Shown: positions 1 to 32,000 of the stretch, one piece after another
Layout of the letters: every line of letters starts with the position of its first letter
How positions within the stretch are numbered: the stretch's first letter is position 1
Source: Desulfatiglans anilini DSM 4660
Lineage (GTDB): Bacteria > Desulfobacterota > DSM-4660 > Desulfatiglandales > Desulfatiglandaceae
Assembly: GCF_000422285.1 (NCBI RefSeq)
Contig: NZ_AULM01000011.1
Span: 76,425-108,424, forward strand
Length of the DNA: 32,000 bases
Reading direction: 5' to 3'
Notes under the pieces: generated by a model
Told to the model about the DNA's origin: nothing
What the model saw: the letters and a program-made list of their open reading frames with translations, nothing else
Databases searched by the model: none
Translations under genes and position numbers: made by a program

Positions 1-1017
1 CCGCTTTTGCAGCTTTGCATGCCTGCTCTCGTTGAGGCCGAGGTGGCGATAGGCCCTGGCCGTGGCGACCCTGCCCCGGGGTGTGCGCTTGATGAATCCT
101 TCCTGGATGAGGAAGGGCTCATACACATCTTCCAGCGTCCCTTTTTCTTCGCTGACCGCGGCTGACAGGCTTTCGAGTCCGAGCGGTCCCCCTTCGAATT
201 TCTCTATGATCGTCAGCAGGATGGTCCGGTCCATCTTGTCCAGGCCGCAATGGTCGACTTCGAGCAGGTCAAGTGCGCTGTCGGCCAGTTTTCCGGTGAC
301 GACTCCTCCACCCTCCACCTGAGCGAAATCACGAACCCTGCGCAGCAGGCGGTTGGCGATCCGGGGTGTGCCGCGGGAACGGCCCGCGATTTCGAGGGCA
401 CCCTCTTCCTCGATCGGTATCTGCAGGATGGCGGCCGAGCGCATGATGATCCGGTGCAGGTCCTCCGGCTTGTAGAAATCGAGCCTCAGAATGACGCCGA
501 ACCGGTCTCTCAGCGGCGGCGTCAGGAGACCCGCGCGGGTCGTGGCGCCTACCAGGGTGAATGGCGGCAGGGGGATCTTCATTGTCCGGGCGGAGGGGCC
601 CTGTCCGATGATGAGATCGAGCTCATAATCCTCCATCGCGGGATAGAGTATTTCCTCCACCACGTGGTTCAGACGGTGGATTTCATCGATAAAGAGGACA
701 TCGTGCGGTTCGAGGCTGGTGAGGATGGCGGCGAGATCCCCGGCCTTTTCTACGACAGGGCCGGATGTGCTCCGGATGTTGACCCCGAGCTCGTTCGCGA
801 TGATGTGAGCGAGGGATGTTTTCCCCAGCCCGGGGCTGCCGTGGAACAGGACGTGGTCGAGCGCCTCGGCCCGGCCTTTGGCGGCTTCGATGAAGACGCG
901 CAGGTTGCGCTTCATCTCGTCCTGACCGATGTATTCATCCAGGTTGCGCGGCCGCAGGCTGAGTTCAGCCGGACTTTCCTCCGGCTGGCGTTGAGGGTCG
1001 ATGATTCTTTCGGTCAT
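1..1017 (-). CDS. ruvB: Holliday junction branch-migration ATPase RuvB; the 3' end runs off the window edge
   Basis: My own translation of the minus strand from the ATG at 1017 gives [14 protein letters not shown]...[19 protein letters not shown]. It has Walker [10 protein letters not shown], Walker [11 protein letters not shown] and [16 protein letters not shown]. The frame stays open to base 1 (339 codons). It is absent from the ORF track because no stop lies in the window. The + strand ORF 250..1134 is its antisense shadow. Confidence 0.93.
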
Positions 1018-1135
1018 CGGTCTACACAGGTGATCCTGATGGATTTGTCGGAAATGGGGCGGACGAATCGTATCATAAGACATATGGCGGATCGAATTCG
1101 ACCGTCGATGTTCGCATCTTTCAGTATAACATGAA

Positions 1136-1741
1136 CTAAGCGAGGAGCCGCAGCGCCTCGCGGATGACGGTTTCGAGATTGGGTTTGGCTACGGCCGCCC
1201 CGGCCCTTTCGACGGCCTCCCTGGCGGCCTTCTGGGAATAACCGAGGTTCAGGAGCGCCGAGAGGGCATCGTCCAGGAACTGATTTTCCCCGGGTGTCGT
1301 GGCCGTTTCGGCGATGGTTGTTCCCAGGCCGTTGCGCGCTTTGAGGGCACGGTCCTTCAATTCCAGAGAGATTCGCTCGGAGGTTTTTTTGCCGATGCCG
1401 GGAATGGCCTGCAGACCGGGCGCGTTCCCTTCTGCGATGGCATCGAGCAGTTCGTGCGGGCCGATCCCTGACAGGATGTTGACCGCCAGCCTGGGGCCGA
1501 TCCCGGATACCGTGGTTAGCATAAGGAAGAGTTCCTTTTCGATTTCGGTCTGGAACCCGAACAGCTGCAAGGTGTCGTCCCGCAGGCGCGTATGGATGTG
1601 CAGCGCAACGGCTTCCCCTTCCTCGGCCAGATGGTAAAGGGTCGAAAGCGGCACCAGAACCTCGTAGCCTACACCGCTCACGTCAATGGTGAGCGACTGC
1701 GTGTTCTTCTTGAGAAGGATACCGCGCAAAAAGGCGATCAT
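1136..1741 (-). CDS. ruvA: Holliday junction DNA helicase subunit RuvA
   Basis: The track ORF is 1136..1801. A RuvA-like N-terminus, [20 protein letters not shown], begins at the internal ATG at 1741. That ATG overlaps the ruvC stop as ATGA (1738-1741). Helix-hairpin-helix motifs SGIGPRLA and [12 protein letters not shown] are present. Confidence 0.9.
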
Positions 1742-2244
1742 TTCGCATACCCGCCGGCATGATGGGCAGCGGCCCGGAAAGATGCGGTGTTCAAATGACA
1801 AACGGCCGCTGCCAGGGCATCGGTCGCATCGAGGTGAAGATCACCGCGAATGCCGAGAATCATCTTCATCATGTACTGCACCTGTTCCTTCGTCCCCCGG
1901 CCGTAACCCACAACGGATTTTTTGATTTCGAGCGGAGTGTATTCAAAAATGCCTACACCGCAGTGTGCCGCCGCGATCAGAAGGGCTCCCCGAGCGTGCC
2001 CGAGCTTGAGGGCGCTCTTGACGTTCTTGGCGTAGAAGATATCTTCGATGGCCATCTCGCTCGGCTGGAATTCTTGAATGATAGCAACCAGGGATCGGAA
2101 GAGAAGATGCAGCTTCTCTTGAAAACAGGCCGCTTTTTCGGGGCGGATGATCCCGGCGTGCACGCAGGCCATTCTGTTCCCGCGTTTTTCGACCAGCCCG
2201 AACCCGGTGACCCTGGATCCGGGATCCACACCGAGCACGATCAT
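1738..2244 (-). CDS. ruvC: Crossover junction endodeoxyribonuclease RuvC
   Basis: 168 aa with N-terminus MIVLGVDPGSRVTGFG, containing the catalytic Asp of the RNase H-like fold. The gene sits between yebC and ruvA and its ATG directly abuts the yebC TAG stop. Confidence 0.92.
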   Translation of the reverse strand: MIVLGVDPGSRVTGFGLVEKRGNRMACVHAGIIRPEKAACFQEKLHLLFRSLVAIIQEFQPSEMAIEDIFYAKNVKSALKLGHARGALLIAAAHCGVGIFEYTPLEIKKSVVGYGRGTKEQVQYMMKMILGIRGDLHLDATDALAAAVCHLNTASFRAAAHHAGGYAK

Positions 2245-2991
2245 CTAATCCATGGCCTCCAGGACATCGTCCGAGATGTCGAAGTTGGCGTAGACGTGGC
2301 TGACATCATCGTTGTCTTCGAGGCCCTGCATCAGATTCAGCATCTGCTGTGCCTTTTTTCCGTCCAGTTTGACGGTGCTCTTCGGAATCATGGTAATTTC
2401 CGCGAGTTCATATTCCACTTTGGCCTTGTCGATCGCTTCCTTGACGGCCTCGAAATCGCCGGGGTCCGATATGACCTCGAACTGGTCTTCTTCGTCGCGG
2501 ACATCCTCCGCCCCGGCTTCGAGGGCGGTTTCGAGCAGGGCCTCTTCATTGGCCTTGCTCTTGTCGACGGCGATCAATCCCTTTTTCTCGAAGGTCCAGG
2601 CGACGCAGCCAGGTTCACCGAGGCTCCCACCGTTGCGCTCGAAAAGATGCTTGACCTCCGCTACGGTGCGGTTGCGGTTGTCGGTGAGGCATTCGACCAG
2701 GACGGCGACGCCCCCTGGGCCGTATCCCTCATAGGTGATTTCATCGTAGGAGACCCCTTCGATTTCGCCGGTACCCTTCTTGATCGCCCTTTCAATGTTC
2801 TCCTTGGGCATATTTTCCGCTTTGGCTGCGATGATGGCGGATCGCAGCCGTGGATTGCCGTCGGCGTCTCCGCCACCCATCCTGGCGGCGACGGTGATCT
2901 CCTTGATCAGCTTTGTAAAGATTTTGCCGCGCTTGGCGTCCGCTGCGCCTTTTTTGTGCTTGATGGAACTCCACTTCGAATGGCCTGACAT
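2245..2991 (-). CDS. yebC: YebC/PmpR family DNA-binding regulator or translation factor
   Basis: 248 aa with the family-diagnostic N-terminus [43 protein letters not shown] lies upstream. It occupies the conserved position upstream of ruvCAB. Confidence 0.93.
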
Positions 2992-3202
2992 AAATAGCCT
3001 CCCCCCACTGATTCAAGTGTTCGCTTCCGCCGGACAAGGGCCCTGTTGCCCTCTCTCGGGGTTAATCTACAACGTCTGCTTGTGCAGCCGTCCCGGTATG
3101 TCCCGTTTCGGTCTTGTGGCTGCGCTCACGCCGGTCCGAGCCATGCGCCCAGGTCCGGACGGCCTGGGATGCCTTGACCGGTGCCGCTGGACATATCCGT
3201 TA

Positions 3203-3790
3203 TCACGTGAAACCCATGCCGATGAGATAGATTTCACGGCTTCGTTTTCTTGTCGCCTGGGGTCTGAACAGGCGCACCCGCTCGAAACGGTCGGCGACGG
3301 AGGCCTGAAAGTCCTTGATTTCTCCGCCCTCGAAAAGCTTGCAAACGAACCGCCCCGATCTTTCTAGCACAGCCTCCGCAATCTTCAAAGCCTGCTCTGA
3401 GAGGGCCAAAGACCGGCTTGTATCGGTTGCCGGAGCGCCTGTCGTCTGGGGTGCAAGGTCACTGAGGACGACGTCTCTCGGCCCGAGGTTTTGTTGCAGC
3501 GTCTGGATGTCGATGGAAAAAATATCGGCCTGGATGAACTGAAATTTGAGAGCGGATAGGCGTTCGGGTTTTTTCAGGTCAATCCCTGCCACATGGCCTT
3601 GCGGCCCGGCGGTCCTTAAGGCGTATTGCGACCAGGACCCCGGGTAGCAGCCAAGATCGAGGATCCGGTTCCCTTTTCTGATGATCTTGAACCTGCGGTC
3701 GATCTCCTGCAGTTTGTATACCGAACGCGCGAGCCAGTTCTCTTCCCGGGCGCGGCGCGCGTAATGGTCATCCCACGTGTTCTTCTGCAT
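3203..3790 (-). CDS. rlmE: 23S rRNA 2'-O-ribose methyltransferase RlmE (FtsJ)
   Basis: 195 aa with YKLQEIDRRFKII, SAM-binding motif ILDLGCYPGSWSQY and VVLSDLAP, all typical of RlmE/FtsJ. Confidence 0.9.
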   Translation of the reverse strand: MQKNTWDDHYARRAREENWLARSVYKLQEIDRRFKIIRKGNRILDLGCYPGSWSQYALRTAGPQGHVAGIDLKKPERLSALKFQFIQADIFSIDIQTLQQNLGPRDVVLSDLAPQTTGAPATDTSRSLALSEQALKIAEAVLERSGRFVCKLFEGGEIKDFQASVADRFERVRLFRPQATRKRSREIYLIGMGFT

Positions 3791-4014
3791 TTTTTCATAT
3801 TTATCATAGCCCTATGCGCTTTGCAAAATAATTAGTGCCGATCCGTAAACGATTTTGCTCTTGAGAAAGAAGCTTCCCTTCCTGCGAGAGCCTTATATCA
3901 TAAAAGATCTAACATATTGAAAATGCAAATAAAAATGACTTGCATCGACCCCTGTTCTATGCGATTCTTTAAATAGGAGAAAATTAGAACGGAAACCCTT
4001 TTGAGGAGGCTGTC

Positions 4015-5745
4015 ATGGTGGACATAATCAGAGTGAATATGACGGATGGTTCCATTCAGCGGGACCCGTTGCCGAAAAGCTATGAAGGTTTGGGTGGTCG
4101 CGGTCTCACTTCGGCCTTTTTACTGAAAGAAGTGGAACCCACCTGTACTCCCATCGGACCGCTCAACAAACTGATTTTCGCCCCCGGGTTGCTGGGGGGA
4201 ACGAACTGCGCCAACTCAGGCCGGATATCGGTCGGGGCGAAGAGCCCTCTGACGGGCACGATCAAGGAGGCCAATTCGGGCGGCCAGGCGGGGAGCTACC
4301 TCGCGCGGCTGGGGATTGCCGCCATCGTCGTGGAGGGTCAGCCGAAGGATGGCAGGCTTTTCAAACTCCATGTGACCAGGGACCGCTGCGAACTCCTGCC
4401 GGCTGATGAACTGAAGGGCCTGGGCAATTATGCCTCGGTCGAAAAGCTCAAAGGTACCTATGGCGATCGGGTGGGATATGTGAGCATCGGCCAGGCGGGC
4501 GAGTGGAAGCTGGGTGCCGCCTCGGTCGCCTTTAGCGACCGGGACGGCCGTCCGACGCGGCATGCCGGCCGCGGCGGCCTGGGGGCGGTGATGGGCTCCA
4601 AGGGACTGAAGGCGATTGTCATCGACCCGGCCGGAGGGGAAGCTGCCCCGCTTGCCGACAAGGATGCCTTCCGGGAGGCCTCCAAGCGTTTTCTGAATGC
4701 CCTCCAGACCCACCCGGTGACCAGCCAGGGGCTGACCAACTTCGGGACGGATATTCTGATCAATATCATCAACGAGGCCGGTGGGCTTCCCACGCGCAAC
4801 TTCAGCACAGGGCGCTTCGAGGGGGCCGAAAAGGTCGGGGGCGAGACGTTGAACAGCGTCACGACCGCCCGGAAGGGCGATTGTTCCCATGGGTGCATGG
4901 CCGGCTGCGTCATCCGCTGCTCGGGGGTTTATCTCGATGAGAAGGGCGACTATGTGAGCAAGTGGCCGGAGTATGAAACCGTCTGGGCCTGGGGACCGAA
5001 CTGCGGGATCGATGATCTCGACGCCATCGCGCGAATGGACCGCGGCTGCGATGACATCGGTCTGGACACCATCGAGACGGGGAACGCGGTGGCTGTGGCC
5101 ATGGAGGCCGGGATCAAGTCCTTCGGGGACGTGGCAGGCGCAGAGGAGCTTCTGGCGGAGATCGGGAAGGGAACGCCCCTCGGCCGGATCCTTGGTTCGG
5201 GGGCGGGGGCCGTCGGCAAGGTCTTCGGGGTTCGCCGGGTGCCGGTCGTCAAGAATCAGGCCCTGCCGGCCTACGACCCGAGGGCGGTCAAAGGGGTTGG
5301 CGTCACCTACGCCACCTCGCCGATGGGCGCGGACCACACCGCCGGCTATGCGGTCGCCACCAACATCATGAAAGTGGGGGGCGACGTGGACCCGTTGTCC
5401 GTGGCGGGCCAGGTGGATCTTTCGAGGGGGCTGCAGATCGCGACAGCGGCCATCGACACGGCCGGCCTGTGCCTCTTTGTGGCCTTCCCGGTGATGGACA
5501 TCCCGGACGCCATGGTGGCCGTGGCGGACATGATCAGTGCGAAATACGGCATCAAGATGACCGTGGATGATTTCAATGCGCTGGGAAGCCGCGTCCTCAA
5601 GATGGAAAGGGAGTTCAACACCCGGGCGGGTTTCACGGCGGCCGACGATCGTCTGCCGGAGTTTTTCAAGCTCGAGAAGCTCGCGCCCCACAACCACGTC
5701 TTCGATGTCCCCGATGAGGAATTGGACCGGGTTTTCAACTTTTGA
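4015..5745 (+). CDS. aor: Aldehyde:ferredoxin oxidoreductase family protein (tungsto/molybdopterin, [4Fe-4S])
   Basis: 576 aa. The AOR N-terminal domain reads LGGRGLTS...LIFAPGLLGG...GRISVGAKSPLTG. It also has the Cys cluster DCSHGCMAGCVIRC and a distal DTAGLCLF. SD GAGGAGG lies 5 nt upstream of the ATG. Confidence 0.9.
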   Translation: MVDIIRVNMTDGSIQRDPLPKSYEGLGGRGLTSAFLLKEVEPTCTPIGPLNKLIFAPGLLGGTNCANSGRISVGAKSPLTGTIKEANSGGQAGSYLARLGIAAIVVEGQPKDGRLFKLHVTRDRCELLPADELKGLGNYASVEKLKGTYGDRVGYVSIGQAGEWKLGAASVAFSDRDGRPTRHAGRGGLGAVMGSKGLKAIVIDPAGGEAAPLADKDAFREASKRFLNALQTHPVTSQGLTNFGTDILINIINEAGGLPTRNFSTGRFEGAEKVGGETLNSVTTARKGDCSHGCMAGCVIRCSGVYLDEKGDYVSKWPEYETVWAWGPNCGIDDLDAIARMDRGCDDIGLDTIETGNAVAVAMEAGIKSFGDVAGAEELLAEIGKGTPLGRILGSGAGAVGKVFGVRRVPVVKNQALPAYDPRAVKGVGVTYATSPMGADHTAGYAVATNIMKVGGDVDPLSVAGQVDLSRGLQIATAAIDTAGLCLFVAFPVMDIPDAMVAVADMISAKYGIKMTVDDFNALGSRVLKMEREFNTRAGFTAADDRLPEFFKLEKLAPHNHVFDVPDEELDRVFNF

Positions 5746-5936
5746 GACGGATGGCCGCCGTGCGGATCTCCCGCCGCACCGGCGGATCCGGACCCTGAAG
5801 GAGGGGGCGCCTTAGAGAGGGCAGGGTGCAATGCCACCGTGCGAAACGGGAATGGGGGGGCCGTGCGGGGGGCGGCGTTTCGTCGCTCCTCTGCAGCAGC
5901 GTGCCGGCCGCGAGGATAACGATGCGTCAGAACGAA

Positions 5937-5968
5937 GAGCCGCCAACCTTTTCCAAGGTTGGCGGCTC
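5937..5968. other. Perfect 14-bp stem with UUCC tetraloop
   Basis: GAGCCGCCAACCTT ttcc AAGGTTGGCGGCTC. It lies in the convergent gap between the AOR and nitroreductase operons. The minus-strand side is followed by UUCGUUCUG, so it may act as a terminator. Confidence 0.4.
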
Positions 5969-6004
5969 CTTGCTGTCCACAGGCTCTGATTTTGGGGGTG
6001 TTGG

Positions 6005-6174
6005 AAGGACATCAAGCGTTTGCGCGGAGGCGACCTCGTTTCCAATCCGGAAATGAGGATTCTTGGCCAATATCCAGGAAGTCAAGCGTTTAGGCGGAAG
6101 CGACCCGGTGGTCGCCGCACAAGCAAGCGTGCAGATCGACGCCGAGATCAGCGGGCAGACCTCTTTCGGATGGA
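6005..6174 (+). repeat. MITE-like modular repeat, copy A (rearranged, lacks module 2 and the left terminus)
   Basis: It aligns by eye to copy C. 6005-6036 is a fragment of module 3, 6038-6064 is module 1 (GTTTCCAATCCGGAAATGAGGATT) and 6065-6169 is module 3. It ends with the terminal motif CTCTTTCGGATGGA. Confidence 0.75.
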
Positions 6175-6228
6175 GGCTGCAGCAGGGGTTCCTCTGCGCC
6201 AAACGGGCGTTGTCCAGGCGGCCGTTGC

Positions 6229-6771
6229 CTAAAAGCGGTCGTCATGCGTGAATTCGCTGATCTCACGGCGTTTCGGCGCAGACGATTCCTTGGCGGCGTA
6301 GCCGAGGGGGATCAGGGCCACGAGTTCGCAACCCTCCGGAACGCCCAGAACCTCTGCAGCCTTGGCGTGGTCGAAGAGCCCCGTGATGACCGTTCCGAGG
6401 CCCTGATCACGGGCCGCCAGGCAAATGCTCTGCGTGACGATGCCCAGATCGAACATGAACCAGTCGCCGAACTTCGTGGTGACCTCGCCTTTATAATAGC
6501 CCGAACGCTGCAGCACACCGCAGACCGCCAGGACGACGGGCGCCTCCAGCAAGGCCTTGCTGGCGGGGTTGGTTGCAGGGAAGGCCGCCTGAAGCCTTTC
6601 CTTCTGCATCCGGTCTTTTACGACGACGATCTCCCAGCACTGGGTGTTGGCCCACGACGGAGACCATTGGACCGCTTCGAGGACGGCCTTGAGCGCGTCG
6701 TCGGACACAGGCCTGTTTTCGTAACGGCGAATGCTGCGTCTCTCCTTCAAGACCTTCATGAGATCCGACAT
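6229..6771 (-). CDS. Nitroreductase-family FMN oxidoreductase
   Basis: 180 aa with LKERRSIRRYENRPVSDDAL...AVQWSPSWANTQCWEIVVV, typical of the nitroreductase fold. SD AAAGGAG overlaps the stop of the upstream small ORF. Confidence 0.85.
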   Translation of the reverse strand: MSDLMKVLKERRSIRRYENRPVSDDALKAVLEAVQWSPSWANTQCWEIVVVKDRMQKERLQAAFPATNPASKALLEAPVVLAVCGVLQRSGYYKGEVTTKFGDWFMFDLGIVTQSICLAARDQGLGTVITGLFDHAKAAEVLGVPEGCELVALIPLGYAAKESSAPKRREISEFTHDDRF

Positions 6772-6784
6772 GTTGCCTACTCCT

Positions 6785-6973
6785 TTACCCTTGCTCCCGG
6801 GGGTCGTTCAGGTCACAGACATTGATCTCGAGCATCTTCAGCGATGCCAGCATGCGGGCGGTGTTGCGTTTGACGGCAGGAAAGGTGTCCGCCATCCCAT
6901 GGAGGCCTTCGGCTGTTTTTCGCATGCTGGAGATCATCTCGGCCATTTTTTTGAATTGCGCTTCATCCACCAT
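6785..6973 (-). CDS. Hypothetical small protein (62 aa), predicted helical
   Basis: The ORF fits exactly between the PaaK-like stop (6995) and the nitroreductase start (6771). A strong SD, GAAGGAG, lies 10 nt upstream. I recognise no family. Confidence 0.55.
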   Translation of the reverse strand: MVDEAQFKKMAEMISSMRKTAEGLHGMADTFPAVKRNTARMLASLKMLEINVCDLNDPREQG

Positions 6974-6994
6974 CGCCGATCTTCTCCTTCTTTG

Positions 6995-8326
6995 TCAATG
7001 ATCCTTTCGCAGGTCCTTGAACCGTTTGGCCTTGACCTCGTAGCGGGGCAGTTGGCCGTAATCGTTGAATTCAAGGTCGTAGCGCAGGTTCGTCTTCAGG
7101 CGTAACTGATCGACCAGAGCGGCCTCGACGGCCTTCCGGTTCCCGCGGGCCTCCGGGAGCAATTCGACCTTGAGGGAGATCCGGTCCGAATCTCCGACCT
7201 TGTCGACGATGACCTCGTATTCGTCCCCGAGCCCCTCGATGCTCCGCACCACCTCCTCGATGGCGGAGGGGGCGAGCAGCACGCCTTTGACCTTGGTGAT
7301 GTCATCGGCGCGGCCGACCACCCCGCCCTTGATGAGGCGGAAGGTCCGGCCGCAGCGGCAGGGCTCCGAATCCCATTCGATCACATCTTTGGAATCGAAA
7401 CGGACGCAGGGCTGTGCCTGGCGGTCGAAGGCGGTGATGACCATCTTGCCCCGCCGGCCGGGTTCCTCGATGATCTCCCCCGTCTCGATGTCTTCGATCT
7501 CCACCAGGAACATCCCCTCGTTGACGTGCATCCCGAAGGGCTGCTCCGCGCACTCGAAGGACCAGGCCCCGATCTCTGTCGCGCCGGCGTGATCGAACAC
7601 CTTGGCGCCCCAGGCATCCTGCATGCGTTTCTTGGTGGAAGGGATTCCGGCGCCGGGTTCTCCGGCGCAGGTGATCCTGCGGATCGACAACGCGGCGGGG
7701 TCGATTCCCATCTTGCGCGCGGTGTCCGCCATCCCGAGCACATAGGTCGGCGTGGCCATCATGGCCGTGGCCCTCAGTTCCTGCATCTTGAGGATGCGCG
7801 CTTTGGTGTCGAGAACCCCGCCAGGAACGACCTCGCAGCCGATCTTTTCGGCGGCGTAATGCCCTGCCCAGAAGGCGACGAAGATATTGTACCCGAAGGG
7901 CAGGAAGACCCGGTCCGACGGGCGGTATCCCTGGGCCCAGAGGATGCAGGCCCAGCACTCGGCCCACCATTCCCAGTCCTGCCACGTATCCGGCTGGTAC
8001 ACCGGCTGACCGGTCGTGCCGCTCGTCTGGCGGAACTCGGTCACCTCCTCCAGCGGCACGCAGAGGGCATCCCCGTAAGGGAACGGATCTTTCCGCTGGA
8101 TGTCGCGCATCATGGATTTTTCCACCTTCGGCACGGCACGGATGTCCTCGAACGTGCGGATATCCTCAGGGCGGACACCCGCCTGATCGTAGAGCGCGCG
8201 GTGAAACCGTGAATGGTCATAGGTCCAGGCAAAGATCCGCTTGAACTTTTTCAGTTGAAGCGCCCTGAGTTTTTGCCTTGGCAGGGTCTCGATCACTGGA
8301 TTCCAATAGATTGGATGGTCGACCAT
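6995..8326 (-). CDS. Phenylacetate-CoA ligase (PaaK) / coenzyme F390 synthetase-like adenylate-forming enzyme
   Basis: 443 aa. The PaaK-type N-terminus is ...ETLPRQKLRALQLKKFKRI... and the AMP motif is RQTSGTTGQPV. The length and C-terminal domain resemble PaaK. SD GAGAGG is present. Confidence 0.87.
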   Translation of the reverse strand: MVDHPIYWNPVIETLPRQKLRALQLKKFKRIFAWTYDHSRFHRALYDQAGVRPEDIRTFEDIRAVPKVEKSMMRDIQRKDPFPYGDALCVPLEEVTEFRQTSGTTGQPVYQPDTWQDWEWWAECWACILWAQGYRPSDRVFLPFGYNIFVAFWAGHYAAEKIGCEVVPGGVLDTKARILKMQELRATAMMATPTYVLGMADTARKMGIDPAALSIRRITCAGEPGAGIPSTKKRMQDAWGAKVFDHAGATEIGAWSFECAEQPFGMHVNEGMFLVEIEDIETGEIIEEPGRRGKMVITAFDRQAQPCVRFDSKDVIEWDSEPCRCGRTFRLIKGGVVGRADDITKVKGVLLAPSAIEEVVRSIEGLGDEYEVIVDKVGDSDRISLKVELLPEARGNRKAVEAALVDQLRLKTNLRYDLEFNDYGQLPRYEVKAKRFKDLRKDH

Positions 8327-8415
8327 GATGCAACCTCTCGGTTCAGGCAGGCGGCGAAAAAAACGGTTTCAGACGGGCAGCCTTGGTCAGGCTTTCGGCA
8401 TGCATGCGTGTAGAG

Positions 8416-8441
8416 AAAAGCCCCGTGCATGCAGGGCTTTT
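8416..8441 (-). terminator. Candidate intrinsic terminator after the response-regulator gene
   Basis: AAAAGCCC (8416-8423) pairs with GGGCTTTT (8434-8441) around a self-complementary loop. On the minus strand the stem is followed by UUUUCUCU. It lies about 100 nt downstream of the stop at 8545. Its A/T flanks would allow termination in both directions. Confidence 0.4.
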
Positions 8442-8544
8442 TAGCATGACGGCGGTGGCCAGAGCAAGTATGGGAATCCCCTCGATGAAACCGGCCACCG
8501 GTCTTTCAGGAAGCGGAGGGACGTGAATAAGTCCCGACCGCCTC

Positions 8545-9072
8545 TCAGTCCTGCTTTTTCTGGGCCCTTGACCTGCTTTGGATGGCGGTCCGGAGCGTAT
8601 CCAAAAACTCCCTGTCGGCCATTTCCCATGCCGCTCCGAACCGCATCTGGAAATACGATCGGGGAAGCCTTTTCTGCCATGCGACCAGGGGGCTCTCGCC
8701 CTTGGCACGAGCGATGAGGATGTCGTTCAGAAAATCCTCGATCCGCGATATCTCTTCCTTCGGAACATAAGCCGCCGCCCCTTCCTTGACGGATTTGATG
8801 ACGTTGTCCGGCGTAAAGGCATGGGCCGTCAACATGAGGGCCGGTATGTCGTGCTGATTGGCGATCTCGAGTAGGTCATACCCCCTGACGCCCATGATAT
8901 CCAGGACGGCTACATCGAAACGACGCGATTCGAGCAGTTTTTTGGCTTCCTCGAACGTAGAGGCCGTAACGACCTGGCACATGCTCAAGTGTTCTGTCAG
9001 CACATCGAGGATATCCTGCTCGTCATCCACCACCAGGATTCTTTTCCCCTTCAACAGACTGCTTTCGGTCAT
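8545..9072 (-). CDS. Single-domain (REC) response regulator with about 50-aa C-terminal extension and no recognisable output domain
   Basis: 175 aa with KRILVVDDEQDILDVL and the phospho-acceptor context FDVAVLDIMG. The SD AAGGAG overlaps the stop of the upstream PpsB-like gene. Confidence 0.85.
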   Translation of the reverse strand: MTESSLLKGKRILVVDDEQDILDVLTEHLSMCQVVTASTFEEAKKLLESRRFDVAVLDIMGVRGYDLLEIANQHDIPALMLTAHAFTPDNVIKSVKEGAAAYVPKEEISRIEDFLNDILIARAKGESPLVAWQKRLPRSYFQMRFGAAWEMADREFLDTLRTAIQSRSRAQKKQD

Positions 9073-9084
9073 TGTAAATTCTCC

Positions 9085-10161
9085 TTAGTCCAGCTTCAGC
9101 TTGATGGGCGTGGTCGCTTTTTCGAACAACAATTCAAAACCGGTTTTTTTGCCCAGAACGGATTCCTTCTTCTTTTTACCCCAGGCGCTTTCAGGACGGG
9201 CCTGTACGAGATAGATCGATTCAGGGAACGGCAGGCTTCCGGAGACGGCAAACTCGATATCCTGCGGGACGCCGAAGTGGGCCTCCACCTTCTTGGCGAG
9301 GCGCGCCAGTTCGATGATCTCCCGGTCTTCCAGGCAGGGGAGCTTCTTTTGGTCGGCAGGCAATTCCTTGTATTCCATTTTGCGGGTCTCGGGGTTGTAG
9401 GCGAATTCGCTCCCCTTATCGGAAATGACCCTTTCGTCGATTTCCAGGGTGATCTTGTCGACCAGATAGCGGTCCGGGTTGACGTTGCCCGAGACCACGG
9501 CCTCGCCGAAGCCGAAACCGGCCTCCATGGACACCTTCGACTCGTCGCCATTGATGGGGTTGAGCGAGAACATGACGCCGGCCGCCTTTGCGTCGACCAT
9601 CGTGAGAACCGCCACCCCGATCGGATCGTATTCGAGTTTGAGGCCCAAGCGTGCGCGGGCGATAATGGAACGGGTGTTGAACGTGCTCGCCCAGACGCTC
9701 CGGACGTATTTGACAACATCATCCGCGCCGCTCACGTTCAGGTAGGTTTCATACTGTCCCGGATGGCTGACGGGACCCGCCGAGCGTGTCGCGACAAACA
9801 GATCTTCCTTGCCGGTCTGCCGGCAGAGTTCGGCATAGTATTCGCGGATGGTCTTTTCCATGTCGGGCGGCAAGGCAATCGATTCAACCGTGCTGCGGAC
9901 CTCTTTGGAAAGGATGTCGAATTTTTCCGTGTCGGCCACACTTTCAGCGTCGGCCTTGAAATGTGAAAGGATTTTCAACACACGTTCGGTGGCTTCAGTC
10001 TCTTTCATGAACCGGTCGTAGGCGACAACGCTCAGCGCGAATCCAGGCGGGACGTGGAACCCGGCCTGTGTCAGTTCCCCGAGATTCGCACACTTCTTCC
10101 CCACAATATCGTTATGGTCTTTTGACAGTTCGCTCAGCCAGTAAATCCATTGGTCCGGCAT
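9085..10161 (-). CDS. PEP-synthase N-terminal (ATP-grasp, PPDK_N) protein, phenylphosphate synthase PpsB-like
   Basis: It has the VGKKCANLGEL nucleotide-binding motif and matches the PEP synthase N-terminal domain along its length. The track ORF extends to 10170, but GAGGAGG directly abuts that ATG. The ATG at 10161 has 9-nt spacing, so I prefer it; either start is possible. Confidence 0.85.
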   Translation of the reverse strand: MPDQWIYWLSELSKDHNDIVGKKCANLGELTQAGFHVPPGFALSVVAYDRFMKETEATERVLKILSHFKADAESVADTEKFDILSKEVRSTVESIALPPDMEKTIREYYAELCRQTGKEDLFVATRSAGPVSHPGQYETYLNVSGADDVVKYVRSVWASTFNTRSIIARARLGLKLEYDPIGVAVLTMVDAKAAGVMFSLNPINGDESKVSMEAGFGFGEAVVSGNVNPDRYLVDKITLEIDERVISDKGSEFAYNPETRKMEYKELPADQKKLPCLEDREIIELARLAKKVEAHFGVPQDIEFAVSGSLPFPESIYLVQARPESAWGKKKKESVLGKKTGFELLFEKATTPIKLKLD

Positions 10162-10259
10162 CTTCTTCATCCTCCTCTATGTTGCTGCCATGCAGCGCCT
10201 TCGCGCAAGGGGCGCCGGGGTATCCTTTCCTCGCCCCCGGCGCGAAGGGGTAAAAAATA

Positions 10260-12107
10260 TTAAACCCGTTTGACGATGGTCACTTTGCCGGTGCTTCCAT
10301 CCACGCGGATGATGTCCCCGGTCTTGATGACCTGAGTTGCGACCCCGGTTCCCGTTACGGAGGGCAGGCCGTATTCCCGCGACACGATGGCCGCGTGGGA
10401 TGTGAGACCACCGATATCCGTCACAGCCGCCTTGATCTTGGTAAAAACGGGCGCCCACGAGGGATTGGTCGTCGGCGCGACCATAATCTCTCCGGGCTCC
10501 AGCTTGGCAACGTCGGCCAGCATTTTGAGCACGCGGGCGGGTCCTTCGGCCACGCCGGCGGACGAGGGGAACCCGGTGATTTCATCCAGATCTCCGACTT
10601 CCATACCCGCACCCTTCAGCCATTCCTGCACCAGGTCGGTCGTGACGCCCCAGAGCATGAGGGTGAACGGTTCCGCGATCTGTTCGGGCGGCACCCCGAT
10701 GGCGGGCGTGGGATTCCACTTCGCTGCAGCTTCAAGGATCTTCTTCCGCTTTTCGGCCTTTGCCTGCCAGAAGGGGCCCCTGGTGGGTACGCCCTCGCCC
10801 AGGGCCCAGGCAGTGGCCAGATCCTCCAGGAGCATGGGGACCTCGAACCGGTTGAAGAGGTAAATGTCCTCAGGTTCGCCCAGGACGCCGTGCTTGGTGA
10901 GGATCTTCCCGAACTGATCGATCCGCTCGAACCAGATCGTGTGCAGCCAGTGTTCGACCCAGAAAAGGTGATCCTCTGCATAGCGGTAAATGGAGCGGAC
11001 GACCCTGTGCGCATCCTCGAAGGTCTTGCGGTCGTCTTCGGAGCGGATGAGGGCCTTGTATTCGGCGACAATCCGCTCTCTTTCCTCGGAAATGCTCTCG
11101 AGTTTCCGCTCGATCGTCTCGCCTTTCTCGAGGCGTTCGACGTAGCTCTGCATGTAACTGAAAGGGAGGTCCATCGTGTTGATCCAACTGCCTTCGTAGT
11201 GGAACCAGCCGCTGCCGTTCGAGACGTAGAACCACGGGTTCTTGATCTTGTCCATCTCCTCGATCCAGGCCTTTCCTTCGGGCGTGGTCCTGAGGATGTT
11301 CATCTTCTCTTCGGCGGTGCCCTTCTGCTTCAAGACCTCGGCGACGGAGCGGTGGCTCATGGCCAGCCGGCTCAAGCGGCAGAGTTCTTCCTCGGGCCGG
11401 AACATGGAGACGTCCGCCCCGGCGACCATCTTGCCGATCGTGCCTTCCTTGATCCCCGGGAAGAGCTTCCGGGAGGTGTCCACGAACATCAGGTAGGCCA
11501 GGTAGGCCAGGTTGAGATACTGGAAGTGATACTGCCAGGCCCGGATGATGAGATTGACGATGTCGTTGAAGTTTTCCATGAGGACGTTGGCTTCGGTAAA
11601 CCCCTTGGGGGTGGGAATGACGTCCTCATCGGGCACGAACTCATATAGCTCTTTCGGGATGTGTATGGCCTCCATGTCGTGGCCGAGCTTGTGGAATTTC
11701 ACGAGCCATTCTTCCCACTGCCGGGCGTAGTTATCGAAGGTATAAGGGACCCGCTTCCCGAAGAGTTCGGCCTTCTTCTGGATGACGTCCCCCGGGGGCG
11801 ATTCGACGGCGCTGATGTACATATAGCACCCCAGGATCCGTTGGGCGACGCCCTGGGCCGGGGGGATGCAGAAGACCCTGGTGTTGTACTGGGACAGAGC
11901 GATCTGCCAGGCTTCCTGGAAGATGTCGTCCAGCGGGTAGAGCGGATCGGCGGCGTGGATCTTGTCGTGGTACCAGAAATGCCGCTTTTCCCAGGCCTCC
12001 CGGTCCTTGCTGAAAAGACGCTGGGGCGCGTACATTTCTTCCCATCCCTCCATCTCGGGTGGCAATTCGATTTCATCTGCAAATGGAAATTGGATCGGTG
12101 CTGCCAT
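10260..12107 (-). CDS. PEP-utilising enzyme with mobile phosphohistidine domain, phenylphosphate synthase PpsA-like
   Basis: The C-terminal motif GGLTSHAAIVSREYGLPSVTG is the swivelling phospho-His domain. The track ORF extends to 12254 and overlaps the upstream gene. The ATG at 12107 is preceded by AGGGGGGAA and begins MAAPIQFPF, giving 615 aa. Confidence 0.85.
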   Translation of the reverse strand: MAAPIQFPFADEIELPPEMEGWEEMYAPQRLFSKDREAWEKRHFWYHDKIHAADPLYPLDDIFQEAWQIALSQYNTRVFCIPPAQGVAQRILGCYMYISAVESPPGDVIQKKAELFGKRVPYTFDNYARQWEEWLVKFHKLGHDMEAIHIPKELYEFVPDEDVIPTPKGFTEANVLMENFNDIVNLIIRAWQYHFQYLNLAYLAYLMFVDTSRKLFPGIKEGTIGKMVAGADVSMFRPEEELCRLSRLAMSHRSVAEVLKQKGTAEEKMNILRTTPEGKAWIEEMDKIKNPWFYVSNGSGWFHYEGSWINTMDLPFSYMQSYVERLEKGETIERKLESISEERERIVAEYKALIRSEDDRKTFEDAHRVVRSIYRYAEDHLFWVEHWLHTIWFERIDQFGKILTKHGVLGEPEDIYLFNRFEVPMLLEDLATAWALGEGVPTRGPFWQAKAEKRKKILEAAAKWNPTPAIGVPPEQIAEPFTLMLWGVTTDLVQEWLKGAGMEVGDLDEITGFPSSAGVAEGPARVLKMLADVAKLEPGEIMVAPTTNPSWAPVFTKIKAAVTDIGGLTSHAAIVSREYGLPSVTGTGVATQVIKTGDIIRVDGSTGKVTIVKRV

Positions 12108-12192
12108 GATGTTCCCCCCTCTTTTTGGTTGAATGCCCGGTGTTCCCTCGACCCGCCGCCCGCGTTTTCCGCGGGAGCGGGTCAGCCCCTGA

Positions 12193-14544
12193 TTACTTCC
12201 CCTTGGCCTTCTGAATGGCCATGAAGACCCTTTCCGGCGTGAGCGGAAGCTCATCGATCCGAACGCCGATCGCGTCGTGTACCGCGTTCAGGATGGCCGG
12301 GATCGTGGGCATGATGGCCCCTTCCCCAACCTCCTTGGCCCCGAACGGACCGTTCGGCTCTCCGGTTTCCACCACGATGGTGTTGACGTTGGGCATGTCC
12401 AGGGCCGTGGCGATCTTGTACTCGCCAAGGTTGCCGTTGAGCACCCGCCCCTTGGCGTCGATCTTCACCTCTTCATAGAGGGCCTCACCGAGCCCCATGG
12501 AGAGCGATCCCTGCATCTGTCCCTCGACGGAGGTCACGTTGATCGCCAGACCGCAGTCGTGGGCGTCCGTCATCTGGTCTACCTTGACGCGTCCGGTTTC
12601 GAGGTCGACCGTCACCTCCACAACCTGGGCGGAGCAGCCATAGGCCGGCGAGGTCCCGACGGCCGCCCCTTTGAATTTGCCGCCCAGTGCCGGCGGCTTG
12701 TACTTCCCGGTTCCGACGATGCTGCCTCTGGCGAGGTAGGCCATGCGGGCGGCCTCCCTGAAGGTGAGTTTGTCTCCGGTGGGCGGATCGGTCCAGCCCC
12801 GATGCTCTTTGATGTAAGCCGTGCGCAGGCCGCTGAAATCCACGTCTTTTTTAAAGTGGATCAGGCCGTCTTTGATGTCCATCTCGTCCATCGGGACGCC
12901 GAGGATCTCGGAGACGACCTCCAATACCTGTCGTTTGACGTCCTCGGCCGCCTCTTTGGCCGCGTGCCCGCTCATCAAGGTCTGGCGGCTCGAATAGGCG
13001 CCGAGATCCACGCCGTAGTCCGTGCTGCCCGAGGAGACCTTGATGTCCTCCAGCCTCACCCCCAGGGCCTCGGCCGCGATCATGCCCATCGTCGTATCGG
13101 AGCCCTGCCCGATTTCGGCGGAGGCCGTCAGGAGATCGGCTGTGCCGCCGTCTTCCCGCAGCTTCAGAACGGCTGTCGAATGGTAGGTGTCCGAACGGTA
13201 GATCGGATACCCGGCGCCCGAAACGAAGAATCCGCAGGCGATCCCGATTCCCTTGCCGGGGGGGAGCTTGCCCTTCTTGGCGTTCCAGTCCGAGCCGTTC
13301 TTCACGGCCTCGATGCATTCCTTCATGCCGAGGCTGCTCATGTTCAGGTCGTTGCAGGTGGTGTCTCCGCGCTCCATCATGTTTTTCAGGCGGAAATCGA
13401 CCGGATCGATGCCCAGTTCCTGGGCGATGGCATCCAGTTGCTGCTCCCAGGCCGCCCGCGCCGCCACGCCGCCGTGCCCGCGCTGGGCCCCGCAGGTGGG
13501 CTTGTTCGTGTAGATCCGATAGCCGTCGTACTTCATGTTGGGCAGCCTGTAGGGGCCGCCGAGGAGGGATCCGGCGTAGTAGACCGTGGCGATCCCGAAA
13601 CTCGTGTAAGCGCCCCCTTCCAGGTAGCACTTGTTGGTCAGCGCCATCAGGGTCCCGTCCTTTTTGACTCCGGTGGTCAATTCGTGGAAGAACTGGTGCC
13701 GCGCGCGGGAGTGTAGAAAGACCTGTTCCCGGGAATAGTTCATCTTGACCGGCTTGCCCGTCTTCATGGACATGAGGGAGGCCGCCATCTCGAGCGGGAT
13801 GGCCTCGGCCTTGGGCCCGAAGCCGCCGCCCACGTAGGGTTTGATCACGCGCACCTTTCCGATGGGGAGACGGAGCACCATGGCCGCGGTGCGCTGCACG
13901 TAATGCGGTGTCTGGGTGGAGGTGTTAAGGGTGAGCTCTCCCGTCAAGGGATCGAAGGCCGCCAGACAGCCGTGCGGCTCGAGGAAGGCGGCGTCCTGAC
14001 GCTTGTTGACGAAGGTGTCCGTGCGGATGAGGTCACACTGCTTGAAGGCCTCTTCGACGTTCCCGAACTCCTGGTGTACCTCGGCGCAGATGTTGCCCGG
14101 ATAGTCCGAGTGGATCAGCGGGGCCCCTTCGGCCATGGCGTCTTCGATCGTCATGAGGGGCGAAAGTTCCTCGTAATCCACCTGGATCAGCGAGACGGCC
14201 TCCATCGCCGTTTCAAGATCGACGGCGGCCACTGCCGCGATCTCGTCGCCGATGTAACGCACCTTGTCGTGGCAGAAGAGGGTTTCATCGTAGCGGGCAG
14301 GGCTCACGCCGTACTTGACGAGGCCGGCTTCGGCGGCCGTAACGACGCACTTGACCCCCGGAAGCTTCAAGGCCTTGGAGGTGTCGATGTTCAGGATCTT
14401 GGCGTGGGCGATCGGGCTTTGAAGCAGGGCACCGTAAAGCATGCCCGGCATCTTCAGATCGTCGACATATTGCGCGCGTCCCGTGGCCTTGGCCGGTGCG
14501 TCCAGCCTTGGCGCCCTGCGGTTGATGACGCTGTGTTGGCTCAT
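12193..14544 (-). CDS. Xanthine dehydrogenase family molybdopterin-binding large subunit (4-hydroxybenzoyl-CoA reductase HcrA-like)
   Basis: 783 aa. The N-terminus APRLDAPAKATGRAQYVDDLKMPGMLYG is typical of the aldehyde oxidase/XDH a/b-hammerhead plus MoCo domains. SD GAGAGGAG is present. Confidence 0.9.
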   Translation of the reverse strand: MSQHSVINRRAPRLDAPAKATGRAQYVDDLKMPGMLYGALLQSPIAHAKILNIDTSKALKLPGVKCVVTAAEAGLVKYGVSPARYDETLFCHDKVRYIGDEIAAVAAVDLETAMEAVSLIQVDYEELSPLMTIEDAMAEGAPLIHSDYPGNICAEVHQEFGNVEEAFKQCDLIRTDTFVNKRQDAAFLEPHGCLAAFDPLTGELTLNTSTQTPHYVQRTAAMVLRLPIGKVRVIKPYVGGGFGPKAEAIPLEMAASLMSMKTGKPVKMNYSREQVFLHSRARHQFFHELTTGVKKDGTLMALTNKCYLEGGAYTSFGIATVYYAGSLLGGPYRLPNMKYDGYRIYTNKPTCGAQRGHGGVAARAAWEQQLDAIAQELGIDPVDFRLKNMMERGDTTCNDLNMSSLGMKECIEAVKNGSDWNAKKGKLPPGKGIGIACGFFVSGAGYPIYRSDTYHSTAVLKLREDGGTADLLTASAEIGQGSDTTMGMIAAEALGVRLEDIKVSSGSTDYGVDLGAYSSRQTLMSGHAAKEAAEDVKRQVLEVVSEILGVPMDEMDIKDGLIHFKKDVDFSGLRTAYIKEHRGWTDPPTGDKLTFREAARMAYLARGSIVGTGKYKPPALGGKFKGAAVGTSPAYGCSAQVVEVTVDLETGRVKVDQMTDAHDCGLAINVTSVEGQMQGSLSMGLGEALYEEVKIDAKGRVLNGNLGEYKIATALDMPNVNTIVVETGEPNGPFGAKEVGEGAIMPTIPAILNAVHDAIGVRIDELPLTPERVFMAIQKAKGK

Positions 14545-14696
14545 GGTCTTTCACTCCTCTCGATAGCTTGGATCGGGTTTTGATGTCTGCGTTGTTTTCA
14601 GGTCTCAGGCTCGGTTGGTCCAGGGAATCAGCAGACCGGAGGCCTCTTTGCAGGGGCGCCGGCCGGAGCGGACCCGGAAATGTTCACCCGGCCTGA

Positions 14697-15161
14697 TCAA
14701 CGGGCGCGGCCGACGTCGAGGATGGCCTCGACGATCTTCTGATAGCCTGTGCAGCGACAAAGGTTTCCGGAAAGCGCGCGTCTGACCTCAGCCTCGTTGG
14801 GATGCGGATTTTTTTCGAGCAGGCTCTTGGCCGAAAGGATCATCCCTGGCGTGCAGAAGCCGCACTGGATCGAACCGTGGTCGATGAAAGCCTGCTGCAA
14901 CGGGTGCAGACCTTTGCCCGTTTCCACGCCTTCGATGGTGGTGATGCTTTTCCCGTCGGCCTGCACGGCCAGGACGAGGCAGGAGTTGACGGCTTTTCCA
15001 TCCATGATGACCGTACAGGCCCCGCAGTCCCCCAGATCACAGCCTTTTTTGGTGCCGGTCAGGCCCAGTTCGTATCGCAGAAGGTCCGTGAGGGTGAGGT
15101 TTGGTGCCACGGCCACTTCCATTTCTTCACCGTTGATGGTCAGTCGGATCAATTTTTTCAT
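14697..15161 (-). CDS. XDH-family [2Fe-2S] small subunit
   Basis: 154 aa with a plant-type cluster motif CDLGDCGACTV and a second cluster motif CGFCTPG...CRCTGY. Confidence 0.92.
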   Translation of the reverse strand: MKKLIRLTINGEEMEVAVAPNLTLTDLLRYELGLTGTKKGCDLGDCGACTVIMDGKAVNSCLVLAVQADGKSITTIEGVETGKGLHPLQQAFIDHGSIQCGFCTPGMILSAKSLLEKNPHPNEAEVRRALSGNLCRCTGYQKIVEAILDVGRAR

Positions 15162-15175
15162 CGTCTCATTCTCCT

Positions 15176-16063
15176 CTAGCTTCTGGCCCGGGCGTCCTTG
15201 AGGGCCGCATCGAGGGCGCGTTTCGTCAGGACCCCCACCATGGCCCGCCGGTATGCGGCGGATCCGCGGAAGTCGTCGATCGGGCGGCTGTCGCCCGAGG
15301 CTGCATTCGCTGCTTTCTCGAACAGTGCGTCGGAGGGCTTTTCGCCGATCAGCGCATTTTCGGCCGACGGCGCCCGGATGGGCGTGGGGGCGACCGAACC
15401 GAGGACCACCCGTGCGGCCTTGATCGGTCCGTCCGGACCATCGAGAGCGATGAAGGCCGCCACGTTGACGAGGGAGATCTCGAGCGCCTCACGAACCCCG
15501 AGCTTCTGGTACCCGGCTCCCGAGTTCGGGAGCGGTGCCGGCAGGAGAAAAGCGGTCAGAAGTTCATCCTGGGCCAGGATCGTGGCGCCCGGGCCGGTAA
15601 AGAGCGATTCCACCGGGACGGTGCGCTCGCCGCCTGTTTTCTGGAGCACGGCCTCTGCACCATAGGCGATAAGGGACGGGGGAAGGTCGGCCGCCGGACG
15701 GGCCGAAACCACATTGCCGGCGATGGTCGCGAGGTTTCTGACCAGCGGGGAACCGAGCCAGCCCGCGCCGGAGGCGAGGGCGGCAAAGGTCTTCTTCACC
15801 AGCGCGTTTTCGGCCAGATCCGCCACGTTTTCACGGGCGCCGATGCGCACCTGCCCATTTTTCTTGTCCACCCCTTTCAGGTCTGCGATTTTTCCGACGG
15901 AGATCACATTCGCCGTGGTGAAGACCTTTTTTTTGAGGTTGACCAAAAGGTCCGTTCCGCCTGCCAGAACTTTTCCGTCCCCTTTGAACTGTGACAGCAG
16001 TTCGCAGACATTCGCCACGCTCCCGGGCTCATGGTAATCGAATCTAGGTAAAAGCATCTTCAT
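15176..16063 (-). CDS. XDH-family FAD-binding medium subunit (CoxM/HcrB-like)
   Basis: 295 aa with the VLAGGTDLLVNLK FAD motif. The whole protein has only one Cys. An alternative start at 16057 has better SD spacing. Confidence 0.88.
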   Translation of the reverse strand: MKMLLPRFDYHEPGSVANVCELLSQFKGDGKVLAGGTDLLVNLKKKVFTTANVISVGKIADLKGVDKKNGQVRIGARENVADLAENALVKKTFAALASGAGWLGSPLVRNLATIAGNVVSARPAADLPPSLIAYGAEAVLQKTGGERTVPVESLFTGPGATILAQDELLTAFLLPAPLPNSGAGYQKLGVREALEISLVNVAAFIALDGPDGPIKAARVVLGSVAPTPIRAPSAENALIGEKPSDALFEKAANAASGDSRPIDDFRGSAAYRRAMVGVLTKRALDAALKDARARS

Positions 16064-16099
16064 CTCTCCTTTGTTGTCCCTGGGCTCAAACCCGTGCGC

Positions 16100-16681
16100 C
16101 TATCGGGGCTTCGCGGACGTTTCCTCGCCCCAGCGCTGGAACAGGTTGTGCTCGATTCCGAGGTAATCAAAGATTTTTCCAATGGTCTGATCGAGGATGT
16201 CCTCGATGGTTTTGGGTTGGTGGTAGAACGACGGCACGGGAGGCAGAAGATGGGCGCCCATGTCGGCGGCGGTCATCATGAGCCTGAGGTGCCCCTTATG
16301 TAAAGGTGTTTCGCGGACGACCAGCACCAGTTTGCGCTTCTCCTTCAGCGTGACGTCGGCGGCGCGGACGAGAAGATTTTCGGTGTAGGAATTGGCGATT
16401 CCCGAGAGGCTCTTGATCGTGCAGGGTGCGACGACCATTCCCGAGGTGAGGAAGGATCCGCTGGCGAGGGCCGCACCGACGTCGCGGTGATCATAGCAGT
16501 ATGCGGCCATGGCTTCAATATCCTTTGCGGTATACCTGGTTTCGATCTCGATATTTTTTTTGCCTGATGGCGAGATGATGAGGTGGGTTTCGACATCGGT
16601 TTTACTGAGGTGTTCCATTAGACGTACGCCATAGATGACGCCGCTGGCGCCCGAAATGGCTACGACGATTCGTTGATTCAT
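16100..16681 (-). CDS. ubiX: Flavin prenyltransferase UbiX (prFMN synthase)
   Basis: 193 aa with RIVVAISGASGVIYGVRLMEHL and a length and C-terminus typical of UbiX/Pad1. Confidence 0.92.
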   Translation of the reverse strand: MNQRIVVAISGASGVIYGVRLMEHLSKTDVETHLIISPSGKKNIEIETRYTAKDIEAMAAYCYDHRDVGAALASGSFLTSGMVVAPCTIKSLSGIANSYTENLLVRAADVTLKEKRKLVLVVRETPLHKGHLRLMMTAADMGAHLLPPVPSFYHQPKTIEDILDQTIGKIFDYLGIEHNLFQRWGEETSAKPR

Positions 16682-16901
16682 GGCAACCCCTTGCTATTCC
16701 CCCTGCATGGCCGAGGGTAGGTGTTTCAAACGGGAGAAATTCCGCAGGCCATGCTATACGCCCCGGCCCGCCGGTGGCAGGGAACTCCGGCTGCCGGGGA
16801 TATGGTGTAGCATGGGCGGAACATCTCTGCTTGGTTCTTTTTCGATCAGGGTGTTTCTCCTCCCTGATGCCTTGTGCATTGAAATCGCTGCAAGCCCCCT
16901 A

Positions 16902-18113
16902 TTAAAAAATTTGGAGGGATGCTTTGACGACCGCCGCTGCAAAGGCTGGATCCTCCATGTTGGCGTCCACTTCGAGGATTTCGATGTCAGGTTTGAGGCC
17001 TTTGCGCAACTCCCCCGCAAAGACGAGGTCCTCTTCGGGGTTGTGGGTGGCATTTCCCGGATAATCGACGGAAGACCATCCTTTGAGGGGGATGAGGACC
17101 TTTACGGGACCTTTGGAGCGGTTGAGTTTTTCCCGGAACGACCCTGCCACTTCGCGCAGTTCGTCGGCCGAGAGGCGGATCCAGGTTCGGAACCGGTCGA
17201 GATCGTATTTCGGCCGCTGCGCATAATCCGGCTTGTACTTGGATTTGGCCGGCGTCATGTGATTGACGCTGCAGGTCGAGATGATCTGCGGTAGCCCGGC
17301 CTCACCGGCGGACTCGAGACGCCTCGGCCCCGCGTCCCGCATGAAGCCGAACAGGTGTTCGCCGACGCCGCCGGGTGCCAGATCGACGACCCCGCTAAAC
17401 AGTCCGTCGGCGATCATGTCTTCCATCGCACGGTCGCAGACCCCGGCCGCAGAAAACCCGATGACCTGGTATCCCTCCTGGGTCAAAGCTTCGCGGACGG
17501 AACTGGCGCATTTCTCACAAGGCCCGAGCATGGTGAGGGCGATGGCCTTGCCTGCAGTGGAGCGGGGGGAGATGATGTCATCCTGCACCTGGCCCGCCAT
17601 GGCGGCCGCCGCCCGATCCAGGACGTTTTTCAAGAGGTCCGAGAGCCCCGATATCTCGATGACCGAGTGAAAAAGGGCGATGTCTCCTGTACCGATGTAC
17701 CGGGTGGAAAGGCCCGGCAGGGCGGCGGTGGAGGAGATCATCAGCTTGGGTACGCCGAAGGGCAGCGCCCGCATGACATCCGTCGCCATTAGGGACCCGG
17801 TGGAGCCCCCGAGCCCGACGACGCCGCTGAGTTGGCCTTCCTTCTGCAGATCCTGGGCGATCCTTGCGCCACCCCGGATCATGGTGTTGGTGATTTTAGA
17901 GCGTTCACGGGATTCGCGAACCTCCTGCAGGCTGCTCCCGCCGGCCTCGGCCACGCGGCCGGGGCCGATGTCGGCGGGGGAAGCCTCGTCGCCGCGCATC
18001 GAGATATCCATCAAGAGGGGCTCGAGGCCCCTGGCCTCGAGCCGTTCCTTCAGATACAGGGTCTCCTGCCCTTTAGTATCCAGGGTGGATATCACCAGGA
18101 CTTTCTTGCCCAT
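16902..18113 (-). CDS. UPF0261 / Tm-1-like ATP-binding domain protein, paralogue 1
   Basis: 403 aa with KKVLVISTLDTKGQETLYLKERLE, GLGGSTGS and PKLMISS. It resembles the N-terminal ATP-binding domain family of Tm-1 (UPF0261). The start lies 3 nt after the ligase stop. Confidence 0.8.
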   Translation of the reverse strand: MGKKVLVISTLDTKGQETLYLKERLEARGLEPLLMDISMRGDEASPADIGPGRVAEAGGSSLQEVRESRERSKITNTMIRGGARIAQDLQKEGQLSGVVGLGGSTGSLMATDVMRALPFGVPKLMISSTAALPGLSTRYIGTGDIALFHSVIEISGLSDLLKNVLDRAAAAMAGQVQDDIISPRSTAGKAIALTMLGPCEKCASSVREALTQEGYQVIGFSAAGVCDRAMEDMIADGLFSGVVDLAPGGVGEHLFGFMRDAGPRRLESAGEAGLPQIISTCSVNHMTPAKSKYKPDYAQRPKYDLDRFRTWIRLSADELREVAGSFREKLNRSKGPVKVLIPLKGWSSVDYPGNATHNPEEDLVFAGELRKGLKPDIEILEVDANMEDPAFAAAVVKASLQIF

Positions 18114-18116
18114 GAT

Positions 18117-19775
18117 CTAAATCTCCCCTGCTGCGATCCGCTTTTCGATATCGACCTTCAGCTCCTTTTTGTTGATCTTGCCGGAGTCGCCGACCGTGGG
18201 GAACGCGTCCATGAGGACCATCTTTTCCGGCAATTTGAACATCGCCAGTTTCTTCGACTTCAGGAAGTCGACCATCTCCTGGAAGGTCAGGGTCTGACCG
18301 GCCTTGGGGATGACGCAGACGCAGCACCTTTCCCCCATCTCGCGGTCGGGGTAGCCCACGATAGCGACTGAGGCCACCTTCGGATGTTCGTTGAGCAGTC
18401 CCTCGACCTCGGCGGGGTAGATGTTCTGGCCGCCGCGGATGATCATGTCTTTGGCGCGTCCGAGGATCCAGAGGCAGCCCTGGTCGAACTTGACGATGTC
18501 GCCAGTGGTGGTCCAGCCGTTTTCGTCGAAAACCGTAGCCGTGAGCTTCTCGTCGCGGTAATAGCCCGCCGGGGCGTGGGGGCCGCGGAACCAGAGCACG
18601 CCGGGTTCGCCTTCCGGGACCTCTTTCTTCGCCTCTTCATCCATCAGGCGCACTTCGTTGCCGGGCAGCATGCGGCCGACCGTACGGCGGCGGAGCTCCT
18701 TCGAGTCTTCCACGCGGCAGCCCGAGACCGAACCCATATCCTGGGTCCCCAGGTCGCTCGTAATGGCAGCCCCAAAGGCATTCTCGGCCTCCTCGGCCAC
18801 CTGCGGCGAGAGGTAGCCGCCGGCCGAGCGGATGAAGCGAAGGGAACTCAGGTCATATTTCTTGGTATCGACCTCGAGCATTCGCACGAGGTGGGTCGGC
18901 ACTACGCCGATGGCCGTCGCCTTCTCTTTCTCGATCAGGGCCAGGGCGTCTTCCGGAGAAAACTCCTCGAGCATGACGGTCTTCGCGCCGGCGAGCGGGG
19001 CCGCGAAATAGGTCAGGGTTCCGGCCGCGCCGCCGGCGTGGGGCGCGATGGCCATGGTGATGTCGTCCTTGTTCAGCCCCCAGATGTCGACGCGGGCCTT
19101 CGAGGTGCAGACCCTGGGCGCGATGGGCCATTCGACCAGTTTGGGAAGTCCGGTGGTGCCGGTGGTGCTGGTGAGGAGCCCTACGTTCCAGATGGGATCC
19201 AGGCGTCTTTCTTTAAAAACGGCTTCATCGCCCGGTTTCGGGCTGCGGCCTTCGGCCAGTTTGGTAATGGAGTAGGTGCCTGCCGGGGCGTCGGCGGGGA
19301 CCGTGTCATCGAAGAGGAAAAAATTCTTGAGATAGGGGAAGCGCGCCTGAAGGCCCTTGTACATCGCGAGATAGTCGAACTTGCGATAGACCGTCGGGAT
19401 GACGACGGCAGCGGCCTCGGTCCGTTCGACCATGTACTCCAATTCCTTCTCCCTCAGGTAGGGATAGACGGTCAGGGAGATCAGGCCGGCCCTCTCGCTC
19501 GCAACGCGAGCCAGAAATCCGTAAACGCTGTTGGGGGACTGGATGATGATGCGGGAGAACTTGGGGATGCCCATCTCCACCCACGACATCGCGATCGAGT
19601 CGACCAGCTTTTTGGCCTCGGCCCAGGTGACGCGATACTTCGAGTCCACCAGCGCTTCACGATCACCCAGTTCACGGGCGTTGCGATCATAAAAATCATA
19701 AAAGGTCTCCTGCGTCCAGTAGCCCTTCTTCAGGAATTCATCGACCATCTTCTGCTGATAACGGATCGGTTTCAT
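18117..19775 (-). CDS. AMP-forming aryl/acyl-CoA ligase (ANL superfamily)
   Basis: The AMP-binding motif is LLTSTTGTTGLPKLV. The EntE/aryl-acid-ligase-like N-terminus reads FLKKGYWTQETFYDFY. The track ORF extends to 20108 and overlaps the ubiD-like gene. The ATG at 19775, after GAGAGGGAAG, gives 552 aa. Confidence 0.88.
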   Translation of the reverse strand: MKPIRYQQKMVDEFLKKGYWTQETFYDFYDRNARELGDREALVDSKYRVTWAEAKKLVDSIAMSWVEMGIPKFSRIIIQSPNSVYGFLARVASERAGLISLTVYPYLREKELEYMVERTEAAAVVIPTVYRKFDYLAMYKGLQARFPYLKNFFLFDDTVPADAPAGTYSITKLAEGRSPKPGDEAVFKERRLDPIWNVGLLTSTTGTTGLPKLVEWPIAPRVCTSKARVDIWGLNKDDITMAIAPHAGGAAGTLTYFAAPLAGAKTVMLEEFSPEDALALIEKEKATAIGVVPTHLVRMLEVDTKKYDLSSLRFIRSAGGYLSPQVAEEAENAFGAAITSDLGTQDMGSVSGCRVEDSKELRRRTVGRMLPGNEVRLMDEEAKKEVPEGEPGVLWFRGPHAPAGYYRDEKLTATVFDENGWTTTGDIVKFDQGCLWILGRAKDMIIRGGQNIYPAEVEGLLNEHPKVASVAIVGYPDREMGERCCVCVIPKAGQTLTFQEMVDFLKSKKLAMFKLPEKMVLMDAFPTVGDSGKINKKELKVDIEKRIAAGEI

Positions 19776-19887
19776 CTTTGCTTCCCTCTCGAAATGGATG
19801 AATGTTCGTCTGCCTTGATGGGGCTGTTTTTTTCCGGCTGCCGGTTGAAGACCGGCCTTGAACGGACCCGGACCTGAAACGGTTTTC

Positions 19888-19922
19888 GGCGCACCCCCGG
19901 CCTGAGCGGCCGGGAGTGCGCC
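19888..19922 (-). other. 15-bp GC-rich stem-loop between the UbiD-like and ligase genes
   Basis: GGCGCACCCCCGGCC tgagc GGCCGGGAGTGCGCC. The single mismatch becomes a G-U pair in the minus-strand transcript. No U-tract follows, so it is more likely a processing, stability or attenuation element than a terminator. Confidence 0.4.
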
Positions 19923-19950
19923 TCCCGGGGGAGGGTTTCCGGTTAGAGGG

Positions 19951-21357
19951 TTAGAAACCCAGTTCAGACCAGCGAGCTTCGACCCTCTTGACCATTTCGG
20001 GGTCGAGCTTGATCGGGATGGGCTTCTCTTTCCAGTCGTAGGGGATGGTGGCGTCCAGCAGGAGGCGGCCCGTGATATCCCTGGCGTCGATGGGCAGCGA
20101 GGGATCAAGCGGAGTCGAGCGGCCGCGCTTGATGACCTGGCAGCGGTTCGGCTGGAAGCGGAAGCTCAGGGCGTACAGGACCCGTGGAATGTCCCAGGGC
20201 TCGATGTCTTCGTCGACCACGATCACGGTCTTGAGGCCGTAGGCGCCCATTTCCGTCGAGATGGCTGCGGTGAGCACCTGGTCGGCGTGGCCAGGGTACA
20301 TCTGCTTCATGGAGATGATGGCGAGGAAGCGGCCCGAGCCTTCCGGCGGGCAGTACACCGAACGGATGCCGGGGATCTTCATGCCGACGAGCTGCTGCCA
20401 CAGGGTCGCGCCGTAGGAAACGGCCATGGTCATGTGGGTGTCGGTGACCGCGCGGCCGACCGTGGTGCCCCAGAGGATCGGGTTGTTGCGGTAGGTCACG
20501 CACTTGACATCGATGAAGTTCCTGGGATCGGTTCCGACGCCGGAATAGTAGCCGGTGTATTCACCGAACGGGCCTTCCTGCATGAAGGCCTCGGGATCGA
20601 CCTCTCCTTCGACGACGATTTCAGCGTGCGCCGGGATCGGGAGATCCACAGTTTCACCCTGGACCACCTCGACCGGTTCGTTGCGAATGGCACCGGCGAC
20701 ATCGTACTCCGACACGAAAGCGGATATCCGGGCGGCGCCAAGGATGAAGAGCAGGGGGTCACAGCCGATGATCGAGGCGACCGGCATCTTTTTGCCCATG
20801 GCCTGGTATTTCTTGAGCATGATGTCGGCGTGCTTGCCTTTGATGAACTGGGTGCCCATTTTATCCTTCCCGAGGAGTTGGGAGCGGTAGGTGCCAAGGT
20901 TCACCCAGCCGGTCTCGGGGTCCTTCGAGATGATGAAGTGGGCGGTGCCGAGATAGCGGCCGCCGTCGAGGGGGTACCATTGGGGCGTCGGGAATTTGTA
21001 GAGGTCGACTTCGTCGCCCATCATGATATTCTCTTTGCAGGGCGCGGCAGACTTGTCCACTACCTTCGGGGGGATCAGCTTGTCGCCGATTTTAACCCAT
21101 TCTTCCATAATTTGCGTTAGGGAAGATGACGGGTCCATCCCCATGATGAGGGAGAGTCGCTCTGTGGTCGTGCAGACGCTCGTAATGACGGGTGTGGTGT
21201 AATCCTTCACGTTCTCGAACAGCAGCGCCGGACCTTGCTGTTCTTCGTTGAGCTTGGCGATGTGCGACAGCTCCAGGTTCCAATCGACCTCCGCCTTGAT
21301 CCGCTTCAGCGCGTTGTGCTCTTCGGCCACCTTGACAAAATCTCTCATGCTTTTCAT
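19951..21357 (-). CDS. UbiD-family prFMN-dependent (de)carboxylase
   Basis: 468 aa with MRDFVKVAEEHNALKRIKAEVDWNLELSHIAKL...GPALLFENVKDY, and UbiD-like similarity along its length. SD AAGGAG lies 8 nt upstream. Confidence 0.9.
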   Translation of the reverse strand: MKSMRDFVKVAEEHNALKRIKAEVDWNLELSHIAKLNEEQQGPALLFENVKDYTTPVITSVCTTTERLSLIMGMDPSSSLTQIMEEWVKIGDKLIPPKVVDKSAAPCKENIMMGDEVDLYKFPTPQWYPLDGGRYLGTAHFIISKDPETGWVNLGTYRSQLLGKDKMGTQFIKGKHADIMLKKYQAMGKKMPVASIIGCDPLLFILGAARISAFVSEYDVAGAIRNEPVEVVQGETVDLPIPAHAEIVVEGEVDPEAFMQEGPFGEYTGYYSGVGTDPRNFIDVKCVTYRNNPILWGTTVGRAVTDTHMTMAVSYGATLWQQLVGMKIPGIRSVYCPPEGSGRFLAIISMKQMYPGHADQVLTAAISTEMGAYGLKTVIVVDEDIEPWDIPRVLYALSFRFQPNRCQVIKRGRSTPLDPSLPIDARDITGRLLLDATIPYDWKEKPIPIKLDPEMVKRVEARWSELGF

Positions 21358-21937
21358 TCTAAATTCTCCTTCATTAGGTTAAAATTAGTAAAAAGGGACA
21401 ATATGGTTACGCTATTGCTACGCAATGCTGAACGTAATTTTCAACCAGGAAATATAAGGGATTGGTGTCTCCCCTGACGTGATGCGCCGAAAACGAACGG
21501 GTTCAGTTCAGGGGGAGAATGAATGTCTGCGTATCCGACTGTAATACCCGCGAACGTCGATCGAACCGCCCTGTCAGGTGCGGATTGTCTCTGCCGCTTC
21601 AAAGCCGGCGGCACTGCCGGCCGCACCGGCGATGCGGCCGCTTTCCTTCGGGCCCGGCCCACACGGTGGTAAGGGAAGCACCCTTCTCGTTAGATTTTCT
21701 AACCGTGAGCCTTGAGAAAACCGTCGGTGTCATATATCGCGCCGTATCGGGAATGGTTCAAATTCAATTAGAAATTGGAGGAATGTTGTACGCATCTGTC
21801 TTGAATCTCTATGTCTGCTACATCCGTTCCGGGAGTGTATCACTGGAAACGCGCCCGTAGATCGAATGATTTCGTGCTATCGTTACCCCTTTAATCGCCT
21901 TTTCAAAGAAAACTGTCAAATGCATTTTTTTTATGGT

Positions 21938-21960
21938 ATTCATAAACGTTGTTTATGAAT
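21938..21960. promoter_or_regulatory. Perfect 10-bp inverted repeat ATTCATAAAC-gtt-GTTTATGAAT, candidate LysR-type operator
   Basis: The dyad lies in the divergent region between the LysR gene and the ubiD-led operon. It contains T-N11-A-compatible symmetry. A partial third half-site, ATTCATGCAT, follows at 21964. Confidence 0.45.
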
Positions 21961-22166
21961 GCGATTCATGCATAACCAGCTCTTAGGGATCGGATCACCG
22001 TGATGCGGCGGAAGAGAGGCTGCGCCCATGTTTCCTGTTTTCCCCTTGGAGGGGCCAGGATCCCTTCTGATGGGGCTGTGCGTGAATGGGGTCCTTTCGC
22101 TTGAAGTGGCGGGGCAGCAGCCTCGTTTCGGGAATTGAGGCGCAGGATGCCAGGAGGTCGGTTTCT

Positions 22167-23135
22167 ATGATTAATTTCAATCATTTCAGGATATTTTACT
22201 ATGCTGCCAAGGCGGAAAGTTTCACCGAAGCGGCGGAGAAGCTCTTCATTACCCAACCGGCCGTGACGGCGCAAATACGCGCCTTCGAAGAAGCCTGCAA
22301 CCTCAAATTGTTCAAAAAAAAAGGGCGCCACGTCAATCTTACAGACGAAGGGAAGGCCCTTTTTCACTATGCCCGCAAGGTTTTCGAATTCGAGCATGAA
22401 ATTGAGGTTGCGATCGACAAAATGCACCAGCTCAAGCGGGGGGTCCTGCGGATAGGGACCACCAAGACCTATGCGCGTTACTTCATGCCTTACCTTCTCA
22501 GCGCCTTTTTGAAGGATTACCCAGACATAAAGGTCTTTTTGAACGAGGGCAGTTCGGCCGAAATGACCCGCGGACTGCTCGATCTGACTATCGAGATCGC
22601 GGTAATCGCCAAAGCCGAGGAGAACCCAGCGGTTGTCTTCAGGCCCTTCAGCCAGGAGGAACTGCTGCCTATTCTTCCACCCGGTCACAGGCTGGCGGGG
22701 CGGGACTCGGTGCATTTCACGGAATTGGCCGGGGATCCGATCATTTTGAAGGATACCGGGTCAGGGACGAGGAGGCGCGTGGCGGATCTCTTCGCGAGGT
22801 ACGGACGTGTCCCGAATATCCTGATGGAAACGAACAATGTCGAGTTCATCAAAGAGCTGGTTGGGAGGGGAGAGGGCTTCTCTTTCCTCGTCAAGGCGGC
22901 CGTGGTGCAGGAGGTAAAAGAAAAACGGCTGGTCACGCCTCAGATAAGGGGGGAGCATCTTTACCTCGATGTGAGCATCGCCTACCTGAAGGATCAGTCC
23001 CTTTCGAGGCCAGCCAAGGCCTTTCTGCGTATGCTCGAGAATCTGGCCGGCGACAACCCGTCACCGGCCGAAGGCATCGGGGCGCTCACAGCGAGGATCC
23101 TGGCCCGCGCCGAGAAAACTGCCCGGATCGAATGA
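22167..23135 (+). CDS. LysR-family transcriptional regulator
   Basis: MINFNHFRIFYYAAKAESFTEAAEKLFITQPAVTAQIRAFEE is the LTTR winged-HTH. AGGAGG lies 9 nt upstream of the ATG at 22167. The track ORF start at 22086 is an upstream extension. Confidence 0.9.
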   Translation: MINFNHFRIFYYAAKAESFTEAAEKLFITQPAVTAQIRAFEEACNLKLFKKKGRHVNLTDEGKALFHYARKVFEFEHEIEVAIDKMHQLKRGVLRIGTTKTYARYFMPYLLSAFLKDYPDIKVFLNEGSSAEMTRGLLDLTIEIAVIAKAEENPAVVFRPFSQEELLPILPPGHRLAGRDSVHFTELAGDPIILKDTGSGTRRRVADLFARYGRVPNILMETNNVEFIKELVGRGEGFSFLVKAAVVQEVKEKRLVTPQIRGEHLYLDVSIAYLKDQSLSRPAKAFLRMLENLAGDNPSPAEGIGALTARILARAEKTARIE

Positions 23136-23191
23136 CACGCCTTTCCGAACAGCCGCCATCCGCCTTTGTATTCTAATCTTCGAAAAAACCT

Positions 23192-24406
23192 CTACTCACC
23201 GCTGTTCTGGATCATGGCATGCATTTCCCGGGCGCACTGCTCGGCGAAGGTGCTCGAATTGATGTGCTGGTGCGATTCCTGGATGCTGACCGCAGATGAG
23301 AGATTCTCACGGACTGTGTTCAGGAAAAAACGGTTCATCGCCGGATCATACAGAGGCGCACCTTCCTTGTCGGCCTCGGACCACCCGAGCGTTGGGATGA
23401 GCAGTTTGGCACCCCGGCCGAAACGATTCAATTTTTCGGCCAGCTGGCGGGCCAGTGTCGCAGCCTCCTCCCGGCTCAATCGAACGGCGGAACGGAAATC
23501 ATAGAAGAAGATGCTTCGCTCCCGGTATCGCTCCGGTATGTGGTTGCGATCGAAGATCAGAACTGCGCAGTCGAGGCCCCCGGGGATCACCAGACGGGGT
23601 GGGTTGGGTCTTCCGGGGAAGGGCACGAGCCTTCCCGGCCCGATGCCGCCGCAGTAACCGTCCAGGAGGGCGTCGGCCAGTTCGTGGGTGGCGAAATCGA
23701 GGACGCCCGCGAACAGCCCTTCGGATGCCAGTTCTTCCATCGCCATCCCGCCGGTTCCATTGGCGTGAAAGGGAATGACTTCGTAGCCGAGCGCCTCCAG
23801 ATGCCTGCGTACGTGCTCCGCCCCCTCGGTAATGAAGCCGAACATGGTCAGGCCCACCCGCTTTTTCGTCCTGCCGGTTCGATGCCTTTCGTTGCTTTCC
23901 ACCATGCCGCAGACGGCTCCGGCGGCGCGCTCCAGCAGTCCGGCGGAAATGCTGTTGATGCCCAGCAGATCCACGACGCTGTGCATCATGGTGATATCTT
24001 TGGTCCCCACGGTACGGGACATGTCCCTGGAGGCCACCGTGGATATCATGACCTTGGGGGTGCCCATGGGGAGGATGCGCATGATCTCGGTGCAGAGATA
24101 GGTGCCGGTCCCTCCGCCCGCTGAGATGACTCCGGAGAGGCCGTCCTGCCGGTAGCGTTCCTGCACCACCGAGCGCCCCTTCTCGATGACGGCCTCGATG
24201 GCTTCGTCTCGGCCCAGACCTCCGCGGGGCGCGATCGCCTCGGTGTACAGATCGTAGTCGACGGGAAAAGGCGCCGGGGCCTTGGTTCCCGCGTGAATCG
24301 TCAACGCCGGAAATCCCCGTTCTTCGATCACGTCTCTGAGGTAAGCATGTTCCTCTCCTTTGGAATCGAAGGTCCCCAGTACAACGACCGCCTTGTTTCT
24401 CTCCAT
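23192..24406 (-). CDS. UPF0261 / Tm-1-like ATP-binding domain protein, paralogue 2
   Basis: 404 aa and collinear with the 16902..18113 product: VVVLGTFDSKGEEHAYLRDVIE, AGGGTGT, PKVMIST. It is convergent with the LysR gene. Confidence 0.8.
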   Translation of the reverse strand: MERNKAVVVLGTFDSKGEEHAYLRDVIEERGFPALTIHAGTKAPAPFPVDYDLYTEAIAPRGGLGRDEAIEAVIEKGRSVVQERYRQDGLSGVISAGGGTGTYLCTEIMRILPMGTPKVMISTVASRDMSRTVGTKDITMMHSVVDLLGINSISAGLLERAAGAVCGMVESNERHRTGRTKKRVGLTMFGFITEGAEHVRRHLEALGYEVIPFHANGTGGMAMEELASEGLFAGVLDFATHELADALLDGYCGGIGPGRLVPFPGRPNPPRLVIPGGLDCAVLIFDRNHIPERYRERSIFFYDFRSAVRLSREEAATLARQLAEKLNRFGRGAKLLIPTLGWSEADKEGAPLYDPAMNRFFLNTVRENLSSAVSIQESHQHINSSTFAEQCAREMHAMIQNSGE

Positions 24407-24835
24407 GGCAACGCTCCATTATCCATAGGTTGCAGCGGGTGGAAGGGATACTTCCCGACAAAGTCCATATTCTTTGAAACGGTCTATTCAGAGTGCTTGC
24501 CGTTAGACGCGCACGAACTGTTGTCCGTGCCGGGGGCTGCGCCTGACAGCGTGTTCGACAGCCTGCCGTTCCTGAGCAGGCATGAGATGTTCAGCTGTAA
24601 TGTCAGCGAAATCCCAAGGAAAGCTTCAAACACAGGTTTGATCGACGACTCTTTTCTGGATTGAAAGGTCACATATATAGGCCATCGCGAAAAGATCGTC
24701 AAAAGAATTTCGTCGCAGGAAGATTGGTTTAAGCTTTTTTAAGCTGTTGTTTTAGTTTGTTACCAGTTTGTCGAGCCTTTTAGCCACCCATGGGCTGCTT
24801 CAGGGTGGAGATCCTGGCCCTGGTCCCACAAATTT

Positions 24836-25110
24836 TCCATCCGGAAATGGTCTTTTGGCCCAATCTCTGCGTCAATCTTTGCGCTTGCTTGTGCGCCGGC
24901 CACCAGGTCGCCCCCGCGCAACCGCTTGATTTCTTCGATCTTGGCCAGACCGGGACCCGCCCCGCAGGGGTGGGACTGAGCACGCGCAGCGTGTGAAGAA
25001 ACCGGGAACCCGCAGCGCGGCGGTGGGATCGAGCAGCCGAAGGGTGTGAAGAAAAATCCTCATTTACCGATTGGAGACCGGGTTCCACCGGGAAATCATC
25101 TTTGAATGGA
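24836..25110 (-). repeat. MITE-like modular repeat, copy B (inverted relative to A and C, module 2 duplicated)
   Basis: The + strand starts TCCATCCGGAAATGGT and matches the reverse complement of copy C over its whole length. About four in five positions match by eye in the first 100 nt. An internal tandem duplication spans 24949-25000 and 25001-25053. Confidence 0.8.
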
Positions 25111-25213
25111 GGCTGGAGAGCAGGCCGCCTCTGCGGGTAAACCTTTGCGAAAGGGGTCATTTTGCCGAAGATGAGAGCGCACACTTCGTAGCGAAACCTC
25201 CCCGGTCGCTTTT

Positions 25214-25253
25214 GGTGTAGGAAATCAAGACAAGGTGTGTAGGAAAAGACAAC
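25214..25253 (+). promoter_or_regulatory. Tandem 2 x 20-bp direct repeat, candidate upstream activator site
   Basis: GGTGTAGGAAATCAAGACAA followed by GGTGTGTAGGAAAAGACAAC, about 210-240 bp upstream of the sigma54 promoter. The 20-bp period would place both units on the same helix face. Confidence 0.35.
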
Positions 25254-25456
25254 ATAGTGGCTTAAAGCAGGAAATACCGGGTTCGCCTCTTTGGGCAGCA
25301 GCGGATTATAGGTATGGTACTAGGCTGCACTGTTGTATTTCACGCCAACCTAGTCCTCTTCGATGGAGGCAGGATCTGGCCGCCCTTCTTTTCCTTTGGA
25401 TAAAAAATTTAATATGATCAGTATGATATGTCGTATTTTCTCCATTTGATCCGGTT

Positions 25457-25472
25457 TGGCACGCAGGTTGCT
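25457..25472 (+). promoter_or_regulatory. Sigma54 (RpoN) -24/-12 promoter
   Basis: TGGCAC gcagg TTGCT matches the TGGCAC-N5-TTGCW consensus exactly. It lies about 55 nt upstream of the ATG at 25527. An AT-rich tract (25400-25440) lies upstream, where a bending site would be expected. Confidence 0.72.
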
Positions 25473-25526
25473 TAAGAAGACAACCAACACAAGACATCAC
25501 CCTTCCTCTAAAGAAAGGAGCAGGAC

Positions 25527-26525
25527 ATGGCTAGCAAAGATGCAGAAAATCGGAGAGCGACGGTGGGGTACGGTTCGACCTATCGCAGGGGCCGTAGCCA
25601 GGACCCCGCGGATAACGCCTCGCTGAAGGCGGTTTTGAACGGACAGCTCTGGATGGTCAAGCCGGACAAGCAGGCCCAGGCGGCCAATCCGTGCATCTGG
25701 ATGCAGGCGGGCGTGGTCGATTTCAAGAACTGCAACAACTTCTACGATTGTACGACCTGCAAGTATGATGGGGGTATGAAGAAAAAGGTCGAGAAGGGGG
25801 CCGCGACCGGTTGGCGGGATGCGATGCGGCGGAGGCCCGGCCTGGAGCGGGTCTGCCGCCACACCTTGACGAACCGGATCGAGGAGCGGGTCTGCGCCTA
25901 CGATTACGCCTGTCACAAGTGTGACTTCGACCAGTTTTTCGAGGACGTGTGGGCCCCGAAAACGGCGTCCCGGCCGGACGAGATGCACGATGTCAAAGGC
26001 TTTGCTGTCCCGACGGGCTATTATTTCAACGACGGCCACTCATGGGCCCGGATCGAAAGCGGCGGGTACATCCGGATCGGCATGGACGACTTCGCTCTCA
26101 AGCTGTTTGGCAGGGCCGATGCGTATGAACTGCCGGTTATCGGGAAAGAGTTGTCTCAGGGCAAACCTGGATGGGGTTTCAAACGATCGGCGCAGGAGGC
26201 CGAGGCCCTTTCGCCGGTGAACGGGGTTATCGTCGAGGTCAACGGCGATCTGCGTGAAAAGCCGGCGATGGCGAATGCCGGGCCTTATGAGGCCGGATGG
26301 ATGATGCTCGTGAGGACACCCGATATCAAGGGAACACTGGCGAATCTGATGACCGACGCCGACAGTATCGGATGGCTGAACCAGGAGGTGAGGCAGCTGG
26401 AAGGCATGATCGAGGAGGTGGCCGGACCTCTGGCGGCAGACGGTGGTACACTGGGTGAGGACATCTATGGGAATCTGCCGGGTCTTGATTGGGGCAACCT
26501 CCGGCGTGCGTTTCTCAAAAGCTGA
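25527..26525 (+). CDS. GcvH-fold protein lacking the lipoyl-lysine, with two N-terminal C-X12-C-X5-C-X2-C modules
   Basis: 332 aa, with SD AAAGGAG. The Cys modules are at Cys56/69/75/78 and Cys110/123/129/132. The C-terminal half, YYFNDGHSWARIE...IRIGMDDFA...LSPVNGVIVEVNGDL...PYEAGWMM, is collinear with glycine cleavage H protein. Confidence 0.78.
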   Translation: MASKDAENRRATVGYGSTYRRGRSQDPADNASLKAVLNGQLWMVKPDKQAQAANPCIWMQAGVVDFKNCNNFYDCTTCKYDGGMKKKVEKGAATGWRDAMRRRPGLERVCRHTLTNRIEERVCAYDYACHKCDFDQFFEDVWAPKTASRPDEMHDVKGFAVPTGYYFNDGHSWARIESGGYIRIGMDDFALKLFGRADAYELPVIGKELSQGKPGWGFKRSAQEAEALSPVNGVIVEVNGDLREKPAMANAGPYEAGWMMLVRTPDIKGTLANLMTDADSIGWLNQEVRQLEGMIEEVAGPLAADGGTLGEDIYGNLPGLDWGNLRRAFLKS

Positions 26526-26832
26526 TCGCGAAGCGGAGCACCCTGCTGGGAGCCCGCCACGCAGCGAGTCCTTTTTCGTAGTCAAGCGCGATGCAGCCGG
26601 GCAGGCCGGGCCCGGCTCCAAGGTCTCATGCTGAGGGTGGATGCGGCGAAAGACTGAAACCGGCCGGCATAAACGACCGGTCCGAAAACGAGGTTTTGCG
26701 GCGGAAATCAGCGGAATCAAGCCGTCGGGCGCATCCTGACGCCCGATCATCTTAGAGGCGGGAATTGCAGGGAAGCAGAAGAAAACCGGGAAAGCCCGCT
26801 TGCCGGGGCAACCGGATCCAGGGAGAGATGCT

Positions 26833-27552
26833 ATGGAAAAAGAGAGGGAGACCGGAAACCGACTGGATGCGCGCCGTCCATGCAAGAGGCATGTGGAAGG
26901 ATACATCGGATACCGACCCTGCACCCATGATTACCGCTGCGATGATTGCGAGTTCGAGCAGTTTTTCCTGGATCACTACCGGGTTCATGCGGTGGTTCAG
27001 CCCGTTGATACGATCAAGATCCGGGGGTTCGATGTGCCGCAGGGGTATTATTTTCACGCGGGCCACACGTGGGCGAAGGTCGAGGGAGACCAGACGGTGC
27101 GTATCGGGCTGGATGATTTCGCCTTCAAGACGCTCGGCCCCTTCGACCGCCTCGATGTGCCGTTGATTGGAAAGGAGATCCATCAGGATCGTCCAGCCGT
27201 AACGGTTTATCGGGATGAACACCGCTCGGCCGTCCGTTCGCCGCTGAGCGGTATTGTGACCGCTGTCAACCAGGAGCTTCTCGAGGATGCGCGTGCGGCG
27301 TTCGACCATCCCTATGCCGACGGATGGCTTCTGACAGCCCATGCTACGGCGCTCAGGAGCGATCTGAAACAGCTCATGATCGATCAAGAGACGAAAGCGT
27401 TTATGCGGAAAGAGGTCGACGAGCTGTTCGGTCTGATCGAGGAGACCCTGGGGCCTATGCCGAACGATGGAGGCGATATCCGGGGCGACCTGTACGGAGA
27501 AGCTCCGGAGATTGGCTGGGACAGGTTGAGCCGCCTGGTTTTCAAGACGTGA
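26833..27552 (+). CDS. GcvH-fold protein lacking the lipoyl-lysine, with one N-terminal C-X12-C-X5-C-X2-C module (paralogue)
   Basis: 239 aa from the ATG at 26833, after SD AGGGAGAG. The track ORF starts at a TTG at 26800. The Cys module is at Cys17/30/36/39, followed by YYFHAGHTWAKVE...VRIGLDDFA...RSPLSGIVTAVNQEL...PYADGWLL. Confidence 0.78.
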   Translation: MEKERETGNRLDARRPCKRHVEGYIGYRPCTHDYRCDDCEFEQFFLDHYRVHAVVQPVDTIKIRGFDVPQGYYFHAGHTWAKVEGDQTVRIGLDDFAFKTLGPFDRLDVPLIGKEIHQDRPAVTVYRDEHRSAVRSPLSGIVTAVNQELLEDARAAFDHPYADGWLLTAHATALRSDLKQLMIDQETKAFMRKEVDELFGLIEETLGPMPNDGGDIRGDLYGEAPEIGWDRLSRLVFKT

Positions 27553-27637
27553 AACTGCGCACTTTCCGGAAGGAAACCAACTCCTGTCCAGATGTTCCCT
27601 GCCTCAGAGGGGACCCCGGATCGGCAAACGGCGTGAT

Positions 27638-28207
27638 TCAAGGCGTTTCTTCCGCCATCCTGTCCAGTTCGTCTTGGAGGAGAACCCTGCAATATCGGCA
27701 GAATGCCTGGGATTTGCGGTCGACATGCTCGATTTTGCGGCAATAGTGCATGATGCAGCGGGTTTCAGGGCAATGCTTGAGATTGAAGGTGTGGCCGAGT
27801 TCGTGGACGGCCTCCTTCATGAGGCGGCAGCGGAGTCGTTCAGGATCGCCTCCGGCAGAGATCCCCTCGTTCAGCCGGTGGGTCGAGACGATGCAGGCCC
27901 TGCCACCCAGTTGAGCTTCGCCGTAAACGTGGGTGAGGATCGGAATGTACAGGTCGCGGTCGGTGACGGCCAGGATCTTCAAGGCATCGGGCGGGGCGAG
28001 TTCAGCAAGCCGGGTGAGGATCGCCGTCGAATGGTATTGATCCCTTTGCGTGTTGTAAGCGAAATCGATGCTGTCCAAGAGGGGCATGGCGACTGTCGGA
28101 TAGCCGAAAAGACGACTGATTTCGAGGCCGACGGATTCGAGATAGGATTCCTGGCCGTCGCTAATGGAAGTCAGGACGATGATGGATGATGCCTTTCCTG
28201 GTTTCAA
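27638..28207 (-). CDS. Archaemetzincin-type zinc metallopeptidase (peptidase M54)
   Basis: It has HELGHTFNLKHCPETRCIMHYC...CRYC, matching the HEXXHXXGX3CX4CXM...CXXC signature with G replaced by N. The upstream region DRDLYIPILTHVYGEAQLGG is typical of AMZ proteins. The proposed TTG start at 28207 overlaps the activator stop as TTGA and follows AGGAAGAAGGA. The track ORF to 28297 would overlap the activator by 94 nt. Confidence 0.78.
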   Translation of the reverse strand: MKPGKASSIIVLTSISDGQESYLESVGLEISRLFGYPTVAMPLLDSIDFAYNTQRDQYHSTAILTRLAELAPPDALKILAVTDRDLYIPILTHVYGEAQLGGRACIVSTHRLNEGISAGGDPERLRCRLMKEAVHELGHTFNLKHCPETRCIMHYCRKIEHVDRKSQAFCRYCRVLLQDELDRMAEETP

Positions 28208-29550
28208 TCCTTCTTCCTGATTCCGTAGCGCTTCATTTTGCTGTAAAGGGTCGACCGGTCGATGCCCAATGTCTCCGCGCACTTGGATATATTCCACTGG
28301 TGTTGTTCAAGGATTTTAACGATGTGGGCCTTCTCGAGTTCTTTCAGGGACTGATCGGCGGGCTCGAGGGTCATCTGGTCCGGGCTGAAGATCGGCAGAT
28401 GTTCAGGCAGGATGGTCGGGCCTTTGGCAACGACGACCGCCCGTTCGACGGCGTTTTCCAGTTCCCGGATATTGCCCGGCCATTCATAGAGCATCATCTC
28501 GTCCAGGGCGTCACGGCTGATCCGTTCGACCGGTTTGTTCGTCTCCTGCGCGAAACGGTGCAGGAAATGCGCGGCAAGCAGAGGGATGTCCTCTTTACGT
28601 TCCCTGAGGGGCGGCATCTCGAACGTAAACACGTTCAAGCGGTAGTAGAGATCCTCCCGGAAGCTCCTTTCGCGGATCGCCTGCTCCAGGTTGCGGTTGG
28701 TGGCTGCAATGACGCGGAAATCCACCTCGAGCGGCTGGGTGCTTCCGAGGCGGTAAAAGACATGATCCTCGAGGATCCGCAGTAGATCGATCTGCATCCG
28801 CATGCTGATCTCGCCGATCTCATCGAGAAAAAGGGTGCCGCCGTGGGCCAGTTCGAATCGTCCCTTCTTGGTCTCTTTGGCATCGGTGAAGGCCCCTTTC
28901 TGATAGCCGAACAACTCGCTTTCGAGAAGCTGTTCCGGAAAGGCGCCGCAGTTGATCGAGACGAAGGGCCCGGCGCAGCGGCGGCTGAGGGTGTGGACGG
29001 CCTTTGCGGCGAGGCCCTTGCCCGTGCCGGTTTCACCCCGGATCAGGACGGTCGAGTCGGTCGGGGCGACATCGCGGATCAGCTCGAAGACCTTCTGCAT
29101 GGCCTTTGACTGGCCGATCATGCTTTCGAAGCGGGTCCTTTCGCGCACTTCCTGTCGGAGATACTGGTTTTCGAGTGCCTGCAGCTGCTGTTTTTCGATC
29201 CGCTCGATCAGGATTCCGAGTTCGTCCGGATCGAACGGTTTCATCAGGTAGTCGGTGGCGCCGTGCTTCATGGCTTCGACCGCCGTGTTGACCGAACCGT
29301 ACGCCGTGATCATGATGACGGCGATGTCAGGATCGTTCTCCTTGACAGCCTTCAGGACGTCCAGACCGCTCATGCCCCCCATCTTGATGTCCAGCAGAAT
29401 GATATCGAAGCGGGATTCTTCGATCATCGCCAGGGCCTCTTCGCCGCTCGAAGCGGTCTTCAGTTGATGCCCGTCTCTTTCAAGCCAGCCTGCCAGAGAT
29501 TCCCTTACGATGAGTTCATCATCGACGATCAGGATCTTGCTGCCGCCCAT
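28204..29550 (-). CDS. Sigma54-dependent response regulator (REC - AAA+ - Fis-type HTH; NtrC family)
   Basis: REC domain: KILIVDDE...[17 protein letters not shown]+ domain: [31 protein letters not shown]: [25 protein letters not shown]. The ATG at 29550 follows AAGGAGG with 5-nt spacing. The track start at 29580 is a TTG extension. Confidence 0.92.
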
Positions 29551-29791
29551 GGAGCCCTCCTTGTTCGTTTCCGTTCCCAAACTGTTCCGCCGGTCGCTCT
29601 CTGTACCGGACCGCAGGCCGTTTCGTGCCGACCCCTATGCGCGGTGATCCGTCCAGGCGGATCCCCGCTTTTGCTGCCCCCGGCCGGAGGGCGGCCTTTG
29701 CGCGTCGAAGATGCTCCTGGGATGGATGCTGGCTCCATTCGAATGCCACCTCCTGCTCATCGGGGAATGGCTGCCAAGCGGGGCCTGCCTT

Positions 29792-29915
29792 TCCATCCGG
29801 AAGTGAGAATGTTTCTTCGCAGTGGGCCCCGGGTTTTTCCGTATCAAGCATACGAGGCGTTTGTTCGTGCGGCGACCCGGAGGTCGGCTTCGTGCAAATG
29901 AGCATTCCGTACGCC
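29792..29915 (-). repeat. MITE-like repeat, copy D (degenerate, module 3 plus terminus) between the kinase and activator genes
   Basis: The + strand starts TCCATCCGGAAGTGAG, the same terminus as copy B. The core GTGCGGCGACCCGGAGGTCGGC...GCAAATGAGCATTCC is collinear with module 3 of copies B and C but carries indels. Confidence 0.55.
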
Positions 29916-30016
29916 TCCCTTCTGGAGATTGGGCAGACCATGGATCTGGATAGTTTTCCCACGGCCTGAGAACAGCGGACTTTTCGACACGCTGTCATAG
30001 GTTTCGGACGCGCGCA

Positions 30017-31567
30017 TCAGGCGCCCTGGCTCGCCTCCCGATTCACCGGGAGTTTGACGAGAAAGGTCGTGCCCTTGTCCGGCTCCGACTGAACCTCGAT
30101 GGTCCCGCCATGGTTTTCGATGATGCCGTAGGCCACTGAAAGACCCAATCCGACGCCCTTCCCTTTAGTCTTGGTGGTGAAGAAGGGTTCGAACAGGCGC
30201 GGGAGGTTTTCTTTGGGGATGCCGGGGCCGTTGTCCTCGAATGTAATGAAGACCTGGCCGGCTTCTTTGACGTCGCCGGTCCTGATCGTCAGCGTGCCGC
30301 CGGGCATTGCCTCCATGGCCTCGGCGGCGTTGGAAATGAGGTTCATAAAGATCTGCTGGAGGTGATCCTCCGAGCCCATGACCTCGGGAAGCCCGGGATC
30401 GAGGTCGGTAACGACGCTCACATTGTGTATCTTGAGGAGATTCGAGTTCAGGAACAAGGTCTTCTGCACCAGCCGGTTGAGATCGACGAGTTTCAATTCA
30501 ATTTTCGACTGTCTGGAGAACGTGAGCAGGTTGGAGACGATCCTGCTGATCCGCCGGGTTTCCGTCTCCATGAGGTCCAGGTAGCGGGCGAATTTCTGCA
30601 GGTCCTCGGTTGTCAGGCGCCCCTCCTGGCTGATGCGTTTCATGAGCAGGATCAGGTTGAGAATGCCGGCTATGGGATTGTTGATTTCGTGGACGACGGA
30701 AGCGGACAGCTTTCCCAAGGAGGCCATTTTGTCCTGATGAAGGAGTTTGGCGTGCGTTTCTTCAAGGGCTTTCGTCCGCTCCTCGACCATCCTCTCCAGG
30801 CGCTGGGTGATGCGCTCTTCCTCGCGTTTCCGGTCGGTGATGTCGCGGCTGACTTCGATGAATTTCGATATTCGGCCGTTGTCCTCGAAGATGGGGAACA
30901 TGGTGACTTCGGTATAAATGGGCTGTCCGTCGCTGTCGATACGCGTTACGACCTGCTGTGAAGGCTCCCTGTTCCTGATGGCCTCGTTCATGGGGCAGAA
31001 GATGATGCCTTCGTTGCAGGGCTGGTTGCCTTTCTGGAAGACCTCATGGCAGGAGTGTCCGACGACCTGCTCGCGGGTGTAGCCCATTTTGGTCAGGAAG
31101 GCCTCGTTCACCTCCACGATCTTTCTGTCCGGGGTGATGACGAGAATAAAGTCCTGAATTCCGTTGAGGATGGTTTCCATATCGAGGCTGCGGTCACGCC
31201 ATTTGGCTTCCTCAAGCCGGGTGGCCGCCCAGAACATCATAAAGACCGCGCGGGTCATGATGCGGATGTGATCGGGGCTGTGTTTGAGGACGTCGTCGGT
31301 GACTTTTTCGTCCCGGCAAAGGACCAGAATCAGGTGGATATCGAGGGATGGGTCGTAAAGCGCATGGTAATCTTCGAGGACGCTGAGCCCGATGGATTTC
31401 GCGAAGAGGACTGCCGGGCTCTCCGGGTCGGGGTCGACGACGGCGACATACCGGGCCTTGACATCCTCCTGGGAATAGGAACTGGTGGTCTTTTCGAGGA
31501 CCTCGCGGGCCAGTTTTCCGCCGCCGACAATCCCGATATTCAGCAGCGAAGGCGGGTGTTCGACCAT
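30017..31567 (-). CDS. Cytoplasmic sensor histidine kinase (Rossmann-like N-domain - Cys-rich PAS - HisKA - HATPase_c)
   Basis: 516 aa with no hydrophobic segment. N-terminus: NIGIVGGGKLAREVLE. PAS domain contains HSCHEVFQKGNQPCNEGIIFCPMNEA. H-box: SVVHEINNPIAGI. N box: NLISNAAEAM. G boxes: DNGPGI and GKGVGLGLS. Confidence 0.9.
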   Translation of the reverse strand: MVEHPPSLLNIGIVGGGKLAREVLEKTTSSYSQEDVKARYVAVVDPDPESPAVLFAKSIGLSVLEDYHALYDPSLDIHLILVLCRDEKVTDDVLKHSPDHIRIMTRAVFMMFWAATRLEEAKWRDRSLDMETILNGIQDFILVITPDRKIVEVNEAFLTKMGYTREQVVGHSCHEVFQKGNQPCNEGIIFCPMNEAIRNREPSQQVVTRIDSDGQPIYTEVTMFPIFEDNGRISKFIEVSRDITDRKREEERITQRLERMVEERTKALEETHAKLLHQDKMASLGKLSASVVHEINNPIAGILNLILLMKRISQEGRLTTEDLQKFARYLDLMETETRRISRIVSNLLTFSRQSKIELKLVDLNRLVQKTLFLNSNLLKIHNVSVVTDLDPGLPEVMGSEDHLQQIFMNLISNAAEAMEAMPGGTLTIRTGDVKEAGQVFITFEDNGPGIPKENLPRLFEPFFTTKTKGKGVGLGLSVAYGIIENHGGTIEVQSEPDKGTTFLVKLPVNREASQGA

Positions 31568-31776
31568 GGATTCTTCTCCTTTGTGGGCGCTGGATGCGGA
31601 TCGGCCGGGGATTGGCGCATGCCGTGGTGAAAGGACGAAACGCGTATCCGGCCGGAATTGCTTGATCCAGCGCGCGCCGAATGGAAACTAAGCGTTGATC
31701 GGGCGGCTGGGTGTGGTTAAAATAGCTTCATACGGGAGTGGAGAAAAGGCTGTTCCCGGCTGGGAGCATAATAAGA

Positions 31777-32000
31777 TCCATCCGGGAATGATTTCCCGGA
31801 AAAACCCGGTTTCCAACCCGGAAATGAGGATTTTCTCGCCACACCCTTCAGGTGCTCAGTCCCAACGCTTTGGCGTGAGGCTGGTCCCGGTTTTTTTCAA
31901 TATCAAGGAAATCAAGCGTTTGCGCGGAGGCGACCTGCAGGTCGCCGCACAAGCAAACGTGCAGATTGACGCCGAGATTGGCCAAAAAGACCATTTCCGG
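31777..32000 (+). repeat. MITE-like modular repeat, copy C (near-complete, right terminus cut by the window edge)
   Basis: It starts TCCATCCGGGAATGAT and contains the palindrome TCCGGGAA-tgat-TTCCCGGA at 31781-31800. Modules 1, 2 and 3 are present once each. The window ends in ...GACCATTTCCGG, which is the inverted copy of the left terminus. Confidence 0.8.

Follow-up and report, generated by a model that had tools for sequence, protein, structure and literature searches.

The phenol (phe) cluster of Desulfatiglans anilini, H567DRAFT_02049-02059, has been described by Xie & Muller 2018 (PMC6114531) and Xie et al. 2020 (PMC7500099). Its induction by phenol was demonstrated in these studies for transcripts (RT-PCR) and for proteins (proteomics), as was the formation of phenylphosphate from phenol in extracts of phenol-grown cells (PMC6114531). 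The UPF0261 protein 02057 and the receiver-domain (REC) protein 02050 are not discussed in either paper. With the PpsABC/PpcABCD operon of Thauera aromatica, the phe cluster has in common the division of synthase domains between PpsA and PpsB, a PpcB-type UbiD core, the pathway logic, a UbiX-like gene (ORF8) and a homolog of the PaaK-like ORF14. It differs by lacking PpsC, PpcA, PpcG and PpcD, and by having genes for a 550-aa ligase, UPF0261, REC and an Hcr-like enzyme added to the unit. Identities to the Thauera proteins are only 38-49% (PMC6114531). Thauera-type operons are also found in the phylum of D. anilini, without ligase and UPF0261 in the operon. For the pps-ppcB phenol cluster of another strict anaerobe, Geobacter metallireducens, the account of Schleinitz et al. 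2009, as cited in PMC6114531, lists a ppc-beta homolog alone, the gamma subunit being absent.

Two further systems are relevant for comparison. The ani cluster of D. anilini (H567DRAFT_03866-03876) has the same set of parts, namely a split synthase, a UbiD-type subunit, a ~550-aa acyl-CoA synthetase, UPF0261 (03869) and an XDH-family reductase. Unlike phe, it has a different gene order, a 718-aa response regulator, and is induced by aniline and 4-aminobenzoate. According to the published work, aniline is degraded via this separate cluster, which borrows from phe only the UbiD subunit 02059 (Ppc-beta2). The acetovanillone pathway likewise phosphorylates an aryl hydroxyl before carboxylation, and likewise unites Pps-like dikinases (HpeHI/AcvAB) and a UPF0261 kinase (MarK, PDB 9MPY) in one pathway context, many genomes having both (PMC12624787). 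However, its carboxylase requires biotin, and the group that is carboxylated is the acetyl side chain instead of the ring. With MarK (2025), UPF0261 came to be known as an aryl-OH kinase family, in which a phenolic hydroxyl is phosphorylated (ATP to ADP) and which can replace a Pps-like dikinase (PMC12624787).

The window analyzed here is a stretch of 32,000 nucleotides from D. anilini DSM 4660. All eight published primers (six for RT-PCR and two for cloning; H567DRAFT_02051, 02052 and 02059) match it exactly, over 157/157 nt. The pairs pps-alpha-1/2, pps-beta-1/2 and ppc-beta-1/2 fall on the PpsA, PpsB and UbiD genes, with predicted amplicons of 342, 363 and 447 bp, and the cloning primers 2059-F/R coincide with 19 nt at the start and 18 nt at the end of the UbiD gene, which has the published length of 1407 bp and the published two SalI sites. 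Fifteen IMG protein lengths equal open reading frames of the window; the start of PpsB was placed at the fourth codon of its frame because the IMG length is 358 aa. The flanking genes (AFOR 02046, YebC 02044 and the second UPF0261, 02061) also agree. Primers, gene length, SalI sites and IMG lengths together identify the window as the published locus, with no difference in the sequence compared. We put the probability that the array (Table 1) is the phenol catabolic "phe" (pps-ppc) cluster, H567DRAFT_02047/02049-02059, leading from phenol to benzoyl-CoA, at about 0.9.

Table 1. Features of the phe locus, with protein areas from the published raw proteome (phenol-grown / benzoate-grown cells)
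Feature	Locus tag (H567DRAFT_)	Length (aa)	Coordinates	Strand	Basis	Area, phenol / benzoate
Nitroreductase-family flavoprotein	02047	180	6229..6771	-	PF00881	phenol only (replicate 1)
Hypothetical protein (62-aa ORF)	02048	62	6785..6973	-	ORF list	phenol only (replicate 1)
PaaK-type (phenylacetate-CoA ligase family) ligase	02049	443	6995..8326	-	PF14535 + weak PF00501	5.8e8 / 8e7
Stand-alone receiver-domain (REC) protein	02050	175	8545..9072	-	PF00072	6.0e9 / 6.9e8
PpsB, phenylphosphate synthase beta subunit	02051	358	9085..10161	-	PF01326 PPDK_N only	
PpsA, phenylphosphate synthase alpha subunit	02052	615	10260..12107	-	PEP-utilizer domain	
Mo (molybdopterin) subunit, HcrA-like	02053	783	12193..14544	-	TIGR03194 below cut-off	
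2x[2Fe-2S] subunit, HcrC-like	02054	154	14697..15161	-	PF01799 + PF00111	1.39e9 / 1.5e8
FAD subunit, XDH-family, HcrB-like	02055	293	15176..16057	-	PF00941 + PF03450	
UbiX flavin prenyltransferase (prFMN synthase)	02056	193	16100..16681	-	NF004685	phenol only
UPF0261 (Tm-1/MarK family) two-domain ATP-binding protein	02057	403	16902..18113	-	PF06792 + PF23189	2.5e9 / 5.3e7
AMP-forming aryl-CoA ligase	02058	552	18117..19775	-	AMP-binding + AMP-binding_C (Pfam)	1.26e10 / 6.6e8
UbiD-family carboxylase subunit, PpcB type (Ppc-beta2)	02059	468	19951..21357	-	TIGR02724	1.8e10 / 8.8e8
LysR-type regulator			22086..23135	+	PF00126 + PF03466; divergently transcribed	
Second UPF0261 paralog ("type B")	02061	404	23192..24406	-	MarK-type His219 retained	1.2e8 / 1.3e8

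The original prediction had named ten minus-strand proteins, and Pfam and NCBIfam profiles confirm each of them in identity and position. These ten genes are real, but the "10-gene" array is too short, as the PaaK-type ligase, the 62-aa ORF and the nitroreductase extend the co-directional unit downstream to 13 genes (6229-21357); the second ligase had been missed. Intergenic gaps are 3-220 nt, and each gene is preceded by a Shine-Dalgarno-like motif. The arrangement is not due to chance: synteny is complete in a sister species (93-99% amino-acid identity), where the 62-aa ORF is also called, and modules of the array recur in 80 species-level genomes. The non-canonical composition was predicted correctly. 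By profile content, the window holds a single UbiD and neither PpcG (PF09662), a delta-type HAD phosphatase nor a CBS-type PpsC; the alpha, gamma and delta carboxylase subunits are absent from the cluster. The claim of a complete pathway goes too far, as the genome encodes a second UbiD-like subunit (03563) and a delta candidate (00862) outside the cluster, and phenylphosphate carboxylase activity was undetectable in extracts (PMC6114531). The cluster's candidate regulator is the divergent LysR gene, with a probable true start near 22167 and homologs in 28 of 33 related loci (those with long flanks). The REC gene begins 12 nt downstream of ppsB, and in less than half of the related loci a homolog comes after PpsB or UbiD.

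Co-expression and induction by an aromatic substrate had been set beforehand as a test of the pathway reading. Phenol does co-induce the products: in replicate 1 of the published proteome, those also detected on benzoate were ~4- to 48-fold up on phenol. The phenol-specific abundance of the 02049-02059 products was seen in three replicates. The second UPF0261 was uninduced by phenol (Table 1) and 02061 is probably outside the induced unit.

The predicted route from phenol through phenylphosphate, 4-hydroxybenzoate and its CoA ester to benzoyl-CoA, with non-canonical subunits, is supported by the published experiments on this locus (PMC6114531, PMC7500099). In the proposed pathway, PpsB (ATP-grasp) and PpsA (swivel His and substrate domain) would phosphorylate phenol, converting ATP to AMP, Pi and phenylphosphate. 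The only Pfam domain of PpsA is a C-terminal PEP-utilizer mobile (swivel) domain (residues 538-608), and the nearest solved structures, by this domain alone, carry the deposited name phosphoenolpyruvate synthase. Clustering of the Pps-like pair with PEP synthases or rifampicin-type phosphotransferases, set beforehand as a second test of the reading, would therefore discriminate poorly. PpsA scores 809 bits against NF006153 (cut-off 578), and its orthologs (66-72% identity) adjoin PpcG/delta-type carboxylase operons; PpsAB orthologs in other genomes lie beside operons with the diagnostic Phenyl_P_gamma family. CO2 would then be added para to the oxygen, giving 4-hydroxybenzoate, by a UbiD-type carboxylase that depends on prFMN and has the PpcB-type subunit (506.8 bits against TIGR02724, phenylphosphate carboxylase beta; cut-off 468.95) as its core; UbiX (NF004685; 261.6 bits, cut-off 188) would supply the cofactor. 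The subunit make-up of this carboxylase is a prediction. Published in vitro work found 02059 alone inactive; the only substrate tried was phenylphosphoamidate, jointly with 03872.

An AMP-forming ligase would next form 4-hydroxybenzoyl-CoA. The 2018 paper assigned this step to 02049, which is 39% identical to T. aromatica ORF14 (PMC6114531). We predict 02058 as the likely main 4-hydroxybenzoate-CoA ligase, with 02049 minor or alternative: 02058 is about 20 times as abundant, and the PaaK-type ligase is linked to the triad of UbiD, ~550-aa ligase and UPF0261 in one of 33 loci. The annotation of 02058 is 2,3-dihydroxybenzoate-AMP ligase, and it matches no NCBIfam equivalog above its cut-off. Finally, the Hcr-like Mo/FeS/FAD enzyme would reductively remove the hydroxyl to yield benzoyl-CoA. 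It has the three-subunit Mo/2x[2Fe-2S]/FAD layout of T. aromatica HcrABC (PDB 1RM6/1SB3). Among solved structures, the Mo subunit is closest, by a wide margin, to the alpha subunit of that enzyme (1RM6_A, 4-hydroxybenzoyl-CoA reductase; E = 1.8e-176, next 2e-91). Against TIGR03194 the Mo subunit reaches 901.6 bits, just below the cut-off of 994.55. The FAD subunit has a split match of only 117.7 bits to TIGR03195 (cut-off 404.55). It contains a single Cys, resembles CutM-type flavoproteins of CO dehydrogenase, and lacks the ~40-residue Cys-rich loop, HcrB residues ~116-160 having no equivalent. In the Thauera beta subunit this loop binds an extra [4Fe-4S] cluster.

The suggestion that an aniline route fits the cluster equally well does not hold, and we give next to no credence to a main role in aniline or 4-aminobenzoate degradation. 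Cluster proteins do occur at moderate levels in aniline-grown cells, and both 02059 and 03872 are needed to carboxylate phenylphosphoamidate in vitro. However, aniline induces a synthase, ligase, UbiD and reductase encoded in the ani cluster itself, Pas-alpha and Pps-alpha share only 26.7% identity, and the phe products on phenol exceeded their levels on aniline 4- to 48-fold (replicate 1, where detected on both); published proteomics already contradicts this reading. That another phenolic compound (cresol, hydroquinone or catechol) is the true substrate, and phenol a gratuitous inducer only, seems very improbable to us. The relaxed specificity of Pas-alpha/beta and the identity of only 52-53% between triad UbiD proteins and the PpcB-type UbiD of Thauera-type operons would allow it, but D. 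anilini grows on phenol, its extracts phosphorylate it, and the UbiD lies above the PpcB equivalog cut-off.

Two roles can be considered for UPF0261. Over its full length, 02057 matches MarK with 32% identity (E = 5.8e-56), sharing its fold and the D-T-K ATP motif, which is kept in all 81 orthologs. The aromatic pocket of MarK is replaced by a different signature, conserved in the 81 orthologs: His219, Phe283, Ile285, His304 and His348 of MarK are Ser, His, Thr, Leu and Val in 02057. Judged by sequence, 02057 belongs to a distinct "type A" UPF0261 subfamily, while 02061 retains the MarK-type His219. A possible, still tentative reading is that UPF0261, UbiD and the 550-aa ligase form, together with UbiX, a functional unit typical of strict anaerobes, in which the phenol pathway is kept and its middle steps are changed, UPF0261 being a putative catalyst of ATP/ADP-linked phosphoryl transfer on aryl-O-P or aryl-N-P. 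It might act on phenylphosphate, replacing the absent delta phosphatase, or phosphorylate the acid or its CoA ester at the para-OH or para-NH2 and so prime it for reductive elimination by an Hcr-like enzyme that lacks the loop. The order UbiD, ligase, UPF0261 is nearly invariant in 80 other species: the ligase directly precedes UPF0261 in 68 of 74 loci, its stop codon overlapping the UPF0261 start in ~25 of 69, and UbiD is upstream in 58 of 65. PpcG accompanies the triad in 0/33 loci; its usual companions are PpsAB, UbiX and LysR. The phenol specificity of 02057, among the highest in the cluster, the chemistry of MarK, and the lack of the [4Fe-4S] loop in all triad-linked FAD subunits whose alignment covers at least 85% of their length point the same way. 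Against this reading, 76 of 81 orthologs have Ser in place of the phenolic-oxygen-binding His219, the remainder of the pocket differs as well, and PpsAB are nearly always present too (28-29 of 33 loci).

Type A UPF0261 could instead be a kinase in cofactor supply for UbiX/UbiD, with dimethylallyl phosphate or FMN as possible products, like the CTP-dependent riboflavin kinase of Thauera-type operons, which end in UbiX and an RFK-family kinase. Its position directly before UbiX, or before the prFMN chaperone LpdD and UbiX, in many loci is in line with such a role. We nevertheless consider it unlikely, as the tightest genetic coupling of UPF0261 is with the ligase and not with UbiX, UPF0261 and RFK occur together in two loci (L046 and L052), and the ani cluster has its own UPF0261, which is aniline-induced in the published raw proteome, whereas the ubiX-like gene sits in the phe cluster (PMC7500099).

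The function of the locus was already known from published work. In our reading, the additions to this picture are the inclusion of 02047 and 02048 in the induced unit, the preference for 02058 over 02049 as main ligase, and the flagging of 02057 and 02050. Control of the unit probably lies with the divergent LysR gene, and any role in it of the REC protein, the nitroreductase and the 62-aa protein is putative, as is that of UPF0261. The role of UPF0261 is the one testable question that this cluster now offers.

The stretch is the phe cluster of Desulfatiglans anilini DSM 4660, or that of a strain identical to it at all bases tested. The six published RT-PCR primers, for pps-alpha (02052), pps-beta (02051) and ppc-beta (02059; numbers are H567DRAFT locus tags), have zero mismatches in the window and form convergent pairs yielding products of 342, 363 and 447 bp. 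At its two ends (first 19 and last 18 nt), the UbiD ORF matches the gene-specific parts of the cloning primers 2059-F/R, and its length (1407 bp) and exactly two SalI sites both agree with the paper. Furthermore, 15 IMG protein lengths from the paper's supplementary table equal those of window ORFs, including the flanking 02044 (YebC), 02046 (aldehyde:ferredoxin oxidoreductase, AFOR) and 02061 (a second UPF0261 protein). The closest database relative of PpsA, 97% identical, is from an uncultured Desulfatiglans.

The array is thus a catabolic cluster that is already known. Xie and Muller described it in 2018 as a 14.4-kb cluster, 02049-02059, with phenol-dependent transcription by RT-PCR and with proteins far more abundant on phenol than on benzoate (PMC6114531). 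Phenol and ATP were converted to phenylphosphate in extracts of phenol-grown cells only, the activity being absent from benzoate-grown cells (PMC6114531). The original prediction of a phenol pathway was therefore essentially right, and this rediscovery is by itself no new biology. It had left phenol, aniline or another arene as the substrate; the published induction and phenylphosphate assay point to phenol. Aniline, said to fit equally well, is handled by a separate cluster, ani (03866-03876; Xie et al. 2020, PMC7500099), whose synthase subunit Pas-alpha is 26.7% identical to Pps-alpha (PMC7500099). Only one gene, 02059, is shared with the aniline route, and aniline as primary substrate is rejected on the basis of published proteomics.

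Gene identities were taken from an ORF listing and from Pfam and NCBIfam scans of the window. All ten genes of the predicted array were found at their coordinates on the minus strand, yet the array does not end there: the same strand runs on with a PaaK-type ligase, a 62-aa ORF and a nitroreductase. Adjacent cluster genes are 3-220 nt apart, with a Shine-Dalgarno-like motif at every start. Upstream of the cluster lie a divergent LysR gene and then the second UPF0261 paralog.

Features of the window (nt positions) and the evidence for their assignment
Feature	Position	Strand	Evidence or remark
AFOR 02046	4015-5745	+	tungsten-enzyme family
Nitroreductase-family flavoprotein 02047	6229-6771	-	Pfam
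62-aa ORF 02048	6785-6973	-	ORF listing
PaaK-type ligase 02049	6995-8326	-	same strand, beyond REC gene
REC-only protein 02050	8545-9072	-	Pfam
PpsB-like 02051	9085-10161	-	PPDK_N
PpsA-like 02052	10260-12107	-	C-terminal PEP-utilizer swivel domain alone
Mo subunit 02053	12193-14544	-	Pfam/NCBIfam
2x[2Fe-2S] subunit 02054	14697-15161	-	Pfam/NCBIfam
XDH-family FAD subunit 02055	15176-16057	-	Pfam/NCBIfam; 293 aa
UbiX 02056	16100-16681	-	NF004685 261.6 bits (cut-off 188); TIGR00421 247.7 (cut-off 108.9)
UPF0261 02057	16902-18113	-	PF06792 + PF23189
AMP-forming ligase 02058	18117-19775	-	Pfam/NCBIfam
UbiD 02059	19951-21357	-	TIGR02724 (phenylphosphate carboxylase beta) 506.8 bits, cut-off 468.95
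Inverted repeats	21933-21976		LysR-UbiD intergenic region
Second UPF0261 02061	23192-24406	-	beside LysR gene
Sigma-54 site	25457-25472	+	0 mismatches
First ORF after site	25527-26525		glycine-cleavage-H domain
Second ORF after site	26800-27552		glycine-cleavage-H domain
Sigma-54-dependent response regulator	28204-29580	-	
PAS histidine kinase	30017-31567	-	

Between 5800 and 24800, Sigma-70 promoter matches (7 vs 4.6 in shuffles) and terminator matches (19 vs 20.8) were at shuffle level, so operon boundaries cannot be drawn from them. The Sigma-54 consensus had no match in the UbiD-LysR intergenic region, and inside the cluster only 2-mismatch matches at chance level, all within coding sequence. 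No Rfam family reached its gathering score anywhere in the window. The published raw proteome, which we re-read, bears out the predicted co-induction by an aromatic substrate, with cluster products higher on phenol than on benzoate, aniline or 4-aminobenzoate. Replicates 2 and 3 were concordant for 02050-02053 and 02055-02058. UbiX 02056, and in replicate 1 also 02047 and 02048, were detected on phenol only, and the induced unit therefore probably comprises 02047-02059, reaching position 6229, past the published cluster limits. The second UPF0261 (02061) and AFOR 02046 showed no phenol induction; AFOR, which adjoins the cluster on the opposite strand, is abundant without being phenol-specific. 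UPF0261 02057 ranks among the most phenol-specific products, and ligase 02058 is about 20 times as abundant as the PaaK-type 02049.

Protein areas in the published raw proteome (replicate 1) by growth substrate
Protein	4-Aminobenzoate	Aniline	Benzoate	Phenol
UbiD 02059	1.5e9	8.8e8	8.8e8	1.8e10
Ligase 02058	8.5e8	8.0e8	6.6e8	1.26e10
UPF0261 02057	0	5.0e7	5.3e7	2.5e9
REC 02050	1.06e9	8.8e8	6.9e8	6.0e9
PaaK-type 02049	0	1.05e8	8e7	5.8e8
ani-cluster UPF0261 03869	5.4e9	6.5e8	0	0

Two other features lie in the upstream flank. The AT-rich stretch between LysR and UbiD holds two overlapping inverted repeats with ATTCAT/ATGAAT half-sites, arms of 15 and 13 nt and spacers of 3 nt. They could be a LysR operator, but the related loci that we inspected do not share them, and we make no such claim. 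The only perfect Sigma-54 -24/-12 consensus (TGGCACGCAGGTTGCT) is outside the cluster and precedes by 55 nt the first of two ORFs, whose unusual products each combine a glycine-cleavage-H domain with a Cys-rich N-terminal extension. With the neighbouring response regulator and histidine kinase, these elements seem to form a regulated unit of their own.

The alpha and beta genes of the synthase have the layout of the Thauera aromatica enzyme. PpsA (615 aa) has PF00391 at residues 538-608 as its sole Pfam match, with a GGLTSHAAIV motif, and scores 809 bits against NF006153 (cut-off 578); it is a Pps alpha with a C-terminal swivel domain and neither PPDK_N nor TIM-barrel. PpsB (358 aa, PF01326 only) is the separate ATP-binding beta, encoded downstream of ppsA after a gap of 89-98 nt that varies with the start chosen. 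The T. aromatica enzyme turns phenol and ATP into phenylphosphate, AMP and Pi. There, an alpha of about 70 kDa with a phospho-His swivel and a beta of about 40 kDa are accompanied by gamma in the operon, whereas the window holds no gene for such a CBS/AcuB-like protein of about 24 kDa, and the REC-only protein follows ppsB where Thauera has PpsC. A pps-gamma candidate, 03126, is encoded elsewhere in the genome (PMC6114531) and is not phenol-induced (PMC6114531). The Pps assignment is supported independently of the papers by PpsA orthologs (66-72% identity) in other Thermodesulfobacteriota and Syntrophorhabdaceae, which adjoin complete Thauera-type operons with three UbiD genes, Phenyl_P_gamma, two HAD-type proteins, UbiX and a CTP-dependent riboflavin kinase. 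In loci of other genomes that carry the UbiD-ligase-UPF0261 triad (L008-L087), PpsA homologs are either 62-81% or about 40-45% identical to the window protein, and these two classes suggest that two synthase lineages have been combined with one carboxylase module. The REC protein, whose gene follows ppsB after 12 nt, shows by eye the usual acidic pair, phospho-acceptor Asp, Thr and Lys, and has a C-terminal tail of about 65 aa. One idea is that the phospho-His of PpsA could serve as its phosphoryl donor.

The reductase genes resemble those of 4-hydroxybenzoyl-CoA reductase (Hcr). The best PDB match of the Mo subunit is T. aromatica HcrA (1RM6_A, E = 1.8e-176; next 2e-91), and its score against the HcrA equivalog TIGR03194 (901.6 bits) is just below the cut-off of 994.55. 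The FAD subunit, a CutM-type protein with a single Cys, reaches only 117.7 bits against TIGR03195 (cut-off 404.55). HcrB residues ~116-160 have no counterpart in it; this is the loop of about 40 residues with which the Thauera enzyme binds its additional [4Fe-4S] cluster. The loop is also missing from all 32 triad-linked FAD homologs of other loci for which the alignment covered at least 85% of the length, and only one divergent FAD-subunit paralog, in the related locus L060, has an insertion. The missing loop suggests that electron input to the enzyme probably differs from the Thauera paradigm. The 2018 idea that a "CO dehydrogenase" (02054/02055) makes CO for carbonylation (PMC6114531) is not favoured, because these are FeS and FAD subunits next to an HcrA-like Mo subunit and because CO is no substrate in vitro (PMC7500099).

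The carboxylase also departs from the Thauera enzyme. The word "complete" in the original prediction fails; its non-canonical composition, one UbiD and no PpsC, holds. The single UbiD homolog in the window, 02059, is of the Ppc beta type, with an EGPFGEYTGYY motif and only 237 bits against the alpha model TIGR02723 (cut-off 564.6); a second, alpha subunit is absent from the window. With tblastn, neither the window nor any of the 33 long-flanked triad loci gave a hit for PpcG (PF09662, Phenyl_P_gamma), and the HAD-type delta phosphatase had no match in the window. Candidates for alpha (03563) and delta (00862) are encoded elsewhere in the genome, and gamma was reported absent from it (PMC6114531); 00862 was undetected in the published proteome. 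Attempts to measure phenylphosphate carboxylase in D. anilini extracts failed (PMC6114531), and 02059 (Ppc-beta2) with 03872 carboxylated phenylphosphoamidate in vitro, not phenylphosphate (PMC7500099). The 2018 paper labelled ligase 02058 "function unknown" and assigned 02049 as the 4-hydroxybenzoate-CoA ligase (PMC6114531), and neither D. anilini paper mentions the UPF0261 and REC proteins (PMC6114531, PMC7500099).

Conservation across genomes draws attention to the ligase and UPF0261 genes. A scan with the in-cluster UPF0261, using one genome per species and mapping window proteins onto the recovered loci, yielded 80 loci with identities of 57-74%; they belong to Desulfobacterales, Desulfatiglandales, Syntrophobacteraceae, Syntrophorhabdus, Syntrophus, Desulfarculales and one Acidobacteriota MAG. 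Of the 74 loci with room for it, 68 have the ligase of about 550 aa immediately upstream of UPF0261, and UbiD (75-85% identity) is upstream of the ligase in 58/65; UbiX is present in 47/52, often with the prFMN chaperone LpdD. In about 25 of 69 loci the stop codon of the ligase and the start of UPF0261 overlap (-8, -4 or -1), but the two genes are fused in none of these 69. In the 33 loci flanked by 8 kb or more on each side, PpsA (28), PpsB (29) and LysR (28) are common, Hcr-like genes are found in 14-16, REC in three, the PaaK-type ligase and a delta-type phosphatase in one each, and PpcG in none. With the triad conserved and PpcG absent, these counts distinguish two architectures, the Thauera type (alpha, beta, gamma, delta) and a UbiD-ligase-UPF0261 type that includes the D. 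anilini cluster.

A hint at the function of UPF0261 comes from MarK of Novosphingobium (PDB 9MPY), the first member of the family with an assigned activity, which phosphorylates phenolic OH groups and converts ATP to ADP (PMC12624787). MarK can take over from the Pps-like dikinases AcvAB/HpeHI in the acetovanillone pathway, and both kinds occur together in many genomes (PMC12624787). Protein 02057 matches MarK over its full length (E = 5.8e-56, 32% identity), has both UPF0261 domains, and its D12, T13 and K14 align with MarK D14, T15 and K16. This D-T-K ATP motif is kept in all 81 orthologs of the 02057 subfamily, type A (T and K in 81/81), which natively have the Lys that activated MarK when introduced as E16K. 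The MarK pocket, in contrast, is not conserved. In MarK, Gly195 and His219 contact the phenolic O and His348 the carbonyl, His304 stacks, and Phe283 and Ile285 complete the site (PMC12624787); 02057 keeps Gly195 alone, with Pro, Ser, His, Thr, Leu and Val in place of Thr196, His219, Phe283, Ile285, His304 and His348. We therefore reject 02057 as a MarK ortholog. The type-A signature at the pocket recurs in 67-79 of the 81 sequences, and, as judged from these alignments, 02057 is a UPF0261 member with a predicted intact nucleotide site and a distinct, conserved putative substrate site.

Other UPF0261 paralogs at these loci, including the window's second copy beside the LysR gene, retain His219, and LysR-UPF0261 pairs also flank phenol clusters elsewhere (related loci L005, L070 and L071). 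The ani cluster encodes its own UPF0261, 03869 (411 aa), between Pas-beta and the aniline-induced acyl-CoA synthetase 03870; cells grown on 4-aminobenzoate or aniline were the only ones to show this protein, and the paper does not discuss it (PMC7500099).

In the pathway that we propose, PpsAB would form phenylphosphate, an activity known from extracts that induction and homology assign to these genes. A prFMN-dependent carboxylase containing 02059, its cofactor supplied by UbiX, would then yield 4-hydroxybenzoate from phenylphosphate and CO2. Ligase 02058 would make the CoA ester, as its abundance, its conserved linkage and the parallel with 03870 suggest, and the loop-less Hcr-like enzyme would dehydroxylate this ester to benzoyl-CoA. 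The conserved divergent linkage points to LysR as the likely regulator of the unit. For UPF0261, phosphoryl transfer on an aryl-O-P or aryl-N-P species seems most likely. It could act at the carboxylase, standing in for the missing delta subunit, or after the ligase, priming reductive elimination; a role in cofactor supply is a weaker alternative. Taking phosphoryl transfer as the preferred reading, strict anaerobes that degrade phenol and aniline may possess a second, previously undescribed carboxylation architecture, in which a PpcB-like UbiD, the 550-aa ligase and UPF0261 replace alpha, gamma and delta and UPF0261 performs ATP/ADP-linked phosphoryl transfer on the aryl-phosphate or phosphoamidate. 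This remains tentative, and we give it a chance of roughly one in three.

The remaining interest of the locus is this conserved, phenol-induced UPF0261-ligase pair, for which we found no link to anaerobic phenol degradation in the searchable literature. Synteny across 80 species, the raw proteome and the 2025 finding of an aryl-OH kinase together identify UPF0261 and 02058 as the obvious missing components for reconstitution of the carboxylase. If true, the second architecture could explain why phenylphosphate carboxylase activity was unmeasurable in D. anilini extracts. The published work could not account for the up to four ATP equivalents that a sulfate reducer spends on the pathway, and the second architecture could also explain how low-energy anaerobes afford the pathway. 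Should UPF0261 and 02058 prove to be required, the two would define how strict anaerobes carboxylate phenol and aniline, which bears on what becomes of contaminants in anoxic sediments and digesters and on the use of UbiD enzymes in biocatalytic carboxylation.

Follow-up and report, generated by a model that had tools for sequence, protein, structure and literature searches.

The window, by which we mean the whole 32,000-nucleotide stretch of Desulfatiglans DNA analyzed here, encodes RuvABC, YebC and FtsJ, followed by an anaerobic phenol/4-hydroxybenzoate-type gene cluster that includes PEP-utilising and PPDK_N proteins, a three-subunit molybdenum hydroxylase, UbiD, UbiX and CoA ligases. It also contains genes for AFOR, a LysR regulator and a histidine kinase with a sigma54 regulator. 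The YebC protein is 100% identical to that of 'uncultured Desulfatiglans sp.' (LR026961.1, GCA_900498135.1), and the adjoining genes match as well. Dispersed among these genes are copies of a repeat and, at one position, an empty target site for it:

3027-3088, minus strand: a fifth copy, the relic of a right half (profile model positions 112-172, E 3e-5)
6005-6177, plus strand: copy A, rearranged (profile model positions 32-173, E 5e-37)
23169-23175, no strand: empty target site TATTCTA, present as a single copy (context ...TTTGTATTCTAATCTTCG...)
24833-25112, minus strand: copy B, the long form of 280 nt (176 + 2 x 52), which covers the interval 24836-25110 of an earlier note on this DNA
24952-25054, minus strand: tandem 52-nt internal (M) units of copy B (24952-25001 and 25005-25054, 78% identical)
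29753-29957, limits approximate, plus strand: copy C, old and degenerate (plus-strand model positions 5-152)
31774-32000, full extent to 32008, plus strand: copy D, the 235-nt form with one M unit

The four copies A to D had been recognized in the earlier note, and all four are present at a level far beyond chance. Copies B and D align over 168 nt at 79% identity (E 1e-33) and B and A (6064-6174, plus strand) over 112 nt at 76% (E 2e-18); A (6064-6148, plus strand) and D are 88% identical over 81 nt, and repeat detection pairs B with D over 103 nt at 84% plus 58 nt at 79%. Moreover, a profile HMM constructed from 48 copies from outside the window detects all four, with E-values of 1e-28 to 1e-41 for A, B and D and of 3e-8 for C. 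The statistical weight of the family comes from these long alignments and not from the short end motif, which by itself is weakly enriched in the window (8 matches vs 2.9 expected). The relic at 3027-3088, which is located in the yebC-ftsJ intergenic region, was missing from the original list, and two further tandem units lie beyond the window end (4.7 kb; positions 4500-4880 of L001, a metagenome contig identical to window 23940-32000), between HdrA-like and MvhD-like genes.

Copies B and D are full-length long forms, and A, C and the relic at 3027-3088 are decayed copies. In copy B, the terminal inverted repeat (TIR) of the right end is well preserved (plus strand 24833-24851, TTTTCCATCCGGAAATGGT), that of the left end (25094-25112) has degenerated, and there is no recognisable target-site duplication (TSD). 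Copy D starts with a left TIR at 31774-31792 and extends 8 nt past the window end (...CCATTTCCGGATGAAAAC, as read from contig L001); it is flanked by ATAATA (31768-31773) and, just past the window end, AAAATA, a 5/6 match, and has orthologues on two other contigs (L100, 13485-13719; L081, 8017-8251). The inverted termini described previously, TCCATCCGGGAATGAT at 31777-31792 and TCCATCCGGAAATGGT at 24836-24851, are as reported, with the true family ends (GTN...NAC) situated 3 nt outside of those first quoted. Copy A, located between the convergent genes for AFOR (4015-5745, plus strand) and a nitroreductase (6229-6771, minus strand), consists of a displaced central-hairpin fragment (6005-6036), the inner left motif and a complete right module, and lacks the outer left TIR. 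Copy C had been assigned to the minus strand but fits the profile better on the plus strand (E 3e-8 vs E 8e-7); the terminus attributed to it, TCCATCCGGAAGTGAG, is the inner left motif rather than a right end. This copy lies between the genes for the sigma54 response regulator (28204-29580, minus strand) and the histidine kinase (30017-31567, minus strand), antisense to both.

The basic unit of the family is a 176-bp, near-palindromic sequence without coding capacity (consensus GTTTCCATCCGGAAATGATTTCCCGGTAGAACCCAGTTTCCAATCCGGAAATGAGGATTTTTGGCCAATATCAAGGAAATCAAGCGTTTGCGCGGAGGCGACCTGCAGGTCGCCGCACAAGCAAACGTGCAGATTGACGCCGAGATTGGCCAAAAAGACCATTTCCGGATGGAAAC), bounded by imperfect TIRs of 17-19 bp, GTNTCCATCCGGAAATGAT at the left and ACCATTTCCGGATGGAAAC at the right, with column conservation of 80-99% across 48 distinct copies; in short form, the family ends read GTNTCCATCCGGAAATG. 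The family is approximately 50% G+C, and the translation of the single open frame in the consensus has no words in common with any entry of a protein database of 5.8 billion sequences. Full copies fall into three length classes (176, 228 and 280 nt), the first of which accounts for 44 of 80 among the matches listed. The 228- and 280-bp forms consist of the 176-bp unit with one or two additional M units (CTTCACACCCTTCGGGTGCTCAGTCCCACCGCTTCGCGGCGGGTCCCGGTTT), inserted after ...GAGGATTTTT; the number of these units per element is 0, 1, 2 or more, in tandem, and each is predicted to fold into two small GC-rich hairpins. An independent REP-like identity of the 52-nt unit was considered and ruled out, with 94 of its 96 occurrences found inside copies of the family.

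The left end of the element has two direct copies of the motif TCCA(N)CCGGAAATGA, at positions 4 and 40, and the right end has a single copy in inverted orientation; all three are presumably bound by the transposase. The outermost 36 nt at the left represent an additional direct repeat of the terminus. Positions 37-176 form a diverged palindrome, in which it is the inner left motif that truly mirrors the right end. Beyond the end motifs, the palindromic part amounts to approximately 115 nt and is likewise diverged.

The distribution of the family was explored by scanning collections of species-representative genomes and metagenomes with its most conserved internal 20-21-mer as the query. The 21-mer has exact matches in two species-representative genomes, neither of which is that of G. 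uraniireducens, and the metagenome scan retrieved at least 118 DNA stretches; the loci derive mainly from three related JGI samples (Ga0068712-14), apparent re-assemblies of these and one ENA sediment assembly. The bounds of the elements were obtained by anchored extraction followed by end pairing. Among the matches listed, the 0.92 Mb of loci contain 337 non-overlapping HMM matches at about 160 distinct sites that are defined by unrelated flanks, and 80 full copies possess both ends. The earlier note had made its reading depend on whether copies elsewhere keep the termini and whether they always occupy the same orthologous loci: among these matches, the 80 full copies retain the GTNTCCATCCGG.../...CCGGATGGAAAC ends, and the sites are different, non-orthologous ones next to unrelated genes. 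Identity of the 48 distinct 176-nt copies to the consensus has a median of 95% and a maximum of 99%, a sign of recent amplification. Long contigs carry at least 5-8 exact 20-mer matches per approximately 180 kb, and extrapolation from this density suggests some hundreds of copies per genome. Furthermore, diverged copies are present in one Geobacteraceae MAG and one Desulfosudaceae MAG, the latter copy flanked by a perfect TAATTA duplication. These diverged copies show that either the family or its transposase has passed between lineages of Desulfobacterota.

Among the matches listed, 20 of the 80 full copies are flanked by perfect 6-bp direct duplications and 13 more by duplications with 5/6 matches, far above the expectation of 0.42 and 1.9, respectively, from shuffled flank pairing. 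The same 80 copies give no such signal at 4, 5, 8 or 9 bp and include no matching flank 8- or 9-mers. The duplicated hexamers are variable, with the consensus (logo) TANNTA. About 60% of the full copies have no recognisable TSD, a fraction that fits age, recombination between copies or errors in the placement of boundaries.

Insertion can be followed directly by comparison with L100, a syntenic contig that is colinear with window 18238-32895 and 93-94% identical to it. At 4926-5102 of L100, a 176-bp copy is bordered on each side by the heptamer TATTCTA, and the window has the precise empty site, the single TATTCTA at 23169-23175, between the convergent genes for LysR (22086-23135, plus strand) and UPF0261 (23192-24406, minus strand). 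This is a filled/empty insertion polymorphism, found in a related genome as the earlier note had suggested one might look for it; a second such pair, L101 (filled) and L066 (empty), is less clean, its target having diverged. Copies C and D are common to the window strain and L100 and therefore are older than the split between them; C is kept at the same site, and the aligned block runs unbroken across it. The site of copy B is occupied in L100 by another 176-bp copy, which is oppositely oriented and lacks a TSD, and the window has 88 + 47 extra nucleotides compared to L100, a difference that suggests repeated insertion or recombination at this site.

Conserved termini, dispersed sites, TSDs and the filled/empty pair all favour mobility, in agreement with the mobile-element reading proposed previously. 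We are highly confident that the repeats belong to a non-autonomous DNA transposon, a MITE family. The units, of 176, 228 or 280 bp without a transposase gene, are of MITE size, and judging from its sequences the family appears to be a previously undescribed member of a well known kind, with every character of a MITE apart from an identified parent IS. The elements are also dominated by hairpins and strongly intergenic, and their modular build with a variable number of internal units recalls BIMEs, so one could envisage a REP/BIME-like element or an IS200/IS605-derived PATE that is moved as single-stranded DNA by a Y1 (HUH) transposase (RAYT/TnpA). Elements of Y1 transposases, however, leave the target unduplicated, whereas variable 6-bp direct duplications flank the copies studied here and the empty site retains exactly one of the duplicated heptamers. 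Besides, the repeating entity is a 176-bp unit with defined inverted termini rather than a 20-40-nt palindrome, and no tnpA- or RAYT-like gene is present in the loci examined; hence we consider movement by a Y1 transposase to be very improbable.

The copies are biased toward intergenic DNA and depleted from coding sequence: stretches of 200 or more codons without a stop span 31% of the sites emptied in silico, vs 80% of random positions. They are found between convergent, divergent and co-directional gene pairs alike, and the neighbours are functionally unrelated, with radical SAM proteins, NAD synthase, PurD, FabD, PlsX, glyA, a glucanotransferase, ABC transporters and two-component systems among them. 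Some copies reside within operons, namely C between the kinase and regulator genes and E1/E2 between bam-like genes. Between co-directional genes there is a weak trend toward the antisense orientation (16 vs 6, p = 0.05, with a crude call of gene orientation).

These contexts bear on the notion that the repeat is not mobile and instead represents a conserved host regulatory region, for example, the enhancer sites of a BamVW-like sigma54 activator, which was duplicated along with the aromatic operons. Copies B and D do lie in divergent promoter regions next to the histidine kinase/sigma54 regulator pair and aromatic-catabolic genes, and the repeated CCGGAAAT motifs resemble protein-binding sites. 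Against such an origin, copies occur between convergent gene ends (A, and the L100 insertion at 23169), adjoin the unrelated purD, glyA, fabD, plsX and glucanotransferase genes, and in the Geobacteraceae and Desulfosudaceae MAGs are adjacent to genes that have nothing to do with aromatic degradation. Together with the roughly 160 distinct sites among the matches listed, the TSDs and the presence/absence polymorphism, these observations effectively refute a regulatory-region origin of the family, to which we give next to no credence.

According to the earlier note, copies form brackets around the aromatic cluster and the sigma54 module; this related proposal receives no special support. The density of copies in the window, about one per 6-7 kb, is high enough to account for the apparent bracketing of gene clusters; copies also occur within operons, and in the sister strain one more copy sits within the 'bracketed' block.

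The 176-bp unit is predicted to fold as a single rod (-83.6 kcal/mol, z = -9.3), and the opposite strand folds equally well. RNAalifold returned no consensus structure for 79 diverse right modules, and conservation of the structure was measured by a named-structure count in its place. Pairing of the palindrome is retained in 85% of the cells of these 79 modules; both-sided changes that keep a pair were found in 78 cells, vs 31 +/- 5 in shuffled data (0 of 500 shuffles reached the observed value), and the covariation score is 0.153, vs at most 0.066 when the partners are slid. In the variants L015 and L084, the 5' arm is perfectly complementary to the 3' arm, and this looks like hairpin-templated correction. 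Three explanations would fit this maintenance of the palindrome: symmetry of the ends to which the transposase binds, templated repair of palindromic DNA, or selection acting on a hairpin of RNA or DNA. The palindrome-keeping changes could signify structural selection rather than purely selfish spread.

This raises the question of whether some copies of MITE origin, among them the ones adjacent to the aromatic-degradation and sigma54 genes, were co-opted by the host. At the RNA level, the hairpin of approximately -84 kcal/mol could be an RNase III site, an mRNA stabiliser or an operon barrier; at the DNA level, a host protein might recognise the repeated CCGGAAAT motifs. Consistent with such roles are the very stable fold of both strands, the preservation of palindrome pairs by both-sided changes above the levels of shuffles and slid controls, the retention of C and D at orthologous sites in genomes that differ by about 6%, the copies located within operons (C, E1/E2) and the weak antisense trend mentioned above. 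The covariation, however, can also be explained by a need for matching ends or by hairpin-templated correction, and the antisense trend (16 vs 6, p = 0.05) depends on the crude gene-orientation call. Moreover, every orientation and context is represented, and copies such as A, C and the relic decay freely. No Rfam family matches at the gathering score anywhere in the window, or even at E <= 1 on copy B or the L100 copy. In the promoter and terminator scans, the region of copy B yielded no sites above background, and the surroundings of copy D yielded a few consensus matches, one of them inside the element, that are not clearly above the shuffled background. On balance, co-option appears unlikely.

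Returning to the MITE reading, the counterpart of the elements would be a transposase encoded elsewhere. The earlier note had reported no transposase in the window, and we likewise found none there. The full-length, transposase-bearing element with the same termini that it had proposed to look for did not turn up in the loci, the plasmids or the viral contigs. Specifically, inward-facing end pairs 0.6-5 kb apart enclose radical SAM, NAD synthase and PurD genes and no autonomous element; ordinary genes and, again, no autonomous element lie beside 26 orphan ends; all-against-all BLAST of 0.95 Mb of loci reveals no multicopy segment of 0.6-4 kb; and neither the plasmid collection nor the viral contigs, in two scans, contain a match to the family. 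An apparent orphan right end beside Pfam-less ORFs in one locus (L067) proved to be an internally deleted copy. Four observations count against the MITE reading: no autonomous element was found in these places, about 60% of the full copies have no recognisable TSD, copy B itself has no TSD and differs at its site in a complex way from the sister strain, and the palindrome-keeping changes are enriched. The earlier statement that the repeat cannot be assigned to an IS family still holds; the transposase, and hence the IS family, are entities that we only infer. The presence of copies in Desulfatiglans, Geobacteraceae and Desulfosudaceae points to a putative transposase common to all three. Conceivably, the family is an orphan MITE whose enzyme lies outside the described IS families or shares few terminal bases with it, and whose unusually complete palindrome, kept by compensatory changes, has a host role, for example, as an RNA or DNA hairpin that punctuates operons, those for anaerobic aromatic degradation in Desulfatiglans included, but we view this combination as improbable.

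With respect to the mechanism, we propose that a DDE-type transposase encoded elsewhere would act in trans, binding the terminal and subterminal motifs, cutting the target TANNTA with a 6-bp stagger and joining the element to it, and that gap repair after joining would create the 6-bp duplication. The number of 52-nt units might change by slippage or unequal recombination. Tandem arrays could originate through insertion beside an existing copy or, alternatively, through recombination between the right-end ATTTCCGG and the left-end ATTTCCCGG. Copy decay, internal deletion and tandem fusion are all seen. Where an element is co-transcribed, its RNA would fold into a highly stable hairpin, with possible effects on mRNA processing.

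In practical terms, the family explains why contigs break and spurious small ORFs appear in Desulfatiglans assemblies, and it can be used to type strains, given that even genomes with 93-94% identity differ in their insertion sites. It also marks rearrangement hot spots in anaerobic aromatic-degradation clusters, the site of copy B being structurally variable between strains. No general concept is changed by the family; rather, a high-copy MITE with a modular, BOX-like build and a TANNTA target is added to a lineage that is known almost only from metagenomes.

In the library searched, no paper contains the terminal sequences and none names the sample accessions, and the Desulfatiglans TRIP_1 genome paper makes no mention of such repeats. 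With bacterial MITEs in general, the family shares the small size (176-280 bp), the non-coding nature, TIRs, TSDs of fixed length, high copy number, intergenic location, insertion polymorphism between relatives and a predicted strongly folding transcript. Unlike in typical MITEs, the inverted symmetry spans nearly the whole element rather than the termini alone, and the left end carries the extra 36-nt direct duplication of the terminus.

Among IS groups, the IS481 family and the ISNCY/ISDol1 group, the latter first found in Desulfococcus oleovorans, generate duplications of 6 (to 7) bp; IS481 elements target NCTAGN and have ends that begin with TGT. The combination of a 6-bp TSD with a palindromic, A/T-rich target is reminiscent of elements of the IS481 or ISDol1 type, which are candidate relatives at most, and ISDol1 comes from Desulfosudaceae, the family of one of the copy-bearing MAGs. 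The ends of the present family begin with GTN, in contrast to the TGT of IS481.

The inverted-repeat, hairpin-forming Correia elements of Neisseria and ERIC elements of Enterobacteriaceae, which are 100-160 bp long and co-transcribed with neighbouring genes, offer another parallel, in potential RNA behaviour. Correia hairpins are substrates of RNase III, and Correia elements duplicate a TA dinucleotide. Functional effects are documented for Correia and ERIC elements; the family described here has no sequence similarity to either.

In its architecture, the family resembles the pneumococcal BOX element (boxA-boxB(n)-boxC), which has been classed as 'MITE-like' (PMC3184786). Both have complementary conserved end modules around a variable tandem internal unit, and both fold as a whole into a long hairpin. 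The two are unrelated in host and sequence, and BOX elements are not known to have clear TSDs, as opposed to the clear 6-bp TSDs of the present family.

By host and size, the nearest described element is, going by the parts of its published description that we compared, Chunjie of Geobacter uraniireducens Rf4 (Chen et al. 2008, as summarised in PMC3184786 and PMC10969869), which is reported to be 178-235 bp long, with 21-bp TIRs, a very stable fold, 9-bp direct repeats and an A+T-rich composition. As far as that description goes, the two families share a host from Desulfobacterota (the former Deltaproteobacteria), the size range, TIRs of about 20 bp, size variants, a very stable predicted RNA fold and insertion both in operons and in intergenic regions. 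Compared by Chunjie's description only, the Desulfatiglans family is set apart by its 6-bp duplications and approximately 50% G+C. Together with the lack of an exact match to the conserved 21-mer in G. uraniireducens, these descriptive differences indicate that the family is likely not identical to Chunjie.

Copies of the 176-bp MITE family occur not only singly but also in tandem and nested arrays of up to ~1 kb, as seen at two metagenome loci (L121, 4700-5030; L012, 2626-2996) and in one locus cluster of 1032 nt. In one array, the insertion point of the second copy coincides exactly with the target-site duplication (TSD) of the first, with AAGTCTA common to both; in other arrays, the units are fused, the right end ..CCATTTCCGG being directly joined to the left subterminal segment TAGAACCC... 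Internally deleted copies are present at two further metagenome loci (L112, 1230-1320; L067, 10330-10441): in one deleted copy the inner left motif is fused directly to the right terminus, leaving 37 nt, and in another only the central hairpin is missing. The central hairpin itself also varies. In the copies at L015:156-274 and L084:230-347, the 5' arm has changed into a perfect complement of the 3' arm, as in GCTTGTAAGGCGACC TGCA GGTCGCCTTACAAGC, a pattern suggestive of sequence correction templated by the hairpin in palindromic DNA.

Within the window, ruvABC, yebC and ftsJ are followed by a cluster of the anaerobic phenol/4-hydroxybenzoate type, an aromatic-degradation cluster that also includes CoA ligases and two UPF0261 genes; its mapped members are:

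4015-5745, AFOR
9085-12254, PEP-utilizers/PPDK_N
12193-16063, Mo-hydroxylase, three subunits
16100-16681, UbiX-like
19951-21357, UbiD

Copy B, the 280-nt form on the minus strand at 24833-25112, is flanked by divergent genes, one encoding UPF0261 and the other a GCV_H-domain protein. Its intergenic region (24748-25157) differs structurally from the counterpart in a strain 93% identical (sister contig L100, 6686-6858), which holds an oppositely oriented 176-bp copy that has no TSD; the window has 88 + 47 nucleotides more. This site appears to be an insertion or recombination hot spot.

With respect to orientation, among the 80 full copies in the loci examined, those lying between co-directional neighbor genes are antisense in 16 cases versus sense in 6 (binomial p = 0.05), an excess that is a hint only because the genes were called crudely, from the longest ORFs. 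Near copy D (31774-32000, plus strand, running past the window end), 15 nt upstream, lies one occurrence (31733-31759) of a 27-nt repeat, CGGGAGTG.AGAAA...CTGTTCCCGG; it is 85% identical to a second occurrence at 13706-13732 within the Mo-hydroxylase gene; this similarity may be due to chance or may reflect a binding site.

Just past the window end, at 9100-9360 (window-equivalent ~32210-32470) of a metagenome contig identical to window 23940-32000 (L001), an HdrA-like (BamE-like) gene is called as two pieces, of 59 aa and 1395 aa. The break between them is an in-frame TGA (...NDCAM-TGA-IISPK...) that probably encodes selenocysteine instead of disrupting the gene.

Follow-up and report, generated by a model that had tools for sequence, protein, structure and literature searches.

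A Conserved, Probable Sigma-54 Induction Module for H-Protein-like Genes without Lipoyl-lysine in Desulfatiglans anilini

Introduction

NtrC-family circuits such as ZraSR-zraP, AtoSC-atoDAEB, and NtrBC-glnA combine a HisKA/HATPase kinase, an activator of REC-AAA+-Fis-HTH architecture, and a -24/-12 promoter with multiple upstream palindromic enhancers, an AT-rich bending region, and a target operon that adjoins the regulators. All of these features recur in a locus of Desulfatiglans anilini DSM 4660, found in a 32,000-nt stretch of DNA (NZ_AULM01000011.1:76425-108424; hereafter the window, with positions counted from its first letter). The locus differs from the described circuits in its soluble kinase with a Rossmann-like and Cys-PAS input, the GAFTDA loop of its activator, a metalloprotease gene translationally coupled to that activator, and its candidate targets, two H-protein-like proteins (H1 and H2) that lack the lipoyl-lysine. 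The activator is not an orthologue of the named regulators, scoring 473 against AtoC (cut-off 714), 419 against NtrC (559), and 418 against ZraR (760).

The barrel-sandwich fold of H1 is shared with GcvH and LbpA (target-normalized TM-score of 0.85-0.92), and the module resembles the LbpA-containing sHdr system (PMC6067878) in lying near Hdr-type genes. Unlike GcvH and LbpA, the H-like proteins possess added N-terminal Cys4 modules and a C-terminal extension of ~55 aa, and their surroundings feature HdrL-MvhD rather than gcvPT, lpd, lipoate ligase, or sHdr (hdrC1B1A-hyp-C2B2) genes. HdrL/HdrA-MvhD complexes are known from sulfate reducers (PMC2702500, PMC5947623), and HdrL-MvhD is the usual next neighbor of the module; however, neither H1 nor H2 has an Hdr or Mvh domain, and HdrL has no sigma-54 promoter. 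The literature examined makes no mention of H-like proteins together with HdrL.

The third component with described relatives is an archaemetzincin (peptidase M54), which displays the HEXXHXXGXXHC...C...C..C architecture of AmzA and AMZ1/2 except for an Asn in the position of the Gly. To our knowledge, no physiological substrate has been established for any archaemetzincin. The family member CarG is likewise embedded in a transcription-regulatory context, but the enzyme described here retains the catalytic Glu and is coupled to a sigma-54 activator instead of an HMGA-type protein.

Promoter and Enhancer Sites

An exact TGGCAC-N5-TTGCT element, TGGCACGCAGGTTGCT (25457-25472, plus strand), ends 54 nt upstream of the H1 start codon (ATG, 25527), in agreement with the first-pass annotation, which had placed it at about 55 nt. 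As it is the sole exact match in the 32-kb window, where shuffled sequences lead to an expectation of 0.01 (0.68 per window when up to one mismatch is allowed), the match is not ascribed to chance. Comparison substantiates the assignment: an equivalent -24/-12 element is located 37-88 nt 5′ of H1 in 82/82 related loci, that is, in all those having upstream sequence. Transcription is expected to start near 25482-25484 if the element is used as predicted. No sigma-54 site was found in the H1-H2 gap (0/74 loci), and rpoN is absent from the 32-kb window.

Upstream of the promoter, three candidate enhancer (UAS) sites with the 17-bp palindromic consensus TGTTGGAAATTCCAACA, of the form TGTTG-N7-CAACA, occupy the interval of ~100-250 nt in which upstream activator sequences are sought. 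Site 1 (TGTAGGAAATCAAGACA, 25216-25232) lies 241 nt 5′ of the -24 element, fits the distal class conserved at about -230 across loci, and has the second-best score against the position weight matrix (PWM) in the 32-kb window (13.8 bits). Site 2 (TGTAGGAAAAGACAACA, 25238-25254), which follows at 22 nt, or two helical turns, yields the top score of the window (16.9 bits). The proximal site 3 (TGTTGTATTTCACGCCA, 25331-25347) lies ~90 nt downstream of this pair and 126 nt 5′ of the -24 element, and ranks fourth (11.3 bits), so that three of the four best scores in the window fall upstream of H1. Sites 1 and 2 account for a feature of the first-pass annotation, a phased 2x20-bp direct repeat. The repeat exists (25215-25236 and 25237-25258), but its units measure 22 nt and share 73% identity, and a pair of 17-bp imperfect palindromes describes it better.

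Conservation of the sites is apparent from several comparisons across loci. The palindromes recur at fixed positions (about -230, -209, and -117), and adjacent half-sites are spaced by 21-22 nt in 12 site pairs. The half-site left out of the selection is conserved nonetheless, with C13 and A15 each present in 118/131 sites and C16 in 121/131. At a threshold of at least 13 bits, the PWM retrieves 178 matches in H1 upstream regions versus 16 in ~1 Mb elsewhere. A proximal site (at least 10 bits, -140 to -100) is found in 68/79 loci and a distal site in 74/79, compared with 3/79 in a control interval.

Between the enhancer sites and the promoter, an AT-rich tract (25390-25456) proved to be as first described, with 28% G+C versus 59% for the window. 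Across 79 loci, A+T amounts to 71-81% between -60 and -21 (with the first position of the -24 element as reference), and 22/79 have an IHF-like consensus, fixed at -41 to -43 in 16 of them and lying at -30/-31 in the other six. The tract is a candidate bending or IHF-type region.

H-like Proteins without Lipoyl-lysine

The two tandem genes noted in the first-pass annotation indeed encode H-protein-like products, both matching Pfam GCV_H at the 1e-18 level. H1 (25527-26525, plus strand; 332 aa; 1.4e-18) is preceded by a Shine-Dalgarno sequence, AAGGAG, at 25515-25520. The protein has two Cys4 modules of the pattern C-x12-C-x5-C-x2-C (C56/69/75/78 and C110/123/129/132), whose eight Cys are invariant among 17 orthologues, followed by a GcvH fold without lipoyl site (~160-280) and, toward the C-terminus, a conserved helical extension containing a PLAADGG motif. 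H2 (26833-27552, plus strand; 239 aa; 6.8e-18) is a paralogue of H1 that is probably co-transcribed with it. Because its closest relatives measure 239-243 aa, the start was assigned to the ATG at 26833 and not to the TTG at 26800. H2 has one Cys4 module in this lineage and two elsewhere (~308 aa); no remnant of the first module was detected in 26526-26832.

Public annotations label both proteins "glycine cleavage system protein H". Against GcvH equivalog models they score 64-70 bits with cut-offs of 116-117; for TIGR00527, the values are 66.6 (H1) and 63.7 (H2) versus 115.85. At the position of the lipoyl-lysine (the E-S-V-K-A hairpin of GcvH), H1 has Ala and H2, by hand alignment, Glu, and comparison reveals that the column varies among the orthologues of either protein. 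Since this residue is missing, H1 and H2 are not considered glycine-cleavage or lipoate carriers, and its loss explains the missing lipoate and gcv partners.

The NCBIfam model GcvH_rel_desulf (NF045810) gave 22.1 bits for H2 (cut-off 150) and no match for H1. The AlphaFold2 model of H1 has a mean pLDDT of ~89 for residues 151-332 and only 45-63 for the Cys modules; Foldseek comparison with the PDB retrieved GcvH structures only for the 151-332 region (E down to 2.6e-11). No curated domain was found for the Cys modules, the zf-CHY match reaching 18 bits with a cut-off of 31.3.

Archaemetzincin, Activator, and Kinase

Convergent with H1-H2, the archaemetzincin gene (27638-28207, minus strand; 189 aa; Pfam Peptidase_M54, 2.9e-23) has a TTG start codon that, as read from the sequence, overlaps the stop codon of the activator gene (TTGA). 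Its motif, HELGHTFNLKHC...C..M..C...CRYC, is intact apart from the Asn that replaces Gly in HEXXHXXGXXHC, and the catalytic motif is retained in 40 orthologues as well as in distant loci; by motif, the enzyme is predicted to be catalytically intact. The NCBIfam archmetzin model returned 150.1 (cut-off 145) for a 219-aa reading with a GTG start (27638-28297), while the score against the CarG-type model (119) fell below its cut-off of 250.

The adjoining activator (28204-29550, minus strand), the only protein of the window with a sigma-54 activator domain as the first-pass annotation had stated, comprises REC (Response_reg, 5.5e-33), AAA+ (Sigma54_activat, 4.3e-71), and Fis-type HTH (HTH_8, 2.3e-15) domains. 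Its sigma-54 contact loop reads GAFTDA in place of GAFTGA, and this variant is kept in orthologues. GAFTDA is listed among the variants compatible with activation and occurs in DVU2106 of Desulfovibrio vulgaris, an enhancer-binding protein with an assigned regulon (PMC4641369). Its orthologues from Desulfobacteria loci, at 67-74% identity, are more conserved than H1.

The soluble histidine kinase (30017-31567, minus strand; Pfam PAS_9, HisKA, and HATPase_c), whose domains, like those of the archaemetzincin, bear out the first description, has no transmembrane segment visible by eye. Its N-terminal domain appears Rossmann-like (VGGGKLA, of the GxGxxG type), an assignment that is borderline, as the N-terminal 127 aa alone score 26.7 bits against GFO_IDH_MocA (cut-off 24) and the full-length protein 23.2. 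The PAS domain contains three conserved Cys (173, 184, and 191). PADLOC anti-phage models did not match H1, H2, the archaemetzincin, or the kinase; the activator matched RtcR models solely through its generic AAA+ region.

Gene Neighborhood and Distant Relatives

The module was seen in more than 200 sulfate-reducer species and, as related loci, in distant phyla. The gene-neighborhood search proposed with the first-pass annotation demonstrated that H2 follows H1 in 81/81 loci with room for it, and that, of the 36 loci having flanks of 8 kb or more, 27 contain the archaemetzincin-activator-kinase trio no more than 10 kb downstream, mostly in convergent orientation and at a distance of only tens of nucleotides. 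In the reverse direction, searching from archaemetzincin homologues returned the kinase-activator-archaemetzincin arrangement in 3/3 loci, with H2-H1 adjacent in two of the three. The archaemetzincin is a constant partner of H1/H2.

That the known contexts of GcvH-fold proteins do not explain the locus was also upheld, as canonical glycine-cleavage genes (gcvP and lpd homologues) occur in only 1/93 loci. A related claim, the absence of the usual H-protein partners, stood with a qualification. The window ORFs scanned, a set that included all but about nine of the long ORFs in 1-21000, showed no genes for gcvP/T/L, lipoate ligase, or sHdr, and no sHdr or lipoate ligase genes were seen in the flanks; in the same genome, however, an operon encoding HdrL (NfnB+HdrA-like) and MvhD starts ~650 nt past the end of the window. 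HdrL-MvhD, which is distinct from the sulfur-oxidizing sHdr system, is the next neighbor in 19 of the 31 loci in which the region upstream of the kinase could be examined. Because no sigma-54 promoter was seen before HdrL, it is regarded as a neighbor and not as a regulon member.

Distant relatives of H1, from metagenome loci and with named members that belong to other phyla, are membrane-anchored and without Cys modules. Some of their loci share the convergent layout of the window, and some carry homologues of the activator (46-53% identity) and of the archaemetzincin (34-50%). Sigma-54-like promoters were identified in 55/73 distant loci, and the PWM, which was not trained on them, finds 2.5-2.7 matches per kb in their upstream regions versus 0.06 elsewhere. 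The co-occurrence of the same enhancer motif, promoters, and activator homologues ties this activator family to the enhancer.

Within the H-like family, the N-terminal parts vary (Cys modules, a transmembrane anchor, or MvhD fusions), while the core of GcvH domain plus C-extension is constant. Of the 150 best representatives, ten relatives that are long or multidomain were scanned, and only four of these are redox fusions (with MvhD/Fer4, FAD-oxidase plus CCG, or Fer2 plus Fer4). In Desulfobacca, the fusion partner of the GcvH plus C-extension core is MvhD/Fer4, and in Anaerolineae it is FAD-oxidase/CCG. Redox neighbors and fusions overall include HdrL/MvhD, NrfCD-like, and HdrD-like proteins.

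Proposed Mechanism and Alternatives

We consider it likely that the locus serves specifically for the enhancer-dependent (sigma-54) induction of H1 and H2, with activation by the adjacent kinase-activator pair. By this proposal, the cytoplasmic kinase would sense an intracellular signal, most likely redox, through its Rossmann-like and Cys-bearing PAS domains and, judging from domains and comparison, phosphorylate the NtrC-type activator. The activator would bind the three 17-bp palindromes ~240, 220, and 125 nt 5′ of the -24 element, and the AT-rich tract (25390-25456) may help it contact sigma-54 RNA polymerase held at TGGCAC-N5-TTGCT, where it would open the promoter for transcription of H1 and H2 as one mRNA. 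The products are cytoplasmic proteins, each with one or two Cys4 modules as putative ligands of a metal or Fe-S cluster. Tentatively, they could be induced partners of Fe-S/flavin redox machinery, with HdrL-MvhD in Desulfobacteria and an NrfCD-like pair in the distant relatives as candidates. The archaemetzincin, translationally coupled to the activator, would most plausibly process or turn over H1/H2.

Different activator genes stand directly 5′ of H1 in four loci (L017, L040, L046, and L067), the activator in a fifth (L005) has no REC domain, 9/36 loci lack the trio within 10 kb, and such activators number in the dozens in Desulfobacteria (PMC12316311). Because a few loci carry other or REC-less activators, the assignment is one of co-conservation. 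A genuine promoter might be served by another enhancer-binding protein of the genome, with the kinase-activator-protease operon a mere syntenic neighbor; we judge this improbable, as the activator is better conserved than H1, the enhancer motif seldom occurs outside H1 upstream regions, and the distant loci carry activator and archaemetzincin homologues with the same motif and promoter 5′ of the H-like gene. That H1 and H2 are ordinary lipoate-carrying H-proteins under sigma-54 control, whether of the glycine-cleavage or the sHdr/LbpA type, is scarcely credible despite their Pfam matches and public labels. The replaced lipoyl-lysine contradicts it, as do the sub-threshold equivalog scores, the occurrence of gcvP and lpd in just 1/93 loci, and the lack of lipoate ligase and sHdr genes among the window ORFs scanned; even the one exceptional locus (L091), with gcvP1/P2 and an lpd-like gene beside the module, has its own canonical gcvH (VESVKA).

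The role of the effectors admits further readings. H1 and H2 could chiefly be substrates or regulators of the archaemetzincin, forming an inducible proteolytic switch to which the redox neighbors are incidental. The archaemetzincin stays with the activator and kinase even where their operon lies several kb from H1-H2, its HExxH and Cys4 zinc-finger motif is kept in all lineages, the H-like proteins vary N-terminally around a constant core, and CarG of Myxococcus offers a precedent in regulation (PMC3427221). This reading seems unlikely to us, though not strikingly so, given that neither a cleavage site nor a degron can be discerned, that the protease gene is co-transcribed with the regulators and not with H1/H2, and that CarG, in which Q replaces E, is non-proteolytic. 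We think it very unlikely that the module resembles ZraSR-ZraP in responding to metal (zinc) stress, its Cys4 modules serving as metal buffers or chaperones. ZraR (418 bits, activator) and ZraS (161 bits, kinase) are among the better matches and H1 has its invariant Cys and weak zf-CHY match, but both scores fall far under the cut-offs (760 and 479), and distant family members without Cys modules keep the same regulation. ZraP and the metal sensed by ZraS are both periplasmic, whereas the kinase, H1, and H2 are cytoplasmic.

Conclusions

The reading of the locus as a signal-inducible module is supported, and the comparative tests proposed for it all turned out favorably. Like the first-pass annotation, which did not recognize the combination as a described system, we found no description of its function in the searchable literature, and the module is apparently undescribed. 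A redox-linked role for H1 and H2 is suggested by their redox neighbors, the fusions, and the conserved Cys4 modules. The module is real and widely conserved; its regulatory logic is ordinary, and its effector family is new.

Genes of the module and its surroundings

The module consists of five genes. Two tandem H-protein-like (GcvH-fold) genes lie on the forward strand, H1 (25527-26525, 332 aa) and H2 (26833-27552, 239 aa). On the reverse strand are an archaemetzincin of peptidase family M54 (M54, 27638-28207), an NtrC-type sigma-54 activator (28204-29550), and a PAS histidine kinase that by eye lacks a transmembrane segment (30017-31567). H1 shares 99% identity with a protein of GCA_900498135.1. 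The longest ORF of H2 opens at a TTG at 26800, and the nearest relatives measure 239-243 aa and start at ATG. The TTG start of M54 and the TGA stop of the activator gene overlap (TTGA), which suggests translational coupling of the two.

The remainder of the window holds genes for anaerobic phenol and 4-hydroxybenzoate degradation and bears no relation to the module. This cluster for anaerobic phenol/4-hydroxybenzoate-type metabolism (4015-24406) encodes an aldehyde:ferredoxin oxidoreductase, PPDK_N and PEP-utilizer proteins (phenylphosphate-synthase-like), a UbiD phenylphosphate-carboxylase-beta-like protein (506.8 bits; cut-off 469), UbiX, a 4-hydroxybenzoyl-CoA-reductase-like Mo-hydroxylase and its FAD subunit, CoA ligases and UPF0261 proteins (two of each), and one LysR regulator. 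An Rfam scan of the entire window at gathering thresholds retrieved no RNA family, and PADLOC matched none of H1, H2, M54, and the kinase to a defense system.

An intergenic repeat of ~270 nt occurs at 24841-25110, 31777-32000, 6064-6148, and 29858-29997. Copies in inverted orientation bracket the five-gene module (arms of 103 nt at 84% identity and of 58 nt at 79%), the left one bearing a 50-nt tandem duplication (24952-25054), and a partial copy (29858-29997) sits in the unusually long 466-nt activator-kinase gap. The flanking copies were considered as boundaries of a module-specific mobile element; given the further copy at 6064-6148 and the partial one inside the module, they belong instead to a dispersed genomic repeat. 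The repeat, which has no Rfam match, could be this genome's own MITE- or REP-like element.

A sigma-54 promoter and three-site enhancer upstream of H1

A perfect -24/-12 promoter had been proposed for H1 in the first-pass annotation, and comparison bears it out. The element TGGCACGCAGGTTGCT at 25457-25472 is the sole exact TGGCAC-N5-TTGCW match on either strand of the window (0.01 matches in shuffled sequence). Its end lies 54 nt before the ATG of H1, and a good Shine-Dalgarno sequence precedes that ATG. A scan of GTDB genomes yielded 209 stretches encoding a relative, from which 80 species-representative loci were fetched and combined with six metagenome loci. All 82 loci with enough upstream sequence have a TGGCAY-N5-TTGCT-type element 37-88 nt before the H1 start, with 0 or 1 mismatches in 81 and 2 in the remaining one. 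The GG and GC positions carry ~2 bits of information and the spacer ~0, a profile that matches the expectation for a functional sigma-54 promoter.

A separate promoter for H2 was rejected, as a sigma-54-like site was found in the H1-H2 gap in 0/74 loci; H1 and H2 are thus probably carried on one transcript. The 307-nt gap of the window displays no significant structure (z = 0.51). In some genomes (L034, L047, L066, and L077), very stable hairpins with a common stem of the GGCACGAAGACAC...GTGTCTTTGTGCC type occur within the first 120 nt after the H1 stop. These hairpins, of which the window has none, may represent a repeat element or a partial terminator setting the H1:H2 ratio.

Upstream of the promoter, a phased direct repeat of two 20-bp units had been noted. 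The repeat exists (25215-25258), with the corrections that its units are 22 nt long and its sites read as 17-bp palindromes. K-mer enrichment across loci reduced its conserved part to TGTWGRAWW, a half-site found on both strands at fixed distances from the -24 element. Half-sites pair into 17-bp palindromes at about -230, -209, and -117, referred to here as the enhancer. The other half of each site, which played no part in choosing it, is conserved as well (C13 in 118/131, A15 in 118/131, and C16 in 121/131), and the symmetrized consensus is TGTTGGAAATTCCAACA. Over the whole 32 kb, the matrix scores highest at 25238-25254 (16.9 bits), followed by 25216-25232 (13.8 bits), and the third palindrome, 25331-25347 at -126 (11.3 bits), ranks fourth. 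Across ~1 Mb of fetched DNA, 178 matches of at least 13 bits fall in the 416-bp regions upstream of H1 and 16 elsewhere. The distal site is present in 74 and the proximal in 68 of 79 loci, against 3/79 for a control interval. Two AT-rich tracts, at about -60 to -21 and -200 to -151, are also conserved; the AT-rich tract of the first-pass annotation likewise stands, with 28% G+C over 25390-25456. An IHF-like consensus occurs in 22/79 loci, fixed at -41 to -43 in 16 of them and at -30/-31 in the other 6.

The predicted circuit is of the standard NtrC type. It is not orthologous to AtoSC, NtrBC, or ZraSR, all scores being under cut-off. The sigma-54 contact loop of the activator reads GAFTDA, which is among the loop variants expected to keep activation (PMC4641369).

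Conserved linkage of the module

H1 is followed by H2 in 81/81 loci with room. Of the 36 loci whose flank extends 8 kb or more, 27 have the M54-activator-kinase operon no further than 10 kb downstream, usually convergent with H1-H2 and with a median H2-M54 gap of ~57 nt; where it is several kb away, M54 still adjoins the activator and kinase. A reverse search from M54 homologues agrees, recovering kinase-activator-M54 in 3/3 loci and adjacent H2-H1 in 2/3. The gene-neighborhood comparison suggested by the first-pass annotation therefore returns a conserved neighborhood. Across orthologues, the activator is more conserved (67-74% identity) than H1 (60-66%). No sigma-54 site was found upstream of the kinase operon.

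Other genes accompany the module in subsets of genomes. A second REC-type sigma-54 activator gene, only 36-38% identical, is situated directly upstream of H1 in some of them (L017 7636-8994, L040 2905-4263, L046 2128-3486, and L067 1459-2817), and in L005 (11878-13436) the downstream activator lacks a REC domain. A rubrerythrin/ferritin-like gene is the divergent upstream neighbor of H1 in ~10 loci (L003 7142-7609, L014 9159-9626, and ~8 others), where the two share the intergenic region carrying the enhancer sites.

H1 and H2 lack the lipoyl-lysine

Residues 151-332 of H1 are modeled by AF2 with an average pLDDT of ~89, and Foldseek with this model retrieved GcvH structures only; the predicted H-like fold is that of H protein. 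The position of the lipoyl-lysine is occupied by Ala in H1 (aligned to Mycobacterium tuberculosis GcvH) and by Glu in H2 (hand alignment), and this column is unconserved among H1/H2 orthologues. Both proteins score well under the curated GcvH cut-offs. A canonical glycine-cleavage context was weighed and rejected, since gcvP and lpd occur in one of 93 loci, in a genome that additionally encodes a normal, lysine-bearing GcvH. This agrees with the earlier view that known contexts of GcvH-fold proteins do not explain the locus. Given the missing lysine, the GcvH scores, and the near-absence of gcvP/lpd, H1 and H2 are not lipoate carriers, and this explains the missing partners noted in the first-pass annotation. 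The exceptional locus is a metagenome contig (L091 1-4862) on which a complete canonical set, comprising gcvP1, gcvP2, a gcvH that keeps the lipoyl-lysine, genes for an AsnC regulator, and an lpd-like gene, immediately adjoins a kinase-activator-M54-H2-H1 module, the sole such case among the 93.

H1 contains eight invariant Cys in two C-x12-C-x5-C-x2-C modules. H2 has two such modules in most genomes (~308 aa) and one in the Desulfatiglans clade, where the first Cys4 module is missing and the protein measures 239-243 aa. The 307-nt H1-H2 spacer (26526-26832) holds no remnant of a degraded first module, and the short H2 is a clean lineage variant. The Cys spacing and invariance lead us to infer that the modules bind metal or Fe–S; they matched no curated domain and are poorly modeled. 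No signal peptide or transmembrane segment was seen by eye in the H1 and H2 sequences.

Distant family members

An exhaustive profile search for the H1 family returned 4296 representatives at E ≤ 0.001 and 1373 at ≤ 1e-10. The common core is the GcvH fold with a C-terminal extension whose end carries a DGG motif. The N-terminal parts vary and may consist of Cys4 modules (one, two, or four of them), of one transmembrane anchor, or of fused redox domains. For the membrane-anchored branch (32-38% identical to H1), 80 metagenome loci were fetched in a scan seeded with a 6-sequence alignment; named members belong to Candidatus Handelsmanbacteria and Candidatus Latescibacterota. Homologues of the activator are encoded in 16 of these 80 loci (46-53% identity, 49-53% where ~440 aa align), of M54 in 14 (34-50%), and of the kinase core in 15 (~40%). 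Two layouts occur. In one, an H-like gene, an NrfC-like Fe–S gene, an NrfD-like gene, kinase, activator, and, where the contig allows, M54 follow each other on one strand; in the other, convergent as in the window, the H-like gene faces M54-activator-kinase-NrfD-NrfC.

An enhancer matrix trained on Desulfobacteria only gives 2.5-2.7 matches/kb in the 400 nt upstream of distant H-like genes versus 0.06/kb elsewhere, and a sigma-54-like promoter (TGGCAY-N5-TTGCC) lies within 150 nt of the start in 55 of 73 distant loci. Activator family, binding motif, promoter type, and target family are thus conserved together across distant lineages. Short of experiments, no stronger evidence is available that H1 is driven by this activator family.

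In L109, L130, L134, and other distant loci, the NrfC-like Fe–S proteins of the module begin MSKA(I/L)LYD.T.C.GC and have no twin-arginine signal, a lack that other NrfC-like paralogues on the same contigs do not share. Without this signal, the Fe–S subunit of distant modules would face the cytoplasm, as predicted for the membrane-tethered H-like domain.

Redox associations and the archaemetzincin

Several features hint at a redox theme, namely domain fusions, the HdrL neighbor, and the Rossmann-like region and Cys-bearing PAS domain of the kinase. Redox-domain fusions were found in 4 of the 10 long or multidomain family members scanned; examples are a Fer4-MvhD-molybdopterin-binding protein of Desulfobacca acetoxidans (annotated "hydrogenase iron-sulfur subunit"), a FAD-oxidase-Fer4-CCG protein from Anaerolineae, and a Fer2-Fer4 fusion. 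In the same genome as the window, a gene for HdrL, an NfnB+HdrA-like protein of ~1400 aa, is oriented divergently to the kinase gene, with its start ~650 nt outside the window; after it come MvhD, two Fe–S genes, and an NfnA-like flavoprotein gene (L087 16700-20999; L090 839-9347). HdrL is annotated in two pieces, a 59-aa gene and a ~1400-aa gene, which may reflect a selenocysteine codon. A divergent kinase-HdrL pair occurs in 19 of the 31 loci in which the region can be examined, and the operon is a frequent neighbor of the module in other Desulfobacteria. The electron partners of HdrL/MvhD-type complexes are uncertain. Autoregulation of the kinase operon or co-regulation of HdrL was rejected: the kinase-HdrL intergenic region contains a -24/-12 site in 0/31 loci and enhancer-like sites in only 4/31. 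Against the Pfam NAD-binding Rossmann model (threshold 24), the N-terminal 127 residues of the kinase score 26.7 alone and 23.2 in a full-length scan, and its PAS domain contains three conserved Cys.

We know of no physiological role for archaemetzincins. In M54, the catalytic HExxH and the Cys4 element are kept in every lineage, which distinguishes it from the non-proteolytic CarG of Myxococcus, the sole bacterial archaemetzincin homologue with a known regulatory role (PMC3427221).

Interpretation and significance

The original observation of a sigma-54 circuit at two GcvH-fold genes is confirmed, and its interpretation is supported by comparison. Sequence analysis extends it by the three-site enhancer, the lack of a lipoyl-lysine, the HdrL neighbor, and the recurrence of the module in distant lineages. 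No paper describing the module was found in the searchable literature (subscription-only papers lie outside this coverage), in keeping with the first-pass annotation, which had not recognized the combination as a described system. Papers on D. autotrophicum and S. fumaroxidans treat HdrL-MvhD and leave the H-like proteins unmentioned. The regulatory mechanism is ordinary; the effectors form an uncharacterized branch of the H-protein fold, and this family and its constant pairing with an archaemetzincin are, as far as we can tell, new.

The conserved core comprises the activator and its TGTTG-N7-CAACA enhancer, the sigma-54 promoter, a C-terminally extended H-fold protein without lipoyl-lysine, and an archaemetzincin whose catalytic motif is intact. 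Tentatively, the core could constitute an unrecognized, widespread redox-stress response in which the cofactor-stripped H fold serves as an inducible partner of Fe–S/flavin electron-transfer complexes, which would be HdrL-MvhD in sulfate reducers and the NrfCD-like pair elsewhere. Bacterial archaemetzincins, in turn, would have this H-fold protein as their physiological substrate or partner.

If true, hundreds of "glycine cleavage system protein H" entries in Desulfobacteria and other phyla could not be lipoylated and, for that reason, should not be counted as parts of glycine cleavage or the reductive glycine pathway in metabolic reconstructions. A complete, testable regulon would be defined (sensor, activator, three-site enhancer, promoter, and targets), with elements conserved over >200 species-level genomes of environmentally important sulfate reducers and recurring in metagenome loci of a related family with named members from other phyla; the enhancer motif would be usable for assigning this activator family. 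Two orphan families, the archaemetzincins and the HdrL/MvhD-type complexes, would gain constant genomic partners and an inducible promoter as an experimental handle.

Follow-up and report, generated by a model that had tools for sequence, protein, structure and literature searches.

The GcvH barrel is already known from proteins that act outside the glycine cleavage system. LbpA is a GcvH-like lipoate-binding protein with which Hdr-like sulfur-oxidation genes are "inevitably associated"; it retains the target lysine, is lipoylated, and has dedicated lipoate ligases and sulfur transferases (PMC6067878). GcvH-L of Streptococcus pyogenes (PDB 5a35) and the families TIGR03077 and NF045810 (Desulfovibrio type) are stand-alone GcvH folds with functions beyond glycine cleavage, and none of them has been described with modules of four cysteines (Cys4). 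Among regulatory systems, PspF–PspA and ZraSR–ZraP are sigma-54 circuits in which the first regulated gene encodes a modulator of the activator or a stress protein. Archaemetzincins (peptidase family M54) have no known physiological substrate or partner (PMC3427221; PMC4681839). FNR and Wbl proteins carry Fe-S motifs of the form C-X2-C-X5-C.

Here we describe a locus that has features in common with each of these systems and also differs from each. In the window (the whole 32-kb stretch of DNA from Desulfatiglans anilini DSM 4660 that was analysed), two neighbouring genes, A and B, encode paralogous cytoplasmic proteins that combine one or two copies of an undescribed four-Cys domain with a lysine-less GcvH-type β-barrel and a C-terminal tail (Table 1). 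They share the barrel fold of the H-proteins of E. coli and other organisms (TM up to 0.92, rmsd down to 1.3 Å), but differ from GcvH in lacking the lipoyl lysine, in reaching only about half of the NCBIfam gcvH cut-offs, in their inferred sigma-54 control, in the 100–160 extra N-terminal residues that hold the Cys4 modules, in the 55-residue C-terminal tail, and in having no gcvT or gcvP nearby. With LbpA of the sHdr system, which is genomically tied to Hdr-type Fe-S flavoprotein complexes, they share a GcvH fold outside glycine cleavage, and Hdr/Nfn/MvhD genes recur beside genes of the A/B type; unlike LbpA, they have no lysine, carry Cys4 modules, occur in anaerobic sulfate reducers and their relatives, and show a merely partial linkage to Hdr. 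The resemblance to PspF–PspA and ZraSR–ZraP lies in an activator gene adjoining a sigma-54 promoter, a small non-enzymatic first product, and a self-contained local circuit, although PspA and ZraP have no sequence or fold relation to A and B, and the A–B set adds a histidine kinase and an archaemetzincin. The latter (27638–28207) passes the archmetzin cut-off and carries HELGH and the zinc site, but differs from described archaemetzincins in that the protease here has a constant place in a bacterial sigma-54 module, alongside a GcvH-like protein. The Cys4 module itself has four Cys per unit and a local similarity in common with the CHY zinc finger (PF05495), from which it is set apart by a score below threshold and the lack of a PDB fold match; compared with FNR and Wbl, it has four Cys per unit and the reverse order of spacings.

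An undescribed four-Cys domain on a lysine-less GcvH barrel

A and B share 37% identity across 246 residues (E = 6e-60), and B lacks the first 87 residues of A; the called length of the closest relatives of B is 239 aa. The closest match to A is a 99% identical "conserved hypothetical protein" from an uncultured Desulfatiglans sp., and orthologues of A (approximately 332 aa, 62–72% identical) occur across Desulfobacterales and Desulfatiglandaceae. In all, 1,170 homologues were found, orthologue length is constant across hundreds of species, and B lies directly downstream of A in 70/70 loci with enough sequence. The databases label the family simply as GcvH ("glycine cleavage protein H"). The conserved tail of 55 residues, helical in both A and B, is absent from canonical GcvH. 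Literature searches (GcvH-like proteins with sigma-54; archaemetzincin with sigma-54 or Desulfobacterales; GcvH with cultured Desulfobacteraceae) returned nothing on the A/B family.

Table 1. Features of the A–B locus, in positions counted from the first nucleotide of the window.
Feature	Position	Strand	Description
Upstream activator (enhancer) site 1, TGTAGGAAAAGACAACA	25238–25254	+	Exact copy of the conserved palindrome TGTWG-N7-CWACA
Candidate degenerate enhancer site 2, TGTTGTATTTCACGCCA	25331–25347	+	2 mismatches; 126 nt before the -24 element; weak
Sigma-54 (-24/-12) promoter, TGGCACGCAGGTTGCT	25457–25472	+	70 nt before the ATG of A
ORF A	25527–26525	+	332 aa; N-terminal extension, two Cys4 modules, lysine-less GcvH barrel, conserved C-terminal helical tail
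A, Cys4 module 1	25692–25760	+	Cys56, 69, 75, 78
A, Cys4 module 2	25854–25922	+	Cys110, 123, 129, 132; then DFDQFF
A, GcvH-type barrel	26022–26360	+	Residues 166–278; hairpin FKRSAQEAEALSPVNG; lipoyl column Ala222; Arg220 invariant
A, conserved C-terminal extension	26361–26522	+	Long helix, GPLAADGG loop, ...W..L...FL end
ORF B	26833–27552 or 26800–27552	+	From ATG (239 aa) or from TTG, respectively
B, Cys4 module	26881–26949	+	
B, lysine-less GcvH barrel	27049–27411	+	Lipoyl column Glu
B, C-terminal tail		+	As in A
Archaemetzincin-family (M54) metalloprotease	27638–28207	-	Convergent with A–B; HELGH and Cys4 zinc motif; 189 aa gene call
NtrC-type response regulator / sigma-54 enhancer-binding protein	28204–29550	-	REC, AAA+, HTH_8; GAFTDA loop
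Cytoplasmic sensor histidine kinase	30017–31567	-	N-terminal Rossmann-like GxGxxG region, Cys-containing PAS, HisKA, HATPase_c

An earlier reading of the locus, made from the sequence alone, had reported the spacing C-X12-C-X5-C-X2-C three times (Cys56–78 and Cys110–132 of A, Cys17–39 of B), with a C(D/E)F(D/E)QFF tail after the second module of A and after the module of B. Both claims held: six-frame translation of the 32-kb window yielded modules starting at Cys56 and Cys110 of A and Cys17 of B and no other instance, and the tails are CDFDQFF (A) and CEFEQFF (B). All eight Cys of A and all four of B belong to these modules. At least one instance of the motif arose in only 2 of 20,000 residue shuffles of A and B; exactly two motifs with exact spacing are present in 216/237 family proteins, and the four Cys of module 2 of A are invariant across 141 sequences. 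Because the spacing is conserved across the family, the motif cannot be attributed to chance. Comparison by hhalign shows module 1 to be homologous to module 2, in the same register (probability 96.8%, E = 2e-10). The usual architecture has two modules in both paralogues, with a B of approximately 308 aa; the one-module B of the window is a lineage variant common only to its closest relatives, and the A–B spacer holds no intact remnant of the lost first module of B.

No model in Pfam or NCBIfam corresponds to the Cys module: zf-CHY (PF05495) scores 13.9–17.8 bits, below its cut-off of 31.3, with the local similarity spanning 17 residues, and Zn_ribbon models give E ≥ 0.05. A confident AlphaFold model of the module (pLDDT 83) places the C-X2-C where a helix begins and returned zero Foldseek matches in the PDB. 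The claim of novelty made in the sequence-only reading was therefore upheld, and the Cys4 module is a real repeated domain, previously undescribed; among 1.84 billion proteins, the unit forms 530 representative clusters. The accompanying claim of a metal or redox site remains plausible only: it is an inference in the absence of metal-binding data or a measured Cys geometry, and zinc and Fe-S cannot be told apart.

The GcvH fold of both proteins is supported by Pfam GCV_H (PF01597; 67.4 bits for A and 65.2 bits for B, cut-off 22.2) and by Foldseek comparison with solved H-proteins, which gave a target-normalised TM of 0.81–0.92 for most and 0.73 for 3mxu, with rmsd mostly 1.3–2.9 Å; the S. pyogenes GcvH-L structure 5a35 was also matched (E = 1e-5). 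The fold motifs (G)H.W, LP.(I/V)G, and SP(V/I).G are kept in the family. The proposal of tandem paralogues on a GcvH fold held. So did the hand alignment that had placed Ala (A) and Glu (B) at the lipoyl-lysine position, since HMMER alignment to Mycobacterium tuberculosis GcvH (3ift) gave the same residues (krsAqea in A, yrdEhrs in B). Family-wide, A-type proteins have D/E/H/G in this column and B-type proteins S/A/G/T/E, and Lys never predominates there. Nor did profile alignment place a Lys at the canonical column of the lipoylation hairpin; a neighbouring Lys is found one residue before it (position 221) in 37/64 A orthologues, where the A of the window has Ser221, and at position 219 in 50/64, and B-type hairpins have no conserved Lys.

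Against the NCBIfam gcvH models TIGR00527 and NF002270, A and B score 63.7–69.7 bits (cut-offs 115.85 and 117). They also lie outside the two alternative families, with 16.7 and 22.1 bits for NF045810 (cut-off 150) and 36.2 and 32.2 bits for TIGR03077 not_gcvH (cut-off 144). No gcvT, gcvP, or lipoate ligase genes occur in the 32-kb window, and no gcvT, gcvP, or lipoylation genes are among the conserved neighbours in approximately 160 loci. The GcvH fold of A and B is real, but they are not glycine-cleavage H-proteins; given the Ala or Glu at the lipoyl column, the low gcvH scores, and the absence of gcvT, gcvP, and ligase genes nearby, we infer from sequence and genomic context that they are not lipoyl carriers.

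Predicted sigma-54 control and conserved neighbours

The consensus TGGCAC-N5-TTGCW has a single exact match in the 32 kb (0.01 expected), upstream of A. The same -24/-12 element lies 55–104 nt upstream of A in 75/82 related loci, and most loci of a distant branch likewise have it before the homologous gene. Enhancer site 1 is the only match in the window to the palindrome TGTWG-N7-CWACA at up to one mismatch; at the same stringency the motif occurs in 56/71 related upstream regions, compared with 1.5 expected from shuffles, and its positions, counted from the -24 element, form two peaks, near -210 and -117. Site 2 may correspond to the second of these peaks (bins -111 to -130), to which it is close, but this assignment is weak and inferred. 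There is no second sigma-54 promoter in the 307-nt A–B spacer. The A–B operon is the single recognisable sigma-54 transcription unit of the locus, with its dependence on RpoN and on the activator inferred from sequence. Rfam identified no known RNA anywhere in the window.

The M54 neighbour (HELGHTFNLKHCPETRCIM...CRYC; zinc site C-X4-C...C-X2-C) matches Pfam Peptidase_M54 and scores 150.1 against the NCBIfam archmetzin cut-off of 145, and HExxH is kept in 99/99 neighbouring M54 copies. Activator orthologues in related loci are approximately 70% identical; the activator loop reads GAFTDA in 40/46 copies from the branch that includes the window (branch 1) and GAFTGA in 55/58 copies from the distant branch, known from metagenomes (branch 2). 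In branch 1, among the 51 loci with at least 4 kb of downstream sequence, M54 lies downstream in 39/51 and the orthologous activator in 38/51; 12 of the 51 have neither M54 nor activator within the fetched DNA. In branch 2, the activator is present in 58/80 loci, 51 of these 58 having M54 and 48 the kinase. The set of kinase, activator, and M54 occurs in at least eight gene orders in the distant branch, and this variation argues against plain synteny. The co-occurrence sets comprise the best 80 matches per scan and are phylogenetically related, which means that the counts are not independent events. The companions of the A–B operon in most loci are an archaemetzincin, an NtrC-type activator, and a PAS histidine kinase, an association that is near-universal.

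PADLOC (defence systems) returned nothing for the kinase, M54, or A, and a single insignificant match for B (E 0.004). A defence-system reading was rejected, as the only strong PADLOC matches (RtcR/PspF-type models) trace to the AAA+ domain of the activator, which is generic.

The double Cys4 domain also occurs without GcvH: REC(-TPR) response regulators carry it C-terminally, and a TPR-HisKA-HATPase kinase carries it N-terminally. That the module is common to response regulators and a histidine kinase indicates signalling rather than catalysis. The gene for the REC-module protein directly follows a kinase and a sigma-54 activator in 8/8 contexts, and in all eight it is the first gene behind a -24/-12 element of its own (0–2 mismatches, 42–73 nt before the ATG). 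What follows varies by locus: HtrA-type proteases (three contexts), HdrB/HdrA/FlpD (loci L089 and L173), NuoE/F-like genes, or nothing; in these circuits the module protein thus stays constant and the effectors vary. Protein P0259 joins an A N-terminus to a glycosyltransferase and was excluded, being probably a chimera of the assembly. The sequence-only reading was incomplete here and not wrong: it had missed the two-module norm, the sigma-54 promoter, the enhancer, the kinase, the activator, and the archaemetzincin, as well as the module in response regulators and the histidine kinase.

Redox genes of the Hdr/Nfn/MvhD type adjoin the unit in 20–40% of loci overall, with no ligase or sulfur-transferase neighbours seen. 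A 1,300–1,476-aa NfnB/GltD–HdrA fusion lies on either side of it in 33/82 branch-1 loci, where genes for FlpD/MvhD and MTHFR also recur (14 and 19 loci, respectively); in the genome of the window, this fusion is just past the kinase, and neither an enhancer site nor a sigma-54 promoter precedes it. Among distant-branch loci, 10/53 have HdrC-HdrB-HdrA/NfnB-MvhD genes behind the homologous gene on the same strand, and 18/79 have some Hdr-type gene.

Proposed regulatory role and rival explanations

The reading we favour, while granting that it is rather more apt to fail than to hold, is that A and B, rather than carrying a lipoyl group, form a metal–thiolate regulatory adaptor in a sigma-54 circuit, with both the mechanism and the metal binding as inference. 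The kinase would sense a cytoplasmic, probably redox-related signal and phosphorylate the activator, which would bind TGTWG-N7-CWACA and open the sigma-54 promoter, leading to production of A and B. Their role would be that of a regulatory or sensor adaptor of the circuit, as opposed to carrying a cofactor for an enzyme. The Cys4 domains would each hold a metal centre (zinc or Fe-S) and act as a signalling and partner-binding element, and the GcvH barrel would have become a scaffold for docking or for ligand binding, with the invariant Arg in place of the swinging arm. A and B would then exert feedback on the activator or the kinase, in the manner of PspA and PspF, or couple the circuit to Hdr/Nfn-type redox complexes, and the archaemetzincin would set their level or state by proteolysis. 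This proposal rests on genomics: contact of A or B with the kinase, activator, sigma-54, or protease is inferred without any experiment or structural complex, and the action of the archaemetzincin on A and B is inference only, with nothing to show it. A bolder version is conceivable, in which the double Cys4 unit is a new metal- or redox-sensing signalling domain devoted to the sigma-54 enhancer-binding-protein circuits of anaerobes, and the GcvH-bearing form together with the archaemetzincin makes a feedback or anti-activator loop, gated by proteolysis, by which the expression or activity of electron-bifurcating complexes of the Hdr/Nfn/MvhD type is tuned.

A and B could instead be the physiological effector of the system. 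One possible form of this is that an electron-bifurcating complex of the Hdr/Nfn/MvhD type has A and B as its redox partner or substrate, with the barrel docking on an HdrB-like subunit, by analogy with what is proposed for lipoylated LbpA in the sulfur-oxidising sHdr system, and the Cys4 module replacing lipoamide as the redox-active or electron-carrying group. In favour are the NfnB/GltD–HdrA fusion beside the unit (33/82 loci), the Hdr genes of the distant branch (10/53 on the same strand; some Hdr-type gene in 18/79), those after the REC-module gene in L089 and L173, and the LbpA precedent (PMC6067878); the same-strand Hdr genes fit this rival as well as they fit the adaptor. However, the Hdr association is partial compared with the near-universal association of kinase, activator, and M54, the Hdr-like gene in the genome of the window lacks sigma-54 control elements, and the presence of the Cys domain in response regulators and a kinase would be unusual for a substrate or carrier domain. 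Moreover, some adjacency is expected from the many Hdr paralogues in Desulfobacterota genomes. We regard as unlikely an alternative in which A and B are a sigma-54-induced stress effector, that is, a redox-switched zinc–thiolate chaperone or metal buffer for which Hsp33 and the ZraSR-controlled ZraP offer comparisons, with the archaemetzincin acting in protein quality control. The eight Cys in two Cys4 sites of the usual family protein agree with it, as do the frequent placing of stress effectors under sigma-54 two-component regulons, the co-encoded protease (M54 in 39/51 branch-1 and 51/58 branch-2 loci), the HtrA-type proteases behind the REC-module gene in three contexts, and psp genes adjoining the pair in locus L003. 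Against it, the strict spacing, the conserved non-Cys residues, the barrel, and the tail point to a specific partner and not to bulk buffering; a role as kinase input domain does not suit a chaperone, and domain profile searches of A and B detected no chaperone-like domain.

Two further explanations start from the GcvH annotation itself. That A and B are still acyl or lipoyl carriers, modified at the neighbouring Lys219, or at Lys221 in most orthologues, is suggested by the frequency of Lys at these positions near the canonical column (50/64 and 37/64 A orthologues). The target lysine of lipoyl domains must sit exactly at the hairpin tip; the A of the window has Ser221 and Ala222, the B-type hairpin is without a conserved Lys, and no lipoate or octanoyl transferase or ligase genes occur in the window or among the conserved neighbours. 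We consider this very unlikely. The view that A and B are decaying gcvH duplicates, with a Cys pattern that is due to chance or low complexity, can point to the loss of one module by B relative to its family and to the GcvH label in databases. It is effectively refuted, and all but excluded, by the conservation data: 62–72% identity at constant length across hundreds of species, invariant Cys, a motif seen in 2/20,000 shuffles, and a conserved promoter and neighbours.

Annotation and wider significance

Linking GcvH-like, response regulator, and histidine kinase architectures to sigma-54 circuits, the Cys4 unit offers a tractable new signalling element of strict anaerobes. For archaemetzincins, a family without a known biological role, the fixed set of genomic partners makes a role testable; the bolder version of the adaptor reading, if true, would provide the first physiological role for these proteases. 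The recurrent proximity of Hdr/Nfn/MvhD-type genes suggests a route into the regulation of flavin-based electron-bifurcating complexes in anaerobes. The label "glycine cleavage system protein H", carried by these proteins in hundreds of Desulfobacterota genomes and many metagenomic contigs, is misleading, and affects metabolic reconstructions such as those of glycine cleavage or the reductive glycine pathway in sulfate reducers.

Lysine-less GcvH-fold proteins with an undescribed four-cysteine domain

ORFs A and B (see table) are lysine-less proteins of the GcvH fold that carry a new four-cysteine (Cys4) domain. They are paralogues (37% identity across 246 residues, E = 6e-60), and B aligns to A residues 88-332, and thus lacks the N-terminal extension and first Cys module of A; gene calls for the nearest relatives of B give 239-243 aa. 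On the chromosome of an uncultured Desulfatiglans sp. (LR026961.1), which the window matches, a "conserved hypothetical protein" shares 99% identity with A. The motif C-X12-C-X5-C-X2-C begins at A Cys56, A Cys110 and B Cys17; these copies are the only ones in a six-frame translation of the whole window and contain every cysteine of both proteins, and shuffled A and B gave at least one copy in 2 of 20,000 trials.

Features of the window and their positions
Feature	Position	Strand	Remarks
ORF A	25527-26525	+	332 aa; same strand as B
ORF B	26833-27552 (ATG) or 26800-27552 (TTG)	+	239 aa from ATG; same strand as A
A-B spacer	26526-26832		307 nt
TGTAGGAAAAGACAACA	25238-25254		upstream of TGGCACGCAGGTTGCT
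TGGCACGCAGGTTGCT	25457-25472	+	sigma-54 promoter
Archaemetzincin-family protease (M54)	27638-28207	-	
NtrC-type sigma-54 activator	28204-29550	-	
PAS histidine kinase	30017-31567	-	
Composite inverted repeat	24841-25110 and 31777-32000		right arm extends past window end
Partial third repeat copy	29858-29898		activator-kinase spacer
Tandem direct repeat	24952-25054		50 nt
Aromatic-compound catabolic cluster	4015-24406		
ORF	250-1134	+	294 aa
ORF	1759-2988	+	409 aa

Both proteins pass Pfam GCV_H and score only about half of the NCBIfam GcvH cut-offs. In a HMMER alignment to Mycobacterium tuberculosis GcvH, the lipoyl-lysine column holds Ala in A and Glu in B. The structure predicted for A by AlphaFold2 from an alignment of 141 sequences (pLDDT 82, pTM 0.65) fits solved H-proteins: target-normalised TM lies for the most part between 0.81 and 0.92, and rmsd for the most part between 1.3 and 2.9 Å. 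A PDB search with this model returned no significant match besides H-proteins. The sequence-only reading had proposed the four-cysteine spacing (twice in A, once in B), the GcvH fold, the missing lysine and tandem paralogy; its sequence observations held in all details, and the fold, lysine and paralogy claims held as well. Across the family, the canonical Lys column holds D/E/H/G in A-type and S/A/G/T/E in B-type proteins, and the swinging arm has thus probably been lost family-wide, beyond this genome alone, although this is inferred from sequence alone. Arg220 of the same hairpin is nearly invariant (138/141).

Module 1 is homologous to module 2 (hhalign probability 96.8%, E = 2e-10). Neither Pfam nor NCBIfam has a model that matches the Cys module, the top match, zf-CHY, reaching at most 17.8 bits against a cut-off of 31.3, and a confident structure prediction for the isolated double module (pLDDT 83, pTM 0.70) gave zero Foldseek matches in the PDB; against all three resources, the claimed novelty of the module stands. 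A double-module profile searched against 1.84 billion representative proteins matched 530 at E <= 1e-3, of which 141 reached E <= 1e-10. GCV_H was present in 43 of the best 150, and many of the remainder are fragments; the 150 also include nine response regulators (REC(-TPR)-module) and one histidine kinase (TPR-module-HisKA-HATPase). The REC-module proteins form a large family (~355 aa) on contigs named Dehalococcoidia and Planctomycetota, among others. The Cys module is thus an undescribed domain that is present in signalling proteins. Protein P0264 carries four modules (two double-module units) ahead of its GcvH barrel. Protein P0259 (296 aa), an A-type N-terminus with two modules joined to a glycosyltransferase domain, is a probable assembly chimera and was excluded as evidence.

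At E <= 1e-5, 1,170 homologues of A were retrieved; the top 120 share 62-79% identity with it, nearly all of them are 329-333 aa long, and most bear the name "glycine cleavage system protein H". With each GTDB species represented by one genome, a scan identified at least 562 stretches that encode such proteins, the best 80 of them belonging to Desulfobacteraceae, Desulfobacterales, Desulfatiglandaceae and other Thermodesulfobacteriota (including Desulfonema limicola, Desulfobacterium sp. N47 and an Olavius symbiont). Exactly two motifs with exact spacing occur in 216/237 family proteins; the typical B-type protein is ~308 aa with two modules, and the one-module B is confined to the nearest relatives of the window. 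In the 141-sequence A and B alignment, the module-2 cysteines are invariant and those of module 1 are kept in at least 90%. A 55-residue C-terminal extension (...GPLAADGG.L..DIYGNLP..W..L...FL) is also strongly conserved. Literature searches found no description of this Cys4-GcvH-like family.

The sigma-54 circuit and its neighbours

The genes for A and B lie behind a conserved sigma-54 promoter and enhancer and are tied to a kinase, an activator and an archaemetzincin; sigma-54 dependence itself is untested. TGGCACGCAGGTTGCT, 70 nt 5' of the ATG of A, is the sole exact sigma-54 consensus in 32 kb (0.01 expected). The A-B spacer contains no second sigma-54 promoter, and thus A-B is, by inference, probably a single transcription unit. 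The protease, activator and cytoplasmic kinase genes are convergent to A-B.

Conservation was assessed in 82 distinct branch-1 (A/B-type) loci, of which two are on metagenome contigs and the other 80 came from the GTDB genome scan, and in 80 metagenome loci of branch 2, a distant GcvH-like subfamily. The locus sets are the best 80 matches per scan and are related by phylogeny, and neighbour counts, based on ORF clustering, may be too low. In branch 1, an exact sigma-54 promoter lies 55-104 nt 5' of the ATG in 75/82 loci and is nearly always the only such site within ~20 kb. A TGTWG-N7-CWACA palindrome (at most one mismatch) occurs in 56/71 upstream regions vs 1.5 in shuffles, with position peaks ~210 and ~117 nt 5' of the -24 element. 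B follows A in all 70 loci with sufficient sequence; among the 51 loci with at least 4 kb of flank, M54 is downstream in 39 and an orthologous activator (~70% identical) is present in 38.

In branch-2 proteins, an additional N-terminal Cys4 motif (MKCPFLE...) precedes two modules, the GcvH barrel and the DGG tail seen in A/B; in P0312, P0326 and their relatives (alignment A4), this motif reads MKCPFLE..C...C...C, unlike the two modules behind it. Most branch-2 loci have a single GcvH-like gene (G), so tandem paralogy is a branch-1 trait, and in most an exact sigma-54 promoter is immediately 5' of G. The activator is present in 58/80 loci, accompanied by M54 in 51 and the kinase (HK) in 48 of those 58, in at least eight gene orders (e.g., HK-activator-M54-G; HK(reverse)-M54-activator-G; G-M54(reverse)-activator(reverse)-HK(reverse)). 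HExxH is intact in 99/99 neighbouring M54 copies, and nearly all activators retain the GAFT(G/D)A loop. Because this linkage is independent of gene order in two distant branches, the kinase, activator, archaemetzincin and Cys4-GcvH-like protein are likely to form a functional unit, on strong genomic evidence, with protein contacts untested.

The sigma-54-contact loop of the window's activator and its orthologues reads GAFTDA, not GAFTGA, in 40/46 branch-1 copies; GAFTGA is kept in 55/58 branch-2 copies. In one sub-clade (locus L003, 10733-13449), a SpoIIE-type phosphatase and then pspA/pspC follow the A-B pair, with the archaemetzincin shifted ~8 kb downstream; shifts of 3-9 kb also occur in L013, L019, L031, L038, L083 and L084.

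The link of the unit to Hdr/Nfn genes is real yet partial. An NfnB/GltD-HdrA fusion (1,300-1,476 aa) adjoins the unit, on either side, in 33/82 branch-1 loci, and lies directly beyond the kinase in the window's own genome, where no sigma-54 promoter or enhancer site was found before it; FlpD/MvhD and MTHFR genes also recur near the branch-1 unit. In branch 2, HdrC-HdrB-HdrA/NfnB-MvhD genes are downstream on the same strand in 10/53 loci, and NuoL/Mrp-like genes in six. For the fusion beside the kinase (contig L170, 16700-20999, just past the window end; contig L001, 14113-16990), two pipelines split the gene into a FAD-binding fragment of 59 aa and a ~1,400-aa ORF, and NCBI calls a single 1,476-aa protein in L002, a copy of the L001 contig. 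The split resembles an in-frame UGA, so a selenocysteine-containing HdrA is conceivable.

All eight REC-module contexts examined have the order kinase, sigma-54 activator, REC-module gene, the last preceded by a 119-217 nt gap holding a -24/-12 element (0-2 mismatches, GG-N10-GC always kept) 42-73 nt 5' of the ATG. Downstream genes vary: HtrA-type proteases (L085, L088, L174); CCG/HdrB, a 1,121-1,124-aa HdrA/NfnB fusion and FlpD (L089, L173); NuoE/F-like genes (L086); or nothing obvious (L087, L172). M54 is absent from all eight, which indicates that M54 tracks the GcvH-like part and the Cys module the sigma-54 circuit. A short RpoN-like gene stands in front in five contexts (L086, L087, L089, L172, L173), encoding 343-387 aa with Sigma54_DBD only, ~1-2.6 kb upstream of the kinase genes on Dehalococcoidia-type contigs; several of these kinases have an [FeFe]-hydrogenase-like sensory domain.

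Proposed role and rival explanations

The finding holds, and is of greater interest than its first description suggested: a widely conserved, uncharacterised sigma-54 module centred on a lysine-less GcvH-like protein with a new Cys4 signalling domain, and with an archaemetzincin as fixed partner. The Cys4 domain and the combination are new; the individual parts are of known kinds. We favour a role for A/B as a regulatory or sensor adaptor, while conceding slightly less than an even chance that this is correct. It is favoured because the module protein appears to be the constant first product of sigma-54 circuits in all three architectures, with varying downstream effectors, and the module would act on the input side of a kinase and on the output side of response regulators. 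A metal-thiolate centre would be the sensing or binding element of the module, which carries over the earlier idea of a metal or redox site as inference, without metal-binding data. The GcvH barrel may have been repurposed as a docking scaffold (no contact data), and the archaemetzincin may set the level or state of A/B (no proteolysis data). The simplest concrete version would have A/B feed back on the activator, by analogy with PspA acting on PspF.

The main rival, that A/B are a redox partner of Hdr/Nfn complexes, remains possible; it has a parallel in LbpA, a lipoylated GcvH-like protein of sHdr systems (PMC6067878), and its genomic support is the partial Hdr/Nfn linkage. A stress chaperone or metal buffer is also possible, and here too metal-binding data are lacking. 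A cryptic lipoyl carrier is very unlikely: a Lys one residue before the canonical column occurs in 37/64 A orthologues but is absent from the window's A and from B. A decaying duplicate is likewise very unlikely, given the invariant module-2 cysteines.

Other features of the window

The GC-rich A-B spacer has a predicted MFE of -118 kcal/mol, a value without a shuffle control, and contains no ORF encoding the first module that B lacks; no known RNA family was found in the window. The kinase has no obvious membrane segment, an N-terminal Rossmann-type NIGIVGGGK motif (weak GFO_IDH_MocA match), and three Cys in its PAS domain (SCHEVF...C...C); NAD(P)H or redox sensing is a possible inference from these residues.

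The anaerobic aromatic-compound catabolic cluster, which has no relation to the A/B finding, encodes aldehyde:ferredoxin oxidoreductase, PEP-utilising/PPDK-like synthase subunits, molybdopterin hydroxylase with an FAD subunit, UbiD and UbiX-type proteins, CoA ligases, two UPF0261 paralogues and a LysR regulator. The 294-aa and 409-aa ORFs had no Pfam match at E <= 1e-5, and their coding frame is unsettled because opposite-strand ORFs overlap. The composite inverted repeat flanks the five-gene unit; its arms measure 103, 58 and 30 nt and are 84%, 79% and 80% complementary, respectively. Possible explanations are an extragenic repeat dispersed in this genome and the termini of a mobile unit.
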